Shown: one piece after another, positions 1 through 42,342 of the stretch
Numbering within the stretch: the first letter of the stretch is position 1
Layout: each line of letters starts with the position of its first letter
NCBI GenBank assembly: GCA_041486955.1
Contig: JBGPML010000001.1
Span: forward strand, 1-42,342
Origin: Patescibacteria group bacterium
Lineage (GTDB): Bacteria; Patescibacteriota; UBA1384; 2-12-FULL-50-11; DASWYB01
Length of the DNA stretch: 42,342 nucleotides
Direction of reading: 5' to 3'
Program-made: the position numbers and the translations under genes
The notes under the pieces: generated by a model
What the model saw: only the letters and a program-made list of their open reading frames with translations
Databases searched by the model: none
Told to the model about the DNA's origin: nothing

Positions 1-6
1 ATTTGC

Positions 7-35
7 TTGACAATAAGAGAGGGACAAGGTAAACT
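7..35 (+). promoter_or_regulatory. sigma70-like promoter candidate (TTGACA-17-TAAACT)
   Basis: TTGACA at 7-12, 17-nt spacer, TAAACT at 30-35. Read by eye only. Confidence 0.4.
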
Positions 36-153
36 GATACCTATAAGTTTGTGAATAACGAGGAGGATTTTACGTTACATTTATGTTCACAGATTAATCG
101 GGTAGGTGGCACAATTTAGCAGCTGCGATTTTTTTTTCAAGCCTGCGTATTAT

Positions 154-177
154 GCCGCCGAAATGGGCGGTTTTTTT
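154..177 (+). terminator. weak intrinsic terminator candidate
   Basis: CCGCC (155-159) pairs with GGCGG (166-170), 6-nt loop, followed by a T7 run (171-177). Confidence 0.4.
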
Positions 178-331
178 GTCCGGCCCGTCGGCAGGACAGT
201 TCTAAAGCCTGTTGCGAAGAAACACTCCTTAATTTACTACCTTTTCATTAGACCTTACGCAGGATTAAGAAAAGTTAGTAAGTCTGGCACTGCAGAGGCA
301 CTAACACGCTACTTAACAAGTAAATAGGGTA

Positions 332-356
332 ATATTCCGACGATGCGTCGGAATAT
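332..356 (+). other. perfect 11-bp hairpin in the region upstream of 23S
   Basis: ATATTCCGACG (332-342) and CGTCGGAATAT (346-356) are exact reverse complements with a 3-nt loop. No T-tract follows. Confidence 0.5.
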
Positions 357-440
357 ACAAATAATCAACAGTTCGACTGGCTCATTGAGTAGAGCAGAGT
401 CGAACAAAGAACCAAAAATGTAAGTATGAATGAGAACTGC

Positions 441-477
441 TTCCGAAATTTAATTCGGAAACAGAAATCTCTTGTAA
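441..477 (+). other. 5' arm of 23S rRNA processing stem
   Basis: The segment ...GGAAACAGAAATCTCTTGTAA is complementary to 3699-3722 (TTACAAGAGATTTTCTGTTTCC) with one bulge. This is the typical RNase III-type stem bracketing a 23S. Confidence 0.7.
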
Positions 478-694
478 ATTAAGAGTATGTGGTGGATGCC
501 TTGGCACATATTGCCGAAGAAGGACGTCGCAGCCTGCGATAAGCCTCGGGGAGCTGGCAAGCAAGCTTTGATCCGAGGATTTCCGAATAGGGAAACCTAG
601 TCCAGCGAAATGCTGGATTGCTCTACGTTAATCGTAGTAGCGGGCACCGGCTGAACTGAAACATCTTAGTAAGCCGAGGAAAAGAAAATAGTAA

Positions 695-727
<33 letters not shown>

Positions 728-971
728 AAGCCCAAACCTGCACCCGCAAGGGAGCAGGGGTTGTAGGGTACACTTGTCTTTAATGACAGTTGATTGTGGC
801 GTGTTAGCAGAACGAGCCTGGAAAGGCCGACCAGAGTGGGTGATAGTCCCGTATGCGAAAACACAACACACATCGGTGTATACCTGAGTACCACGAAACA
901 CGTGCAATTTCGTGGGAATCCGCGGTGATCATGCCGCAAGGCTAAATACAATATGTGACCGATAGTGAACG

Positions 972-1002
<31 letters not shown>

Positions 1003-1054
1003 GGAACGGGGAGTGAAATAGTACCTGAAACCGCATACTTACAAGGAGTCGGAG

Positions 1055-1354
1055 CCCAGCACCCTGTGTGCTATACTTGCGAATATGTTTTACGTATATA
1101 TTCTCAAGGGCTCGTCTAATCCGTTGTTCTATATTGGTTTTACCACCAATTTGAATCAGCGATTGGAGCAACATAATAATCATAGCAACCCTTCAACAAT
1201 AAAAAGTGAAAATTGGCAATTAGTTTATTTAGAAGGCTATCAATACGAAAATGTTGCTCGTAATCGAGAGCGAATGCTCAAGCATTATGGAAAGGCTTGG
1301 CAAGCAATTAAGAAACGGATTAGCGAGGTAGAAAATAGTATTTAGGGTGCTGGG
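1055..1354 (+). other. intervening sequence / insertion capping 23S helix 25
   Basis: CCCAGCACCC (1055-1064) and GGGTGCTGGG (1345-1354) form a perfect 10-bp stem around 280 nt. Flanks GGAGC... and ...TGACGGCGTGCCTTTTG match the E. coli helix-25 neighbourhood. Confidence 0.7.
1085..1345 (+). CDS. small stand-alone GIY-YIG (URI-domain) nuclease encoded inside the 23S insert
   Basis: 86 aa. FYVYILKGSSNPLFYIGFTTNLNQRLEQHN fits the GIY-(~10 aa)-YIG plus R/E/H core of the short GIY-YIG family (COG2827-like). No SD. The stop codon overlaps the closing stem. Confidence 0.75.
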   Translation: MFYVYILKGSSNPLFYIGFTTNLNQRLEQHNNHSNPSTIKSENWQLVYLEGYQYENVARNRERMLKHYGKAWQAIKKRISEVENSI

Positions 1355-1854
1355 TGACGGCGTGCCTTTTGAAGAATGAGCCAACGAGTTAGCTAGGCGT
1401 GGCAAGCTTAAGGATTTTTGTCCGGAGGCGGAGCGAAAGCGAGTCCTAACAGGGCGATTAAGTCGCGTCTACTAGACCCGAAACCGAGTGATCTACCCAT
1501 GGGCAGGGCGAAGCGCAGGTAAAACTGCGTGGAGGCCCGAACCTACTGATGTTGCAAAATCAGGGGATGACCTGTGGATAGCGGAGAAATTCTAATCGAA
1601 CTCGGAAATAGCTGGTTCTCCTCGAAATATATATAGGTATAGCCTCATGTTAGCGTCCGGGGGTAGAGCTCTGAATGCTTGTATTGGGAGCAATCTCGAT
1701 TGAGCAATCAAACTACGAATACCGGTAACGCGTTGCATGGGAGTCAGACTGTGGGGGCTAAGCTCCATGGTCGAAAGGGAAACAGCCCAGACCGTCAGAT
1801 AAGGTCCCTAAATTCTAGCTAAGTGGAAAAGGAAGTGATCGTGCATAGACAACT

Positions 1855-1890
<36 letters not shown>

Positions 1891-3059
1891 TGCGTAACAG
1901 CTCACTAGTCAATTGCAAGGTCGCGCCGAAAATTTAACGGGGCTCAAGCTAGGTACCGAAGCTACGGACCCCGCACCCTCATGGGTGCTGGGTGGTAGAG
2001 GAGCGTTCTGTGTTGGCTGAAGCCGTACTGTGAGGTATGGTGGACGACACAGAAGTGAGAATGTTGGCATGAGTAACGATAAGTGGGGTGAGAAACCCCA
2101 CCACCGCAAGTCCAAGGTTTCCTCCGCAACGGTAATCGGCGGGGGGTTAGTCGGTCCTAAGGCGCAAGTCGATGGACAGCAGGTTAATATTCCTGCACAA
2201 CGGTGCGACTACCCGTAAGTGACGCATTTCAAAGTTTTACAGCACCTATGGCTATGTGTTGTAAGGTGGAGAGGTGACAGGAAAAGCTTACGAGAGCCTA
2301 TCACAGAGACCAACTTGGTTTATGATAGCGAGTAAATTTTGAGCGAAAACAGCGAACGAGTGAGGAAGCATAGTATCTTCTATGGTGACGAACTCTGAGT
2401 AGTTTGCAGCCAAAATTTACCGCTGATCGTATCAAGGATGGTTTGTGTGATAGGCTCACAACTACGCATTGTTTCCGTACCGCAAACCAACTCAGGTGGA
2501 CGAGGCGAGAAGCCTCAGGTGTTCGAGATAACCTTCGTTAAGGAACTCGGCAAAAAAACGGGCGTACCTTAGGTATATGCCCTGACCACGTAAGTGGTCC
2601 GCAGCAAACGATTTTCAGGCGACTGTTTACCAAAAACTTAGGTCTCTGCTAATCTCTAATGAGATGTATAGGGGCTGATGCCTGCCCAGTGCTCGCAAGT
2701 TACGGAGAGAGTTGACTTTCGATTTTTAATCGGAGGAGGACTTGAACTTAAGCTCGAGTGAACGGCAGCGGTAACTATAACCGTTCTATGGTAGCGAAAT
2801 TCCTTGTCAGGTAAGTTCTGACCCGCACGAATGGCATAACGATCTGAAAACTGTCTCAACGAAGGACTCGGTGAAATTACAATACCGGTAAAGATGCCGG
2901 TTACCCGCAACAAGACGAAAAGACCCCGTGGAGCTTTACTACAGCTTGTCATTGGGTTTGAATTTAACATGTGTAGCGTACGAGGGAGCTTCGGCGCCAA
3001 TGAAACACCTCGCTTGGTAAATTTAAACTCTTATCTGGATTCCGGAGACAGTGGCTGGT

Positions 3060-3105
<46 letters not shown>

Positions 3106-3243
3106 TTCAAAGGTACACTAGATACGGACGGAAATCGTATCGATAGTGCAAACGCATAAGTGTGCTTGACTGTCAGGCTTACAAGCCGAGCAGGTACGAA
3201 AGTAGGAGTTAGTGAACCGTGTCCGAACGAATGAAAGTCGGAC

Positions 3244-3285
<42 letters not shown>

Positions 3286-3309
3286 GCGCCCAATAGACCA
3301 CTTAGACGG

Positions 3310-3349
<40 letters not shown>

Positions 3350-3384
3350 AGTGAAGAAGCTCCCAAGGGTTTGGCTGTTCGCCA

Positions 3385-3419
<35 letters not shown>

Positions 3420-3698
3420 CGAGACAGTTCGGTCTTCATCTGTTGTGGGCGTTGAAGCTTGAGAGGGTCTGTCCCTAGTATGAGAAGACCGGGATGGACG
3501 AACCTCTGGTGTGCCAGTTGTACTGCCAAGTGCATTGCTGGGTAGCTATGTTCGGTTGGGATAACCGCTGAAAGCATATAAGCGGGAAGCCCGCCTCAAG
3601 ATTAGGCTTCGTTATGAGGGTCCTGGAAGACCACCAGGTTGATAGGCACTAGGTGTACGTGTAGCAATACATTTAGCCGCGGTGTACTAATAACCCCA

Positions 3699-3735
3699 TT
3701 ACAAGAGATTTTCTGTTTCCGATTAAGTTCCGGAA
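3699..3735 (+). other. 3' arm of 23S rRNA processing stem
   Basis: Complementary to 441-477 (see the 5' arm feature). Confidence 0.7.
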
Positions 3736-3815
3736 ACAACATTTTTGGAACCGTATATTTACCCTATAATCATCATCATTTCGAGCGGGATCAGCTGAGA
3801 GAAAGGGGGATTCCA

Positions 3816-4019
3816 ATGGCCGAGACCGTTGGAGCGATTTTTTTTGGAGTAATTTATGCAATCTTTGTGATCTTTGCCTGGTTTATTGTCGCAGAACCAT
3901 TAAAAGAAATATTCAGACCACTCACAAGGTTTGCAGACCCTAGCTCGCTGAAATTTGTAATTTTACTACTTCTCACCGGACTAGGAATATTTCTTTATAT
4001 TCTTATTGACCCGCAGTAG
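3816..4019 (+). CDS. 2-TM miniprotein (67 aa) in the 23S-5S spacer
   Basis: Internal ATG of track ORF 3639-4019, preceded by GAGAAAGGGGGA 5-6 nt upstream. MAETVGAIFFGVIYAIFVIFAWFIV...FVILLLLTGLGIFLYILI gives two hydrophobic helices. The upstream part of the ORF overlaps the 23S 3' end and was discarded. Confidence 0.5.
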   Translation: MAETVGAIFFGVIYAIFVIFAWFIVAEPLKEIFRPLTRFADPSSLKFVILLLLTGLGIFLYILIDPQ

Positions 4020-4105
4020 TACCGCGGGTCTCGCTCGAAGTGATGATGAAATCGAATCTTAATTCTTCCAAGCAGGGAGTTTGACATGAAAGGGAGGAAA
4101 CGAAC

Positions 4106-4297
4106 ATGACACCGTGGGTTCCAGTAATTCTGCTCGTCTTCGTGATCGCTTTCCTAGTCTTTACGCTTATCAAAAATATGAGGGCGACAACAGGAGAAGA
4201 AACCGAACAGTTCACGGTCGTAATTCTCTGCTTCGTGGGAATTGCCGCATGCGGCTTCGCTATACGGTATTTCGCCACCCAACTGCTTTCCCGCTGA
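4106..4297 (+). CDS. 2-TM miniprotein (63 aa) in the 23S-5S spacer
   Basis: SD GAAAGGGAGGAAA about 6 nt before the ATG. Two hydrophobic helices (WVPVILLVFVIAFLVFTLI, VVILCFVGIAACGFAI). A small hairpin CCCGCT/AGCGGG lies at the stop. Confidence 0.55.
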   Translation: MTPWVPVILLVFVIAFLVFTLIKNMRATTGEETEQFTVVILCFVGIAACGFAIRYFATQLLSR

Positions 4298-4332
4298 TGT
4301 TTAGCGGGCCCTACTTAGAGGAATTAAGATGT

Positions 4333-4397
4333 GTCATCGCGAGCGGAAGCATGGCGAGCTTAACCAGATTGCTTCGTCGATTACTCCTCGCAATGAC
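4333..4397 (+). other. nested two-helix RNA structure 20 nt upstream of 5S
   Basis: GTCATCGCGAG (4333-4343) pairs with CTCGCAATGAC (4387-4397) with one mismatch. An inner helix GAAGCA (4346-4351) / TGCTTC (4370-4375) sits inside it. Confidence 0.45.
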
Positions 4398-4416
4398 AGA
4401 CTATATAGAAGACACC

Positions 4417-4536
4417 GTGTTGGTGCTTAGAGCGGTGGGGGTACACCCCTTCCCATTCCGAACAGGACCGTTAAGCCCACCAGCGTCGATGATACTTGAG
4501 GCGCAAGCCTCTGGGAAAGTAGACCAGCGCCAACAC
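4417..4536 (+). rRNA. rrf: 5S ribosomal RNA
   Basis: 120 nt. GTGTTGGTG...CGCCAACAC forms the terminal helix. Conserved CCCATTCCGAACAGGACCGTTAAGCC and GGGAAAGTAGACC blocks are present. Confidence 0.9.
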
Positions 4537-4620
4537 AGTGTCTTTTATTTTGCCAAAATATATCCTAGCATGAATGAGTCGTCCACATCCGAACAGTTTC
4601 GCGTGAGAAGGGGGGGAAGT

Positions 4621-5064
4621 ATGTGGTCAGTCACTATCGCCAACTTTGTCTTGGGCATTATTGGTATCATGTTTGCTCGGGGACTCCAGCGAACGTGGCA
4701 AAATGCCTATCCAATGATTGTGGGTAAGAAATCTCTCGTCCGTGTTGGTCAGGCAATTGCCGTGGCGGTCGGAATCAATTCGTTGGTCGTGATTGAAGAG
4801 GCTCTTTATATTATTTTCAAGGGGCCAAGTGTGGTATTTTCTCTATGGCTCATTCCTATTACCACTATAACGGCTTCCCTCGGCTTATTCAGCGTCAGTT
4901 ATCTAAGTTACTGTCGTGTAAAAAACGATCTTCCGTTCGATTACCCGAGATGGTCAATGTCATACTTTGGTGAAGAGCTGACAATGAAACTATTTTTGAG
5001 TTTCGGAGTTATTGCTCTTTTATCCTGTCTTGTAGGATATATCTGGATCTTCTGGCCCGCATAA
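4621..5064 (+). CDS. hypothetical 4-TM membrane protein (147 aa)
   Basis: C-terminal part of track ORF 4114-5064. ATG 4621 is preceded by GAAGGGGGGAAG. An alternative ATG is at 4570. The N-terminal part of the track ORF runs through the 5S gene and is rejected. Followed by a good terminator. Confidence 0.6.
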   Translation: MWSVTIANFVLGIIGIMFARGLQRTWQNAYPMIVGKKSLVRVGQAIAVAVGINSLVVIEEALYIIFKGPSVVFSLWLIPITTITASLGLFSVSYLSYCRVKNDLPFDYPRWSMSYFGEELTMKLFLSFGVIALLSCLVGYIWIFWPA

Positions 5065-5078
5065 AAGCGGGCCTTTTG
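5054..5078 (+). terminator. intrinsic terminator
   Basis: GGCCCGC (5054-5060) / GCGGGCC (5067-5073), loop ATAAAA, then TTTT. Confidence 0.75.
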
Positions 5079-5082
5079 CTGC

Positions 5083-5110
5083 TTGTAAACTCGGTGAAAG
5101 GTGCTATATT
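5083..5110 (+). promoter_or_regulatory. promoter candidate with extended -10 (TTGTAA-16-TGcTATATT)
   Basis: TTGTAA at 5083-5088, TG at 5102-5103, TATATT at 5105-5110. Confidence 0.55.
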
Positions 5111-5242
5111 TTAATCGTGGCAAGCAAAAGGCCTGAATAGGCGCTAGATAGCTAGAGGGAGTAGAGTCTGTAGATATCGCGGACTCAGAGCCTTAGAAAG
5201 GGGCCGACAAATATCCCATGTGGCAAGCCACACACAGTTTTC

Positions 5243-5270
5243 AGGCTCTCCAGTCTCGGAGGGCCTTTTC
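5243..5270 (+). terminator. terminator/attenuator hairpin inside the pyrH leader
   Basis: AGGCTCTCC (5243-5251) / GGAGGGCCT (5258-5266), 9 bp with one G-U, loop AGTCTC, then TTTT. It sits 32 nt before the pyrH ATG. Confidence 0.6.
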
Positions 5271-5301
5271 ATGTAAAAAATAGAAAGTATTATGGAGGCG
5301 A

Positions 5302-6012
5302 ATGAAGCAGAAGAAGAGAAGGGTATTGCTGAAATTGTCTGGTGAAGCACTACTCGGCGAACGAGAGTATGGTATAGATCCGAAAATGGCCGATCGCCTG
5401 GCGAAGGAATTAAAACATGTTTCGGAAGTTCATGCCGAGTTGGCGATTGTCGTTGGTGGAGGAAATATCTTTCGAGGTTATTCAGCCAGTATAAATGGTA
5501 TGGATCGTGCGACGGGCGATTATATGGGAATGATAGCTACCGTTATGAATGCTCTTGCGCTTCAAGATGCGCTAGAAAAAGAAGGTGTTGAAACACGAGT
5601 CATGTCGGCTATCAATATCCCCCAAGTTTGTGAACCGTATATCCGTCGTCGAGCCATCCGCCATTTAGAAAAAGGGCGAATTGTTATTTTTGCGGCTGGT
5701 ACTGGTGACCCTTACTTTACGACCGACACGGCAGCTGCGTTGCGAGCCTGCGAGATTCACGCCGAAGCCTTATTGAAAGCGACGAAAGTTGACGGAATCT
5801 ATGATGAAGATCCAAAAACCAATCCTCAGGCCGTTCGATTTGAAACGATTACCTTCCAGGAAGTCCTTGAACGTAATCTTAAGATCATGGATGCTTCGGC
5901 ATTAGCCCTCTGTCGTGATAATAATCTTCCCATCATTGTTTTTAATCTATTAGAGCCAGGCACTATTAAGCAGGTGATCACCGGCGAGAATGTGGGCACA
6001 ACTGTTAGGTAG
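5302..6012 (+). CDS. pyrH: UMP kinase
   Basis: 236 aa. [38 protein letters not shown] and [20 protein letters not shown] are typical PyrH blocks. SD is GGAGG. Confidence 0.95.
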
Positions 6013-6015
6013 TAG

Positions 6016-6044
6016 GTCATTTCATGAATGACTGTCATTTTGAC
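6016..6044. repeat. GTCATT/AATGAC hairpin repeat right after the pyrH stop
   Basis: GTCATT (6016-6021) / AATGAC (6027-6032), followed by TGTCATTTTGAC. Same core as the repeats at 12.2, 19.4, 25.0 and 26.2 kb. Confidence 0.45.
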
Positions 6045-6112
6045 TAGACTGCCAAGATTTGTCATGCTATCTATCAAGCTTTGACTTATCATCACACAGG
6101 AAAGGGGCTGCG

Positions 6113-6292
6113 ATGATTTATCTCAGCATGATCATTTGCTTTGCCGGCTGGATCCTTCTGTATTTTGATTTTCCACTCTCGAAATCGAGAAGAAGGACTC
6201 TCGTAACGATATGTGCAATCGGACTCGTTCTGATCGGCATCTACTGGGGCAACCGAGCCTATGATTGGTATCAGTGGCACTTGCTTGAATGA
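6113..6292 (+). CDS. 2-TM miniprotein (59 aa)
   Basis: Internal ATG of track ORF 6059-6292, preceded by CAGGAAAGGGG. MIYLSMIICFAGWILLYF...LVTICAIGLVLIGIYW. Confidence 0.5.
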   Translation: MIYLSMIICFAGWILLYFDFPLSKSRRRTLVTICAIGLVLIGIYWGNRAYDWYQWHLLE

Positions 6293-6304
6293 GAGGAAAA
6301 AGCC

Positions 6305-6475
6305 GTGGCTATCACGATCATTTGCGGCTGTGTTGGGATGGCGGTTGTGGCGAAAACCCTGAATGTGAACAAAGAGTTCTTCAAGAGAGATCGGTCGGAA
6401 ATCGCTTCGGATTGCGCGTTGATTCTCGTCATCGTGATCTATGTCCTATTTTGCTTCTATGCTGCGCAAACGTAA
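6305..6475 (+). CDS. 2-TM miniprotein (56 aa, GTG start)
   Basis: Below the track length cutoff. GAGGAAAAAGCC precedes the GTG. Translation is VAITIICGCVGMAVVAKTLNVNKEFFKRDRSEIASDCALILVIVIYVLFCFYAAQT. A strong terminator overlaps the stop. Confidence 0.45.
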   Translation: MAITIICGCVGMAVVAKTLNVNKEFFKRDRSEIASDCALILVIVIYVLFCFYAAQT

Positions 6476-6495
6476 TGTGTTTGGGCAGCTTTTTT
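6461..6495 (+). terminator. intrinsic terminator
   Basis: GCTGCGCAAAC (6461-6471) / GTTTGGGCAGC (6479-6489), 11 bp with one mismatch, 7-nt loop, T6 at 6490-6495. Confidence 0.75.
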
Positions 6496-6496
6496 A

Positions 6497-6525
6497 TTGA
6501 AAAATATACCTATAGTTAGTAAACT
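6497..6525 (+). promoter_or_regulatory. promoter candidate (TTGAAA-17-TAAACT)
   Basis: TTGAAA at 6497-6502, 17-nt spacer, TAAACT at 6520-6525. The -10 hexamer is the same as in the promoter at 30-35. Confidence 0.5.
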
Positions 6526-6575
6526 AGCATCGTCTCAACATCTCACCGTGTGGCTCGGGAAAGCAGGGGAAAGTC

Positions 6576-6764
6576 GTGAGAAAAGATACCGCTTTCAACA
6601 TCGGCATTGGATTAATTCTGATCGTCGTCGTGGTAGTCTGCGTCTTAGTAATACCCGATATAGAGGAAGACGCAGAAACAGACAAAAGAAATCGCGATGA
6701 GACGATCCGCCACCACCGATCTCCAGTAAGAAGCCTTGCGGTGAAGCAAAATGGTAACAGATAG
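6576..6764 (+). CDS. 1-TM miniprotein with charged tail (62 aa, GTG start)
   Basis: AGGGGAAAG lies upstream of the GTG. FNIGIGLILIVVVVVCVLVI is the helix, followed by an acidic/basic tail. Confidence 0.45.
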   Translation: MRKDTAFNIGIGLILIVVVVVCVLVIPDIEEDAETDKRNRDETIRHHRSPVRSLAVKQNGNR

Positions 6765-6915
6765 CATCCCCTGGCTTTGGCTGGTCGTCGTTCTGGCTTG
6801 CATAGTCTGTATCTTTAAAAAGAGGCTGGAACTGCTGCCCGGCACTGGCTTATTAGGCGTAATCGCCGCGGCGTTTTTCTTTCTCTTCATCGCTTCTCTG
6901 GGGTTTGTGGACTAG
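6751..6915 (+). CDS. 2-TM miniprotein (54 aa)
   Basis: Below the track cutoff. ATG 6751 overlaps the previous ORF by 14 nt. Translation is MVTDSIPWLWLVVVLACIVCIFKKRLELLPGTGLLGVIAAAFFFLFIASLGFVD. A hairpin follows. Confidence 0.4.
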   Translation: MVTDSIPWLWLVVVLACIVCIFKKRLELLPGTGLLGVIAAAFFFLFIASLGFVD

Positions 6916-6930
6916 AGCAAACTCCCAACC

Positions 6931-6963
6931 AAAGCCGTCGGTCATGAGTTGATCGACGGCTTT
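6931..6963 (+). terminator. terminator-like hairpin
   Basis: AAAGCCGTCG (6931-6940) / CGACGGCTTT (6954-6963), perfect 10 bp, 13-nt loop. Confidence 0.55.
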
Positions 6964-6989
6964 CCATACGAGCAATTGCTCTGTAATAT
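6961..6989 (+). promoter_or_regulatory. weak promoter candidate (TTTCCA-17-TAATAT)
   Basis: TTTCCA at 6961-6966, TAATAT at 6984-6989. Confidence 0.3.
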
Positions 6990-7029
6990 TAATAGAGAAC
7001 CTATCATACTATTAAATTGGAGCAGTAAT

Positions 7030-7179
7030 ATGACAATTTTGTCTGTCCCAATGGGATTTCCTTCGGTCATAAATCATGAAAAATTGATCAACGTTCCGCC
7101 GGCTGGCGGATTGGCTACGTTTCCTCATTTGTTAATGAGTTTCAACCAAAATTGTGAACAAATTCCTTTCCAAAATTAA
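7030..7179 (+). CDS. upstream small ORF (49 aa), copy A of a conserved SD+peptide element
   Basis: GGAG lies 7 nt before ATG 7030. The N-terminus MTILSVPMGFPSVINHE is paralogous to the small ORF at 37559-37624 (minus strand). It ends 18 nt before the SD-less gene at 7198. Coding status is uncertain. Confidence 0.4.
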   Translation: MTILSVPMGFPSVINHEKLINVPPAGGLATFPHLLMSFNQNCEQIPFQN

Positions 7180-7197
7180 TAGTATGATAAGTTCTGT

Positions 7198-8184
7198 ATG
7201 TCCTTAACTATTCCTAAGTGGATCCGGCCATCTATCCAAGCAATTGGTAGTGTGGTTCTTTTTATTCTCTTTATCACCTTTTTTTGGCGTGAACGTAACG
7301 AGCTATCTCATTTGCGGCAAATTGTGACAGGAGCCAATCTTTCATTTCTCTCTCTAGGGATTTTTTTAAGTCTCTTAACCATCTTTATCCAAGGGCTATT
7401 CTATCAGTCAACGCTAGCTATGCTTCATAAGGAAATTCCGTTTCGAGTCGCCCTCAGTACCTATTTAAAACGCTTTTTCTTAGGATCATTTATTCCTGCT
7501 GGCGCAACCGTTTCTCAATTTACATTTAGTGATGAGGCCGAAGAACATAAGGTTAACGAGCTCGAAAGCCATTTAGCCGCTGCTTTTTTTATTTTTATTG
7601 GCGCAATCGTCTATATATTGATTCTCTATCCCACCGCCCTCTATTCATATTTGACTGGACGATTAAGCGGCGCAGAAAGCCTCAGCAGTTTGATCTTAAT
7701 CATAATTACATTGCTGTTATTTATCGATTTCTTCATTCTCTTCGAACAACGAGGCGTGATTTTCACGCTCGCATCAAAAATACGCCCGAATGTACCGCGT
7801 TTTATCGCCTCATGGCGAAATCGCGCATTCAATCAAGAGGCTATGGCCCGGGCATTTCTTTATGCTGGTTTATATCAAGCCACCAGCATTGTGATCGTTC
7901 TGGTCACATTTCAGGCACTGAACTTGCCTGGCGATATTTATGTGGCACTGGTCTGTTATGTTACCACTGTACTACTCTTAACAATTTCGCCGGTGTTTCA
8001 AGGGATTGGGTTGGTAGAATTTTCGCTCGTCTATACCTTGCAGCGTTTCGGTTTTGAAAAGGATCAAGCGGTAGCTATTACCATTCTTTATCGTCTGTTT
8101 CAGTTATGGATTCCACTTCTGATTGGATTTATTGTCTATCTGCAAAGCAAAATTAGCGATTCATTGCAGAAGCCAAAAAACTGA
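7198..8184 (+). CDS. MprF-flippase-like / lysylphosphatidylglycerol synthase TM-region family membrane protein
   Basis: 328 aa, about 8 TM helices. Colinear with residues 1 to ~325 of the next gene, for example LKRFFLGSFIPAGATVSQFTF versus LKRFFVGSFIPAGFTVSQFTF and LYRLFQLWIPLLIGF versus LFRLFQLWIPFFIGF. Confidence 0.85.
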   Translation: MSLTIPKWIRPSIQAIGSVVLFILFITFFWRERNELSHLRQIVTGANLSFLSLGIFLSLLTIFIQGLFYQSTLAMLHKEIPFRVALSTYLKRFFLGSFIPAGATVSQFTFSDEAEEHKVNELESHLAAAFFIFIGAIVYILILYPTALYSYLTGRLSGAESLSSLILIIITLLLFIDFFILFEQRGVIFTLASKIRPNVPRFIASWRNRAFNQEAMARAFLYAGLYQATSIVIVLVTFQALNLPGDIYVALVCYVTTVLLLTISPVFQGIGLVEFSLVYTLQRFGFEKDQAVAITILYRLFQLWIPLLIGFIVYLQSKISDSLQKPKN

Positions 8185-8259
8185 ATTTCAGAGTCAGTTA
8201 GGACATAATGTTATGATTGTGTAAGATTTCGTTATGAATTACTGCGTAAATAAAATTCT

Positions 8260-10941
8260 ATGACATTCAATCAACCCAAAATGTATAAAGCCTTTTGGCA
8301 ATCGCTCATTGGAATTGTCTTAGTTGCTCTTTTCATTGCTTTTTTATGGCAGCAAAGACGAGAACTGTACAATTTAAAACTGATAATCTTACAGGCAAAT
8401 TATACCTATATGTTTTTAGGGGTAGCGATAACCGGGGCATACTTTCTGGCTCAAGGTTTGTTTTATCAGAGCTGTTTGGCATTGCTGCACCAGCACGTCC
8501 CATTAACCGATGCAGTTAAAATCTATTTAAAGCGTTTCTTTGTCGGATCGTTTATTCCGGCCGGCTTTACTGTTTCTCAATTTACATTTCAATCTGACTT
8601 AAAAAAATATTCTATTAACGAAACAGAGAGTAATTTTGCGTCAATACTCTATCTTATTCTAGGTGCAATAACCTACGTTGCTATATTAATTCCTACCATT
8701 GTTTACCTCATTTATGGCAGTCATCTTACCTCACTCGAGCAGTACGGTAGCTTGGGTTTTATTGTCGTTATTTTGTTTGTCAGTATAGAGTTTTATTCTT
8801 TTATTCGCGAAAAGGGTATTGTCTATCGCTTGCTTCGACGTCTGATCCCGAATCTGTCATCTTTTATGGCGTCGTTACGAAAGACGTCATTCAACCGAAA
8901 TGTATTGATTCGAGCCTTTGCCTATAGTTTTCTTGTTGATGTATTAAGTATTGTAACGCTTTTAATAACGTTTAAAGCCTTAAATATCGCTCCCTCGCTT
9001 CTGATCGCCACGATTGGCTATGTCCTCACCATATTACTTCTGAGCATTTCACCAATTTTTGAAGGAATTGGGGTGGTAGAAGTCTCTTTGGTTTATGTCC
9101 TCATTCAATTTAATGTACCAAGAGATGCCGCCATTGCAGCAACTCTTCTTTTCCGATTGTTTCAGCTGTGGATCCCGTTTTTCATCGGATTTTTCTTGGC
9201 TTTACGAAATAAAATTGAAACTTCATTTCAATATCTACCAGTCGTATTAGTATTCTTACTCGGCGTAATCAATATCGTCTCGGCAGTAAGCCCACCGTTA
9301 ACCCACCGGCTTGATTTTTTGGAAGAGTTTTTCTCGCTGGATTTCTTAGTCTACTCGCGAATATTTACGCTCGTGTTGGGCTTTCTTCTTCTCTATCTGG
9401 TTTATAATCTTATTCATCGCTCCTACCGTGCTTGGCAAGCGACCGTTATATTTACTCTCTTTTCGATTATTGGCCATCTTGTTAAAGGGATTGATTATGA
9501 AGAGGCTGTATTCGGAGTAATTGTTTTAATTTCACTTTACATCTATAGAAACCACTATCGAATTAAAAATAGTTTGAGTCGGGTCAGAAAGGGCATAGTC
9601 ATCCTATGGATGGGGTTTGCCTTCGCCATATTTTATGGACTAATCGGATTTTATTTTCTTGATAAGAAACAATTTGGCGAGACGTTTACCCTCGGCCAGG
9701 CATTCCATCATCTTATTCGTTTATATTTTGAGTTTGGTGATATTAGTTTACATCCCCACACAATGTTTGCGCGTCTTTTTATCGGTTCAATTTATGGTGT
9801 TGGAATATTTTCACTCCTCTATGGAATTATATCGATTTTTCAACCAACCTTACGTGCATATCAAACTATTCCAGAAGAATATGATAAAGCCCAGCGTCTG
9901 ATTCAATCGTACGGCCATAACAATCTCGATTATTTTAAATTATATTGGGACAAGTCGTTCTTCTTTTCATCCACCAACGACGCATTTATTGCTTATAAGG
10001 ACATTAACGGTTATGCTCTCGTCCTCGGCGATCCTGTCGGCAAAAATGAAACAGCCATTAAACGAATAATTGAAGAATTTGCCGCATTCTCTGAATCGGC
10101 TGGGCTGCGAGTGGCGTTTCAGCAGGTGAGTAGTGAATATCTTAAGTTATATAAGCAGTTAGAATGGAATTATTTCAAAATAGGAGAAGAAGCCGAAGTG
10201 CTACTCGGGAATTTCTCACTGGAAAAGCCCGAGTTTAAAGAATTTCGGTCTATTATCCGTCGATTTGAAAGGGAAGGATACCGTTATACGCTTCATACCC
10301 CTCCGGTTAGTGCTGGTCTGATTCAAAAACTCCACCAAGTTTCTGACGAGTGGTTATCGTTACCGTTTCGAACTGAGCGGATTTTTACACAAAGTATGTT
10401 TGAATCAAGCGCCTTGATGCAGACAAAGATAGCAACGGTTGAAGATCACGAAGGCCAAATTTTAGCTTTTATCAGCCTCCTTCCTGATTATGATCATGGA
10501 AAGGTCGCATTGGATATGATGCGTCGAAAAACCAAGGTTCCGAATGGAGTTATGGAATTTTTAGTTGTTCAAACGATTTGGTCTCTCCTGCAATCAGGGT
10601 ATACATCCTTCAGTTTAGGATTAGCGCCTTTGTCGGGTGTCGGAGATCAGGAAAACGCAGGGATCCCCGAAAAATCGCTTAAATTTTTCTATGATCATTT
10701 TAATAAAGTGTTCAGCTATAAAGGGCTGCGGCAATTTAAAGCTAAATTCGCTCCGGAGTGGAGTCCCCGTTATTTGGTGTATCGAAGTCAAATAGAATTA
10801 CCCACATTGGCTGTTGCCTCCGTTAAAGCTGGGCAGGTCGGGGGCTTTACAGCTTTTTTTGAAAGTGCCCTCAAGCATCGACTTCAAACGAAACATGCCA
10901 CTATGATGGAACGAATCCAAAACAAAGAAAATACCTCATGA
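8260..10941 (+). CDS. mprF: bifunctional aminoacyl-phosphatidylglycerol synthase/flippase (MprF-like)
   Basis: 893 aa. The N-terminal part is polytopic membrane region. The C-terminal soluble domain (DYFKLYWDKSFFFS..., AFIAYKDINGYALVLGDPVG, KGLRQFKAKFAPEW) matches the MprF synthase (DUF2156-type) domain. Confidence 0.88.
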   Translation: MTFNQPKMYKAFWQSLIGIVLVALFIAFLWQQRRELYNLKLIILQANYTYMFLGVAITGAYFLAQGLFYQSCLALLHQHVPLTDAVKIYLKRFFVGSFIPAGFTVSQFTFQSDLKKYSINETESNFASILYLILGAITYVAILIPTIVYLIYGSHLTSLEQYGSLGFIVVILFVSIEFYSFIREKGIVYRLLRRLIPNLSSFMASLRKTSFNRNVLIRAFAYSFLVDVLSIVTLLITFKALNIAPSLLIATIGYVLTILLLSISPIFEGIGVVEVSLVYVLIQFNVPRDAAIAATLLFRLFQLWIPFFIGFFLALRNKIETSFQYLPVVLVFLLGVINIVSAVSPPLTHRLDFLEEFFSLDFLVYSRIFTLVLGFLLLYLVYNLIHRSYRAWQATVIFTLFSIIGHLVKGIDYEEAVFGVIVLISLYIYRNHYRIKNSLSRVRKGIVILWMGFAFAIFYGLIGFYFLDKKQFGETFTLGQAFHHLIRLYFEFGDISLHPHTMFARLFIGSIYGVGIFSLLYGIISIFQPTLRAYQTIPEEYDKAQRLIQSYGHNNLDYFKLYWDKSFFFSSTNDAFIAYKDINGYALVLGDPVGKNETAIKRIIEEFAAFSESAGLRVAFQQVSSEYLKLYKQLEWNYFKIGEEAEVLLGNFSLEKPEFKEFRSIIRRFEREGYRYTLHTPPVSAGLIQKLHQVSDEWLSLPFRTERIFTQSMFESSALMQTKIATVEDHEGQILAFISLLPDYDHGKVALDMMRRKTKVPNGVMEFLVVQTIWSLLQSGYTSFSLGLAPLSGVGDQENAGIPEKSLKFFYDHFNKVFSYKGLRQFKAKFAPEWSPRYLVYRSQIELPTLAVASVKAGQVGGFTAFFESALKHRLQTKHATMMERIQNKENTS

Positions 10942-12200
10942 TCGTCGCCGATCTAGAAATTCATTCTAGATACGCCAGAGCTTGTAGCAAAAATCTTTCG
11001 GCAGCTGTTTTGTCACTATGGGCAAAACGGAAAGGGATTCATATTTTAAGCACCGGTGACATCACCCATCCACTCTGGCGTCGAGAAATGCGCAAGAATT
11101 TGATCGAGAAAGAGCCCGGTTTTTTTATATTGAAGGAAGATGCCGATCCGCCAGCTAGCGAAAAAAATGCCCCTCGGTTTGTTTTGGGTGGGGAAGTGTC
11201 GTTAATGTTTCGTCAGGGCGAAGTGAAGGGGCGACGCGTTCACCTGATATTTTTGATGCCATCATTCGAGTCAGTCGAGCGATTGGTTGCTCTCATTAAT
11301 GACAAGGGTAAATTGGCGAGTGACGGGCGACCTATCTTAAGCATGTCATGTCGCGATTTTACTGTGGCCTGTCGCGAAGCCGATCCAGAATGCATGGTCA
11401 TTCCCGCTCATATCTGGACGCCCTGGTTTGGCTTACTTGGGAGTAAGTCAGGCTTTGACAGTATCGAAGCCGCTTTTGGTGATCAGACACACTATATTAC
11501 CGCTTACGAAACGGGACTATCAGCTGATCCCTCGATGTGTTGGCGGGTCGATAGCCTCAACAAACGAGTCCTCGTTTCGTCCTCAGACGCCCATTCAGCT
11601 CCTAATATGATGCGGGAAGCGTTACTGCTGAATGGTGAAGTTGAGGATTATAGCTATACTCGGTTACTAGGGGCTTTATCAATTGTCGGTAATAGCGATT
11701 ATTTTGGTACTTTAGAATTCTTTCCCGAAGAAGGTAAATATCATGCTGACGGACATGCGGCGTGTCATGTCGTTCTTGAACCTGAAATGACGGATAAACT
11801 TGAAGGTCGTTGTCCGAATTGTGGTCAGATGATTACGATCGGAGTCAAGCATCGCGTTTTTGATTTAGCCAGTCACGAATCAGGTTATCGACCGGCCCAT
11901 GGCGGCCAAGTTGTCTATGCAGTGCCGCTTCAAGAGATTATTGCTGAAGCGTTAGGCAAAGGCAAACAGTCAAAAGCGGTGCAACAGTTATATCTTCGTA
12001 TGGTCGAGACAATCGCGCCAGAGTATGTTATTTTGCGAGAAGTTACTCAATTTCCCGACTGGGTTGATCAACGGGTTTCCGAGGGTATTAAAAAAGTCAG
12101 AAGAGGTGAGGTTCACGTCAATCCTGGTTATGATGGTATCTATGGTACGGTGAAGCTGTTTGAATCAAAAAATAAAGCAATGTCACTCTGGGAGGGCTAG
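10938..12200 (+). CDS. PHP-domain endonuclease Q-like protein (TIGR00375-type)
   Basis: 420 aa. ADLEIHSRYARACS, STGDITHP, IPAHIWTPW, ETGLSADPSM, SSSDAHS and EEGKYHADGH are present, plus the zinc ribbon GRCPNCG...GVKHRV and C-terminal PGYDGIYG. ATGA overlap with mprF. Confidence 0.85.
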   Translation: MIVADLEIHSRYARACSKNLSAAVLSLWAKRKGIHILSTGDITHPLWRREMRKNLIEKEPGFFILKEDADPPASEKNAPRFVLGGEVSLMFRQGEVKGRRVHLIFLMPSFESVERLVALINDKGKLASDGRPILSMSCRDFTVACREADPECMVIPAHIWTPWFGLLGSKSGFDSIEAAFGDQTHYITAYETGLSADPSMCWRVDSLNKRVLVSSSDAHSAPNMMREALLLNGEVEDYSYTRLLGALSIVGNSDYFGTLEFFPEEGKYHADGHAACHVVLEPEMTDKLEGRCPNCGQMITIGVKHRVFDLASHESGYRPAHGGQVVYAVPLQEIIAEALGKGKQSKAVQQLYLRMVETIAPEYVILREVTQFPDWVDQRVSEGIKKVRRGEVHVNPGYDGIYGTVKLFESKNKAMSLWEG

Positions 12201-12204
12201 ATAG

Positions 12205-12320
12205 AAATGACGAATTTAAAATGGCAAATGAAAAAACGAATTAATAATGAATCATTCGAATGGTTTCGTCATTCGTGCTTCGACATTGATTTGTCATTTG
12301 GGTTTAGGTATTCGTCATTT
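12205..12320. repeat. inverted/direct repeat cluster with core AATGACGAA / TTCGTCATT
   Basis: AAATGACGAAT at 12205-12215, TTTCGTCATT at 12264-12273, ATTCGTCATTT at 12310-12320. A degenerate copy TTGTCATTTG and a central palindrome CATTCGAATG are also present. Confidence 0.6.
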
Positions 12321-12358
12321 GATTTGACAAATTTAAATGAGCTAACGCAACAGAAGTC

Positions 12359-13378
12359 ATGGCAATGATAAAGGAAAACAACATTGTTTGTATTGGGGGT
12401 GGCACAGGACTTTCAACTCTATTGCGAGGCTTGAAACATTACTGTGCACCATCAGCGATCGTGACGATGGCTGATTCGGGTGGTCATTCGGGACAATTGC
12501 GCGATGAGTTAGGTGTTTTACCGCCAGGCGACGTAAGGGCGTGTTTGGTTGCATTAGCCGATGATGATAAAGCTACTTTGCTGCGGGATTTATTTAGTTA
12601 TCGTTTTTCCAATGGAGCAAGTGTTGGAAACTTACTCCTTACGGCACTAAGTGATATCTTGGGCGATTTTAACCAAGCGGTCGATGCAGCTCATCGGTTA
12701 CTCGATCTGAAAGGGTCGGTTATTCCAGTAACCCTTGAACCGACCGATCTTCTGGCTGAATTAGAAGACGGAACCATTCTATTTGGCGAAAAAGCCATCG
12801 ATTTACCCCGTAAAAATGGTCATCTCAAAATTAGCCGGGTTTGGTTGCAGCCAAAAGTCCAAGCCAATCCATTGGCTAAACAGGCCTTAGCTGAGGCCTC
12901 GGCAATTCTTTTGGGCCCGGGAGATCTTTATACGTCAATCTTGCCCAATTTGCAGGTTCAAGGTGTTGCCGAAGCAATAAAAAAGTCACCAGCTCAATTA
13001 GTTTATGTCGCTAATATTATGACCAAACACGGCGAAACAGATAATTTTTCAGTGGCAAATTTTGTCCGAGTTCTCGAAACATATATTGGCCGTTCAATTG
13101 ACTACGTTATCTATAATAATGAACCCGTTCCTGATGCTCTTATTGCTAAGTATCGTAAGGAAAAAGCCATTCCGGTCATTGCTGACCAGCTTTTCGCACA
13201 CTGGATAGGTGCCCCATTGCTTTCGACCGGTGGCGGTTTAGCCCGTCATGATAGTGATAAACTGGCTCAGGCATTGTATAATCTGATTAAAACTTTTAAA
13301 GGAAACAATGCCAGAATTACCAGAAGTCGAAACAATACGGTTAGGGCTGGAGAAATACTTACCCGGCAAAATAATTAA
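12359..13378 (+). CDS. yvcK: YvcK/CofD-family (UPF0052, gluconeogenesis factor-like) protein
   Basis: 339 aa. IVCIGGGTGLSTLLRGLK and IVTMADSGGHSGQLRDELGVLPPGDVR are family signatures. The 3' end overlaps mutM by 71 nt. Confidence 0.85.
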   Translation: MAMIKENNIVCIGGGTGLSTLLRGLKHYCAPSAIVTMADSGGHSGQLRDELGVLPPGDVRACLVALADDDKATLLRDLFSYRFSNGASVGNLLLTALSDILGDFNQAVDAAHRLLDLKGSVIPVTLEPTDLLAELEDGTILFGEKAIDLPRKNGHLKISRVWLQPKVQANPLAKQALAEASAILLGPGDLYTSILPNLQVQGVAEAIKKSPAQLVYVANIMTKHGETDNFSVANFVRVLETYIGRSIDYVIYNNEPVPDALIAKYRKEKAIPVIADQLFAHWIGAPLLSTGGGLARHDSDKLAQALYNLIKTFKGNNARITRSRNNTVRAGEILTRQNN

Positions 13379-14180
13379 GCAGGTTGAAGTTCGTGTCCCA
13401 AAACTTTTCGTCGGCACGGACAAGATTTTGGGTGAAACCGGGCAGATCGCCGGATTGGAAGTCAGGAAAGTCCGTCGGCGAGCAAAAGTTCTGCTGATAG
13501 ATTTGAGTCATAATATTTCGCTGCTCATCCATTTAAAAATGACTGGTCAATTGGTGTTTCAATCTGCCAATGAAAAACAAAAGCTGGTTGGTGGTCATCC
13601 TCAAGCCGCGTATAATCAGCCGTTACCACACCGTCATACTCATGTGATTTTTTATTTTACCGATGGGAGTAAGCTCTATTTTAATGATTTGCGTAAATTT
13701 GGTTGGATTCATGTTGTGCCAACTGATGAAGCTGATTCATATGGCATGTTAGGTTCAGTGGGTCCCGAACCATTGGATCCGTCTTTTTCGGTTGAAAAGT
13801 TTAAGAATCAGCTCATAAAATACCCCAACCGACTTATTTTTGTTGGATTACTTGATCAGCATCTGATTGCCGGACTGGGAAATATTTATGTAAATGAGGT
13901 CCTGTATGAAGCTCATATTCACCCGGAGCGAAAAATTAAAGATATTTCAGAGGTAGAATGGGAAAAATTATTTATTGCGATTCAACACGTTTTGAAAGAA
14001 AGTATTCGTCTCGGGGGAACATCGGATAGCACCTATGTCAGTGTAGAAGGTAAACGGGGCGACTATTTGGGTCATGCTCATGTGTATCATCAAGAAATCG
14101 CTCAACCGTGCGGTCACCCGGTCACGCGAAAAAAAATTGGTGGCCGAACGGCTCACTTCTGCGAGGTAGACCAAACCTGA
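13308..14180 (+). CDS. mutM: formamidopyrimidine-DNA glycosylase (Fpg/MutM)
   Basis: 290 aa. Catalytic N-terminus MPELPEVE, H2TH region GLGNIYVNEVLYEAHIHP. SD is AAAGGAAACA. The C-terminal zinc finger retains only 2 of the usual 4 Cys. Confidence 0.9.
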   Translation: MPELPEVETIRLGLEKYLPGKIIKQVEVRVPKLFVGTDKILGETGQIAGLEVRKVRRRAKVLLIDLSHNISLLIHLKMTGQLVFQSANEKQKLVGGHPQAAYNQPLPHRHTHVIFYFTDGSKLYFNDLRKFGWIHVVPTDEADSYGMLGSVGPEPLDPSFSVEKFKNQLIKYPNRLIFVGLLDQHLIAGLGNIYVNEVLYEAHIHPERKIKDISEVEWEKLFIAIQHVLKESIRLGGTSDSTYVSVEGKRGDYLGHAHVYHQEIAQPCGHPVTRKKIGGRTAHFCEVDQT

Positions 14181-14230
14181 TTTTATGGTATTATTATTCC
14201 ATCCATTTTAACGGATCGGAGGAGAAGGGG

Positions 14231-14449
14231 ATGGACTACGCAGATATGCCTCGTTGGCAAGTATTTGTTGGCCTGATAGACGAGGAAGGGGAATGGACTT
14301 GGCCCGAAGAAGTTAAGAGCTACACGGCCGAAAGAGCAAAGCAAATTGCTGAAGGGCGAGTACGAGAGAGCCATCGAAGAGGGCGATTACCCGATCCTCT
14401 TCGAAGTCAGGTTGTCGACAGATTAACAGTTCGGGTGCAGCCGGTGTGA
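14231..14449 (+). CDS. hypothetical small soluble protein (72 aa)
   Basis: Internal ATG of track ORF 14108-14449, preceded by GGAGGAGAAGGGG. It has its own terminator. No family recognised. Confidence 0.5.
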   Translation: MDYADMPRWQVFVGLIDEEGEWTWPEEVKSYTAERAKQIAEGRVRESHRRGRLPDPLRSQVVDRLTVRVQPV

Positions 14450-14457
14450 TTCGGGAA

Positions 14458-14488
14458 GGCGGTCCGTCTTATGACAGACCGCCGCTTT
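14458..14488 (+). terminator. intrinsic terminator
   Basis: GGCGGTCCGTC (14458-14468) / GACAGACCGCC (14473-14483), one mismatch, loop TTAT, then GCTTTC. Confidence 0.7.
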
Positions 14489-14637
14489 CATAAATAATAT
14501 TAGCTTGCCTTAGATTTGGGATTAGTCTAATTTGATATTACGTCGAATGTGAGTTTCCAGAACTGCTATTTGATGAGTTGACACCTCGTCGGCTTTCCCC
14601 GGTAGAATTTCTGGAATCCATTTGTAAGGGAGATATT

Positions 14638-14877
14638 ATGTCAGCACGAGATGTTGTAATGGCGAGGCAGAAGCGGCTCGCAGCTCTGCAAAAGCAGTTG
14701 TCTGGTCCTGAAGTTGACCGACAACATGAGGAAGAAGAGGCAGAACTAAGAGCCTCCGGAGTTAAGGGCTATATGCCAATCGATGGTCCACCAGGCCAGA
14801 CTACTGATTTTGTGATTCATTACCCCTTTGATCAGAAACGAGCAATCGAGGCCTGGCCCCTCGATGATACCCTCTAA
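14638..14877 (+). CDS. hypothetical small acidic protein (79 aa)
   Basis: ATG 14638 is preceded by GTAAGGGAGA. The track ORF starts at an upstream TTG (14578). A strong terminator follows. No family recognised. Confidence 0.5.
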   Translation: MSARDVVMARQKRLAALQKQLSGPEVDRQHEEEEAELRASGVKGYMPIDGPPGQTTDFVIHYPFDQKRAIEAWPLDDTL

Positions 14878-14900
14878 TCGGCCCCGCTCCACTCTTACAA

Positions 14901-14931
14901 GCGGGCCACCTGATGGCGGCCCGCTTTTTTT
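14901..14931 (+). terminator. intrinsic terminator
   Basis: GCGGGCC (14901-14907) / GGCCCGC (14918-14924), followed by a T7 run. Confidence 0.85.
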
Positions 14932-14932
14932 A

Positions 14933-14961
14933 TTGCAATAACAGTTTTCTTGGTTTATTAT
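14933..14961 (+). promoter_or_regulatory. promoter candidate (TTGCAA-17-TATTAT)
   Basis: TTGCAA at 14933-14938, 17-nt spacer, TATTAT at 14956-14961. An ATG at 14968 lies 6 nt after the -10. Confidence 0.55.
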
Positions 14962-14967
14962 TAAGTC

Positions 14968-15060
14968 ATGTCGTATGTTGCTTCCATGAGCAATCTCCAA
15001 AGTCAGCTGGTCCTTGGCCTGCTTATTTTAGGTGACACGCATCGGGAGCCGTCTTCGTAA
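14968..15060 (+). CDS. candidate leaderless leader peptide (30 aa)
   Basis: MSYVASMSNLQSQLVLGLLILGDTHREPSS. It starts at the predicted TSS and its 3' part covers one arm of an alternative antiterminator pairing. Speculative. Confidence 0.25.
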   Translation: MSYVASMSNLQSQLVLGLLILGDTHREPSS

Positions 15061-15089
15061 CCACCCTTAGGTTACACGACACTGAAGAG

Positions 15090-15112
15090 AGCTCCCAACC
15101 GGGAGCTTTTTT
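15090..15112 (+). terminator. intrinsic terminator (attenuator candidate)
   Basis: AGCTCCC (15090-15096) / GGGAGCT (15101-15107), loop AACC, T-run to 15112. It sits 16 nt before the ORF at 15128. Confidence 0.8.
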
Positions 15113-15127
15113 CGTAGGAGAAGAAAC

Positions 15128-15322
15128 ATGTGCCAAGTTGTTGATGGTCTGATTCGTGAAGCGAGACGTCATGAAGACCCGCGGGCCGGAGAGGGTTATT
15201 ATCGCATTGCTATGCTTCTCGCCTCAATGCCACAGGGGCCAGAACGGGATTTCATTATCCGAGCGGTGACGACTGGCTTGGAGCAAGAAGATTCGAAAGA
15301 ATCAATCAGCAATCATTCGTGA
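15128..15322 (+). CDS. hypothetical small protein (64 aa)
   Basis: SD GTAGGAGAAG lies 5 nt before the ATG. No family recognised. Confidence 0.45.
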   Translation: MCQVVDGLIREARRHEDPRAGEGYYRIAMLLASMPQGPERDFIIRAVTTGLEQEDSKESISNHS

Positions 15323-15368
15323 GTCGGTCGGCTCACACCATCTATCTCCTTCGTTTACTTGATTCATC

Positions 15369-16169
15369 ATGTCAACGAGGGAGATTTCTTTATGTTATAG
15401 TGGCTCTATGAATTCTCATCACAGTGTGAAAGATGAAGCAATCATTTTGCGAAAGAAAAATTTTGGTGAAGCCGACGTATTGTTAACTCTCTTAACCCGG
15501 AATAATGGAAAATTACGAGTAATTGCTAAGGGCGCACGCAAAACTACCAGCCGTTTGGTTGGGCACATCGAACTTTTTTCGATTATTAGTGGTCAGATTA
15601 ACCTTCAGCCAACGATCCCTATTTTGTCGCAAGTCAACGTAGAACATTCAATCATTGGACTAGCTGAAGATGCAACGGCGTTACAACGAATCTCTCTCCT
15701 GTCGGAAGTTGTTGACCGAGCAATGGAAGAAGGGGTCATTCATGAAGACATCTATCGAGTTTTAGCGGAGGGTAGTTTACGGTTACGGCAGCAGGATCAG
15801 CCGCTCCTGTTTATGGGGATACTGATGCGATTATTAGGTCAGTTGGGTTATGCGCCGGAATTATCTTTATGTGTTGTATGTAAAATACGATTAGAGGCTG
15901 GTGGACGATTTGCCTGGGATCATAGTGCCGGTGGCGTGGTGACCGATAACTGCATCACTGGTACCATGCAACAAATAACCGGAGAATCGCTTAAAGCCTT
16001 ACGGTTTCTCCAACGACAACCCATAACTGAGATGAGCAGATTGGTTGGAGAAGGGGAGGTCGTTGATCAGCTTCATAATGTCTTAATTCATTATGCCAGG
16101 TATGTCTTGGAACAGCCTCTGATGTCCGCCACCGTGTCGTATCGCGACACGCAGCTTTTACAAACATAA
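15369..16169 (+). CDS. recO: DNA repair protein RecO
   Basis: DEAIILRKKNFGEADVLLTLLTRNNGKLRVIAKGARKTTSRL forms the OB-fold N-terminus, and a CVVC zinc motif is present. The true start may be ATG 15408. Confidence 0.85.
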   Translation: MSTREISLCYSGSMNSHHSVKDEAIILRKKNFGEADVLLTLLTRNNGKLRVIAKGARKTTSRLVGHIELFSIISGQINLQPTIPILSQVNVEHSIIGLAEDATALQRISLLSEVVDRAMEEGVIHEDIYRVLAEGSLRLRQQDQPLLFMGILMRLLGQLGYAPELSLCVVCKIRLEAGGRFAWDHSAGGVVTDNCITGTMQQITGESLKALRFLQRQPITEMSRLVGEGEVVDQLHNVLIHYARYVLEQPLMSATVSYRDTQLLQT

Positions 16170-16173
16170 AAAT

Positions 16174-17268
16174 ATGGCTTCATCATGGATTGAAGTTGAT
16201 AGCTTTGCGTTAGTGCATAATGTTCGTGTCATCCGCAACATTGTAGCGGATTTACCGATTTGGGCTGTCGTCAAATCTAACGCCTATGGTCATGATTTGG
16301 CCATCGCTAGTGAGGCGTTTTGGCGGGGCGGAGTGGACGCCTTTGTGGTTACCGACCCAGAAGATGCTAAACAGCTTTCCGATCAACGCTATAAACTACC
16401 AATCCTTGTTTTGTTTCCGGTCCCCGATTCAATGCTACTTATGGCGTTAGAGCGTGGCTGGCATTTGGCGGTTACCTCAATATCTTATTTTATGCGATTG
16501 GAACATTTTGCCAAAACACGACAAAAACAGGTCAAAGTCCATTTTGAAATCGAAACGGGTATGCATCGAACAGGGCTAAATTCTTTGGAAGTTGAATCAA
16601 TCCTCACGAAATATGGATTAAATAGTTCACTCGTCCAGCCCATCGGCATATTTACCCACCTGTTTCATGTTGAAGACGAATTAATCAGCATTGGCCAAAT
16701 TTCCCTTATGCAGGAATTACAATTCAATCTGCAAAGAAAAAAATTAGCGATTCCTATTACCCATGTGTTCGCCAGTGGCGGACTGGGCAAATATCGTAAC
16801 GAAACCCTTTTTGACGCTGTTCGATTAGGCGCTGCGCTGTATGGCTATTCCAAATATTTTCCAGAAACGACACCTGCCCTGACGTGGAAAACGAAAATCG
16901 TGGCTCTCGGACAGGTAAAGCCGGGAGAATCGGTTGGTTACAATCGGACTTATACTGCCCAAAGGATCGTTCGAACGGCGACTATTCCAGTTGGTTTCGC
17001 CGATGGATTGGATCGTCGGTTAAGTAACGTTGGATGGGTGTTAATTCGAGGCAAGCGTTGCCCCATCATTGGCCGGGTAAGTATGAACTATGCGACTATT
17101 GATGTCACCGGAGTACTGCGTCTCGAAGAGGATGAAGAGGTAGTGCTTTTGGGCAAACAGCAAGGCAGTATTATTACCCTTCAGCATATCGAGGAATGGG
17201 CCGGAATCGTACCAAACGAATTTGTAACGGGTATTAATAGTTCTATTTCGCGGATAAAAACCAAGTAA
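16174..17268 (+). CDS. alr: alanine racemase
   Basis: 364 aa. AVVKSNAYGHD is the PLP-lysine motif. The C-terminal region contains SVGYNRTY and IPVGFADG. Confidence 0.92.
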   Translation: MASSWIEVDSFALVHNVRVIRNIVADLPIWAVVKSNAYGHDLAIASEAFWRGGVDAFVVTDPEDAKQLSDQRYKLPILVLFPVPDSMLLMALERGWHLAVTSISYFMRLEHFAKTRQKQVKVHFEIETGMHRTGLNSLEVESILTKYGLNSSLVQPIGIFTHLFHVEDELISIGQISLMQELQFNLQRKKLAIPITHVFASGGLGKYRNETLFDAVRLGAALYGYSKYFPETTPALTWKTKIVALGQVKPGESVGYNRTYTAQRIVRTATIPVGFADGLDRRLSNVGWVLIRGKRCPIIGRVSMNYATIDVTGVLRLEEDEEVVLLGKQQGSIITLQHIEEWAGIVPNEFVTGINSSISRIKTK

Positions 17269-17286
17269 CATTGTTGCTCATATTTA

Positions 17287-17315
17287 TTGATCAATAACAG
17301 GTTATTCTTTATAAT
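17287..17315 (+). promoter_or_regulatory. near-consensus promoter positioned for a leaderless glyQS mRNA (TTGATC-17-TATAAT)
   Basis: TTGATC at 17287-17292, 17-nt spacer, TATAAT at 17310-17315. The ATG at 17322 is 6 nt after the -10 and there is no SD. Confidence 0.55.
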
Positions 17316-17321
17316 CGACTT

Positions 17322-18683
17322 ATGCCTTTATCCTCTCTCGAACCGATTGTGAATCTAGCCAAACGACGAGGATTCGTTGTTGGATCAAGTGAAATTTATG
17401 GTGGGATAGCCTCGATTTTTGATTACGGTCCGCTCGGTGTGGAATTAAAAAACAACTTAAAACAGTTGTGGTGGAAAACGTTTATTCACCAACGTGACGA
17501 CATGGTGGGGATCGATTCGTCGATTATTATGCATCCGAGAGTCTGGGAGGCCTCAGGCCATTTAGAAAGCTTTACTGACCCATTAGTTGAATGCACTAAA
17601 TGTCATATGCGTTTCCGGGAAGATCATATGCCGGAAAAATCAGACGGAAAATTTTGGAAATGTCCTGAGGGGGGTGAACATCATTTTTCTGAGGCCCGAC
17701 AGTTTAACTTGATGTTCAAAACATTTCTAGGGGCGACCGAAGAATCAGCTAATATCGCCTATTTACGTCCTGAAACAGCCCAAGGCATGTTTGCGAATTT
17801 TAAATATGTTCTAGAAACAACGCGACAAAAGGTTCCATTTGGCATTGGTCAGATCGGCAAGAGTTTCCGTAATGAAATTGGATTAGGCAACTGGCTTTTT
17901 CGCTTACGCGAGTTTGAAATCGCTGAACTGGAATTTTTTGTCAAACCTGGCACTGACGAGGAATGGTTTGACCATTGGGTAGGGGCGTGGGAGCATTTTT
18001 ATGAATCAGTGGGAATCGACAAAGCCAATATTAAACGGGACGAAAAGTCGAAAGAGAGTTTGGCCCACTATTCAAAACGAACGATTGATATGCATTATCG
18101 ATTTCCTCACGGGTGGGATGAGTTAGGCGGAATCGCTAATCGAACGGATTATGATCTCAAGCGTCACATGGAATTTTCGGGTAAAGATTTAACCTATTTT
18201 GATCAAGAAACGCATGAAAAATTTGTGCCTTACGTTATAGAGCCTACCCAAGGGATTGATCGCTTATTTATTGCGGTATTATGTGATGCGTACCGAGAAT
18301 ACCCAGGTGGTCGCAAAAGTGATGATGCGGCAATGCCTGAGGAGAAAGAACCAACAGAAACCGATGTGGTTTTGCATCTCAAGCCATTCTTGGCGCCTTT
18401 TAAAGTTGCTGTCCTGCCACTCGTAAAAAAGGATGGTTTGGCTGAGCTCGGAAAGCAATTGGCCGAAGATTTAAGAAAATCTATGACCACATTTTACGAT
18501 GAATCGGGTTCGATTGGTCGACGTTATCGTCGGCAAGATGAGATTGGCACACCCTGGTGTATTACCTTGGATTATCAAACGAAGGAAGATAATACGGTGA
18601 CGATTCGTGATCGTGACTCGATGGAGCAAGTAAGAATTTCTACTTCCGAACTAAATCATTGGCTCGAAAGTCGTCTTGTATAA
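17322..18683 (+). CDS. glyQS: glycine--tRNA ligase (alpha2 dimeric type)
   Basis: 453 aa. RRGFVVGSSEIYGG, YGPLGVELKNN, YLRPETAQG, FRNEI and EFEIAELEFF are class II GlyRS motifs. An anticodon-binding C-terminus is present. Confidence 0.95.
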   Translation: MPLSSLEPIVNLAKRRGFVVGSSEIYGGIASIFDYGPLGVELKNNLKQLWWKTFIHQRDDMVGIDSSIIMHPRVWEASGHLESFTDPLVECTKCHMRFREDHMPEKSDGKFWKCPEGGEHHFSEARQFNLMFKTFLGATEESANIAYLRPETAQGMFANFKYVLETTRQKVPFGIGQIGKSFRNEIGLGNWLFRLREFEIAELEFFVKPGTDEEWFDHWVGAWEHFYESVGIDKANIKRDEKSKESLAHYSKRTIDMHYRFPHGWDELGGIANRTDYDLKRHMEFSGKDLTYFDQETHEKFVPYVIEPTQGIDRLFIAVLCDAYREYPGGRKSDDAAMPEEKEPTETDVVLHLKPFLAPFKVAVLPLVKKDGLAELGKQLAEDLRKSMTTFYDESGSIGRRYRRQDEIGTPWCITLDYQTKEDNTVTIRDRDSMEQVRISTSELNHWLESRLV

Positions 18684-18757
18684 TAGTATATTCAGAAAGA
18701 TTTTCGCTTAAGTGGGCAATGGCTCAGCTCGCACACTACATGATAGGGTAACATTGA

Positions 18758-18787
18758 ACAGGCTCTCCTCAAGAGAGTCTGTTTTTG
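18758..18787 (+). terminator. intrinsic terminator
   Basis: ACAGGCTCTC (18758-18767) / GAGAGTCTGT (18773-18782) with one G-U, loop CTCAA, then TTTT. Confidence 0.8.
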
Positions 18788-18836
18788 AATACTAAATATT
18801 GGGCCTATTATCTACTTGCATGCTTATATATAGGTC

Positions 18837-18865
18837 TTGACAGGCAGGTCTGTCCACAATAGAGT
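18837..18865 (+). promoter_or_regulatory. dcw/mraZ promoter candidate (TTGACA-17-TAGAGT)
   Basis: TTGACA at 18837-18842, 17-nt spacer, TAGAGT at 18860-18865. Confidence 0.6.
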
Positions 18866-18875
18866 AGGTAGTAAT

Positions 18876-18907
18876 GGTGAATGGTGGTGTCAGGTGGGGA
18901 ATGGTGG
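18876..18907 (+). promoter_or_regulatory. putative MraZ operator: GGTGG direct repeats at 10-bp phasing
   Basis: GGTGG at 18883, 18893 and 18903 (each 5 nt plus a 5-nt spacer), plus GGTGA at 18876. The repeats lie between the promoter and the mraZ start. Confidence 0.55.
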
Positions 18908-18937
18908 CGGATAGCCAGAAATGCAGAAAGGATGAAA

Positions 18938-19369
18938 ATGTTTCTTGGCGAATTCGAACATTCTATTGATGCAAAAGGGCGCTTGGCCATTCCGGTAAAA
19001 TACCGCAATGCTTTAGCCGATGGAGCAGTGGTAACACGCGGACTTGATAACTGTTTAACCGTTTATCCCAAAAAGGAATGGGAAAAATTAGCCGAACAGA
19101 TTGCCTCGTTGCCAATCACTGAACCAAATGCCAGGTCTTTTACGCGCCTCATGTTAGCCGGAGCCATGGATGTTGAGGCAGATAAACAGGGAAGAATCAT
19201 TTTGCCTGCTTATCTGCGCCAATATGCTGGGCTGGGCGCTAACACGATCGTGGCTGGACTGTATAACCGAATTGAAATCTGGGATAAGGCTAGATGGACT
19301 GAATACAGTCAGAATGCCCAGGCCAATTCTTCAGACATTGCGAGCCAGCTCTCGGAGCTTGGTATATAA
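18938..19369 (+). CDS. mraZ: transcriptional regulator MraZ
   Basis: MFLGEFEHSIDAKGRLAIPVKYR plus a second repeat DKQGRIILPAYLR (two SpoVT/AbrB-like halves). The track ORF starts upstream at 18881. ATG 18938 was chosen for the canonical MFxGE N-terminus and an AAAGGA SD. Confidence 0.92.
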   Translation: MFLGEFEHSIDAKGRLAIPVKYRNALADGAVVTRGLDNCLTVYPKKEWEKLAEQIASLPITEPNARSFTRLMLAGAMDVEADKQGRIILPAYLRQYAGLGANTIVAGLYNRIEIWDKARWTEYSQNAQANSSDIASQLSELGI

Positions 19370-19393
19370 CACCTTTACATGGCCTGTATCGAA

Positions 19394-19566
19394 ATGTCAA
19401 ATGACGTAACGGTCTGGCCGGATTCAATTATGCTTCTCGAGAGCTCTACAGGCTTCCAGAAGCACCAAAACTCATTCGACCAGTAGTGGGTATTCCGGTT
19501 ATCCCGGACCCAAGCACCGCACTGTTATTTTCTTTCAGTAGGTCTGTCCAATTTCATTTATGACAT
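19394..19566. repeat. ~173-nt unit bounded by imperfect inverted repeats related to the AATGAC/GTCATT family
   Basis: ATGTCAAATGACG at 19394-19406 versus TCATTTATGACAT at 19554-19566. These are reverse complements apart from a 2-nt insertion. Confidence 0.4.
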
Positions 19567-19683
19567 TGGAAAAACGCCGGGGTTAGATCTTCCCGCAAAA
19601 AGAGTTATCTTTTGGGATCAGCTAACTTTGGAGGGGCACATTCCTGCTACTGGCCATGGGTTAGGGAGGAGAGAATCACGAAT

Positions 19684-20556
19684 ATGAAACACAGTCCTGT
19701 CCTCCTTAACGAAGTTATTACGGCATTAGAACCGCAGTCGGGTTCGCGGTATATCGATGCCACCCTCGGAGATGGAGGGCACGCCAATGCACTTTTAGAA
19801 GCAAGTCAGCCTGACGGAAAGGTCTTAGGCCTCGATCAAGACCCACAGCAAATTATGGTGGCCAAGGAGAACTTAGCCAAATGGGGTAAACGGATAACGA
19901 TCGTTGAATCGCGATTTTCCAGCTTGAAAGAACGAGCAGTAAAAGCCGGATTCAGACACGTTGATGGTATTCTCCTCGACTTGGGCATATCCTCAAGGCA
20001 GCTCAGTGTCCTCTCGTATGGTCTGAGTCTCGATGATAATTCCAATCTGGATATGCGACTTACGCCAACATTGCCACACTCAGCCGCTGATTTACTTAAC
20101 CACGGGAACGAAACCGAAATTGCCGACATCTTATATGAATTTGGTGATCGTCATAATAGCCGCACCTTAGCTCGAAAAATCGTCTCATTTCGCAGGAAAG
20201 CGACATTTAAAGTAGCTTATGATCTGAAGCAAGCGATCGATGTGTGGAATCCCCATGCTTTGGCGCCGATATTTCAGGCCTTAAGGATTTGGGTTAATAC
20301 TGAATTTGATGAATTACACACTGTTCTACCGCAAGCCATTGATCTCTTAACGCCAGGGGGAACTCTCGCTATCATTACCTTCCATTCAGGGGAGGATCGG
20401 ATTGTGAAGCGGTTTCTACGAGACCGTCGTAAGCTACTCAGAGTGTCACACGTGATTACTCCGAGCTATGATGAAGTACGAAAAAATCCTCGAGCCCGTA
20501 GCGCCAAGTTGCGCTTAGCTCAAAAATTAGGAGGGGAGCAGCATGATTCCAGTTAG
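19684..20556 (+). CDS. rsmH: 16S rRNA (cytosine1402-N4)-methyltransferase RsmH
   Basis: HSPVLLNEVITAL, DATLGDGGH, LLDLGISSRQL and FHSGEDRIVK motifs. ATG 19684 is preceded by GGGAGGAG. The track ORF starts at an upstream TTG (19612). Confidence 0.93.
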   Translation: MKHSPVLLNEVITALEPQSGSRYIDATLGDGGHANALLEASQPDGKVLGLDQDPQQIMVAKENLAKWGKRITIVESRFSSLKERAVKAGFRHVDGILLDLGISSRQLSVLSYGLSLDDNSNLDMRLTPTLPHSAADLLNHGNETEIADILYEFGDRHNSRTLARKIVSFRRKATFKVAYDLKQAIDVWNPHALAPIFQALRIWVNTEFDELHTVLPQAIDLLTPGGTLAIITFHSGEDRIVKRFLRDRRKLLRVSHVITPSYDEVRKNPRARSAKLRLAQKLGGEQHDSS

Positions 20557-20869
20557 CTATGTAAACCATATGTCAACCCAATCACAGCGACCGTCACGAA
20601 AATTAGTTCGGTTGAGTTTGGTTTCGTCGCGACTCATTGGATTCCTCATCCTTGCTATTCTAGCTCTTTTCTATATTGCTCAATCCACGGGAGCTACGAC
20701 CAAGCGGGTCGAAGTACAAAGCCTAAGGTCACAAGCAGATACTATGGAAACAGAGCAAGCTGATCTAGAGTTAAATATCACCCGGATGAAAGCGCTTGAT
20801 ACTATCACACAATCGGCCGGTCAATTGGGTTTAGAACCGGTTACCAGCGTGGAGCATCTCTCTCAGTAG
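20543..20869 (+). CDS. ftsL: FtsL-like cell division protein (1 TM + coiled coil)
   Basis: 108 aa. TM helix LIGFLILAILALFYIA followed by a heptad-like segment. The position after rsmH is canonical. SD is AGGAGGGG. Confidence 0.65.
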   Translation: MIPVSYVNHMSTQSQRPSRKLVRLSLVSSRLIGFLILAILALFYIAQSTGATTKRVEVQSLRSQADTMETEQADLELNITRMKALDTITQSAGQLGLEPVTSVEHLSQ

Positions 20870-21006
20870 CATGGGACGTGAAGAAGCGTTGATTGTCAAT
20901 ATTTCGCACTTCAACCGTCGCGATGCTGGGTTTAATATTGGAGGTCTTCTGCTTAAAAAACGCAGGTCAATTTTAGGATTTGTGCAAACTAATCCATGGG
21001 ATCGCT

Positions 21007-22713
21007 ATGGATTTTGCTGAATGGCAACGCCGACTCACCGTCATCATCACCTTGGCCGGGTTGATGCTTCTCACGTTCACGGGTCGTCTGTATCAGAAAA
21101 CCGTCATTGAATATAAAGATACGGTCCAGGCGGCCGAAAATCAGTATATGTACCGCAAAGAGGTTGATGGACAGCGAGGTTCTATTGTGGTTAAACTCGA
21201 TGATCATACTTATTATCCATTGGCCACTAATGAAGAGCGTTACGAAGTAATTGTTGTGCCTAATCAAGTTCTAGATCCAAAAACGACAGCTAAAGGTCTG
21301 GCGCCAGTCATCGAATTATCGGAAAATGATATTTATAACAAAATTAATAATAAGAAGTTTTACATTCCACCACTAAGGCATCGATTGTCGAGACAACAAT
21401 ACGATAAGATCACTGCTCTCCATTTACGAGGAGTTTTGCTATACCCCGAGTCTGTAAGAATATATCCTGAAAAGTCATTAGCTTCGCAATTGCTTGGATT
21501 TGTAAACAATGATGGCGAGGGTAATTATGGTCTAGAAGGGACATTCGACCAAGTTCTTCGTGGAGAAAATGGGTATCAAGTCGGTGAAAAAGACAATCAA
21601 AATCGTTTAATTAACGTCAACGACGAAGTCAAAGCAAAAACCGGCGCGACAATAGTATTAACAATCGATCGAGATATACAGAGGTATGTCGAAACTACAC
21701 TCGCTGATGCCGTTAAAAATTATCAAGCGGATAGTGGGTCTGTCGTTATTATGGATCCCAAAACAGGCGCCATCATCGCTATGGCCTCTGTGCCTACCTA
21801 TGATCCAAATGACTATAATACGGTGGCGAAAGACAATCAGAATGTATACATAAATCCAGTTATATCGAATTCATGGGAACCAGGCTCTATTATGAAACCT
21901 TTAGTTATGGCCATGGCTATAGATAAAGGGCTGGTAGAGCCCGATACCAAAGAGACATTCGGAGCCTCAATTCGAGTTTTGAATCACGATATTTATACGG
22001 CAGAAAAGAAAGCCTTTGGCACCGAAACGATGACTCAAGTCCTTGAAAATTCCGACAACGTCGCGATGGTTTGGCTCGCCAATAAACTCGGAAACGATAG
22101 TCAGTATGAAGAAATGAAAAAATTTGGTTTTGGCGATAGTCCCAAGTTAAATCTTAAAAATGTCGCCGGTGGGTTTATGCCCGATGTCAAGAAATGGAAT
22201 GATTTAACCCGAGCAACATTGTCTTTTGGACAGGGCATTGCCGCAACACCGCTGCAAATGGTTACCGCCTATAGCGCACTCGCCAATAAAGGGGTGATGA
22301 TGCAGCCGTATATCGTGTCTGATGTTCTTGATGAGCAAGGGACCATTTCTACCATTAAACCAACTGAAGTTGGGCATGTTGTCAGTGAAGACACCAGCAA
22401 TAAAATCAGTCTTATGTTAGAATCAGTAGTGGAAAATGGTTTAGGTAAACGAGCAAAAGTACCAGGGTATCGTATTGGTGGCAAAACGGGTACTGCTCAA
22501 GTGGCTGACCCAAATGGCGGCTATTATGAAGATCGACACATCGGCTCTTTTGCCGGTTATTTTCCTATCTCGAATCCACAATATGCAATGGTGGTTAAAT
22601 TAGATAATCCAAAAAGTGTTCAATTTGCTGAATCATCAGCCGGGCCAACCTTCGGCCAAATTGCTGCCTGGGTTCTTTACCATCAACAAGTCTTACCGGA
22701 TAAACCACAATGA
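21007..22713 (+). CDS. ftsI: class B penicillin-binding protein (FtsI/PBP2-type transpeptidase)
   Basis: TM anchor, dimerisation domain, and transpeptidase motifs SIMK (SxxK), SDN (SxN) and KTGT. The track ORF starts at TTG 20980; ATG 21007 is preferred. Confidence 0.9.
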   Translation: MDFAEWQRRLTVIITLAGLMLLTFTGRLYQKTVIEYKDTVQAAENQYMYRKEVDGQRGSIVVKLDDHTYYPLATNEERYEVIVVPNQVLDPKTTAKGLAPVIELSENDIYNKINNKKFYIPPLRHRLSRQQYDKITALHLRGVLLYPESVRIYPEKSLASQLLGFVNNDGEGNYGLEGTFDQVLRGENGYQVGEKDNQNRLINVNDEVKAKTGATIVLTIDRDIQRYVETTLADAVKNYQADSGSVVIMDPKTGAIIAMASVPTYDPNDYNTVAKDNQNVYINPVISNSWEPGSIMKPLVMAMAIDKGLVEPDTKETFGASIRVLNHDIYTAEKKAFGTETMTQVLENSDNVAMVWLANKLGNDSQYEEMKKFGFGDSPKLNLKNVAGGFMPDVKKWNDLTRATLSFGQGIAATPLQMVTAYSALANKGVMMQPYIVSDVLDEQGTISTIKPTEVGHVVSEDTSNKISLMLESVVENGLGKRAKVPGYRIGGKTGTAQVADPNGGYYEDRHIGSFAGYFPISNPQYAMVVKLDNPKSVQFAESSAGPTFGQIAAWVLYHQQVLPDKPQ

Positions 22714-23945
22714 AGTCATTTTTTGTCTCTATCATTCGACTGATTTTATACGGACAGGCATCTGTTTTCCGATCACGTTACTCCGGTCCAGTTATCGCTA
22801 TAACGGGTAGCGTTGGAAAGACGAGCACGAAAGAAGCAGTCGGACAGATGATAAAAAAAGCGTACGGTAATGAATCTATCGTCACTCCGAAAAGTCTTAA
22901 TACTGAAATCGGTGTTCCCTTAACTATCCTTGGTTTTCAATCCGAACCCCATTCTATTTTCGGGTGGTTACGAGCACTTGCTCGAGGCACGATCGTCGCC
23001 TTCTTCGGTCAAGTTCCAAAATGTATGGTTTTAGAATTAGGCGCGGATCATAAGGGGGACATCGCCTATCTGGCACGATTGGTTCGTCCGACTCACGCCG
23101 TTATTACGTCAGTAAGCGAATCGCATAGTCAATTTCTTGGTAATCTCGAGGCAATACAACAGGAGAAAACATCTTTACTCCAATTTGTGAGTCTCGATGG
23201 TTGGATTTTTTTGAATGGTAATGATGATTATTTAAGCAAAATAAAAGTTGCTGATCCACAACATAAAATCTTAGTCCGTCTACATCAGCGGGCTGATTAC
23301 TTTGTCTCCGGCATCTCGGTCAACGAATCAGGTACGCATGGCGTGTTGCATCATGATAATCGAACCCAACGATTACTGATCAACCGCTTTGGTGAACATC
23401 ACCTTTATAGTGTGCTTTTTGCCGCGGCGATCGGTGATAGCCTTAACATTCCAGCCAACACTCAGCTCCAAGCGTTTAAAGAAATCCGACCCATGCCCGG
23501 GCGAGGGTCGCTTATTCATGGGAAAAATAGCAGTTTGATCCTTGACGAATCATATAACGCCCAACCAGAAGCAATGGAAGCCGCCCTGGCCCTATTAAAG
23601 CAGTTCCCAGGTCAAAAAAAGATTGCCATTTTGGGCGATATGCGTGAATTACGTGATCCAGCCCCTATACACAAGCGGATCGGAAAGTTGGCTAAATTAA
23701 GTGCTGATTATGTGATTGCCGTTGGTCCTGAGAGTAAAAACTATCAGGCAGATACTTGGTTCATGACCGCTGATGAAGCCGTGCCGACTGCGTTGAGGCA
23801 GCTCCAACCCGGTGCTATAGTATTAGTAAAAGGTTCGCAAAACAGTATTCGTCTCGAACGTTTGGTTAAGGCTTTGATGGCTCATCCCAATCAATCCAAA
23901 CAACTTCTGGTACGACAAGAAGCGGAGTGGCTCGCTAAAACGTAA
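22710..23945 (+). CDS. murF: UDP-MurNAc-tripeptide--D-Ala-D-Ala ligase (MurF), short N-terminus
   Basis: 411 aa. P-loop ITGSVGKTSTKE already at residue ~31, then LELGADHKGD, DESYNAQPEAM and GDMRELR. ATGA overlap with ftsI. Confidence 0.88.
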   Translation: MKSFFVSIIRLILYGQASVFRSRYSGPVIAITGSVGKTSTKEAVGQMIKKAYGNESIVTPKSLNTEIGVPLTILGFQSEPHSIFGWLRALARGTIVAFFGQVPKCMVLELGADHKGDIAYLARLVRPTHAVITSVSESHSQFLGNLEAIQQEKTSLLQFVSLDGWIFLNGNDDYLSKIKVADPQHKILVRLHQRADYFVSGISVNESGTHGVLHHDNRTQRLLINRFGEHHLYSVLFAAAIGDSLNIPANTQLQAFKEIRPMPGRGSLIHGKNSSLILDESYNAQPEAMEAALALLKQFPGQKKIAILGDMRELRDPAPIHKRIGKLAKLSADYVIAVGPESKNYQADTWFMTADEAVPTALRQLQPGAIVLVKGSQNSIRLERLVKALMAHPNQSKQLLVRQEAEWLAKT

Positions 23946-23971
23946 CGACTAACCGTCAAGAAAGGTTGAAA

Positions 23972-25000
23972 ATGGAAACGCTTCCTATTAATTTAACTGA
24001 CATTAAATATGTTTTTTTATTGACGAGCCTGAGCTTTATTGTCGCTATGTTATGGACTCCGCTCTTCACCGATTTCCTATTTAAGAATCGTCTCGGCAAA
24101 CGGATTCGTCAGCATACCTTCGACGATAAAGAAGCGGCCCCCATATATTACAATCTCCATAAGAACAAAGAGAACACCCCGACAATGGGTGGATTACTCA
24201 TTTGGGTTACGGCCGCTATCATCACCTTAGTACTGAATCTTGACCGAGCCGGAACCTGGCTCCCTCTGTTTGTCATCGTTACGACCGGGGTCATCGGTGC
24301 CATTGATGACTTGATGAATATATACGGTGTTGGTTCGAAAAATGGCGGACTCAGGTTTTTTCATCGACTCGTATTGTATACCATAGTGGCACTCATCGGA
24401 GCATGGTGGTTTTACTACAAATTAGGTTTTAGTATTTTTCATATTCCCGGTTACGGCAATATTGATCTTGGTTGGTTTTATATTCCATTGTTTGTTGGTG
24501 TCTTGGTTTGGACAGCATTTTCTGCCAATCAAGCCGACGGACTTGATGGGTTAGCCGGTGGAGTCATGGCGATTGCCTTCGGAGCATTTGCCTTTATCGC
24601 GCTCTTTCAAGGCAAGGTGGCGCTAGCCGCATTCTGCGGGACGATTGTAGGATCAACATTGGCGTTTCTCTGGTTTAATATTCATCCAGCACGATTTTTC
24701 ATGGGCGATACCGGAATTATGCCGCTCGGTATGACGTTAGCGGTAATAGCGTTTCTGACTAATAGCGTGTTTGTCTTACCGATTATTGCTATTGTTCTCA
24801 TGGTTGAAGGATTGAGTACCATTCTCCAAATAGGTTCAAAAAAGCTTCGGGGCGGCAAGAAAATTTTTCGTTCGGCGCCGATTCACCACCACTTCGAAGC
24901 TCTTGGTTGGCCTGAGACAAAGGTCACCGAACGATTTTGGATTATTTCCGCGGTCTTTTCGGTTATTGGACTCTTTATCGCTTTAGTGGGAAAAGGCTAA
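23972..25000 (+). CDS. mraY: phospho-N-acetylmuramoyl-pentapeptide transferase
   Basis: KENTPTMGG, IGAIDD, NQADGLDGLAGG, MGDTGIMPLG and APIHHHFE motifs. ATG 23972 is preceded by AAAGG. Confidence 0.95.
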   Translation: METLPINLTDIKYVFLLTSLSFIVAMLWTPLFTDFLFKNRLGKRIRQHTFDDKEAAPIYYNLHKNKENTPTMGGLLIWVTAAIITLVLNLDRAGTWLPLFVIVTTGVIGAIDDLMNIYGVGSKNGGLRFFHRLVLYTIVALIGAWWFYYKLGFSIFHIPGYGNIDLGWFYIPLFVGVLVWTAFSANQADGLDGLAGGVMAIAFGAFAFIALFQGKVALAAFCGTIVGSTLAFLWFNIHPARFFMGDTGIMPLGMTLAVIAFLTNSVFVLPIIAIVLMVEGLSTILQIGSKKLRGGKKIFRSAPIHHHFEALGWPETKVTERFWIISAVFSVIGLFIALVGKG

Positions 25001-25005
25001 TAAAA

Positions 25006-25080
25006 AATGACGAAATCCAAATACCAAAATCTGAATCCAACGAGCCGATTTTCGTCATTTGGCATTTTGTATTCGTCATT
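25006..25080. repeat. AATGACGAA / TTCGTCATT inverted-repeat element between mraY and ftsW
   Basis: AATGACGAAAT at 25006-25016, GATTTTCGTCATTT at 25047-25060 (about a 13-bp stem with one bulge), and a third copy ATTCGTCATT at 25071-25080. Confidence 0.6.
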
Positions 25081-25088
25081 ATAACCCC

Positions 25089-26207
25089 ATGTCACTCGAT
25101 CGATTTCGTTCCAACAAAGCTAATCCAGACTTTACCTATATCTCACTTGCCGCTATCTTAGTTCTTTTTGGGCTCGTCATGATTTCTTCGAGCTCAGTTG
25201 TGGTCTCGTCAGAACGATTTAACCAAAATTATGCCTATGTCTTTAAACAGTTAACCGCTCTTGTTATTGGATTATTTGGAGCGGTTATTTTGTCGATAGT
25301 AGACTATCGAACTTGGCGTCAGTACGCAAAACCCTTCTTCTGGATCAGCGTAATACTTTTATTGATCGTTTTTATACCAGGGATTGGTAAGTCAGCCAAA
25401 GGGGCGGCACGATGGATTAATCTCGGTTCATTTCAGCTCCAACCTTCAGAATTAGTTAAGATTAGTTTTATCCTCTATTTTGCAGCCTGGTTAGAACAGA
25501 ATGGTAAATTAATAAAAACATTTAAAAAAGGTTTGCTACCCTTCGCGGGTTTGGTCATCCCATTGATTTTCATCCTGATTCAACAGCGCGATATGGGTAC
25601 TCTCCTTGTCATACTCGGTACGGCTGGGGCGATGTTTTTTGTCGGAGGGGCAACGATGACGCAAATTGGTCTGTCAGTGGCCTCAGGTATTGGAATGATT
25701 GGATTTCTCATCATGATTGAACCTTACCGGCTCCAGCGCTTAATGACCTATTTACAGCCTAATAGTGACAAACTTGGGTCAGGATATCATATTAGTCAGT
25801 CACTCCTCGCGATCGGCTCTGGGGGATTGTGGGGACGCGGCTTTGGTAAGAGCTTACAAAAATATCTCTATCTGCCCGAACCACACACCGATTCAATATT
25901 TGCCATTATTGTAGAAGAGTTAGGCTTCTTTCGCGCTCTTCTTGTCTTAGCAGTGATAGGGCTTTTTGCCTACCGTGGCTACCAAATAGCGGCTCGAGCT
26001 GGGGACGATTTTGGTCGGATGGTCGCGTTTGGGATTACCACCGCTCTCCTTCTTCAAGCCATTATAAATATCGGGGCAATTCTCGGCATATTGCCACTCA
26101 CGGGTGTACCATTACCATTGATTAGTTATGGTGGAACATCTCTCATTGTAATGTTATCGGCGATCGGTTTGGTAGTTAATATTTCCAAACACGGCTACGG
26201 AAAGTAA
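25089..26207 (+). CDS. ftsW: SEDS-family peptidoglycan polymerase FtsW
   Basis: About 10 TM helices. GARRWINLGSFQLQPSE, PEPHTDSIFA and PLPLISYGGTS are SEDS signatures. ATG 25089 is preferred over the track start at 25059, which lies inside the repeat. Confidence 0.92.
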   Translation: MSLDRFRSNKANPDFTYISLAAILVLFGLVMISSSSVVVSSERFNQNYAYVFKQLTALVIGLFGAVILSIVDYRTWRQYAKPFFWISVILLLIVFIPGIGKSAKGAARWINLGSFQLQPSELVKISFILYFAAWLEQNGKLIKTFKKGLLPFAGLVIPLIFILIQQRDMGTLLVILGTAGAMFFVGGATMTQIGLSVASGIGMIGFLIMIEPYRLQRLMTYLQPNSDKLGSGYHISQSLLAIGSGGLWGRGFGKSLQKYLYLPEPHTDSIFAIIVEELGFFRALLVLAVIGLFAYRGYQIAARAGDDFGRMVAFGITTALLLQAIINIGAILGILPLTGVPLPLISYGGTSLIVMLSAIGLVVNISKHGYGK

Positions 26208-26211
26208 TAAC

Positions 26212-26252
26212 AATGACGAAACCCGATTATCGAATGACAAAATTCGTCATTT
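26212..26252. repeat. AATGACGAA / TTCGTCATT inverted-repeat element between ftsW and murG
   Basis: AATGACGAAA at 26212-26221, GAATGACAAA at 26232-26241, AATTCGTCATTT at 26241-26252. Confidence 0.6.
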
Positions 26253-26302
26253 AGCATTTAGATTTCGGAATTATCTTTGCTGTGCTTTATAATGAACATA
26301 AT

Positions 26303-27418
26303 ATGAAGGAAAAAAATTCCAAAATACATCATTCAGTTTGGCTGGTTGGCGGAGAGACCGCAGGTCATATTATGCCGCTCTTAGCGGTCGCAGAAGAGTT
26401 GAAGCATAGACATCCTCAAATACGACTGACCTATATAGGCGATGGTCAGGGGAGGGAAGCGACACTGGCGCGTCAAGCGGGAATACATTTTGTGTCCATT
26501 CAGAACGGAAAGCTTCGACGCTATTTAACTTTTGGCTCTATTCTACTTAATATTCGAGACTCACTTTTAGTTCTCATAGGTATCGTTCAAAGTTATCGCC
26601 TGATTAAGAGCAAAAAGCCCGACCTAATTTTCTCTAAAGGTGGACCAGTTGCGCTTCCCGTTGCTCTAGCCGCAGCAGCAACTCATACGCCACTCATTAC
26701 CCATGAATCCGATGTTGTCATGGGGATCTCAAATCGTCTGATTGCTAACTTTGCTTCGACTGTTCTGACGAGTTTTCCCGCGGCTTTCTATCCAACTCGT
26801 TTTGCCCACAAGATTAAATGGGTTGGGCTGCCTTTGCGCCCAGAATTCTGCGAATCACGACATACCACTCACCATGGCAAACCGATGGTTCTCATTACCG
26901 GCGGAAGCCAAGGGGCGATGGCAATTAATGAGATGATCGCCTCGATTTTACCAGATCTACTTCAGTCTGCTTCGGTTATGCATATTGTTGGTCCTCAATC
27001 CTATAAAGAATTTAAAGCGATCAAAGATGGCTTACCCGATGAAATTGCTGATAATTATGGTGTGCTAGATTTTACGCCGGACATTGCCGAATACATGCGC
27101 GAAGCGACGGTTGTGGTAACACGTGCCAGTTCGACGATTTTTGAATTAGCAACATTAGAAAAGCCGATGATTCTTATCCCGCTGCCAAGTGCGGCAAATA
27201 ATCATCAGCTCCAAAACGCCGAACTGTTTGTCCGTTATAATGCGGCTATACTTTTAAACCAAGAAAATTTGACGCCTTCTCTGCTCTATGAGACGATCAA
27301 CTCGCTTTTACACGATCCAAAATTACGGACCGAACTTAAGAAAGGAACTCGCAAGTTTAACTGTTGCGATTCATCTGCGCAGGTCGCAAATCTCATAGTA
27401 GATATAATAACTCAATGA
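26303..27418 (+). CDS. murG: UDP-GlcNAc:lipid I GlcNAc transferase MurG
   Basis: VGGETAGHIMPLLAV (G-loop), ITGGSQGA, and a C-terminal region with the NHQ..NA motif. ATG 26303 is preferred over GTG 26282. Confidence 0.9.
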   Translation: MKEKNSKIHHSVWLVGGETAGHIMPLLAVAEELKHRHPQIRLTYIGDGQGREATLARQAGIHFVSIQNGKLRRYLTFGSILLNIRDSLLVLIGIVQSYRLIKSKKPDLIFSKGGPVALPVALAAAATHTPLITHESDVVMGISNRLIANFASTVLTSFPAAFYPTRFAHKIKWVGLPLRPEFCESRHTTHHGKPMVLITGGSQGAMAINEMIASILPDLLQSASVMHIVGPQSYKEFKAIKDGLPDEIADNYGVLDFTPDIAEYMREATVVVTRASSTIFELATLEKPMILIPLPSAANNHQLQNAELFVRYNAAILLNQENLTPSLLYETINSLLHDPKLRTELKKGTRKFNCCDSSAQVANLIVDIITQ

Positions 27419-28818
27419 TTTCTTATCAATCAGTCCATTTTGTCGGTGTGCTGGCTCCAGAAATGGCTAGTCTGGCTTTTTTTTCAGTCGCATTGGGAAT
27501 CCAGGTGAGCGGTTCGCATGATGTCTCTCAGTCAATCTATCTCGACGAGCTCAAAAAGGCCGGCGTTACCTTTTACGATATGTATGCTCAAGTAAATATT
27601 GGAAAATCGGTCGATTTGATAGTTATTTCACATTATTATGATCTGCGTCATGTAGAAGCTGAAGCTGGACTGAAGTTGAAGATTCCCGTCATGTCAGAGA
27701 CCGATTATGCTAAGTTGGTGAGTGAGGATTGTCGTCGATTGGCAATATTGGGCGATTATGAGGCTAAAATTGTTGCTTCGTTCTTAGCCCATACGTGGCA
27801 GAACGCGCGAGTTCCTGTTCGTGGACTAACCAGTACGATCACATCAGCACATGAAGAAATTAGCTTGGCTGTTGCGGAAGAATCGGATTGGTTTATGTTA
27901 CCTCTAACCGGGTTTAAGCGAGATGCAACCACCTACGAGGCTGACTTTCTGTCCTATGAAGCAGAAATTGCGATGATTCCGAGCATTCTTTACGACTACC
28001 CTGAATTAAATACCACTCTCGACGATGTCTATCAGTCATTTTATGCTTTCGCCAAGCGAGTCCCGCGAAAAGGACTGATCATTGGAAACAGTGATTATGC
28101 CCGCATGAAACGGCTACATGTCCACCTCGTCGATCGCCATATTGAAACATATGGATTTGACCGTGATGCGAAATGGCAAATTCGTGAAGTTACGGTAGAA
28201 AATGGTAAAACTGAATTTTTTCTTATTCATGACCGTCGTCGTTTAGGCCCGTTTATTATTCCTTTTGTAGGAGATCGATTTGTTTATGCGGCCGCTGCGG
28301 TGTGTATCATTTCGATGATTATGGAGCTGCGACCGGAAATCGTCTATCGTGGGTTAGCAACGCTTCCGCAATATAGTCGGTTTAATGATATTAAACATGG
28401 GAAGGAGGGGCGATTACTGATCGATGATCAGGCCGATCATCCGGCAGTGATTGAAGATTTACTTTCGACAATTCGAACACAATATCCAGAGAAAAAAATC
28501 TGGTGTCTTTATCAACCGGGATCATATTTACGGACTAAAGCATTGTTTAGTGAACTAGAAAAGGCCCTTTCTATCGCCGATTTTGTTTATTTAGCCGATA
28601 TCAAAGGCTACCCCAAAGAGAAATCAGAAGGGTTGCATATCAGACATCTCATTGGCGAAATGAAACGAACCCATCCTCAAACCTATTATTTTGATTCTGC
28701 AAGTGAAATGTCGCATCTTTTAGCTGATCGAGTTGCTTCGACTGATTGTATCGTAAGTTGTGGGGTGGAAGGGGTGTGCCAAGAGATCCTCAGTTCTCTC
28801 TTGCCGCAAGTTGCATAG
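27415..28818 (+). CDS. MurC-like Mur-ligase homolog with substituted catalytic motifs
   Basis: 467 aa, colinear with MurC: VHFVGV...VSGS, AEESD, DDQADHP, YQPGSYLRT. However the P-loop reads GDYEAKI instead of GTHGKTT, and the NIxxDH motif reads IPSILYDY. ATGA overlap with murG. Confidence 0.8.
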   Translation: MISYQSVHFVGVLAPEMASLAFFSVALGIQVSGSHDVSQSIYLDELKKAGVTFYDMYAQVNIGKSVDLIVISHYYDLRHVEAEAGLKLKIPVMSETDYAKLVSEDCRRLAILGDYEAKIVASFLAHTWQNARVPVRGLTSTITSAHEEISLAVAEESDWFMLPLTGFKRDATTYEADFLSYEAEIAMIPSILYDYPELNTTLDDVYQSFYAFAKRVPRKGLIIGNSDYARMKRLHVHLVDRHIETYGFDRDAKWQIREVTVENGKTEFFLIHDRRRLGPFIIPFVGDRFVYAAAAVCIISMIMELRPEIVYRGLATLPQYSRFNDIKHGKEGRLLIDDQADHPAVIEDLLSTIRTQYPEKKIWCLYQPGSYLRTKALFSELEKALSIADFVYLADIKGYPKEKSEGLHIRHLIGEMKRTHPQTYYFDSASEMSHLLADRVASTDCIVSCGVEGVCQEILSSLLPQVA

Positions 28819-29784
28819 ATGACTATCAGCGATCACGTTCCAATGCGAGAAATTGCTTGGTTTCAAACCGGAGGCGTAACGCATTACTATACTGTTTGTC
28901 ATTCACTTGATGATATCGTCACTGCAGTACGCCAGGCTGGAGCCCTCCAGGTGCCGTACCGGGTAATCGGTGATGGATCCAATGTTCTCATGAGCGATTC
29001 GGGCTACCCGGGATTAATTATCCAGAATCGAGCAACTTCAATGCTGTTTGTTCATGATCGCTCCCAAGTCATTGTCGATGCAGGTACCCCTCTCAGCCAT
29101 GTTGTGAGTCGGGCAATTTCATTAGGATATAGTGGTCTTGAATTTCTATCAGGTATTCCAGGTACTGTGGGAGGAGCGGTATATGGCAACGCCACGGTTG
29201 GCGATAGCCATATTGGTAATTATGTTAAATCTGCCACCTTGCTTTTCCCCCGTGAGAAAGCCCCTTCGTCCGGCATCATTCGTCGGATTGATCGCGAGTG
29301 GTTTGAATTTAGTCCTTATACTTCTCGGTTGAAGCAGATGCAGTCGATTGATCCGGAAATGTGTTTACCGATTATCTTGTCAGTTACAATCCAACTCTCA
29401 AAGATGAGTCATGAGACATGTTTACAAAAAGTTAAAGCAATTACTCCTCAACGATTGCCGAAGTTCCCAGTATTACGCCCGTTCAGTACGGTTCGTTTAA
29501 AACAGAATGGTGAACAAACCATCATAAATCATCCTGCTTTGACTCAGGCTATGCATTATGTTGATCGTGCACAAGTGAAGCAATGGCATATCGGCGCAGT
29601 TTCCGTTTTTCAGGATGATCCGAATTTTATAATTAATTCTGGTTACGGTGCGAGTAAACAAGCATGGGAGCTCATTCATCTGATGCAACACGCTGAAGCG
29701 AGTGATCTTCATCCGCTTCAGACTCATATTGAGCGGGTTGGGTTGTGGGATGACGAGAGTGATGATATTTCGGCTATGGTATGA
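28819..29784 (+). CDS. murB: UDP-N-acetylenolpyruvoylglucosamine reductase (MurB), divergent C-terminal half
   Basis: The FAD domain is clear (WFQTGG, VIGDGSNVL, GIPGTVGGAVYGNA). The C-terminal substrate domain is recognisable (NFIINSG) but divergent. Confidence 0.8.
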   Translation: MTISDHVPMREIAWFQTGGVTHYYTVCHSLDDIVTAVRQAGALQVPYRVIGDGSNVLMSDSGYPGLIIQNRATSMLFVHDRSQVIVDAGTPLSHVVSRAISLGYSGLEFLSGIPGTVGGAVYGNATVGDSHIGNYVKSATLLFPREKAPSSGIIRRIDREWFEFSPYTSRLKQMQSIDPEMCLPIILSVTIQLSKMSHETCLQKVKAITPQRLPKFPVLRPFSTVRLKQNGEQTIINHPALTQAMHYVDRAQVKQWHIGAVSVFQDDPNFIINSGYGASKQAWELIHLMQHAEASDLHPLQTHIERVGLWDDESDDISAMV

Positions 29785-29831
29785 TGAGCACATTGTAACG
29801 CGATATTTTTCTCACGAGCTAGATCATAACT

Positions 29832-30596
29832 ATGAGATCAAGAATTCATCGTATGCCCGGTCTTATGCCGGGAAAACCGCTGCCGAAAGAGCGGTCGTCC
29901 TCGAATCGGTATCGTTATATCGGTATAGTTTTGGTTGTCGGTGGAATTATCAGTGGGCTGTACTGGTTTTTCTTTCTTAGTCCAGTTTTTTCAATTGAAA
30001 AAATAGAAATCATAGGTTCAGATAATGAGTCAGTCCGGGCCGCTGCTGATCGATTGACTGGCGGAAATATTTTTCGACTGCACGCAACTTCTCTCGCTCA
30101 GACTCTGACTCAATCCTATCCGCCGATTGAGACTGTGACCGTTGTGCGCGGATTACCCCATGTGGTCCGAATTAATATCACCTTGCGACGACCGGCGCTT
30201 CGTTGGCAGATCAATGACGTGATTTATATCATCGATTCGGAAGGGGAGATTTTCGAGCAAGGTGATAAACCAGACTATGCAGATTTGCCTAAGATAGTCG
30301 ATAAATCCGGGCTGGCGACAGACATAGGACAAACAATTGTAACGCCAGAATTTATTCAATTTGTGACTGATATGCAAAAGCGGATTCCAACGCTATTCAC
30401 GCAAGCTTACCTGGGCAATGAAATTTCAGAAACGACATTTCATATCGATGCTTTGCTGCAAGGGGATATTCGTATCCGCCTTACCGCGCAACGTCCGTTA
30501 CAGGAACAACTTGATGCCGCGAAGAGTATTTTAGCAAAACATCCCGAAGCGAAAATAATCGATGTCAGAGCTACTCGTTGGGGGTATTGGAAATAA
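29832..30596 (+). CDS. ftsQ: FtsQ/DivIB-type cell division protein (TM + POTRA)
   Basis: 254 aa. TM helix YIGIVLVVGGIISGLYWFFFL followed by IEKIEIIGSDN... (POTRA-like). The position at the end of the dcw cluster fits. Confidence 0.75.
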   Translation: MRSRIHRMPGLMPGKPLPKERSSSNRYRYIGIVLVVGGIISGLYWFFFLSPVFSIEKIEIIGSDNESVRAAADRLTGGNIFRLHATSLAQTLTQSYPPIETVTVVRGLPHVVRINITLRRPALRWQINDVIYIIDSEGEIFEQGDKPDYADLPKIVDKSGLATDIGQTIVTPEFIQFVTDMQKRIPTLFTQAYLGNEISETTFHIDALLQGDIRIRLTAQRPLQEQLDAAKSILAKHPEAKIIDVRATRWGYWK

Positions 30597-30740
30597 TAGA
30601 AAATCTTTTATGAGCTTAGTAAGCTACCGTATGGTTAGATGATTACAAACATAAGTTGAATATATTCTAGGTTGCAGACCCTCACGCGCACGATGTTCAC
30701 GGGGTTCAATCTGAGGTATAATCGACTCGGAGGATGACAC

Positions 30741-32402
30741 ATGGTAAAAAACTGGCGCGATGGCCCACGAGTCACGACCGATCTCTTTTCGCACGTTGTG
30801 TCTCGAAGAAAAATAGATAATCTCGACACTTTTCTTGAGCCGCGTTTTCCGGACGATCTTCATGATCCGTTTCGTCTGACTGATATGGATCAAGCCGTCA
30901 AACGGTTTTGGCACGCTATCGAAGCCGATGAACCAATTGGCATTGTTGGTGACTATGATATGGATGGTACACCGGGAGCGGCGTTATTATCGCTTTTTAT
31001 AAACTTGGTAGCAAAACCTCCTCATGTTATCTTGCCTACCCGGGAAGAAGGGTATGGTTTTTCACCACTTTTTGTAGATCGCTTGCATGTCAAAAATGTA
31101 AAACTAATCATAACTGTGGATTGCGGTATCCGAAATAACGATACCGTTACCTATGCATCTTCTAAAGGAATTGATGCCATAATTATTGACCACCATGAAT
31201 GTGGAGCTGAATTGCCGGCAGCATCGGCCGTAATTAATCCCAAGCGCCCTCATTCAGATTATCCATTCAAAGAATTATGTGGCACAGGAGTAGTCTATAA
31301 ATTTATTACGGCGGCGATTGCTGTGGCTCCAAAAAGTAAGCAATCTGATATTCCCGCCAATTGGTTACCCTGGTCACTTGATTTAGTGGCTCTCGCGACA
31401 ATCGGGGATATGGTACCACTTATCGATGAAAACCGATTGCTCGTGCATTATGGTCTTAAAGTATTGCAGAAAACCCGACGACTCGGATTGCAACGTTTAT
31501 TTTCCGCCCTTGAGCTGGATATGTCCCGAATCAGCTACAGCGATATTGTATTCAAAATTATTCCGAAATGTAATGCCTCAGGTCGGATGCATAGTATGGA
31601 TGATGTCTTTATCCTTCTTCAGAGTAACGACATTAATGAGATTGATCGAGCGATTAAACAGATCATGTCTCGCGGAACGCAGAGTCAGCTTATTCTAACT
31701 AAGATGATGGAACAAGCGAAAGGTTTGCAATCTGAATCATCTGGATCGATCGTCTTGATCACGGGGGATGATTGGCATCCAGGACTAACAGGCGTGGTGG
31801 CTGGCCGTTTAACTGAGGAATGGGGGCGTCCGGTCGGGGTGCTGGCGAAGGTTACTGATGATACTTACCGAGGCAGTATACGAAGCATACCAGGCGTCAA
31901 TATCCCCGATTTGCTCGATTCTGCATCTGACCTGATTGAAGCCTATGGCGGACATGATCAGGCCGCCGGCTTAACGGTTCAGAAAGACAAAGTTGCCACC
32001 CTTCAGAAATTTTTAAGTACGGCTCCTATACCTGACGGTCCAGCGACACTCATTGAAACCGAAGGGACTATTTCGCCGGAGATTCTTTCAGTTGAGACGC
32101 TCGAGGCACTCGAAAGACTCATGCCATGGGGGATAGGTAATCCAGAACCACTATGGAGTCTTACCGGGACGACGATTACTCGCAGTCAATGGTTAAGTGA
32201 CGGCCGTCATCTTAAAGCGTGGCTGGGCGACAGAGTAGCAAGTTTATCGGTTATTTTCTTCGGAGCGGACACAAAACATCCACCAACTGAAGGTGTGGTA
32301 GATGTCTATGGAACATTAAGTATAAATGAATTTCGCAATCAGCGTGAACCACAAATGATTGTGAAAGGGATGTCATCAGCTCAATCGTTACAAATGATAT
32401 AA
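30741..32402 (+). CDS. recJ: single-stranded-DNA-specific exonuclease RecJ
   Basis: DHH motifs IGIVGDYDMDGT, TVDCGI, IIIDHH, GDMVPL and the DHHA1 motif GGHDQAAG. SD GGAGGA. A TATAAT at 30716-30721 lies upstream. Confidence 0.9.
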   Translation: MVKNWRDGPRVTTDLFSHVVSRRKIDNLDTFLEPRFPDDLHDPFRLTDMDQAVKRFWHAIEADEPIGIVGDYDMDGTPGAALLSLFINLVAKPPHVILPTREEGYGFSPLFVDRLHVKNVKLIITVDCGIRNNDTVTYASSKGIDAIIIDHHECGAELPAASAVINPKRPHSDYPFKELCGTGVVYKFITAAIAVAPKSKQSDIPANWLPWSLDLVALATIGDMVPLIDENRLLVHYGLKVLQKTRRLGLQRLFSALELDMSRISYSDIVFKIIPKCNASGRMHSMDDVFILLQSNDINEIDRAIKQIMSRGTQSQLILTKMMEQAKGLQSESSGSIVLITGDDWHPGLTGVVAGRLTEEWGRPVGVLAKVTDDTYRGSIRSIPGVNIPDLLDSASDLIEAYGGHDQAAGLTVQKDKVATLQKFLSTAPIPDGPATLIETEGTISPEILSVETLEALERLMPWGIGNPEPLWSLTGTTITRSQWLSDGRHLKAWLGDRVASLSVIFFGADTKHPPTEGVVDVYGTLSINEFRNQREPQMIVKGMSSAQSLQMI

Positions 32403-32414
32403 GGTAGATATTTT

Positions 32415-33752
32415 ATGGCCAAAACAAAAACACTGTTTGTCTGTTCCAATTGTGGAGAAGAATCGATTACTTGGCAGGGACGTTGCCCAGTCTGTGGCGA
32501 ATGGAATACATTCAAAGAGTTTAAAGTTGAAACATCATACGCTGGCACGAAAGCAAGAAATGAATCAATAACTCTCCAAACTTTGAATATTGCTCAAATA
32601 GAAGAGCATTTGGGGCGCATTTCAACAGGATTGTCTGAGTTTGACTCAGTTCTTGGCGGCGGTATTGTCAAAGGGAGTGTGATATTACTTGGAGGTGAGC
32701 CAGGAATTGGAAAATCAACCTTACTATTACAAGTCGCTCAATCAGTCGGATCAGTCGAAAAGGTTATTTACTTTTCCGGCGAAGAATCAGAAGTGCAGGT
32801 CGCTGGTCGAGCCAAGCGATTAGGTTTAGAGCCTTGTTTTCTCTTTGCCAATGAAACACGATTAACAACGATTCGCTCAGTTTTAGAAACGGAAATGCCG
32901 AGCTTAGTGATTATCGATTCTATTCAAACATTATATGATGAAGCATTTCCCAGCACACCGGGCAGTTTAGTTCAGGTTCGTGAATGTTCATTAAAGCTTC
33001 AAGATATGGCCAAACAGTTGGGTATAAGCGTCATTTTAGTCGGGCACATTACGAAAGAAGGAACGGTCGCTGGTCCGAAAACCCTCGAGCATATGGTTGA
33101 TGTGGTATTATATCTGGAGGGCGAGCCAAGGTCAGAAATGCGCATTCTGCGCAGCATGAAAAACCGCTTTGGCGCGACCAATGAAGTCGGCCTCTTCCAA
33201 TTATCAGAAACAGGCTTGTCGATTGTTACTGATCCATCGGGAGTGTTTATTGAAGACCATGGTGATCCAGTACCGGGCACAGCATTAACGGCCGTGTTGG
33301 AAGGTGTCCGACCAATTTTGGTCGAAGTCCAAGCATTAGTAATGCCGACTCCTTTCGGTTATCCTAAGCGCACCAGCCTAGGAGTAGACCTCCAACGCCT
33401 TCATATTCTTCTCGCGATACTCGATAGCCGAACCAACGCTTCCTTTGCATCGAGTGATGTGTTTATTAATGTTGTGGGAGGCTATAAGATTCAAGATCGT
33501 GGCGCCGACTTAGCATTATGTATGGCGATGCTTTCAGCGTCGGGTGGGGTTGCTATTCCGAACAAGCAAGTATTCTATGGAGAAGTCGGCTTAACCGGTG
33601 AGGTCCGTAAAGTCAGCCAAAGCGAACGTCGAGCGAAAGAAGTCAGTCGGCTTGGCTACATCGCAACTCCAAATGGCAAAACGATTCGTGATATCGGGGC
33701 TCAATTTAATCTCTTAAATAAACGAGATCGCAAAACTAATCATGCTGATTGA
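32415..33752 (+). CDS. radA: DNA repair protein RadA/Sms
   Basis: Zinc finger CSNCGEES...CPVCGEWN, Walker A GGEPGIGKST, the KNRFG motif and a Lon-like C-terminal domain. Confidence 0.95.
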   Translation: MAKTKTLFVCSNCGEESITWQGRCPVCGEWNTFKEFKVETSYAGTKARNESITLQTLNIAQIEEHLGRISTGLSEFDSVLGGGIVKGSVILLGGEPGIGKSTLLLQVAQSVGSVEKVIYFSGEESEVQVAGRAKRLGLEPCFLFANETRLTTIRSVLETEMPSLVIIDSIQTLYDEAFPSTPGSLVQVRECSLKLQDMAKQLGISVILVGHITKEGTVAGPKTLEHMVDVVLYLEGEPRSEMRILRSMKNRFGATNEVGLFQLSETGLSIVTDPSGVFIEDHGDPVPGTALTAVLEGVRPILVEVQALVMPTPFGYPKRTSLGVDLQRLHILLAILDSRTNASFASSDVFINVVGGYKIQDRGADLALCMAMLSASGGVAIPNKQVFYGEVGLTGEVRKVSQSERRAKEVSRLGYIATPNGKTIRDIGAQFNLLNKRDRKTNHAD

Positions 33753-34692
33753 AAATTCACAGGATGTCTATTTCCTCTTAATCGCTTTAGTCGTGGCCGT
33801 TTCAGCCTATTTTATCTTCAGGCGCCTACTTCATGTCTCATTTCCGTATTTCTTTTTAGGCCTCTTCGGTTTAATTATTGGGCTTCTAGTGGGATCCCTG
33901 GTTGGACGGTTACTCGTTGGGTTACCTGGGAATTTTGGCCGATGGCTTCCTCTTATTATCAACGTGATTATCGCGGTTGGCGTATTCGACCTCTTCTTAG
34001 CTCAGGCTCAAACGGCGAGCGATTTTATTCGCACGTTGCTTAAACGTGAAGAAAAAGATAACGAATTGGCAGTAGTTCTCGATACGTCTGTCTTGATTGA
34101 CGGACGCATCGAGAGTATCGTTGAGACCGGATTTATCCCTGGTAATTTAATCGTTCCCCAAGTTGTTTTGAAAGAATTACAGAAACTTGCTGATGCAAGA
34201 GATGCGATGAAGCGATCGAAAGGCAAGCGAGGGCTCGATGTCTTAGCAAGTTTACGCAATCAGCCTCGAGTCAAAATTACGGTCGTGCAAGAGCCGCAGG
34301 CGGAAGAAACAGTTGATGCCGAATTAATCCGATTAGCTCAGAAAAATAACGCACAACTGCTCACACTTGATTATAATCTTAATCAAATTGCCCACATTCG
34401 CGGCGTTCATGTCTTGAATATTAATGCGTTAGCCAGCGCACTTCGGCCGGTTCTTCTCCCTGGTGAAACGTTAATGGTCACGGTGATTCAAAAGGGCAAA
34501 GAGCCGGGGCAAGGAGTAGGTTACTTACCAGATGGGACGATGATCATTGTTGAAGGCGGAGATAAAATGGTAGACCGCGAAATTGAATGTGAAGTTGTTC
34601 GTATCTATCAAACCGTCAGTGGGAAAATTATTTTCGTTGCTCCAAAGCACCCAAATAAAGAGAAAAAGGCCAATGGGACAGATCGAAGTTGA
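33742..34692 (+). CDS. PIN/TRAM domain membrane protein (YacL-like)
   Basis: N-terminal TM helices, a PIN domain (VLDTSVLIDGRI...DAELI) and a C-terminal TRAM-like beta domain. The position after radA matches the Firmicutes yacL locus. Confidence 0.8.
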   Translation: MLIENSQDVYFLLIALVVAVSAYFIFRRLLHVSFPYFFLGLFGLIIGLLVGSLVGRLLVGLPGNFGRWLPLIINVIIAVGVFDLFLAQAQTASDFIRTLLKREEKDNELAVVLDTSVLIDGRIESIVETGFIPGNLIVPQVVLKELQKLADARDAMKRSKGKRGLDVLASLRNQPRVKITVVQEPQAEETVDAELIRLAQKNNAQLLTLDYNLNQIAHIRGVHVLNINALASALRPVLLPGETLMVTVIQKGKEPGQGVGYLPDGTMIIVEGGDKMVDREIECEVVRIYQTVSGKIIFVAPKHPNKEKKANGTDRS

Positions 34693-34717
34693 GTTACAGA
34701 CACTGCTGACCCATAAT

Positions 34718-37552
34718 CTATGGAGGAGTAACAGTATACTGTTTACTTGTTATCGTTGTGTTGCCAGTTTTATCCACAGGAATGAAAGTAATATAATTTA
34801 TGACGTTATTGGATAATCCATTGAGGGTTGTGGTCTGATTGTCTCCCGGGTGTGCGCTGACTGTCGCAATTTTAGCACCCTGAATACCGGGGGATTGGGA
34901 GGCGTATATGGCGACAGTGTTCAAATCACTATTCAAAGGATTGGTCCATGAAGCCTTAGCTTTCCCGCTTCCGTTTGGCGACAAACTAACGTTGGACACC
35001 TCGTTTGGCGGAGTGGAATCAGCTCCAACAAGAATCGTAATTTGAGTTTTCGCGCTGTGCCCATTCGTTGCTCTTATATAGGCTGAAATAACGTGAGGAC
35101 CAAGCGAAAGGTCGGCAGTGTCAAATGTGCTCGTGTACGGAGAGGAGGTATCGGTCGAATAGGGCTTATCATCGATAGCAAATTCAACTGAGCCAGTGCT
35201 GCCAGGAGGCATGGTCACCTCGGCTGAAACAGTAAAGATGCCTGAAACGGTTGAGTCACCTTCGGGACTGCTGATCAATATTTTCGGATCACTAAAGGTC
35301 AGATCGCATTTATCAGTTGGCGGATCGCTTGAGAGGCCGGCATTTCTTGCATAAGCCTGAACCGGACCTTCATAGGCTGGATTGTTCGGCTGTTCAGAAT
35401 GAACTTTCGTGTAGTTTCGTTCCTCAACCTCGTCGGTTGGAGTATCATCAGTCGCTAATTTACCATTACTTTTACAAACTTTAACGCGGACATGAACGTC
35501 ATCAAAACCATCAGGTCCTTGCCAAGGAGCAAATAAATCTTGAATAAGCTGTCCTGATGCCGGTGTTGGATTTTTGCCTGACAAGAAATCAACGGTTTTA
35601 CTCGTTACACTGTCTGGTCGCGTGAATCCCTCATTATCTTTCTTAGCCAGATATTTGGTCATAAAATCGTCCCAAATTGGGGCAGAAACAGTCGACCCCC
35701 CTCCATGATCCATTTCACTGCCGTCATTATTACCAGCCCATACTCCCGCTACGATTGATGGGGTATAACCTATCGTCCAGGCATCCTTAAAACCATTGGT
35801 GGTGCCTGTTTTAACGGCAACTGTTTTATTCGGTACCGTGAGGACGCCGAGAAGATTTCCAAAGGTCAGTTTCTTCGCGTTGATGTCGGATAGAATATCG
35901 CTAATCTCATAGGCAATCTCGGGTTTAATGACTTGTTTTGGTTCCGGCTTCCATTCGAAGAGAGTTTTCCCTCGACTATCCTGAATCTTGAGAATTGAAG
36001 TCAGTGGATTACGATCGCCATTATTGGCAAGAACGCTATACGCGGCGGTTAAGTCAACAAGTTTAACTTCTCCACCTCCAAGGGCCAGAGACAAACCGGC
36101 ATCTTTACGATCGTCTAATGTTGTAATCCCCATATTATGGGCATTTTTAATAAAGTTATCGATTCCTTCAATCTGTAAGGCTTTAACGGCCGGAATGTTA
36201 TATGAGTTGCCGAGAGCGTTACGAATCGTGAGCGGCCCGTGAAAACGTCCGTCAAAGTTATTCGGTTTATAACCATTAAAATCAGTTTGTACATCCCAGA
36301 CCACCGATCCAGGGTTCCATTTTCCTTCAAATAGTGTGGCATAGACAATTGGCTTGCCGGCTGATCCCGGTTGTCGTAACCCAGTGGCGACATTAAAGTT
36401 ACCTTCATGTTCTCGGTCAAAGTAATCAACTGATCCAACCATGGCTAACAGTTGTCCCGTTTTCGGATCAATCGCCACTAAACCGGCGTTGGAAGCTTTG
36501 GCACGAGGTAGTACCTTCGCTCCAACATTTTTCACCGCATCATCAGCCAAAGATTGAGCATCAAGGTCGAGGGTAGTGGTAACTCGTAATCCACCACGTT
36601 GAACGAGTTCTTCGCCATATTTTGCGACTAATTGTTCACGGACATACATGACAAAATGCGGGGCGGGGAAGTTGTCGCGTTTCTGGGCAAAATCCTTCGC
36701 GGCTAATGGAGTCTCTTTCTTGGCTTGATTAGCCTGTTCTTGGGTAACTGCTCCCGTTTTTACCATGTCGTCAAGTACTAAGTTTTTGCGCGCAATCAAG
36801 AGATCCACATGGTTGCCGTATGGTGAGTATCGAGTAGGTGATTGGGGGAGAGCTGCCAGCGTCGCTGCTTCAGATAGGGTCAATGGATGTTCCTTATCTT
36901 TGACTGACTTACCGTAATAAGCCTGGCTGGCTGCCTCAATACCGTAAATATTCGAACCATAAGGAATTTCATTCAAGTAAAGGGTAAGAATGTCGTCCTT
37001 TGAGTAGATTGATTCAAGTTCAAGAGAAAGAATAACTTCCTTTATCTTACGGATGACTGAACGTTTCGGCGAAAGGAGAGCATTTTTTACGTATTGCTGA
37101 GTAATTGTCGATCCCCCTTGCACTCCCTTTCCTGTAAGAGGACGGAAAATTACACCCCGAATCAGTCCACGAAAATCAATGCCGTGATGAGAGTAAAAGT
37201 TTTTATCTTCAATTGCCACAGTGGCTTTTTTACTGATATCTGGGATTTCATCAGCTTTAACCAGAATCCGACGTTCATCACCCGAAATATCATAAATCTG
37301 TTTACCATTACGATCGTATAAAATAGTTGATTCACTGGCCGAACGGGTACGAAGCTCGCCAGGTCGAGGTAGATCTTTAAAGTACCAAGCAAATAAACCA
37401 ATGCCTAAAATTATCACTCCAGCTGTAAAAATAATCCCTATTTTCAGGATTGTACGCCAGGTGATTTTTCGGAGTCGTAATTTGGGTAATTGAGCTTTCC
37501 GAAAGCGAATCGGGAAAGATCGTCGTACCCGAGTAACAAAAGGTTTAAACAT
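34718..37552 (-). CDS. class A penicillin-binding protein (glycosyltransferase + transpeptidase) with C-terminal Ig/FN3-like extension
   Basis: 944 aa. GT51 motifs EDKNFYSHHGID, GGSTITQQ and RKIKE. Transpeptidase motifs SAGK (SxxK), SYN (SxN) and KTGT. About 210 extra C-terminal residues are beta-rich. Confidence 0.93.
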   Translation of the reverse strand: MFKPFVTRVRRSFPIRFRKAQLPKLRLRKITWRTILKIGIIFTAGVIILGIGLFAWYFKDLPRPGELRTRSASESTILYDRNGKQIYDISGDERRILVKADEIPDISKKATVAIEDKNFYSHHGIDFRGLIRGVIFRPLTGKGVQGGSTITQQYVKNALLSPKRSVIRKIKEVILSLELESIYSKDDILTLYLNEIPYGSNIYGIEAASQAYYGKSVKDKEHPLTLSEAATLAALPQSPTRYSPYGNHVDLLIARKNLVLDDMVKTGAVTQEQANQAKKETPLAAKDFAQKRDNFPAPHFVMYVREQLVAKYGEELVQRGGLRVTTTLDLDAQSLADDAVKNVGAKVLPRAKASNAGLVAIDPKTGQLLAMVGSVDYFDREHEGNFNVATGLRQPGSAGKPIVYATLFEGKWNPGSVVWDVQTDFNGYKPNNFDGRFHGPLTIRNALGNSYNIPAVKALQIEGIDNFIKNAHNMGITTLDDRKDAGLSLALGGGEVKLVDLTAAYSVLANNGDRNPLTSILKIQDSRGKTLFEWKPEPKQVIKPEIAYEISDILSDINAKKLTFGNLLGVLTVPNKTVAVKTGTTNGFKDAWTIGYTPSIVAGVWAGNNDGSEMDHGGGSTVSAPIWDDFMTKYLAKKDNEGFTRPDSVTSKTVDFLSGKNPTPASGQLIQDLFAPWQGPDGFDDVHVRVKVCKSNGKLATDDTPTDEVEERNYTKVHSEQPNNPAYEGPVQAYARNAGLSSDPPTDKCDLTFSDPKILISSPEGDSTVSGIFTVSAEVTMPPGSTGSVEFAIDDKPYSTDTSSPYTSTFDTADLSLGPHVISAYIRATNGHSAKTQITILVGADSTPPNEVSNVSLSPNGSGKAKASWTNPLNSDLNTVAIYASQSPGIQGAKIATVSAHPGDNQTTTLNGLSNNVINYITFIPVDKTGNTTITSKQYTVTPP

Positions 37553-37558
37553 AAGAAC

Positions 37559-37624
37559 CTACTTCAGAAATATTTCATGATTTGTGACTGAAAGGAATCC
37601 CATGGGGGCAGTCGAAATTGTCAA
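37559..37624 (-). CDS. upstream small ORF (21 aa, TTG start), copy B of the conserved SD+peptide element
   Basis: GGAG lies 7 nt before the TTG. The peptide is (M)TISTAPMGFLSVTNHEIFLK. The stop TAG is 6 nt before the PBP ATG. About 82 percent nt identity to 7014-7086. Coding status is uncertain. Confidence 0.35.
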   Translation of the reverse strand: MTISTAPMGFLSVTNHEIFLK

Positions 37625-37670
37625 ATTCCTACTCCAATTTATTTTTGAGGTAGGTTCATCCTCCCTATCT

Positions 37671-37699
37671 ATTTTACTCGTAGCTTTGCAAGTTATCAA
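37671..37699 (-). promoter_or_regulatory. promoter candidate for the small ORF + PBP transcript (TTGATA-17-TAAAAT)
   Basis: On the minus strand, TTGATA is at 37699-37694 and TAAAAT at 37676-37671, with a 17-nt spacer. Confidence 0.55.
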
Positions 37700-37714
37700 T
37701 AAGCTGGGTATAAT
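37686..37714 (+). promoter_or_regulatory. tyrS promoter candidate (TTGCAA-17-TATAAT)
   Basis: TTGCAA at 37686-37691, 17-nt spacer, TATAAT at 37709-37714. It overlaps the divergent minus-strand promoter. Confidence 0.65.
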
Positions 37715-37760
37715 CTGAGGTAGTATTTCAGGTTTAGCTAGCAACACCGGAGCACATTTC

Positions 37761-38969
37761 ATGCACTTACCAAATGCCTCATTATTGCACCGCGGGGTAC
37801 TCGAAGTTATTGATGAGTCTCACCTCAAGAAAAGACTTTTATCAGGAGAAAAATTACGGATTAAATTGGGCATTGATCCAAGTAAACCAGATCTCCATAT
37901 TGGTCATGCCGTGCCGCTCAGAAAGATGCGCGAGTTTCAAGATGCCGGACATTTGGGTGTCCTTATTATTGGCGACACAACAGCTCAAATTGGTGATCCA
38001 ACCGATCGATCAGAGGCAAGAAAGATCCTTTCACCTGAAGAAGTTAAACAAAATGCTGCCGGTTATCTTGATCAAGCCTATAAAATTATCAACAAAGATA
38101 AAACCGAAGTCCATTGGCAATCAGAATGGTTTGATTCCTTTACCCTACGCCAAACCATGGAGCTCCTAGCCTCTACTACGGTCAATCATCTTTTATCTCA
38201 TGAAACATTTGCGGCTCGACTGAAAAGCAATGCTCCGTTTCATATGCACGAAATGATCTATCCCTTATTACAAGGGTATGATTCGGTGATGGTTAAATCC
38301 GACGTCGAATTAGGTGCGAGTGATCAAAAGTTTAACATTCTCATGGGGCGGACCATTCAACGGGCCCATAATCAACCGGAGCAGGATGTCGTGATTTTGC
38401 CTTATCTCCCGGGAACAGATGGACAAGCCAAAATGTCCAAAAGTCTCGGTAATACAATTAACTTAAATGACACGCCTGAAGATATGTTCGGTAAAGTAAT
38501 GTCAATTCCGGATAATTTAATTATGACCTATTTTGAACTCGCAACCGAGATAGATGAGGAAGAGATTGCTGATATTGAACAGCAGCTGAAGCAATCGACA
38601 ACTAATCCCCGTGATATAAAAGAAAAACTCGCCAAAACGATTGTGACAGAATATTATGACGCTTCTTCTGCTGATCAAGCCGCGACAGCATTCGACTCGG
38701 TCTTTCGACGCAAAGAAGTTCCGGAAGATATCGAAGAATTGAAATTATCACCAATGAACTATGATTTAATCGATATCCTGGTTAATAGAATAAGTTTGGT
38801 GACGAGTAAAAGCGAAGCCCGCCGACTCATTGAACAAGGTGGCGTAAAGAAAAATAATCAGGTTGTTACTGATATTTCCGAAATGGTTACCCCAAATGAC
38901 GGTCAGACAGTTGTTATCCAGGTGGGTCCGCGTCGCTTTGTTAAAGTGACTTGGAGTCGAGATTCATGA
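37761..38969 (+). CDS. tyrS: tyrosine--tRNA ligase
   Basis: 402 aa. HIGH motif DLHIGHAVP, KMSKS motif present, GDPTDRS, and a C-terminal S4-like domain (SKSEARRLIEQGGVK). Confidence 0.93.
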   Translation: MHLPNASLLHRGVLEVIDESHLKKRLLSGEKLRIKLGIDPSKPDLHIGHAVPLRKMREFQDAGHLGVLIIGDTTAQIGDPTDRSEARKILSPEEVKQNAAGYLDQAYKIINKDKTEVHWQSEWFDSFTLRQTMELLASTTVNHLLSHETFAARLKSNAPFHMHEMIYPLLQGYDSVMVKSDVELGASDQKFNILMGRTIQRAHNQPEQDVVILPYLPGTDGQAKMSKSLGNTINLNDTPEDMFGKVMSIPDNLIMTYFELATEIDEEEIADIEQQLKQSTTNPRDIKEKLAKTIVTEYYDASSADQAATAFDSVFRRKEVPEDIEELKLSPMNYDLIDILVNRISLVTSKSEARRLIEQGGVKKNNQVVTDISEMVTPNDGQTVVIQVGPRRFVKVTWSRDS

Positions 38970-40576
38970 CGCTCGATCAACAACTGAAAACGATAGTTTC
39001 CGAGTTGTATCCGGATTATTCTGGTCCAATTGAACTCTCGCTCAATCATAATATATCACTCGGAGATTTTGCTTCTCCGGTGGCTTTTGCGATCGCGAAG
39101 CAAACAGGAGGGAATGCAGCACAAATCGCTGATACAGTCGCGCAAAAACTAAATAGTGATTCTATTGCTGCGACCGTTTCTACAGGAGCGCCATTTATTA
39201 ATTTCACTTTGTCTGCTGAAGCATGGGCAGAGCTTCATGATCTAGTAAGACTAGAGATGGGGCCGAATCCTCGATCCTTAATTTCGGGGAAAAAGGTTAA
39301 TGTAGAATTCATCTCAGCTAATCCAACTGGTCCGCTTACGCTCGCCAATGCGAGAGGGGGCTACGCCGGCGATGCTTTGGCGAATATCCTCAAATTTGCT
39401 GGCGCAGAAGTCGAACGGGAATATTATTACAATGACAGTGGCAATCAAATAATGGAATTAGGGCGATCCATTGTGGCCGCCCGTGACGAAATAGAAATTG
39501 AGGGTGGCTATAAGGGGGGATATGTCCAGGAATTGGCCCAAAAAATAGATGAATCAGATCCCTATGCAGCCGGCATGAAAGGGGCTGATTATATTTTTAC
39601 CAATTGGATTAAACCGATGGTTGATCGAATGGGGATTGAGTTTGATAACTATAAATCTGAACAGAGTCTCATTGATGATGGCATCGTTGATCAGGTCATT
39701 GCTCTGTTGAAAGAGAGAGAGCTGATCTATGAAAAGGATGGTGCTCTTTGGTTAAAAGTTAAACAGTTCAGCAACACCGAAGAAGATCGAGTTCTTAAAC
39801 GATCTGATAAGGATGGGACGTATACCTATTTATTGAAGGATATTGCCTACCACTACGATAAGATTAGGCGCAGCTATACCGATCTCATCACTATCGTAGG
39901 CGCCGATCATTTTACAGAAATGAAGGCCTTAGAATTGATTGTGAATCAAATTTTAGCCCCATCGACCGAATGGAAAGGGGAGTTTCATTTATCGATCATC
40001 CAGTTCGTTCGATTGATCGAGAATGGTCAAGAAGTAAAAATGTCAAAACGCGCTGGAACGTATATTACGATTGATGACCTTCTAGATCAGATTAATTCAG
40101 ATGTTGCCCGCTTCTTTTTCTTAATGCGGGATATCAATTCATCAATGGATTTCGACTTATCTATCGCCCGCGAAACAAGTGATAAAAATCCTGTTTATTA
40201 TGTTCAATATGCCTATGTTAGGGCGAAGCATATCTTGGAAAAGGCAGATAATACGCCCAATGAGCTTAGTAACGCGTCGTTGAATGAAGATGAACGAAAA
40301 ATACTCCTCCAAATCAGCCAGTTTTCAACGGTAATTGCTAATATCGTGAAATCGCATGAGGTTCACAAATTAACGTACTTTACCATTGAGCTGGCTAAAC
40401 TGTTCCATTCATTCTACTCTAAATATCCAGTCCTCAAGTCTGAAAGTGATGAAAAGCAGAATCGTTTAGTTATAACGCATCTTACATTTGAGACATTAAA
40501 GACTGCTTTGTCACTCCTTGGTATAAGCCAACCCGATCGAATGGTTGCCACCGAAGTTATCGACTCAACGGAATGA
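38966..40576 (+). CDS. argS: arginine--tRNA ligase (atypical HIGH region)
   Basis: FISANPTGPL, YYYNDSGNQ, VGADH, VKMSKRAG and the C-terminal DALR-type domain (YVQYAYVRAKHIL). ATG 38966 (ATGA overlap with tyrS) is preferred over TTG 38951. Confidence 0.9.
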   Translation: MTLDQQLKTIVSELYPDYSGPIELSLNHNISLGDFASPVAFAIAKQTGGNAAQIADTVAQKLNSDSIAATVSTGAPFINFTLSAEAWAELHDLVRLEMGPNPRSLISGKKVNVEFISANPTGPLTLANARGGYAGDALANILKFAGAEVEREYYYNDSGNQIMELGRSIVAARDEIEIEGGYKGGYVQELAQKIDESDPYAAGMKGADYIFTNWIKPMVDRMGIEFDNYKSEQSLIDDGIVDQVIALLKERELIYEKDGALWLKVKQFSNTEEDRVLKRSDKDGTYTYLLKDIAYHYDKIRRSYTDLITIVGADHFTEMKALELIVNQILAPSTEWKGEFHLSIIQFVRLIENGQEVKMSKRAGTYITIDDLLDQINSDVARFFFLMRDINSSMDFDLSIARETSDKNPVYYVQYAYVRAKHILEKADNTPNELSNASLNEDERKILLQISQFSTVIANIVKSHEVHKLTYFTIELAKLFHSFYSKYPVLKSESDEKQNRLVITHLTFETLKTALSLLGISQPDRMVATEVIDSTE

Positions 40577-40980
40577 TCGTAACAATTTGTGGGAGCATGA
40601 CATTCGCCAGCGAAATGGGCGAGTTAAAAAATGACCTCGAATTGCTTGGACATACCGTACTTCTCCCTAAAGAGATCCACCGTTATTCAGAGAAAAACCG
40701 TATTGACAATAAACAGGAGAAGATTGAGCTTGATGTTATTCGAGTCTATTATGACGAAATTAAGCGCGGCGACTGTATTTTAGTTTACAACAAGACAAAA
40801 AATAATATAAATAACTATATTGGGGGGAATAGTTTGATTGAAATGGCATTCGCTTATGTGTTGCGCAAACCGATTTATCTTATAAACCCTATTCCCAAAA
40901 TGAATTATAGTGACGAAATCGAAGCAATGTTTCCGATTGTCATTGAAGATGATATTTCGCGAATTACTCCGACGACGTAG
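40573..40980 (+). CDS. small Rossmann-like protein, possibly nucleoside 2-deoxyribosyltransferase-like
   Basis: 135 aa. IVTICGSMTF at the N-terminus and GGNSLIEMAFAYVLRKPIY resemble that fold family. The functional call is weak. ATGA overlap with argS. Confidence 0.5.
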   Translation: MIVTICGSMTFASEMGELKNDLELLGHTVLLPKEIHRYSEKNRIDNKQEKIELDVIRVYYDEIKRGDCILVYNKTKNNINNYIGGNSLIEMAFAYVLRKPIYLINPIPKMNYSDEIEAMFPIVIEDDISRITPTT

Positions 40981-42342
40981 AGAAGGTCTCGACTTTCTTT
41001 GAGTTAGTCGTACAGACTAATGTTGTGTTATCAATATCACAATCAGAATATATTTCGTTGGTCGGCAATACAAATTGACGGCGATAGGCCCCGTCAGTCG
41101 ATAGTTCGATAATGCGCTTATCAGTAGCATCAAAAAGATAGAGGGTTCCTTCAGTTCTTGATGAAATCAGCCTTGATACTGTCTTAGGCAGGAATGCATC
41201 TGGTACACCATAATATTTAATCGCCGTTTTCGGACTATTAGCGGCGATTCGCGATAATTTGTTTTCCTCTTCAATGGCGTAAAAAGCAAAGCCATTATTG
41301 GCAATCGATGAAATTTTTCCGACTGGAGCATCCTTGATGTAATCGGTAACTTTATATTTATCTCCTGAAGGCGTAGCCTTTATCATCGTTTGACCAACGA
41401 TATAGAGATTTTTACCAAAACTGGCAATTAAACGAGACTCGGGCCAGTCTTTGTGGTCAACCCGTACCGCCGATTTGGCAGTTGTCGTACCTTTATCAAT
41501 TGTGAAGATTGCCGGAGCCGAACCCTTAACTTGAGTAGCGAATGCGACGTTTGAACGGTCGTCGAACGCTACAGCATCATGAATCTCACTATTGACGGGC
41601 AATCCTTCAATTACTTTTAGTGTGTCCGCATCGAACTTATCGGCACTGCCGTCTTCATAAAAGAGATACGTTCCAGCGCTTGTGACAACAACCCTTCTCG
41701 CTGCACTGTGAATCTCCGTGGACTTACCCAGGGGCGTCAAATGAACTGTCTTTGTAATGCTGTCGAGTACGGTCTCGGCATGATTCGCGACGGCTTTACT
41801 TTTTTCATTCTGCTGTTTTTCTGGAATTGTCTGAATGGCTGCCAACGCTTCGAGTAACTTACTAATGGCTGTCGAGGTCTGGTTTTGAATCTGAGCTGCC
41901 TCGGCTTCTCGCTCAGCTGCTTCAGCTTGGGCAGTGATGGCTTCCCGATCGACGGTTGGCTCAGATGTCTTGGTTCCACCAGAAGAAAATGAGTTAAATA
42001 CACGGATGAGAATGACGAGGATTATAATTGCACCACCGAGAATGTAGAGAGTCCTCGATTTAATTTTAGAAATACGTCCTGTCATGGAAATATGAGGAAT
42101 AGTTGTATGAGCAGTGACTTTTGGAATAGCTTCGTCTGTTTTGAAAGCCGCTGATGCTTTTTGTTTCTCGCGATAGTTACGTACCTCGAATCCATCCCGT
42201 AATTCGTTTGTTTCCTGCGCAATCACTGTGTCATCATCCTTTATCGAATGACTTGGTATGGCTTGGACGACTTCGTCATCCTTTTTTGGCTGAATTTCGG
42301 ATTTAATATGTTCTATCGATTCATCTGGGAGTTGTTCTACTG
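40964..42342 (-). CDS. hypothetical membrane-anchored protein, 5' end beyond the window
   Basis: The track ORF starts at GTG 42226, but the frame stays open to the window edge at 42342. One TM helix (LYILGGAIIILVILIRVF), an Ala/Glu-rich coiled segment, then a beta-rich, possibly propeller-like domain. It overlaps the convergent gene by 17 nt. Confidence 0.7.
   Translation of the reverse strand, partial: VEQLPDESIEHIKSEIQPKKDDEVVQAIPSHSIKDDDTVIAQETNELRDGFEVRNYREKQKASAAFKTDEAIPKVTAHTTIPHISMTGRISKIKSRTLYILGGAIIILVILIRVFNSFSSGGTKTSEPTVDREAITAQAEAAEREAEAAQIQNQTSTAISKLLEALAAIQTIPEKQQNEKSKAVANHAETVLDSITKTVHLTPLGKSTEIHSAARRVVVTSAGTYLFYEDGSADKFDADTLKVIEGLPVNSEIHDAVAFDDRSNVAFATQVKGSAPAIFTIDKGTTTAKSAVRVDHKDWPESRLIASFGKNLYIVGQTMIKATPSGDKYKVTDYIKDAPVGKISSIANNGFAFYAIEEENKLSRIAANSPKTAIKYYGVPDAFLPKTVSRLISSRTEGTLYLFDATDKRIIELSTDGAYRRQFVLPTNEIYSDCDIDNTTLVCTTNSKKVETFSTSSE

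Follow-up and report, generated by a model that had tools for sequence, protein, structure and literature searches.

The rRNA genes of CPR bacteria are known to be rich in inserts. In the classical form of such an insert, found in Salmonella, Yersinia, Proteus, Coxiella and other bacteria, an intervening sequence (IVS) in helix 25 or 45 of the 23S rRNA is excised by RNase III and the rRNA is not ligated (summarized in PMC11270868); helix 45 is the second classical IVS site. GIY-YIG homing endonucleases are known both as intron-encoded enzymes, such as I-TevI, and as free-standing ones, such as the Seg proteins of phage T4, of which SegB is encoded in a tRNA gene cluster. To our knowledge, there is an accepted mechanism of spreading for intron-borne LAGLIDADG inserts and none for intron-less GIY-YIG inserts, and we know of no transposition chemistry for a single-domain GIY-YIG protein.

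Non-intron inserts with GIY-YIG ORFs in CPR 16S and 23S genes go back to Brown 2015, as cited by Tsurumaki 2024 (PMC11270868). In the latter, the sole systematic study, all GIY-YIG proteins were found in non-intron inserts and never within introns, which bears out the statement of a preliminary description of our locus that endonuclease-bearing rRNA insertions are reported for CPR bacteria. The same study considered sites 23IS2 and 23IS4 to be probable RNase III-type IVSs, listed many unexplained short inserts in CPR rRNAs, and put the intron-less GIY-YIG inserts aside as sparse (PMC11270868). A second described system is formed by the Ssn enzymes, single-domain GIY-YIG nucleases of about 94 aa that cut single-stranded DNA (ssDNA), and neither double-stranded DNA nor RNA, beside hairpin repeats flanking their own genes (Chenal 2025, PMC11893778). 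In the discussion of that paper, they are compared by analogy to IS200/IS605 TnpA and to REP/RAYT (PMC11893778).

The window analyzed here, a stretch of 42,342 nt, contains the only 23S rRNA gene of the 0.84-Mb assembly of a CPR bacterium (Table 1). With a completeness of 92%, this genome falls within the size range of its relatives (0.5 to 1.1 Mb) and fits what is expected of CPR; the homologs of the 86-aa protein encoded in the insert bear the names Niyogibacteria and Parcubacteria. The TM7 (Saccharibacteria) primer and probe sites found no match in the 16S gene, and of two other proteins encoded in the window, one had its best relatives among Spirochaetota and the other gave no matches. An insert had been placed between GGAGC and TGACGGCGTGCC at helix 25, and we could confirm this to the base. 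Indeed, in a local Rfam alignment the LSU model breaks between positions 583 and 584, in one hairpin loop, with about 290 bases inserted. The order is GGAGC, insert, TGACGGCGTGCC, the interrupted hairpin being helix 25, and the hairpins of relatives, 4 to 7 bp long, align at this very spot. Most relatives have a minimal helix 25 (for example, GGAGC-CCGCAAGGG-TGACGG), and its length among them ranges from 4 to about 530 nt. The insert, in the hairpin GGAGC...TGACGG, thus occupies one of the two sites typical of RNase III-type IVSs, the tips of helices 25 and 45.

Table 1. Features of the 23S rRNA gene and of its helix 25 cassette, in positions of the window.
Feature	Position	Strand	Basis
23S rRNA gene, host, single-copy, full length except for the insert	468..3710	+	Rfam RF02541, 2480 bits, model 1-2925
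Whole cassette, 302-nt hairpin in place of the helix 25 tip	1054..1355	+	LSU model 583/584; homologous over its full length to cassettes at other rRNA sites
Closing stem, 5' arm GCCCAGCACCCTGTGTGCTAT, conserved foot 1055-1064	1054..1074	+	Pairs with 1335-1355 in MFE and centroid folds; best scripted inverted repeat
Predicted local hairpin over the start codon, CUUG.GAAUAUGU / ACGUAUAUUC.CAAG	1076..1108	+	MFE and centroid structures, prediction only
GIY-YIG nuclease ORF, single domain, 86 aa, ATG to TAG	1085..1345	+ (rRNA sense)	ORF list; PF01541 E = 4e-15
Closing stem, 3' arm ATAGTATTTAGGGTGCTGGGT, foot 1345-1354	1335..1355	+	Fold and inverted-repeat search; stop TAG (1343-1345) overlaps the foot
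Helix 45 tip, short hairpin CCCCGCACCC-TCAT-GGGTGCTGGG	1969..1992	+	Sequence; fold -17.5 kcal/mol

The insert had been described as closed by a perfect stem of 10 bp. This foot is indeed perfect, CCCAGCACCC (1055-1064) pairing without mismatch with GGGTGCTGGG (1345-1354), and the pairing in fact extends to 21 pairs, G-U pairs included, with one U.U mismatch (1054-1074 with 1335-1355). Some bases of the foot, in its 5' CCC and 3' GGG, may belong to the native helix. Folding of positions 1040 to 1370 gave an MFE of -115 kcal/mol (z = -6.7 against 100 shuffles), and a 21-bp stem with one mismatch corresponds to the roughly two helical turns of double strand expected of an IVS. The stop codon lies within this stem, as noted earlier. 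Additionally, the 3' arm of the helix 45 tip is identical to the cassette foot, its stem containing one mismatch; the helix 45 tips of relatives are short or long and unrelated to this hairpin.

The cassette resembles the classical IVSs in its location at the helix 25 tip, its long closing stem, its sporadic occurrence among relatives and the presence of RNase III in the host, whose gene we found on contig C3 (3333-3719; PF14622, E = 6.5e-40). Unlike those IVSs, which lack an ORF or encode a four-helix-bundle S23/IVP protein (PF05635), it encodes a nuclease, and it shares the foot of its stem with 16S and RNase P RNA hairpins.

The reading of the ORF as a GIY-YIG nuclease is in good agreement with its profile match, PF01541 covering residues 1 to 67 of the 86 with an E value of 4.1e-15 (56.3 bits, against a cut-off of 22.6). 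Among 24 homologs, residues Y5, Y16, G18, R26, and H30 are invariant and E50 is nearly so; the cassette protein has all six and thereby the two tyrosines, the arginine, the histidine, and the glutamate of the GIY-YIG catalytic set. Its AlphaFold model (pLDDT 87.8) has the beta-beta-alpha-beta-alpha-alpha GIY-YIG fold (E-E-H-E-H-H), the best PDB matches being UPF0213 (1zg2), Slx1, 1ywl, and the catalytic domain of I-TevI (1ln0). A Pfam scan at E <= 1 returned only GIY-YIG, T5orf172, MUG113, and GIY_YIG_2, and no match to PF05635, which places the protein outside the classical IVS protein family, as had been proposed. A second GIY-YIG gene of this genome (C13:8443-8700) was rejected as a cassette, being a YhbQ-type operon gene without a hairpin.

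We then compared the protein with the Ssn nucleases (CDD family cd10448) and with the UPF0213/YhbQ proteins (cd10456). The yardstick was a set of seven hairpin-flanked Ssn-type proteins from bacteria other than Neisseria; a profile search for SsnA in N. lactamica gave as its sole match a YhbQ-type protein without repeats. The cassette protein is 37% identical to an NTS-flanked Ssn-type protein (E = 2e-10). Using hhalign, the probability was 99.0 (E = 7e-18) against the seven Ssn-type proteins and 97.5 (E = 6e-12) against three YhbQ-type proteins, and the family profile scored UPF0213 1zg2 at 51.5 bits, near the scores of the Ssn-type proteins (48 to 59). In our tree, which was quick, short (90 columns) and poorly resolved, the Ssn-type set formed a group of its own (SH-aLRT 92) in an unresolved fork with the cassette copies, with YhbQ as the outgroup and a support of only 81. 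Judged by these sequence comparisons, the cassette family appears to lie closer to the Ssn-type than to the YhbQ-type proteins, and the Ssn ssDNA nucleases appear to be the nearest characterized relatives of the cassette nuclease.

The two systems have more in common than the catalytic domain. In both, a single-domain GIY-YIG protein of about 90 aa (here 86 aa, one domain, residues 1 to 67 or more) is encoded by a gene that lies between GC-rich inverted repeats whose core is CCCGC-like, and gene-less cognate hairpins occur elsewhere in the genome. However, the C-terminal motif is KKWxRxWKxxLIExxNPxW in the Ssn-type proteins and LKxYGxxxxxLKKRIS in the cassette family, and the repeats of the cassette form one long stem around the gene instead of a separate short hairpin on either side. 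The degenerate SRM pattern published for the Ssn systems (HGTCWY N0-2 YYVSBRH N0-5 WNVSBRG N0-2 RNCYNB) had no match at the cassette and was not enriched in the host genome, with 6 matches versus 2.2 +/- 1.5 in 20 shuffles. Furthermore, the cassette copies lie in stable-RNA genes, a context that is not mentioned for Ssn (PMC11893778). On the minus strand, CGTCAC-CCAGCAC at the 3' flank of helix 25 fits the 5' half of the SRM; since this is conserved 23S sequence, the half-match is probably a coincidence.

The host genome contains eight perfect CCCAGCAC...GTGCTGGG hairpins, versus a mean of 0.21 for permuted words. These are in 23S helix 25, in the 16S gene, in P3 and P18 of RNase P RNA, and at four intergenic loci, the helix 45 hairpin being one imperfect extra. 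A short form of the CCCAGCACCC...GGGTGCTGGG hairpin is present both at C34:8749-8772 and at the helix 45 tip. Counted as a 9-mer, the foot occurs 17 times in this genome, while the reversed control occurs once. We counted three such words across genomes. The word CCCAGCACC was found 17 (control, 1) and 31 (6) times in the two genomes with the helix 25 cassette and only 2 to 7 times (5 to 19) in three genomes without it. For CCCTCACCC, the counts were 13 (control, 6) and 19 (5) in two cognate genomes, only 5 (3) in a third, and 1 (6) and 6 (5) in two control genomes. Similarly, CCCCGCACC was present 13 to 38 times (2 to 3) in three cognate genomes and 6 (3) and 3 (3) times in the control genomes. 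Enrichment of a foot word is limited to genomes that carry the matching nuclease, one cognate genome reaching only 5 (3).

We considered whether the gene-less hairpins are deletion derivatives of the ORF cassette and rejected this, their interiors being dissimilar (z -1.1 to 2.1); the one exception is the pair of hairpins in RNase P RNA, which are alike (z = 5). Similarly, the gene-less helix 25 hairpin of the sister genus showed no similarity to the interior of the ORF cassette. Without residual ORF homology, the gene-less foot hairpins are thus not simple deletion derivatives.

The protein family is widespread in the phylum: a profile built from 24 homologs detected it in 289 of the 401 genomes sampled, with more than 1,000 matches in all and between 0 and 13 or more copies per genome. 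We surveyed the contexts of the 68 best-scoring of these matches. About half of these 68 occupy hairpins of rRNA or RNase P RNA or immediately precede a tRNA: 5 of the 68 are in 16S or 23S, 9 are in the interior of RNase P RNA, in most cases taking the place of P3 immediately 5' of AGGAAAGUCC, and 17 are near a tRNA start, from a 22-nt overlap to 34 nt upstream. One further best-scoring locus is 120 nt 5' of a tmRNA, and homologous cassettes also occur in intergenic DNA. RNase P contexts were counted only if supported by Rfam; loci L036, L047, and L055, called from motifs, were discarded as false positives. All nine rRNA-embedded copies (this cassette, three close homologs, and five sampled loci) are co-oriented with the host RNA, and so are all nine RNase P-embedded copies. 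Among the 30 best copies, 25 have a bracketing stem of 13 to 23 bp with a CCCnnCAC-type foot (in one of them, the variant CCCAGCCC), and one more has a stem that is weaker, of 12 bp, and a foot of another kind. The sequence of the inner stem varies between copies, and its pairing is kept.

The nearest relative of the cassette (57 to 60% aa identity, SH-aLRT 97) occupies helix 17 of the 16S gene in a Niyogibacteria MAG, and the termini of the two are homologous. A pair with a support of 99 resides within one genome, one copy in RNase P and the other elsewhere, and the rRNA context changes at least five times on the tree. Since no empty/filled polymorphism was seen within species and no target-site duplication was evident at helix 25, it is this short, poorly resolved phylogeny that speaks for movement. 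Some copies of the family contain in-frame stops.

Taken together, these data make it probable that the insert is a GIY-YIG cassette of IVS-like character, bracketed by a hairpin, and that it represents one copy of a CPR/Patescibacteria family that is dispersed and likely to be selfish and mobile. It has the features of the published kind of insert, namely, a CPR host, an rRNA gene, no similarity to group I or II introns, a GIY-YIG ORF, and a known IVS site, and is thus a further case of it. What is new is the breadth of the family and the sharing of the foot with other stable RNAs. GIY-YIG ORFs in the earlier study were sparse, of low incidence, and outside homing, whereas the present family occurs in most sampled genomes; the bracketing stem, the shared foot, the non-rRNA copies and the Ssn similarity are not described there (PMC11270868). 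I-TevI and the Seg proteins have in common with the cassette the GIY-YIG catalytic fold, an association with conserved RNA genes, and a patchy, mobile-looking distribution, but they exceed 200 aa and have separate DNA-binding domains, whereas the cassette encodes a bare catalytic domain of 86 aa with no intron.

By analogy with the related Ssn nucleases, we hypothesize that the nuclease would recognize its own foot hairpin in ssDNA and that this recognition would drive or maintain the spread of foot-bearing hairpins into the hairpin tips of heavily transcribed RNA genes, places that would tolerate an extra stem. Being on the sense strand, the cassette can be transcribed only within the precursor of the 23S rRNA. 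At the RNA level, its long stem would jut from the ribosome surface, where a cut by RNase III is probable; excision of the insert by this enzyme is plausible from the predicted stem and the host gene. Such a cut would yield a fragmented 23S rRNA and release an RNA of about 280 nt. In this RNA, the ORF would follow a very short leader and could be translated despite its missing Shine-Dalgarno (SD) sequence.

A bolder version of this reading, which we put forward only tentatively, sees in the cassette the autonomous form of a DNA element not yet described, which a bare single-domain GIY-YIG nuclease would move or copy by recognizing the element's own hairpin foot in ssDNA. Its preferred sites would be the loops of hairpins in stable-RNA genes that are heavily transcribed (rRNA, RNase P RNA, and tRNA leaders), and the gene-less hairpins would be its non-autonomous satellites. 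IS200/IS605 TnpA and REP/RAYT offer the same arrangement, a small gene between palindromes together with dispersed gene-less palindromes whose sequence is genome specific, but those enzymes are HUH tyrosine transposases, an unrelated class.

Instead of being selfish, nuclease and hairpins could form a domesticated system that serves the host, for example, by limiting or directing the recombination of incoming ssDNA like Neisseria SsnA/NTS, with helix 25 as a tolerated and highly expressed parking place. One intact nuclease gene facing at least eight cognate hairpins reproduces the numerical pattern of ssnA and NTS (PMC11893778), the family appears to be closer to the Ssn-type than to the YhbQ-type set, and natural competence is on record for at least one CPR lineage (PMC10187176). 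Nevertheless, we regard this as rather unlikely. The uneven copy number, the in-frame stops in some copies, and the complete absence of the gene from close relatives, one of which (G002) has the helix 25 foot hairpin and no nuclease, look like a cycle of gain and decay, not a conserved host function. Furthermore, most foot hairpins are within RNA genes and not around protein genes.

Somewhat less likely still is a retained expansion segment, in which the 300 nt would be kept in the mature 23S rRNA as a surface rod and the ORF would be an untranslated relic, with no SD, its start in a hairpin, and its stop in a stem. The preliminary description had already pointed out the missing SD, and we found no SD-like 4-mer at positions -18 to -4; the AUG is within a predicted local hairpin, helix 25 tolerates very different lengths among relatives, and unexplained short inserts are numerous in CPR rRNAs (PMC11270868). 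However, the lack of an SD is a trait of the whole family, being the rule across 73 copies, most of which are intact, and these cannot all be dead. The ORF of the cassette is itself intact, keeps every invariant residue, and gives the top score to the family profile (123 bits). Additionally, the 21-bp, perfect-type stem is a canonical substrate of RNase III, and the host has rnc.

The preliminary description had also denied the insert a ribozyme core, rightly so: outside the ORF there are only 20 nt plus the stem arms, about 40 nt in all, and Rfam detected no intron family in the insert at the gathering score or at E <= 10. That the insert is a self-splicing intron encoding a homing endonuclease, or else an artifact of assembly, is therefore very improbable, even though rRNA regions of MAGs are liable to misassembly and ORF-bearing rRNA inserts of CPR are mostly group I introns with LAGLIDADG genes (PMC11270868), because the protein lacks an I-TevI-type DNA-binding extension (TIGR01453, 16.1 bits against a cut-off of 56), two recorded contigs, of up to 118.6 kb, encode the identical protein, making a one-off misassembly unlikely, and the same site and foot recur in another class of the phylum (locus L041).

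The selfish, hairpin-bracketed cassette is thus the reading that we prefer, and the locus offers a clean case of it: an intact nuclease in the sole 23S gene, a defined 10-bp foot, eight foot hairpins that include 16S and RNase P RNA, and a characterized relative in Ssn. For annotation, such cassettes break the models of rRNA and RNase P RNA and yield "hypothetical protein" calls within RNA genes. [quoted passage not shown] Should CCCAGCACCC hairpins in ssDNA prove to be cut by the 86-aa protein, this would connect three subjects that are at present treated apart, namely, the IVSs of rRNA, the Ssn nucleases, and the way in which genes for structured RNAs have expanded in ultra-small bacteria.

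Local alignment of the Rfam LSU model to the 23S rRNA gene reached position 583, skipped about 290 bases and restarted at 584, and the skipped bases sit in the loop of a single hairpin. Named from its flanks, GGAGC and TGACGGCGTGCC, this hairpin is helix 25. The perfect 10-bp closing stem noted in the preliminary description was seen again (foot arms CCCAGCACCC, 1055-1064, and GGGTGCTGGG, 1345-1354) and extended in the fold to 21 pairs with one U.U mismatch (1054-1074 and 1335-1355); the region is far more stable than its shuffles (z = -6.7). No Rfam intron family matched the insert even at E <= 10, in agreement with the earlier claim that it has no self-splicing intron core. The GIY-YIG ORF inside the helix 25 insert was likewise confirmed in every detail, by the Rfam alignment, by the ORF itself and by an HMM search of its 86-aa product. 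The insert is real, and its first reading holds. The assembly (0.84 Mb, 92% complete) has one 23S copy, and an identical protein is on record from a second contig of 118 kb.

Features of the insert, its host gene and the foot-bearing hairpins of the same genome (G000)
Feature	Position	Strand	Remarks
23S rRNA gene	468-3710	+	Rfam 2480 bits, model 1-2925; 5S gene then downstream
GIY-YIG ORF, 86 aa	1085-1345	+	sole ORF in insert; PF01541, E = 4e-15
Foot hairpin 1 of 8			the cassette itself, 23S helix 25
Foot hairpin, 92 nt, gene-less	G000:C2:35690-35781 (L061)		in 16S gene, ~163 nt from its start
Foot hairpins, gene-less, 77 and 89 nt	G000:C5:8874-8950 and 9252-9340 (L062)		RNase P RNA P3 and P18 positions
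Four intergenic foot hairpins			two atop longer outer stems
Helix 45 tip of the 23S gene	1969-1992		short hairpin CCCCGCACCC-TCAT-GGGTGCTGGG; 3' arm identical to cassette foot

The encoded protein retains all residues that are invariant across 24 homologs (Y5, Y16, G18, R26 and H30), as well as the nearly invariant E50. Its predicted structure is a GIY-YIG fold (pLDDT 87.8), with UPF0213 (1zg2, 1ywl), Slx1 and the I-TevI catalytic domain as the best solved-structure matches. The catalytic domain is intact. The ORF lies on the rRNA sense strand without a separate Shine-Dalgarno (SD) motif; SD-like motifs precede the start in 9 of 73 family copies, which is the random rate, compared to 37% of the long ORFs of G000. 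Elsewhere in the window, a 453-aa protein (17322-18683) has its best relatives in the genome collection among Spirochaetota MAGs (52-58% identity) and not in CPR, and its gene is a candidate for horizontal acquisition.

The insert-free alleles sought among relatives were found: helix 25 is minimal in most of the 24 relatives having a 23S match, e.g., GGAGC-CCGCAAGGG-TGACGG. Some relatives carry ORF-less inserts of 80 to 190 nt at the same spot, and one of the same order (L020 in G010; locus 1050-1451, minus strand) has an insert of ~525 nt, in which an unrelated ORF of 133 aa (METEEVVNHSYRLSF...) runs in the sense direction of the rRNA. In the sister genus (G002, flank 91% identical), helix 25 bears an ORF-less 91-nt hairpin whose foot is also CCCAGCAC...GTGCTGGG; this hairpin has no residual similarity to the ORF, and no cassette-type nuclease was found across the 97%-complete genome. 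We found neither a filled/empty polymorphism within species nor a target duplication at helix 25.

The foot proved to be a genome-specific repeat. CCCAGCAC followed by GTGCTGGG within 700 nt occurs 8 times in G000, against a mean of 0.21 for the word's 168 permutations; the P3 and P18 positions in the table were assigned by visual inspection of the adjoining AGGAAAGUCCG and ACAGAACUCGGCUUA. The interiors of the gene-less hairpins are unrelated to the ORF, and among them only those of the two RNase P hairpins are alike (z = 5). Helix 45, the second classical site of intervening sequences (IVSs), carries unrelated short tips or inserts of 110 to 210 nt in relatives. We then compared foot counts (reversed-word controls in parentheses) in a small, hand-picked sample of genomes. 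CCCAGCACC occurs 17 (1) times in G000 and 31 (6) times in the other genome with the same helix 25 cassette; three relatives lacking the cassette gave 2 (7), 7 (19) and 7 (5). For CCCTCACCC, three genomes with that cassette foot gave 13 (6), 19 (5) and only 5 (3), and two control genomes 1 (6) and 6 (5). CCCCGCACC was counted 13, 27 and 38 times (controls 2-3) in three cognate genomes, and 6 (3) and 3 (3) times in the same two control genomes; many of its copies are paired plus/minus, ~100 nt apart. That the foot goes with the nuclease across genomes is thus suggestive and, in a sample so small and hand-picked, no statistical result. One genome, G330, has at least 12 such CCCCGCACC pairs (e.g., C5:51589-51697, C5:53140-53248 and C13:19552-19660), which resemble a MITE-like family whose hairpins lack the gene but share the foot of that genome's own nuclease cassette.

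A search of a 5.8-billion-protein collection detected, at the sensitivity used, 23 homologs of the window protein. The closest (60% identity) lies within the 16S gene of a Candidatus Niyogibacteria MAG, in the helix 17 region; of three more close homologs, one sits in 23S helix 25, one in the region of 23S helix 63 and one outside RNA genes. A profile of the 24 proteins matched 289 of the 401 genomes sampled from the phylum, with more than 1,000 matches in all and at least 13 copies in the most crowded genomes. Among the best-scoring 68 loci of these matches, 5 are inside 16S or 23S, including one from another class of the phylum (L041) that sits at helix 25 and whose foot, GCCCAGCACCC, is identical; another 9 lie within RNase P RNA, most in place of the P3 hairpin immediately upstream of AGGAAAGUCCG; 17 range from a 22-nt overlap to 34 nt upstream of a tRNA start; 1 is 120 nt 5' of tmRNA; and the rest are intergenic. 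RNA contexts may be undercounted, since 19 second-batch loci were screened for tRNA and rRNA only. The copies embedded in rRNA (9/9: that of the window, those of the three close homologs found in rRNA and five from the sampled loci) and in RNase P RNA (9/9) all run in the same direction as the host RNA gene.

A bracketing stem of 13 to 23 bp with the outer foot CCCnnCAC / GTGnnGGG was present in 25 of the 30 best-scoring copies, one being the variant CCCAGCCC; in a further copy the stem is weaker (12 bp) and the foot is another one. Foot variants among the best-scoring copies include CCCAGCAC, CCCCGCAC, CCCCTCAC, CCCCCCAC and CCCCAACAC; the inner stem varies in sequence between copies with its pairing kept. 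Lower-scoring subfamilies have other feet, e.g., CCCGTAGAGAA, or none, and several family copies contain in-frame stops.

Some individual loci deserve mention. At L296 (G330:C1; 801-1049, 1169-1572), a cassette-family ORF is followed after 120 nt by a tmRNA gene on the same strand (Rfam 111 bits). In two intergenic cassettes of other genomes (L045, L047), the G-rich 3' stem arm (GGTGAGGGGG, GGGTGAGGGAGGAGGGG) stops 4 to 6 nt before the next gene's start codon and may serve as, or mask, its Shine-Dalgarno. In cassettes that immediately precede tRNA-Met, -Lys and -Ile (L042, L044, L048; other genomes), the tRNA's first 9 nt (GGGNNNNTA) are duplicated just upstream of the cassette, and the GGGY opening the intact downstream tRNA comes from the cassette's 3' foot. 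It looks as if the cassette had entered after tRNA position 9, with the 5' end restored.

A quick tree pointed to movement. The window protein is paired, with support (SH-aLRT 97), with the copy in 16S helix 17, and the DNA of the two cassettes is alignable over its full length, sub-terminal GTGCTATA / ATAGT segments included; in another genome, a pair supported at 99 has one copy in RNase P P3 and the other 44 kb away. Context labels are clustered on the tree (21 changes compared to 40.7 with labels shuffled), and still the rRNA context must have changed at least 5 times, the RNase P context at least 6 times and the tRNA context at least 8 times. As far as a tree of 90 columns with mostly unresolved forks can tell, this shows a repeated change of context, mechanism aside.

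Endonuclease ORFs in CPR rRNA inserts, GIY-YIG included, have indeed been published in a survey (Tsurumaki et al. 2024, PMC11270868) that followed Brown et al. 2015. There, the GIY-YIG ORFs were all in inserts unlike group I/II introns and were judged sparse and outside homing, and two of the 23S sites with short inserts of non-intron type coincided with known RNase III IVS sites. The window cassette is a further member of this class. That paper describes neither the stem and its foot nor copies beyond rRNA, nor an abundance like that found here, and a full-text literature search found no other description of such GIY-YIG cassettes. Classical helix 25/45 IVSs share site, stem and RNase III logic with the cassette but, as the preliminary description had stated, not the ORF family, that of the cassette being GIY-YIG by Pfam.

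A closer parallel is offered by the Ssn proteins (cd10448), single-domain GIY-YIG nucleases of ~94 aa that cleave ssDNA beside NTS/SRM hairpin repeats, which flank the nucleases' own genes and are also dispersed through the genome (Chenal et al. 2025, PMC11893778; rRNA, tRNA and CPR are not mentioned there). We fetched hairpin-flanked genes from other bacteria by the NTS pattern as an Ssn-type set. With one of these, the window protein shares 37% identity (E = 2e-10), and the family profile matched this set (probability 99.0, E = 7e-18) better than a YhbQ-type set (97.5, E = 6e-12). In the quick tree, the Ssn-type set is a group of its own (SH-aLRT 92) sharing an unresolved fork with the cassette copies, and both together stand against the YhbQ outgroup with a support of only 81. 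The published SRM pattern is not enriched in G000 and is absent at the cassette, and the conserved C-terminal motif of Ssn-type proteins differs from that of the cassette family. The cassette thus probably works like an Ssn system, without being an established member of that family.

Across the family, cassettes reside in hairpin tips of RNA genes. By analogy with Ssn, the 86-aa protein would bind its own foot hairpin in ssDNA and nick beside it, which could promote the copying of hairpins with this foot into the loops of others. Genes for stable RNAs may be favored because heavy transcription often leaves them single-stranded and because a surface helix would tolerate an additional stem. G000 encodes RNase III, which would cut the 23S precursor within the 21-bp stem, leaving a 23S in two pieces that stay together within the ribosome and releasing an RNA of ~280 nt, whose leader of ~10 to 20 nt would make it translatable without an SD. 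The insert could equally be a retained expansion that RNase III does not cut. The wider setting of the cassette is interesting and open to experiment: a phylum-wide hairpin cassette with kinship to Ssn nucleases, and foot-sharing hairpins in the 16S, the RNase P RNA and the 23S helix 45 of one genome.

Follow-up and report, generated by a model that had tools for sequence, protein, structure and literature searches.

Two envelope genes of a Patescibacteria group bacterium are preceded by two copies of one element, A and B, which on alignment are homologous leaders in the same orientation and the same register. At both sites the 5' end of the element (GAACCTA...) pairs with the bases just before the ATG of the main gene (...TAGGTTC), giving a closing helix that we call P1. 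P1 encloses a conserved loop with an SD motif and a small open reading frame (the mini-ORF). We tentatively read the element as a lineage-specific, hairpin-closed 5' leader that would mask the start site of the main gene, would be opened by translation of the mini-ORF and might be derived from a MITE-like palindrome; this is the reading that we prefer, although we hold it with limited confidence. The element is real and probably affects translation, although it resembles known small palindromic repeats. The cassette probably originated as a MITE-like palindromic insertion or as a duplicated leader, kept for its effect. Hairpin leaders with upstream ORFs (uORFs) and MITE-like repeats are both known kinds of sequence, and the element itself is uncatalogued. 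Gene regulation in the Patescibacteria (CPR) has hardly been studied; should P1 and the mini-ORF gate translation of a peptidoglycan synthase and of the MprF lipid-modification operon, they would be a concrete and testable case of post-transcriptional co-regulation of envelope genes in reduced genomes.

Source of the sequence and gene context

The window, by which we mean the whole 42,342-nt stretch that was analysed (contig JBGPML010000001.1 of assembly GCA_041486955.1), is present in identical copies in two NCBI MAGs, two JGI metagenomes and one Logan assembly, and both copies of the element are found in all of the near-identical assemblies. It also encodes a 23S rRNA that contains a homing-endonuclease insertion, as well as a 5S rRNA, and a T4SS-pilin gene lies on its left flank. 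The gene downstream of copy A is followed by a full-length MprF gene (8260-10941). The gene downstream of copy B encodes a class A penicillin-binding protein (PBP) and is divergent from tyrS; the named homologues of the PBP are annotated as Patescibacteria or Berkelbacteria. The features that are needed below are as follows.

Copy A and its surroundings:
6931 to 6963, plus strand: terminator-like hairpin (AAAGCCGTCGGTCA / TGATCGACGGCTTT) closing the upstream transcription unit, with 14-nt arms that are 93% complementary and a 5-nt loop
6961 to 6989, plus strand: putative weak sigma-70-like promoter, TTTCCA-17-TAATAT, found by eye, 8/12
6992 to 7199, plus strand: whole element, a long imperfect palindrome or leader of ~208 nt
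6997 to 7014, plus strand: 5' strand of P1 (GAACCTATCATACTATTA), 17/18 paired with 7177-7194
7014 to 7086, plus strand: core conserved between the copies, with GGAG at 7019-7022 and the mini-ORF start at 7030
7030 to 7179, plus strand: mini-ORF of 49 codons and TAA, the stop lying at the inner end of the 3' strand of P1; gene callers call this 49-aa ORF
7087 to 7176, plus strand: insert found in copy A only
7177 to 7194, plus strand: 3' strand of P1 (...TAATAGTATGATAAGTTC), ending 3 nt before the main ATG
7198 to 8184, plus strand: downstream gene, a protein with LPG_synthase_TM only (PF03706, 1.9e-22), paralogue of the MprF flippase domain

Copy B and its surroundings:
37671 to 37699, minus strand: sigma-70-like promoter, TTGATA-17-TAAAAT, from the promoter scan, 10/12
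37659 to 37665, minus strand: GGGAGGA, a perfect SD-like heptamer directly 5' of P1, read from the sequence
37553 to 37657, minus strand: whole element of ~105 nt, beginning with GAACC and ending immediately 5' of the PBP ATG
37640 to 37657, minus strand: 5' strand of P1 (GAACCTACCTCAAAAATA), 16/18 paired; the inverted repeat is 18 nt long and 89% complementary
37559 to 37624, minus strand: mini-ORF with a TTG start, 21 codons and TAG; GGAG at 37632-37635
37555 to 37572, minus strand: 3' strand of P1 (TATTTCTGAAGTAGGTTC), ending 2 nt before the main ATG
34718 to 37552, minus strand: downstream gene, the class A PBP (transglycosylase, transpeptidase and Big_7)

Extent and boundaries of the repeat

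The first-pass annotation of this locus had matched 7014-7086 of the plus strand to 37568-37640 of the minus strand and had put the identity, by hand count, at roughly 60 of 73 positions; an ungapped comparison gives exactly 60/73. A repeat finder extends the match to 6997-7085 versus 37569-37657 (89 nt, 80% identity). Each half-pattern of the core is confined to these two sites in the window and has no match in 100 shuffles. The bounds are sharp, with no significant similarity either 5' of GAACC or 3' of the main ATG (P = 0.43 and 0.37, respectively). The string GTTCT(G)TATGT, described earlier as common to both main gene starts, is read there in both cases; its GTTCT is the 3' strand of P1, because it pairs with GAACC at the 5' end of the repeat.

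The whole unit runs, in both copies, from the predicted transcription start to the ATG of the main gene. Both transcription starts were placed from promoter-like hexamers: that of copy A at ~6996, one base 5' of GAACC, and that of copy B at ~37664, with the promoters ending 7 and 13 nt before the respective copies. With these limits, the repeat would constitute the entire 5' leader. The terminator-like hairpin at 6931-6963 likewise implies that copy A begins a new transcript. The promoter scanner requires 9/12, so the copy A candidate, at 8/12, falls under the cut-off and is unlisted by the scan. The start codon of the PBP gene is ancestral and not supplied by the element, since the N-terminus of the protein aligns with those of its orthologues from the first Met.

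Copy A is approximately copy B with a further ~90 nt (7087-7176), which lengthens the stem and adds two hairpins. Both hairpins, a GC hairpin at 7095-7110 and an AU hairpin at 7124-7139, are present as previously described, and the 16-nt GC hairpin recurs elsewhere in the reachable genome (L014 19674-19689).

The closing helix

P1 is a feature that the first reading of the locus missed. With its pairs numbered from the G of GAACC and the C of GTTC, the register is identical in the two copies, and at five of the pairs both partners have changed with the pairing kept (U-A/C-G, A-U/U-A, U-A/C-G, U-A/A-U and U-A/A-U). Compensation to this degree was reached in none of 100,000 trials in which the 3' arm of copy A was randomly mutated or random sequence was used (P < 1e-5). 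RNAalifold on a trimmed alignment recovers P1, and the consensus energy of the whole element is better than that of column shuffles (P = 0.007). Covariation is seen in P1 only. The consensus fold of the conserved core is no better than column shuffles (-6.2 versus -5.1 +/- 2.3, P = 0.29). The structured RNA that had been offered as an alternative to a uORF thus gains its single strong line of support, a compensated long-range helix, but the core shows no signal of structure.

The predicted strength of the fold differs between the copies. Positions 6992-7032 of copy A are complementary to 7159-7199 (41 nt, 78%), the longest local inverted repeat in the window, and the leader folds with an MFE of -65.2 kcal/mol (z = -6.35). 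Opening the main start region of copy A is predicted to cost 22.5 kcal/mol, against 9.6 +/- 3.7 kcal/mol over 26 ORFs; on the same scale the start region of copy B is ordinary, at 11.4 kcal/mol, and copy B folds no better than its shuffles do (z = 0.1). In the predicted fold of copy A, the SD of the mini-ORF is paired with a pyrimidine tract, CCTTTCC (7164-7170). As the SD and the start of this mini-ORF lie in the long stem, it would be translatable only co-transcriptionally or after melting.

The main genes had been singled out as lacking an SD. The absence stands, but it is not distinctive: an SD core (GGAG, GAGG or AGGA at -5 to -15) is seen by eye in only ~4-5 of the 26 ORFs of the window, so being without one does not set the two genes apart, and the main genes would have no obvious need for coupling. 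The scarcity of SDs also makes the GGAG before each mini-ORF slightly more notable.

The mini-ORF

The geometry that had been reported for the mini-ORFs is correct in both copies. GGAG lies 7 nt before the ATG of copy A (7030; motif and start within 7019-7032) and before the TTG of copy B (37624; within 37635-37622), the frames are 49 and 21 codons long, and they stop 18 and 6 nt short of the main ATGs (7198 and 37552). Despite the different lengths, both stops are located in or at the 3' strand of P1, that of copy B being inside it.

The peptides (MTI..PMGF.SV.NHE) are identical at 11 of 17 residues and the changes are mostly conservative. Three of the 11 differences within the ORF are synonymous, as counted before. 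When the mini-ORF frame is laid over the 90 aligned bases (6997-7086), the 19 differences fall 5/8/6 by codon position, with no third-position excess; conservation ignores the reading frame, a pattern that the first-pass annotation had named as speaking against its own proposal. A profile of the two peptides recovered only the 49-aa ORF itself, both from 5.8 billion proteins and, with no word filter, from 1.84 billion representatives. Both called ORFs are singleton clusters at 90%, and the mini-ORF has no Pfam match. Judged by the substitutions and by these searches, the mini-ORF peptide is not a conserved entity. If the mini-ORF is used, then it is the act of translation and the position at which it ends that would matter, and not the sequence of the peptide. 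Control by a leader peptide or uORF, as first proposed, is therefore to be divided: the homologous leaders and the geometry of an SD-preceded mini-ORF fit uORF coupling, but a conserved peptide is not supported, given the 5/8/6 distribution, the lack of homologues in the proteins searched and the absence of such a leader from the orthologous genes of relatives.

Distribution of the element

An HMM built from both copies found no further copy in ~54 kb of this genome (the window together with L001 and L014) and nothing in ~90 kb from relatives. The expectation of more copies, or of conservation at orthologous genes, was not borne out: there are two copies in the ~54 kb and none before the orthologous genes of relatives. 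The closest orthologues of the PBP have 60-71% protein identity. The element is absent at three PBP orthologue loci (66-71% identical) that keep the tyrS-PBP arrangement, where the spacers are 38-127 nt long; these relatives are too distant for their empty spacers to tell an insertion from the gain of a leader. In the same spacers, the distance from the -10 boxes (found by eye) to the ATG is just a few bases. The element is also absent at two LPG_synthase_TM homologue loci (at most 41% identity), where the homologues sit ~20-30 nt behind another gene.

Rfam gave only noise, both for the whole window at the gathering threshold and for the two copies at E <= 10. The right-half pattern of the core had five chance matches in unrelated phyla in a genome collection from which the genome analysed here is missing. 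In metagenome contigs, again a collection without this organism, a wobble-tolerant pattern had zero matches and the left-half pattern had 15, none of them similar beyond the pattern; among viral contigs there was a single chance match within a phage gene. As these scans needed exact patterns and collections that lacked the genome itself, they say little on its copy number. On the searches taken together, the element appears restricted to this one species or lineage.

Alternative explanations

An origin as a mobile repeat is the main alternative. It states that the element is a non-autonomous palindromic repeat of the MITE type (like Correia/NEMIS, ERIC or YPAL), with a long form of ~208 bp and a short form of ~105 bp, that landed in two 5' regions, and that any effects on the neighbours (RNase III cleavage, mRNA stability or occlusion) are incidental. 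The hairpin, the open frames and the outward promoter-like hexamers would then be no more than what such repeats have in general. We regard this as possible but rather unlikely as a full account. Bacterial MITEs are 100-200 bp long and A+T-rich, have terminal inverted repeats, form a long stem by pairing of the 5' and 3' ends and contain contiguous open frames; Correia elements exist in two lengths, long and short, distinguished by an internal segment, and MITEs in 5' regions become part of the neighbouring gene's transcript, provide promoters and are substrates of RNase III (PMC2229807, PMC2649163). The element matches these descriptions (PMC2229807, PMC2649163) in size, A+T-richness, terminal inverted repeats (with arms of 41 nt in copy A and 18 nt in copy B), the 5'-3' stem, open frames and the existence of two sizes; promoters at the ends and targeting by RNase III would be further features in common. 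It is thus like the Correia/NEMIS elements of Neisseria and the ERIC/YPAL elements of enterobacteria in size class, inverted-repeat ends, end-paired stem and long and short forms.

Further points agree with a mobile repeat. The conserved part has open frames on both strands, no coding-type conservation was detected in the other frames of either strand any more than in that of the mini-ORF, and the two copies have antisense promoter-like hexamers at corresponding positions. The syntenic tyrS-PBP spacer of relatives lacks the element, as would be the case for an insertion, and the insert of copy A holds a second repeated sequence, the GC hairpin that is also found elsewhere. The compensated arms of P1, which we count in favour of a leader, would be equally expected from the inverted repeats of a palindromic mobile element.

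Other observations speak against it. Families such as Correia and ERIC comprise from tens up to hundreds of scattered copies, which are flanked by TA target duplications and stand at no fixed position with respect to genes, whereas here two copies are seen in ~54 kb of reachable genome, in a fixed register and with no clear duplication. TA follows the right terminus in both copies (the T and A of TATG), but on the left flank it is found in copy A only, copy B having GGAT there; TA is thus not present at both termini, and reading both flanks revealed no target-site duplication or matching direct repeat around either copy. The two copies point the same way and leave only 2-3 nt between their ends and an ancestral start codon, an arrangement that independent random insertions would produce, by a rough estimate, with a probability of < 1e-3. 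The element has no sequence similarity to Correia, NEMIS, ERIC or YPAL, and no related sequence turned up in the collections (exact-pattern scans, own genome not included). An origin as a MITE-like repeat is in any case compatible with present use as a leader. If P1 and the mini-ORF do gate the two genes, the element would also show how a genome can put up with, or exploit, a palindromic insertion beside a start codon.

Less probable, and in our view improbable, is a cis-regulatory leader RNA in which the single-stranded core binds a trans-acting factor (a protein, a small RNA or the anti-SD) or a small-molecule ligand, P1 is the switch helix that masks the start and the mini-ORF is incidental. 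The resemblance is to translational OFF riboswitches, in which a compensated closing helix likewise adjoins the start codon and encloses a conserved core. Conservation that is blind to the reading frame suits this explanation, as do the purine (UUGGAG and AUGGGAUU) and pyrimidine (UUUCCUUC / UUCCUUUC) tracts of the core, which could pair mutually or with an SD or anti-SD, and the fact that both putatively regulated genes act on the envelope. Unlike such riboswitches, however, the element belongs to no Rfam family (no match even at E <= 10), has no conserved internal helices (the consensus fold of the core does not exceed column shuffles, P = 0.29) and has no phylogenetic spread, and the helix of copy A (~40-50 nt per arm, -65 kcal/mol) is far too long and stable for ligand switching.

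A sensory nascent-chain arrest peptide of the SecM/MifM/Erm type, in which MTI..PMGF.SV.NHE would stall the ribosome on an envelope-related signal and so control the downstream genes, is very improbable: the peptides do share 11 of 17 residues with mostly conservative changes, the SD and start codon are kept (ATG to TTG is still a start) and the ORFs stop close to the main starts, but the 5/8/6 distribution and the 3/11 synonymous differences indicate unconstrained or RNA-level change, there is no homologous peptide among the 5.8e9 or 1.84e9 proteins, the ORFs are singleton clusters and the orthologous genes are without any leader. The mini-ORF peptide is not known to resemble any arrest motif.

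Three other candidates were rejected. A type I toxin on the antisense strand would correspond to hydrophobic ORFs of 42-44 aa, but these have no SD and no coding-type conservation. A promoter inside the core was sought as TTGACA with a downstream -10 box, and no acceptable -10 was found. The ends of the arms do not fit the RYYYAAC / GTTRRRY of an integron attC site, and the genes are syntenic housekeeping genes.

Proposed mechanism

The coupled leader that we prefer would work as follows. Folding of P1, which encloses the conserved loop with GGAG-N7-AUG/UUG and the mini-ORF, would set the SD-less main start codon at the foot of the duplex, with strong occlusion in copy A and mild occlusion in copy B. 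Ribosomes loading on the mini-ORF would reach the 3' strand of P1 and terminate 18 nt (copy A) or 6 nt (copy B) before the main AUG. P1 would melt, and the start site could then pass to the terminating ribosome or to a new one (translational coupling).

The sharp bounds of the repeat, the compensation in P1, the shared register, the promoter-like hexamers, the terminator-like hairpin before copy A, the spacing of GGAG, the positions of the ORF stops and the occlusion in copy A all favour this coupled leader. Counting against it are that there are two copies only and no orthologues, and that both the occlusion and the fold of copy B are ordinary; in addition, the 32 extra codons of copy A have a ~12% chance of being open at random (an estimate from base composition).

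The leaders of ermC, cat, secM-secA and mifM-yidC2 are alike in having an SD-preceded short ORF, a helix placed so that it would mask the main start and be melted by a ribosome on the leader, and a stop near the main start. They differ in that peptides of the ermC/secM type are conserved as coding sequence and their leaders usually mask a downstream SD, whereas here there is no coding-type conservation, the main genes have no SD and the helix uses the extreme 5' end of the mRNA.

A second comparison concerns copy B. In phage T4 genes 38 and 25 the SD and the AUG are separated by a hairpin, whose formation loops out the intervening sequence and brings the two to a functional distance (PMC3014915). 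Similarly, GGGAGGA lies directly 5' of P1 in copy B and the AUG is 2 nt 3' of it, so that with P1 folded the heptamer is ~4 nt plus the width of the helix from the PBP AUG. The looped-out segment is ~100 nt here versus ~15-20 nt in T4, however. No SD is seen upstream of P1 in copy A, where GGGAGGA has no counterpart, and in copy B the predicted transcription start lies within the heptamer or adjoins it; for these reasons we treat the heptamer as a lead only.

A more ambitious version of the coupled leader is a long shot. It would define a CPR-specific class of leaders in which the 5' end of the mRNA clamps an SD-less start, and a nascent chain from the mini-ORF or a factor bound to the loop senses the status of the envelope or of translation and co-regulates the class A PBP and an MprF flippase/synthase operon. 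If true, it would amount to a small regulon of envelope genes controlled after transcription, in an organism for which hardly any regulation is known.

Should the element be merely a two-copy palindromic repeat, it would serve as a caveat for annotation and would illustrate MITE-like DNA in a genome of very small size. The 49-aa ORF of copy A is called as a hypothetical protein in public records.

Sequence features upstream of the PBP gene

A perfect SD-like heptamer, GGGAGGA, adjoins the closing helix of copy B, the leader repeat that precedes the class A PBP gene, on its 5' side; copy A has no equivalent. With the helix folded, the heptamer would come near the PBP AUG, an arrangement like that of a split ribosome-binding site (PMC3014915).

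37659-37665, minus strand: GGGAGGA at copy B
L011 ~9963-10000, L012 ~9892-10000, L013 ~9874-10000: PBP upstream regions of three relatives

In these relatives, which have the tyrS-PBP arrangement and lack the leader element, -10-like boxes (chosen by eye) lie only ~3-13 nt ahead of the PBP ATG, which suggests that their PBP mRNAs are leaderless or have a very short leader. The -10 box of tyrS, which reads GGTATAATC or differs slightly from it (e.g. TATAAT), is conserved in the divergent tyrS-PBP spacer.

Surroundings of copy A

The insert of copy A contains a 16-nt GC hairpin, TCCGCCGGCTGGCGGA, which was found again as an exact match (BLAST E ~0.01) ~43 kb off in L014, a further sequence of the same genome, where a 73-aa gene has its stop codon ~10 nt before the hairpin. 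No U-tract follows the hairpin at either of the two sites; the pair may represent a small family of REP-like or terminator-like hairpins.

7095-7110 (copy A insert) and L014 19674-19689: GC hairpin TCCGCCGGCTGGCGGA
6931-6963: terminator-like hairpin
7198-8184: LPG_synthase_TM-only gene
8260-10941: full-length MprF gene

Upstream of copy A, no gene is called with confidence over ~1 kb (6012-7000), an unusual gap in a compact CPR genome. Its only ORFs are small and hydrophobic (6059-6292 and 6751-6915) and are treated inconsistently by gene callers; the terminator-like hairpin lies downstream of them, and 6012-7000 gave no Rfam match. Downstream, the LPG_synthase_TM-only gene and the N-terminal membrane domain of the full-length MprF next to it are paralogous, with a DNA identity of 81% over one stretch of 67 nt (7461-7527 versus 8523-8589), and from their sequences the two genes look like a tandem partial duplication.

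Other repeats and the rRNA genes

A second intergenic repeat family occupies three spacers, each containing the words AATGACGAA and TTCGTCATT in inverted orientation, with a stop codon immediately preceding the repeat in all three. They may form terminator-like hairpins or serve as a site for a transcription factor.

12203-12321, 25003-25082, 26209-26274: second repeat family
468-3710: 23S rRNA gene, insertion ~1059-1354
1085-1345, plus strand: 86-aa ORF within the insertion

Homing-endonuclease-type insertions and introns are frequent in CPR rRNA genes. The 23S rRNA exceeds the bacterial model by ~320 nt, with an additional segment from ~1059 onwards flanked by a 20-nt inverted repeat (1055-1074 and 1335-1354), and an ORF equivalent to its 86-aa ORF has a GIY-YIG Pfam match in other assemblies. 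The segment resembles an insertion or intron that carries a homing endonuclease. Some assemblies list as a gene a 316-aa ORF (4114-5064, plus strand) that overlaps the 5S rRNA gene (4419-4535); this ORF is probably not a real gene.

Follow-up and report, generated by a model that had tools for sequence, protein, structure and literature searches.

A candidate Mur-ligase pseudoenzyme: a MurC-derived protein with replaced catalytic motifs in the dcw cluster of a Patescibacteria group bacterium

The window studied here, i.e., the whole stretch of 42,342 nucleotides analysed from a Patescibacteria group bacterium, contains at 27415..28818 (+ strand) an open reading frame of 467 aa, in the following termed MurCL (MurC-like), which possesses the three-domain Mur-ligase fold and is the positional orthologue of the dcw murC. 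It lies in the dcw cluster, with murG on one side and murB/ddl/ftsQ on the other, and the sequence-only reading, in which a MurC homologue had been placed at the canonical dcw position, is confirmed both by this murG-murC-murB arrangement and by homology over the full length and all three domains. The preceding gene, a canonical murG of the GT28 type (26282..27418, +), overlaps with its stop codon the ATG of MurCL (ATGA, 27415-27418), and the MurCL stop codon TAG directly abuts the ATG of a murB-like gene (28816-28821), which extends over 28819..29784 (+). Start and stop codons that overlap or abut in this way with murG and murB are also found in two further loci (L036 and L044), and they suggest translational coupling. 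The gene order FtsI-MurF-MraY-FtsW-MurG-MurCL-MurB-FtsQ-RecJ is kept in eight further loci carrying distinct members of the MurCL family.

In fold, length and gene position, MurCL corresponds to MurC (TIGR01082; 1p3d, 2f00). It is colinear with the solved MurC 9ir5 over residues 7-463 of 467 (HMMER, E = 9e-29), and the murC profile TIGR01082 covers residues 7-455 with 167.9 bits, i.e., below the equivalog cut-off of 335.1; the mpl profile TIGR01081 reaches 68.3 bits, also below its cut-off (388.7). Concerning the single domains, PF01225 (28.9, gathering cut-off 21) and PF02875 (38.5, gathering cut-off 28.4) score above their thresholds, and PF08245, the central ATPase domain, stays below (19.4, gathering cut-off 24). 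The structure predicted with AlphaFold2 exhibits the complete MurC fold (pLDDT 94.5, pTM 0.93), with the MurC of E. coli and H. influenzae (2f00/1p3d) as top Foldseek matches. It is closer to these ligand-bound structures (TM 0.89) than to open apo forms (TM 0.52-0.60), a closed conformation that training-set bias alone may explain. MurCL clearly descends from the Patescibacteria-type MurC, the type with the motif EADEYRxS...PKF, and retains of the MurC residues the GS(D) motif, Asp194, Arg322, Asp337/Asp338, His342-Pro343, Arg373-Thr374, and Glu402.

The active-site motifs were compared between 107 canonical MurCs and 31 main-clade members of the MurCL family, the roles of UDP-, ATP-, Mg- and ribose-contacting residues being taken from PMC3060825. 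MurCL has replaced every contact to ATP, Mg and UDP given there, except Asp338 and possibly Arg322. The former UDP-binding Gly-rich loop (27445..27465, +) has changed from GIGGxGM to G11-V-L-A-P-E-M17; the family consensus is G-V-L-x-P-E-M, with Glu or Asp at position 16 in 22 of the 29 members having a residue there. The Asp of the GSD motif is present in 26 of 32 family members, the MurCL of the window reading GSH. The former ATP P-loop G(T/S)HGK(T/S)T (27751..27771, +) is now G113-D-Y-E-A-K-I119, with the Lys and Thr positions lost, Tyr115 invariant in the family (32/32), and position 116 occupied by Glu or Asp in 30/32. The exact pattern G..GK[ST] is missing from all 34 main-clade members and is found in all other near-full-length MurC matches except P0121 (GTHGKGT), so that its loss is not a matter of chance.

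The EADE motif of MurC provides the Glu for Mg1 and a second Glu in place of the carbamylated Lys that other Mur ligases possess. Since the MurCL beta-strand WFMLP (159-163; predicted by AlphaFold2 as strand 159-164) aligns with YFVME/YLVAE of canonical MurC, EADE corresponds to P163-L-T-G166 (27901..27912, +), whereas the sequence-only reading had wrongly equated it with AEESD, which represents residues 158-162. HMMER alignments to short-type MurCs give an alternative register, in which EADE falls on D170-A-T-T173; the second Glu is lost in either register (Gly166 in the strand register). The former DH motif with the Mg2 His (27994..27999, +) reads D194-Y195, Asp194 being kept; this His is present in 100% of canonical MurCs and replaced by Tyr or Phe in 31/32 family members, with P0050 retaining it. 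Concerning the Mg2+ ligands (E173 and H198 in HiMurC), MurCL possesses at the Glu position Pro163 (or Asp170 in the alternative register) and at the His position Tyr195.

In the C-terminal direction, the adenine-binding motif GxHNxxN (28270..28290, +) has become G286-D-R-F-V-Y-A292. The DDYAHHP motif (28423..28443, +) reads DDQADHP, with the ribose-binding Asp338 kept and the first His replaced by an invariant Asp341, and the QPHxYxRT motif (28513..28536, +) reads QPGSYLRT, with His369 lost (Gly) and Arg373 invariant. Arg322 is kept and may represent the triphosphate Arg, the alignment at this place being ambiguous by one residue. At the amino-acid site (HiMurC Y346, H348, H376, R377, R380), Tyr is replaced by Gln and the two His by Asp and Gly, respectively, such that Arg373, the equivalent of Arg380, alone is kept; even the nearest canonical relatives of MurCL possess Thr at the position of HiMurC Arg377. 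Altogether, what separates MurCL from MurC is the absence of the Gly-rich loop for UDP and of the P-loop, of the two EADE glutamates, of the Mg2 His and of the adenine-binding HN..N, as well as of the leading His in DDYAHHP and the one in QPH; in addition, acidic residues stand at phosphate-contact positions. The mapping is the same by HMMER and MAFFT, and the AlphaFold2 secondary structure supports the strand register at EADE. Apart from EADE, the substitutions proposed from the sequence alone (GVLAPEM for GIGGxGM, GDYEAKI for GTHGKTT, the His of NIxxDHxD lost in ...LYDY, VGDRF for PGxHN) as well as the equivalences of DDQADHP and QPGSYLRT stand at their places in this motif mapping.

MurCL is not a singular case. 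A search among 1.84e9 representative proteins yielded a small, discrete Saccharibacteria family of around 35 sequence clusters (40-64% identity) from Saccharibacteria/Patescibacteria metagenomes, with scores of 733 and 543 bits followed by a drop to 282 bits. The open reading frames are intact (444-476 aa) in around 35 lineages. MurCL is under strong purifying selection, as had been suggested as a possible outcome of a dN/dS comparison across orthologues: the two closest pairs yield dN values of 0.112 and 0.123 for MurCL versus 0.168 and 0.195 for MurG and 0.17 for FtsQ, and since dS exceeds 1.4 or is saturated even in the closest pairs (83% amino-acid identity), the resulting dN/dS of around 0.06 or less is an upper bound only. 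Within residues 96-200, the former ATP half-domain, conservation is lowest for the MurCL family but highest for canonical MurC. A set of 45 positions reaches a conservation of 90% or more within the family yet is rare in canonical MurC, among them the former catalytic positions Tyr115, Gly166, Asp341, Tyr366, Ser370 and Leu372. The family also shows strong conservation of the C-terminal amino-acid-binding domain (e.g., IWCLYQPGSYLR and GYPKEKSEG). One member of the family bears the NCBI name 'cyanophycin synthetase'.

Two early-branching members, P0050 and P0035, have kept the P-loop in the form GSYGK(T/S)T, and P0050 has kept the DH motif, too; in both, EADE, HN and the QPH His are already gone. 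The P-loop still present in these members points to a stepwise loss of the catalytic residues, and judged from their motifs these two proteins may still bind ATP.

The neighbouring genes permit a distinction between specific change and general divergence. The murF gene (22710..23945, +; 411 aa), which serves as internal control, encodes a protein without the N-terminal domain, in which the P-loop TGSVGKTST, correctly noted before as a perfect GxxGKT in the same operon, and the other invariant residues are intact. Its NCBIfam score (239 versus a cut-off of 288.6) is low because of the missing N-terminal domain, and an equally short MurF is found in the sister lineage L046. This syntenic sister locus contains the closest canonical MurC in the same gene order, and its neighbouring genes exhibit identities of 61% (MraY), 45% (FtsW) and 37.5% (MurG). 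Despite this similar divergence of the neighbours, its MurC (408.8 versus 335.1), MurB (276.6 versus 259) and MurD (339.5 versus 212) all exceed the NCBIfam cut-offs. General divergence of CPR proteins is thereby ruled out as the cause of the motif changes, and the earlier view that the divergence is specific holds.

The murB-like gene following MurCL encodes a protein with a kept FAD domain and degenerated substrate-site motifs (PRK13905: 144.9 bits, cut-off 259). The mraY-ftsW junction (25001..25058), which in the sister lineage is the slot of murD (together with uppS and other genes), contains no murD, and tblastn with the MurD of the sister lineage gave no match in around 140 kb of DNA of the clade; a second murC was likewise not seen in these around 140 kb. 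In the same clade, the MurB-like protein has degenerated in parallel with MurCL, and the slot of murD no longer holds this gene.

MurCL combines clear homology to MurC, the loss of the catalytic residues and purifying selection, which are the operational marks of a pseudoenzyme. Judged from these sequence data, the reading we favour, with a probability of slightly more than one half (around 0.55), is that of a MurC-derived pseudoenzyme serving the precursor machinery around MurG in a non-catalytic way, L-Ala ligation taking place elsewhere or being bypassed. Among the three candidates named in the sequence-only reading, i.e., a scaffolding pseudoenzyme, a ligase with a non-canonical nucleotide site and a decaying gene, the first is best supported, with scaffolding as its putative part. 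MurCL would no longer make UDP-MurNAc-L-Ala, and would most plausibly serve, structurally or in regulation, as a subunit of the precursor-synthesis and divisome assembly centred on MurG. Glu16, Glu116 and the invariant Asp341 are now located at former phosphate sites, where they probably fill the nucleotide pockets; their pairing partners would be Arg322 and Arg373, both of which are retained, and such acidic-Arg pairing would lock MurCL in a closed, 'ligand-bound-like' shape recognised by its partners. MurF, MraY, MurG, FtsW and the PBPs remain canonical, and the loss of the MurB substrate site together with the absence of murD from its slot suggests that L-Ala addition comes from an unlinked enzyme or is bypassed by salvage. 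Natural MurB-MurC and MurG-MurC fusions are known, and Mur enzymes co-localise with MurG (PMC6420597).

The invariant residues at replaced positions (Tyr115, Gly166, Asp341, Tyr366, Ser370) are no less compatible with a ligand pocket that has been remodelled than with a pure scaffold. MurCL could therefore be neofunctionalised, with a remodelled cleft for another ligand or for an ATP-independent reaction, e.g., to bind salvaged MurNAc-peptide or UDP-MurNAc-peptide or pass it on, maybe together with the co-evolved MurB-like flavoprotein. The 45 family-specific conserved positions including the six former catalytic ones, the highly conserved C-terminal amino-acid-binding domain, the MurB-like partner with its kept FAD domain and remodelled substrate domain, and the abutting or overlapping of both genes are in line with this. 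However, no candidate ligand and no set of catalytic residues suggests itself, constraint is lowest in the former ATP half-domain of MurCL, and the invariant replacements could be structural pocket filling only, such that we consider neofunctionalisation a possible but rather doubtful explanation. A wider scenario, which we put forward only tentatively and hold to be somewhat improbable, is that the clade dropped the de novo MurB-MurC-MurD chemistry and obtains its precursor from host-salvaged MurNAc-peptide or UDP-MurNAc-peptide, with MurF, MraY, MurG, FtsW and the PBPs alone still being enzymes and the dead MurC forming a coupled module with the MurB-like flavoprotein. If so, this module might act as a scaffold, or else bind or process salvaged muropeptide on its way to MurF and MraY.

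That MurCL is still a UDP-MurNAc:L-Ala ligase whose nucleotide and metal site is non-canonical appears unlikely. In such an enzyme, the invariant Lys168 or Arg169 and Asp170 might, for example, replace the P-loop Lys and the Mg-binding Glu: Lys168 is invariant, Arg169 and Asp170 are nearly so, and the HMMER register puts D170-A-T-T173 on EADE; Arg322, Asp338, His342 and Arg373 are retained, and the around 140 kb of clade DNA yielded no second murC. Yet Arg or Lys is found at the position of Lys168 after EADE already in the nearest canonical relatives, so that it is no new feature. Moreover, a whole set of residues has disappeared jointly (the Gly-rich UDP loop, Gly, Lys and Thr of the P-loop, the two Glu, the His for Mg2, HN..N for adenine and the His for triphosphate), and Glu or Asp occupies three phosphate-contact positions. 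With MurB and murD changed in parallel, substrate and next step look missing, too. Furthermore, we know of no member of the Mur-ligase superfamily that works without GxxGK(T/S). For the two early-branching members with a P-loop, on the other hand, a ligase of this kind is possible. Also counted in favour of a persisting ligase was the closed Saccharibacteria genome of 'Ca. Teamsevenus rhizospherense', for which murC is reported as missing, i.e., not recognisable (Starr et al., bioRxiv 10.1101/211649); as this genome is without recJ as well, it is probably a separate case and a lead only.

Decay of the gene, or fast evolution of a CPR gene with motif loss as drift or alignment artefact, is highly improbable, and the decaying-gene candidate of the sequence-only reading is refuted. 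CPR proteins are generally divergent, MurF falls below its cut-off, and so does the MurB-like protein, which is, though, read here as parallel degeneration. Against this stand the intact reading frames in around 35 lineages, a dN below that of murG with saturated dS and a dN/dS of around 0.06 or less, the high pLDDT, the sister-lineage MurC, MurB and MurD above their cut-offs, the intact catalytic motifs of MurF with its score explained by the absent domain, and the motif mapping reproduced by two alignment programs and agreeing with the predicted secondary structure at EADE.

Compared with known systems, Mpl (TIGR01081; 3hn7), a MurC paralogue of the same fold, shares with MurCL a loop of similar length after EADE and would represent the relevant chemistry if the clade salvages peptides; Mpl, however, keeps all ATP and Mg residues (PMC3060825), and the Mpl-specific residues are absent from MurCL. 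The plant PAP11/MurE-like proteins have likewise kept the Mur-ligase fold for a structural role in a complex and lost the peptidoglycan function (PMC12681378). They are, in contrast, derived from MurE, eukaryotic, and part of a transcription complex unrelated to cell-wall synthesis, whereas the organism with MurCL still possesses MraY, MurG, FtsW and PBPs, with the MurCL gene remaining part of its dcw operon. The degenerate LytM factors EnvC and NlpD are catalytically dead homologues of peptidoglycan hydrolases that regulate amidases. Equally to MurCL under the pseudoenzyme reading, they are wall enzymes without catalytic residues that have been conserved to regulate the wall machinery or to serve as its adaptors; they differ in fold, in their periplasmic location, and in a regulatory role that has been demonstrated experimentally.

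MurC is an essential enzyme and antibiotic target, and its activity is usually taken for granted in any organism that produces peptidoglycan. Searches of the literature for MurC without a P-loop, for Mur-ligase pseudoenzymes and for murC in Patescibacteria returned nothing relevant, and to our knowledge a conserved dead MurC in a dcw operon, accompanied by changes in MurB and murD, would be the first bacterial Mur-ligase pseudoenzyme. Pathway reconstructions will state 'murC present' on the basis of a domain match or 'murC missing' on the basis of a cut-off, and both statements are wrong for this family. The P-loop-bearing intermediates constitute a natural experiment on the order in which the active site of a ligase is dismantled. 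With nearly all catalytic residues of MurCL lost, the clade probably makes or obtains its wall precursor in an unusual way, which raises the question whether the precursor of these host-dependent, ultra-small bacteria comes from an unlinked ligase, from salvage of host muropeptides, or from new chemistry.

The MurC-like gene (27415-28818, + strand, 467 aa; product termed MurCL) is surrounded by a dcw cluster that comprises mraZ (18881), rsmH (19612), an ftsI-type PBP gene (20980), murF (22710-23945, + strand, 411 aa), mraY (23966), ftsW (25059) and, directly before MurCL, murG (26282). It is directly followed by a murB-like gene (28819-29784, + strand), an ftsQ-like gene (29832), and then recJ, radA, a PIN/TRAM gene, a class A PBP gene on the minus strand, tyrS and argS. 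Given the gene content of this cluster and an alanine racemase gene (16174), the organism clearly builds peptidoglycan. The murG stop and the MurCL ATG overlap as ATGA (27415-27418), and the murB-like ATG abuts the TAG stop of MurCL (28816-28821); such overlapping or abutting codons, also present in loci L036 and L044, suggest translational coupling of MurCL with murG and murB. The order FtsI-MurF-MraY-(UppS...)-FtsW-MurG-MurCL-MurB-FtsQ-RecJ-RadA-PIN is kept in loci L001, L002, L036, L037, L042, L043, L044 and L045. The ftsQ-like gene closes the cluster and passes directly into recJ-radA-PIN/TRAM (29832-34692), with no ftsA or ftsZ after it, an order common to this clade and its sister lineage.

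Concerning homology, MurCL aligns colinearly from end to end with MurC proteins of known structure (9ir5, E = 9e-29, residues 7-463). Its best NCBIfam model is TIGR01082 murC, with a score (167.9 bits) below the cut-off of 335.1; the Mpl model is likewise not reached (68.3 bits vs 388.7). The N- and C-terminal Mur-ligase domains pass the Pfam threshold, whereas the central ATPase domain does not (19.4 vs 24). The AlphaFold2 model is very confident (pLDDT 94.5, pTM 0.93), and in the PDB it best matches E. coli and H. influenzae MurC in their closed form with bound ligand (TM 0.89), whereas open apo forms reach only 0.52-0.60. The sequence-only reading of a MurC homolog at the canonical dcw position is thus borne out by colinearity, fold and the slot between murG and murB.

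Catalytic motifs were mapped in an alignment of 31 members of the main clade (which lacks the P-loop) and two that branch early, together with 107 canonical MurCs from among the nearest, using the residue roles of Das et al. 2011 (PMC3060825). The UDP Gly-rich loop GIGGxGM is lost (G11-V-L-A-P-E-M17), as are the P-loop G(T/S)HGKTT (G113-D-Y-E-A-K-I119, with Tyr115 invariant and Glu/Asp at position 116 in 30/32), the Mg2 His of DH (D194-Y195) and the adenine motif GxHNxxN (G286-D-R-F-V-Y-A292). In DDYAHHP (D337-D-Q-A-D-H-P343) the ribose Asp338 is kept and the first His is replaced by an invariant Asp341; in QPH(R/T)Y(T/S)RT (Q367-P-G-S-Y-L-R-T374) the His is lost and Arg373 is invariant. All these motifs had been placed correctly from the sequence alone, but the equation of AEESD with EADESD was wrong: strand WFMLP (159-163; 159-164 in the AlphaFold2 model) matches YFVME/YLVAE, such that EADE, with the Mg1 Glu and the Glu replacing the carbamyl-Lys, falls on P163-L-T-G166 and is lost. 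An alternative register (HMMER against short-type MurCs) places EADE on D170-A-T-T173; the second Glu is gone in both. The Asp of GSD is His35 here and Asp in 26/32 family members, the first Arg of RR(F)E is kept (R322-F323, with an alignment ambiguous by one residue), and GAGD is degenerate (G450-V-E-G). Some MurCs of Patescibacteria that are canonical in other respects (protein clusters P0064, P0066, P0077 and others) form a subgroup with a GVGGK(T/S) P-loop, in which Gly stands for the otherwise invariant His.

Among 5.8e9 protein clusters searched, 35 homologues were found at 40-64% identity, followed by a jump to canonical MurC/Mpl at about 25%; a profile search of 1.84e9 representatives placed the family at 733 and 543 bits, followed by a gap to 282 bits. 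G..GK[ST] is absent from 34/34 main-clade sequences and, two short family fragments set aside, exact in all other matches except P0121 (GTHGKGT). Family members are labelled as 'Patescibacteria group' and 'Candidatus Saccharibacteria' MAGs, one being annotated by NCBI as 'cyanophycin synthetase'. A pattern scan of 185,579 GTDB species representatives found two carriers only, L001 and L002; its remaining 30 full-length matches were P-loop-bearing canonical MurCs, mostly from Saccharibacteria and other Patescibacteria MAGs. The early-branching P0035 and P0050 sit in the same context between murG and murB and still possess GSYGK(S/T)T, P0050 also the DH His; EADE, the HN motif and the QPH His are already gone from both. 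The P-loop therefore disappeared after the contacts to Mg and adenine.

Selection was assessed in the two pairs of greatest similarity (L043/L001, 83.5% identical in amino acids; L044/L045, 82.9%), for which dN was, respectively, 0.112 and 0.123 in MurCL, 0.168 and 0.195 in MurG, 0.163 and 0.124 in MurB, and 0.170 and 0.171 in FtsQ. As dS exceeded 1.4 or was saturated, dN/dS is given only where calculable (about 0.06). In more distant comparisons MurCL and MurG are conserved to about the same degree (window vs L002: 53.6% and 55.7% identity; vs L036: 54.1% and 53.6%). Together these values exclude the decaying gene considered in the sequence-only reading. The pattern of constraint is shifted, in that the former ATP half-domain (residues 96-200) is the block of lowest conservation within the family but of highest conservation in canonical MurC. 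The tightest family motifs are IWCLYQPGSYLR, RMKRLxxHLxDR, YPELNTTLDDVY, DIxGYPKEKSEG and KRDAxTYEADFL, and 45 positions are family-conserved but rare in canonical MurC, including the former catalytic positions Tyr115, Gly166, Asp341, Tyr366, Ser370 and Leu372.

The murB-like protein also remains under its NCBIfam cut-offs (144.9 vs 259; 111 vs 144.5). The MurB catalytic triad is Arg, Ser and Glu (E. coli R159/S229/E325). In 24 clade MurBs, set against 96 canonical ones from Patescibacteria, the half that binds FAD is preserved, whereas the catalytic Arg of (Y)R persists in only 25% (Tyr in the window protein), SAG(C/S)xFKNP has Leu for Gly in 96% and has lost NP, ERTAG is lost, HAN has become NPN, and the C-terminal L..EE.EY motif is without its first two Glu. 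Most of these motifs are kept in P-loop-bearing lineages, and the sister lineage MurB retains those lost in the clade. Purifying selection nevertheless acts on the murB-like gene (dN/dS about 0.06).

The closest canonical MurC (cluster P0051/P0319) lies in the strikingly syntenic sister locus L046, with the order MurF-MraY-UppS-...-MurD-FtsW-MurG-MurC-MurB-FtsQ-RecJ-PBP1a(-)-TyrRS. Here MurC (408.8 vs 335.1), MurB (276.6 vs 259; 196 vs 144.5) and MurD (339.5 vs 212) all pass their equivalog cut-offs, although the neighbouring genes have diverged from the window about as expected (identity: MraY 61%, PBP1a 48%, FtsW 45%, MurG 37.5%); the degeneration is thus specific to MurC and MurB and not lineage-wide. 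Together with the invariant residues retained by MurF of the same operon (TGSVGKTST, Glu, His, DESYNAQP), this upholds the earlier view of specific divergence as opposed to general drift. MurF is missing the usual N-terminal domain, its match to the P. aeruginosa protein beginning near residue 93 of the latter; a short MurF of this kind (406 aa) is also found in L046, so it is a lineage trait.

The canonical sister murD is situated between mraY and ftsW, just upstream of ftsW (L046 6468-7823; 339.5 bits). At the corresponding junction (window 25001-25058) murD is absent from every clade locus, and a tblastn search with the sister MurD gave no match across about 140 kb of clade DNA; the gene appears to have been deleted from this slot. 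A murE was found neither in the window nor in those 140 kb. In another Saccharibacteria MAG, with canonical MurC (L030 16202-20495), the gene order is mraY, a MurL-like gene (UDP-MurNAc-L-Ala-L-Glu epimerase family, 246 bits) and murD, which suggests the L-Glu/epimerase route known from Xanthomonadales.

Some further features of the window were observed. The 23S rRNA gene (468-3710, + strand) is 3243 nt long vs a 2925-nt model, corresponding to an insertion of about 320 nt; within the gene, an 86-aa ORF (1085-1345), with a GIY-YIG Pfam match in the JGI copy of the contig, may be what is left of a homing endonuclease or an intron. The 5S rRNA gene (4419-4535, + strand) follows about 700 nt downstream, and an ORF overlapping it (4114-5064) is probably spurious. 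Two adjacent MprF-type genes (7198-10941, + strand), one with the LPG_synthase transmembrane domain only (328 aa) and the other a full-length lysyl-phosphatidylglycerol synthase (893 aa), point to aminoacylated lipids in a CPR bacterium. In L039, some 8 kb before the window begins and shortly ahead of the rRNA operon, a gene with a T4SS_pilin Pfam match adjoins the gene of a YkuD-type L,D-transpeptidase (1493-2944), which also has a peptidoglycan-binding domain.

MurCL is a folded, selected MurC orthologue devoid of the UDP, ATP and Mg contacts, in a clade in which MurB and murD are changed as well. Judged from its sequence, it would be unable to catalyse the acyl-phosphate ligase reaction, and we infer that it is kept for a second, non-catalytic role. 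That the changes reflect drift or decay is highly improbable in view of the selection data and the syntenic locus with canonical MurC, and a still-active, non-canonical ligase seems unlikely. A remodelled ligand pocket or a new activity, with which the invariant replacement residues and a co-evolving flavoprotein partner, the MurB-like protein, would agree, is a possibility that we hold only tentatively.

The likeliest role of MurCL is that of a part of a Mur/MurG/divisome assembly, because its codons overlap or abut murG and murB, because natural MurB-MurC and MurG-MurC fusions and a co-localisation of Mur enzymes with MurG are known (PMC6420597), and because a useless copy would be deleted from a streamlined genome. 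Glu/Asp occupy three former phosphate-contact positions (16, 116, 341), and Arg322 and Arg373 are retained; the acidic residues may mimic the lost ligands and lock MurCL in a closed shape, with which the AlphaFold2 model is consistent.

For a closed Saccharibacteria genome, no recognisable murC was reported, being 'possibly too distant for identification' (bioRxiv 10.1101/211649); the same problem has been met before, although that genome does not appear to carry the MurCL family. In the literature searched, neither a MurC lacking the P-loop nor a Mur-ligase pseudoenzyme from bacteria was found described, the nearest precedent being the plant MurE-like PAP11, recruited into the plastid RNA polymerase. 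MurCL would be a pseudoenzyme that arose from a well-known family of enzymes; considerably more novel, if true, would be that this epibiotic CPR clade has rewired or bypassed the early Mur steps.

Follow-up and report, generated by a model that had tools for sequence, protein, structure and literature searches.

Introduction

In translational coupling, of which the MS2 coat-replicase pair and mok-hok are examples, the translation of an upstream ORF unmasks the next start site and permits termination-reinitiation. Coupling of the translation of a gene to that of an upstream ORF (uORF) is known in bacteria (PMC11260477, PMC5972666). For instance, uORF-coupled genes are located behind the B12 riboswitches of M. 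tuberculosis (PMC11260477). [quoted passage not shown]

In kind, the element described in this work belongs with structured uORF-containing leaders and with palindromic intergenic repeats. ERIC and the Rickettsia palindromic elements are similar repeats of the latter type. The Correia repeat-enclosed elements of Neisseria are composed of inverted repeats and a core, and they are substrates of RNase III (PMC2649163).

The element was found in a stretch of DNA of 42,342 nt (called the window from here on) that belongs to a Patescibacteria group bacterium. It is known from one uncultured species, with two copies (A and B), and its sequence is new. To our knowledge, gene regulation in the Patescibacteria (CPR) is almost unknown. 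A sequence-only reading of the window had described copy B as a conserved small ORF, paralogous to copy A, that could be translationally coupled to the gene of a class A penicillin-binding protein (PBP). The observation is confirmed here, and its interpretation is in part supported.

The PBP Locus and the Copy B Cassette

The PBP gene and tyrS are divergently oriented. The sequence-only reading had described two promoters in this region, as well as a small ORF of 21 codons preceded by AAATTGGAG, 7 nt and a TTG, and ending with a TAG located 6 nt before the PBP ATG. Each of these elements was found again in its place. The features of the locus are the following:

37761 to 38969, plus strand: tyrS, 402 aa (PF00579 and PF01479), divergent from the PBP gene and provided with its own GGAG SD
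37686 to 37714, plus strand: tyrS promoter-like site, TTGCAA-17-TATAAT, overlapping the PBP promoter by 14 bp
37671 to 37699, minus strand: PBP promoter-like site, with the -35 TTGATA at 37699-37694, a 17-nt spacer and the -10 TAAAAT at 37676-37671 (10/12 matches)
37660 to 37665, minus strand: GGGAGG, presumed ancestral SD of the PBP gene, upstream of the 5' arm by 2 nt and of the ATG by 107 nt
37657 to 37555, minus strand: whole cassette copy B, 103 nt
37640 to 37657, minus strand: 5' arm of the closing stem, GAACCTACCTCAAAAATA, part of an inverted repeat of 18 nt that is 89% complementary
37632 to 37640, minus strand: internal SD of small ORF B, AAATTGGAG, with GGAG at 37635-37632 and 7 nt to the TTG
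37559 to 37624, minus strand: small ORF B, with a TTG start at 37624-37622, 21 codons and a TAG at 37561-37559
37555 to 37572, minus strand: 3' arm of the closing stem, TATTTCTGAAGTAGGTTC
34718 to 37552, minus strand: class A PBP gene, 944 aa, with Transgly (PF00912), Transpeptidase (PF00905) and Big_7 (PF17957) domains

The cassette, which carries an inverted repeat at both ends, is larger than the unit that was first noted. Its 3' arm holds the last three sense codons and the stop of small ORF B and ends 2 nt 5' of the PBP ATG. The translation of small ORF B is LTISTAPMGFLSVTNHEIFLK*, in the same frame as the PBP ORF, and the 6 nt between its TAG and the PBP ATG (37552) are GTTCTT. At copy B, annotation pipelines call just an antisense ORF of 38 aa. 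The N-terminus of the PBP aligns with the starts of its orthologs. The best matches of this protein show about 48% identity and are named Patescibacteria group or Candidatus Berkelbacteria, the identity being 71% for the nearest relative.

A consensus scan detected four promoter-like sites against 1.0 expected. The overlap between the divergent PBP and tyrS promoters, also put forward by the sequence-only reading, is present. Since all five orthologous loci have a divergent promoter pair of this kind, the arrangement is the ancestral one for this locus. The promoter scan found no internal promoter that could yield a leaderless PBP mRNA. The transcription start site (TSS) of the PBP gene is predicted near 37664 from the -10 spacing only; this position lies in or beside GGGAGG, so that the presence of GGGAGG in the mRNA is uncertain.

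The PBP gene had also been considered to have no convincing SD, which was taken as a sign of coupling. This holds for the immediate surroundings of the ATG; however, a strong SD, a perfect GGGAGG, is present at 37665-37660, apparently displaced upstream by an insertion. The use of this absence as a sign of coupling is weakened as well, because an SD (GGAG, GAGG or AGGA at -5 to -18) precedes just 13 of the 34 genes called in 40 kb. With about 60% of the genes (21/34) devoid of it, the lack of an SD next to the PBP ATG argues little for coupling. In several genes a TATAAT box precedes the ATG by 6-7 nt, a proximity that suggests leaderless mRNAs. Structured leaders of 112 nt (copy B) and 200 nt (copy A) are exceptional in this genome.

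The Copy A Cassette and Its Operon

The proposed paralog (7014-7086) does exist. In the window, the two halves of the motif are found exactly two times each, the number expected by chance being 0.00, and BLAST aligns copies A and B with 84% identity over 69 nt. Copy A and the genes located downstream of it comprise the following features:

6997 to 7194, plus strand: whole cassette copy A, 198 nt, bounded by an inverted repeat
6997 to 7014 (core) or 6992 to 7041 (extended), plus strand: 5' arm of the inverted repeat
7014 to 7022, plus strand: SD, a 9-mer identical to AAATTGGAG of copy B
7030 to 7179, plus strand: small ORF A, with an ATG start, 49 codons and a TAA followed by a TAG
7096 to 7109, plus strand: GC hairpin TCCGCCGGCTGGCGGA, within a segment of about 90 nt (93 nt) that is specific to copy A
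7177 to 7194 (core) or 7147 to 7199 (extended), plus strand: 3' arm of the inverted repeat
7198 to 8184, plus strand: LPG_synthase_TM protein
8260 to 10941, plus strand: MprF-like protein (LPG_synthase_TM plus LPG_synthase_C)
10938 to 12200, plus strand: 420-aa protein

Small ORF A is in frame with the main gene and its stop lies 18 nt before the main ATG. Annotation pipelines annotate this ORF (49 aa) as a hypothetical protein. The GC hairpin TCCGCCGGCTGGCGGA nested in copy A also recurs elsewhere in the genome. Unlike copy B, copy A has no SD upstream of the cassette.

The similarity between both copies had been thought to extend upstream, where AATAGA is found. This is probably coincidental: the similarity of the flanks (the promoter and the PBP 5' coding region) is not above that of shuffled sequences, and the AATAGA of copy B belongs to the ancestral promoter, as indicated by the presence of TAAAATAGA in ortholog L003.

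The gene context of copy A is not conserved in relatives, and two homologs of the LPG_synthase_TM protein (37-41% identity) are found in a different gene context and have no leader. Both copies sit in front of envelope-related transcription units, in what would be their 5' leaders: a class A PBP gene in the case of copy B and an MprF-type operon in the case of copy A.

The Closing Stem of the Cassette

Folding predictions indicate that the conserved GAACCUA located upstream of small ORF B pairs with UAGGUUC just 5' of the PBP AUG, and that the equivalent pairing in copy A is about 50 bp long. The inverted repeats of both copies are:

37657-37640 with 37572-37555, minus strand: copy B, 18 nt, 89% complementarity
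6992-7032 with 7159-7199, plus strand: copy A, 41 nt, 78% complementarity
7033-7041 with 7147-7155, plus strand: copy A, additional repeat, 9 nt, 100% complementarity

Among the 15 inverted repeats with arms of at least 16 nt present in 42 kb, that of copy A ranks first, being the longest, and that of copy B ranks seventh. In the thermodynamic ensemble, the pairs of the stem have probabilities of 0.8-0.99 (B) and 0.85-1.0 (A). The duplexes formed by the arms have energies of -15.4 kcal/mol in copy B and -37.6 kcal/mol in copy A (full arms). The leader of copy A folds with a z of -6.2 with respect to shuffled sequences, and the complete fold of copy B does not exceed those of its shuffles in stability (z = -0.23).

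When both copies are registered on GAACC/GGTTC, the arms are paired in 33 of the 36 cells and five pairs (positions 8, 10, 11, 14, and 16) are changed on both sides between the copies. In the control, in which the 3' partner was slid by 1-3 columns, just 31-44% of the cells were paired and 0-2 double changes appeared. The copies differ at 14 of the 36 positions of the arms versus 11 of the 69 positions of the core (Fisher p = 0.015). The fact that the arms covary and diverge more than the core indicates that the pairing has been kept rather than the sequence of the ends, and that the core is under some constraint, with the caveat that just two sequences are compared and that template-switch mutation in quasipalindromes can mimic compensation without selection.

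In both copies, 2-3 nt separate the foot of the stem from the main start codon. With respect to occlusion, the gene downstream of copy A ranks first among the 34 genes in its -20 to -2 region (0.06 unpaired), and the start region of copy B, folded with longer upstream context, ranks ninth. The long stem of copy A also covers the SD and the AUG of small ORF A itself.

Translation Signals and Proposed Mechanism

The two copies share the 9-mer AAATTGGAG, the 7-nt spacing and a start codon, which is TTG in copy B and ATG in copy A. The sense frame is the sole frame that is open in both copies. An antisense ORF, or an ORF in another frame, was rejected as a real gene, each of them having stops in at least one copy. 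Despite their different lengths (21 versus 49 codons), both small ORFs stop within the 3' arm. Small ORF A remains open across the 93 nt that are specific to this copy, as do 16% of shuffled sequences, and the whole ORF is open in 4.5% of them.

The stop-start coupling that the sequence-only reading suggested finds support in this anatomy, which comprises a strong SD, an ideal spacing, an in-frame stop at 6 nt (B) or 18 nt (A) and a stem at the main start. The combination of an SD-led ORF, a near stop and a conserved stem that abuts the main start codon is the classic anatomy for translational coupling.

The most plausible explanation, to be taken as tentative, is that the uORF drives the unmasking of the main start codon and that ribosomes reinitiate there, the cassette gating the translation of the PBP and of the MprF-type lipid operon. 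The leader would be transcribed from the upstream promoter and the closed stem would hinder the entry of ribosomes directly at the main AUG. The internal SD would be the entry point for ribosomes, with loading easiest during transcription, and their passage along the short ORF would melt the 3' arm. Termination 6 nt (B) or 18 nt (A) ahead of the main AUG would then be followed by re-initiation at this codon. Since the stem of copy A covers the start signals of small ORF A, loading would have to be co-transcriptional in this copy, before the 3' arm is made, which would restrict expression to early rounds of translation. In this way, both the PBP gene and the lipid operon would have their expression tied to the translation of the leader ORF and to the stability of the stem, the sequence of the peptide being irrelevant. 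In copy B only, the closed hairpin could bring the displaced GGGAGG within 2+2 nt of the AUG, which might provide a second route for initiation.

Insertion and Distribution of the Cassette

In the five closest PBP orthologs examined (L001, L002, L003, L054, and L055; 64-71% identity), tyrS is also found in divergent orientation next to the PBP gene and the back-to-back promoters are conserved. Their promoters (TTGCTA-17-TAAAAT, TTGCAC-17-TACAAT) have a similar spacer and the ATTATA...TTG(C/A)TA layout is conserved. Direct reading of the intergenic sequences showed leaders of just 0-32 nt and the absence of the cassette from all five loci, and the PBP gene of L054 looks leaderless. BLAST of the element against three relatives gave no match, and an exact check of the arm pattern in 55 loci, including L054 and L055, found it in same-species loci only. 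The presence of the same promoters in five orthologs that carry no cassette makes copy B look like a lineage-specific insertion of 103 nt, placed between the ancestral promoter and SD and the PBP ATG, 2 nt before the latter. The PBP promoter is followed by AGATAGGGAGGAT, the 103-nt cassette (37657-37555), TT and the ATG. The in silico removal of 37657-37555 leaves GGGAGGAT, TT and ATG, that is, GGGAGGATTTATG, an ordinary SD-led short leader.

The same sequence is present in two NCBI MAGs, two JGI metagenomes and several Logan assemblies. Both copies are 100% identical in all the contigs examined, which come from eight samples, and these identical copies carry no population signal. A third copy was not found in the sequence of the same genome extended to 55.7 kb, which holds two copies in total. 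A codon-degenerate pattern of the 3' half had no matches in 185,579 GTDB species genomes; it gave 10 chance matches in JGI metagenomes and none in viral contigs. The pattern of the 5' half gave 27 chance matches, in unrelated phyla, among the 185,579 species genomes. Since these collections do not include the source genome, the scans bear only on relatives with a recognisable copy. BLAST against phage and plasmid collections gave no match.

The main rival explanation, which is considered less probable than coupling, regards the cassette as a palindromic intergenic repeat, selfish or neutral and similar to MITE, Correia, ERIC or RPE elements, which happened to land in two 5' leaders, the SD and the ORF being incidental. 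The hairpin would matter just for tolerance, by looping the insert out or by allowing RNase III to cut the stem. The cassette is a discrete unit bounded by inverted repeats and has an "empty site" in five relatives, although a target-site duplication is absent from both copies: the flanks are AT/TT (B) and GA/TG (A) and there is no direct repeat at any plausible boundary. The ends do not fit, by eye, the GTTRRRY core sites of the integron attC type, and a resemblance between the interior of copy A and the PBP start, hinted at by global alignment, was dismissed as chance. A palindromic repeat would be consistent with the occurrence of the element in one species only and with the failure of searches to find homologs, but just two copies are present in 55.7 kb. 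The recurrence of the GC hairpin of copy A in the genome suggests that small palindromes move. The Correia elements have the same inverted-repeat-plus-core layout, are adjacent to genes and are cut by RNase III (PMC2649163); the compensatory differences of the arms, however, are not expected for ends recognised by a transposase, and in the cassette conservation is higher in the core than in the arms. Since leaders in this genome are usually short or absent, cleavage of the stem would restore the usual form of the mRNA, and selection at the peptide level is not seen, as a neutral repeat would have it. Nevertheless, both copies are oriented alike relative to the gene, just 2-3 nt separate their ends from its start codon, and in both of them the uORF is in frame and has its stop inside the 3' arm.

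It could also be proposed that the cassette is a portable "translation adaptor", that is, a small mobile hairpin with a ribosome-binding site and a short ORF that lands immediately 5' of start codons. This idea is rather improbable. If true, genes of a bacterium whose mRNAs mostly have short leaders or none would become structure-gated and uORF-coupled, and PBP1A and the MprF-type lipid operon would be under one common translational control.

The Core and the Peptide

Another explanation that deserves little confidence is that the core of about 70 nt is an aptamer or the site of an RNA- or DNA-binding regulator that would co-regulate PBP1A and the MprF-type operon according to the state of the envelope, the open frame being a by-product. 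The conservation of the core (84% over 69 nt, above that of the arms) and the lack of a synonymous excess would fit a binding site, as would the presence of short palindromes such as CCCATGGG and TCATGA. However, the two copies do not share any convincing internal structure, a candidate helix being interrupted in copy A. In the search for known RNA families (Rfam 15), only rRNAs were above the gathering threshold and nothing meaningful was obtained for either copy at E values up to 10. The 23S rRNA gene of the window exceeds the Rfam model by about 320 nt. Co-regulation would be in keeping with the action of both targets on the envelope, but the absence of the core from all relatives is unusual for a riboswitch or for the operator of a regulon.

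The small ORF had been considered to be conserved. It does not encode a conserved protein: it has no homologs and is absent from the five orthologous loci, and the differences between the two copies are 3 synonymous and 6 non-synonymous, with 23% synonymous expected (p = 0.34). Of the first 17 residues, 12 are identical in both peptides. The non-coding SD region is conserved as much as the "coding" part. A HMMER scan of 1.84 billion representatives retrieved the own entry of small ORF A and one weak match (E 1.6e-4), a repetitive protein of 1876 aa that was judged spurious, and a profile search of 5.8 billion clusters gave no match beyond small ORF A itself. A conserved small protein was rejected on the basis of both searches. 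The lack of homologs and of a synonymous excess indicates that the sequence of the peptide is probably unimportant.

These results also bear on whether the small ORF encodes an erm/cat-type sensory leader peptide, in which programmed ribosome stalling on MTI..PMGF.SV.NHE, for instance in the presence of an antibiotic, would keep the stem open and induce the gene. In spite of the 12 identical residues and of an SD-led short ORF followed by a stem in which the next start site is masked, this explanation is very improbable: the proportion of synonymous differences (3/9 versus 23% expected) fits the neutral coding expectation; no homologous peptide exists in the 5.8 billion clusters or the 1.84 billion representatives; the conserved residues lie about 15-45 nt 5' of the 3' arm in copy B and more than 90 nt in copy A, where a ribosome stalled on them would not reach the arm; no alternative anti-stem pairing was seen in the fold predictions of either copy; and the downstream genes are not classic resistance determinants.

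The occurrence of the element in one uncultured species and in two copies limits its general importance unless more copies or relatives appear. If uORF-driven unmasking followed by reinitiation holds, the cassette would be a clear case, provided by nature, in which a short insertion rewires the translation initiation of an essential cell-wall gene, and it would be among the first cis-regulatory leaders described in the Patescibacteria. The compensatory stem and the stranded SD make this hypothesis directly testable.

Comparison with Known Systems

Like the erm/cat leader peptides, the cassette has a short ORF that precedes a stem concealing the start region of the gene that would be regulated. 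However, it does not encode an arrest peptide that is conserved, the predicted folds revealed no alternative pairing scheme, and its ORF runs through the masking strand instead of stalling before it.

The cassette resembles the Correia elements in its size (100-200 nt), in the presence of terminal inverted repeats around a conserved core, in its location adjoining gene starts and in its presumed co-transcription as a long hairpin, a potential substrate of RNase III. It differs from them in that there is no duplication of a TA or of any other target site, in that two copies are seen, in that the arms covary and in that an SD-led ORF is placed so that it ends at the host start codon.

With respect to T4 genes 38 and 25, the SD of copy B (GGGAGG) is also far upstream, and the predicted fold leaves 2+2 unpaired nt to the AUG. 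A split-SD geometry, in which an intervening structure restores a spacing of 4-11 nt, is found by prediction in copy B only. While the intervening RNA of the T4 genes has 22-27 nt, that of copy B has 103 nt and contains its own SD and ORF. In addition, the SD of copy B is located at the predicted 5' end of the transcript, and copy A has no upstream SD.

The cassette departs from uORF-coupled systems in that its masking strand pairs with the very 5' end of the leader, so that the whole uORF is inside one hairpin, and in that it is a recent insertion, by all appearances, present in two copies, for which coupling is a proposal. As in those systems, the cassette has an SD-led short ORF whose stop is 6-18 nt from the next AUG, and this AUG is next to or inside a stem, the 3' strand of which would be read by the ribosome that translates the uORF.

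Cassette reading frames and palindromic repeats

The cassette, a unit bounded by inverted repeats, has one copy before the MprF-type lipid operon (copy A) and one directly 5' of the class A PBP gene (copy B). In each of them there is also an ORF on the opposite strand, 38-44 aa long:

37584-37718 (+), antisense ORF of copy B
7012-7128 (-), antisense ORF of copy A

The copy B frame is annotated by pipelines. Since the translations of the two frames bear no relation to each other, and one frame is interrupted by stops in the opposite copy, these ORFs are likely to be artefacts.

The copy-A-specific portion of the cassette contains a 16-nt GC-rich palindrome, TCCGCCGGCTGGCGGA (7095-7110), and an identical site is located about 8 kb past the window end, directly 3' of a 73-aa gene (19674-19689 of L056, a same-genome sequence that reaches past the window). 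Copy A may thus harbour a small nested hairpin of the REP-like or terminator type.

Another palindromic motif is repeated in the window: AATGACGAA(T/A)...TTCGTCATT, with 11 occurrences observed vs 5.7 expected. It forms inverted pairs in three intergenic regions:

12206-12319, 3' of the MprF-type operon
25006-25080, 5' of ftsW
26212-26251, ftsW-murG gap

An operator is one possible role for this motif, a terminator-like repeat another. A further 32-nt inverted repeat (19162-19233) is found at a break in the JGI assembly, in which contigs Ga0534154_0000063 and Ga0534154_0000028 both terminate at window positions ~19160-19370, while the NCBI MAG contig is continuous across this region.

Putative leaderless genes

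Many genes throughout the window show a TATAAT-like box just 4-7 nt 5' of the ATG and lack a Shine-Dalgarno sequence, an arrangement which suggests that leaderless mRNAs are frequent in this genome. Examples are the genes that begin at 17322 and 25059 and, in the minus-strand locus view, at 28818. In L054, an orthologous PBP locus without the cassette, TAAAAT is followed by 7 nt and the ATG.

rRNA genes

468-3710, 23S rRNA gene
4419-4535, 5S rRNA

The 5S rRNA lies about 700 nt past the 23S gene end (spacer 3710-4419). Pipelines call a 255/316-aa "gene" at 4114-5064 that spans it, probably spuriously. The 23S rRNA gene measures 3243 nt vs 2925 nt for the model, and annotation of the same contig places an 86-aa GIY-YIG (homing-endonuclease-type) ORF within it, at ~1085-1345. 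The extra length together with this internal ORF suggests an insertion or intron, and rRNA insertions and introns of this kind are common in CPR bacteria (Patescibacteria).
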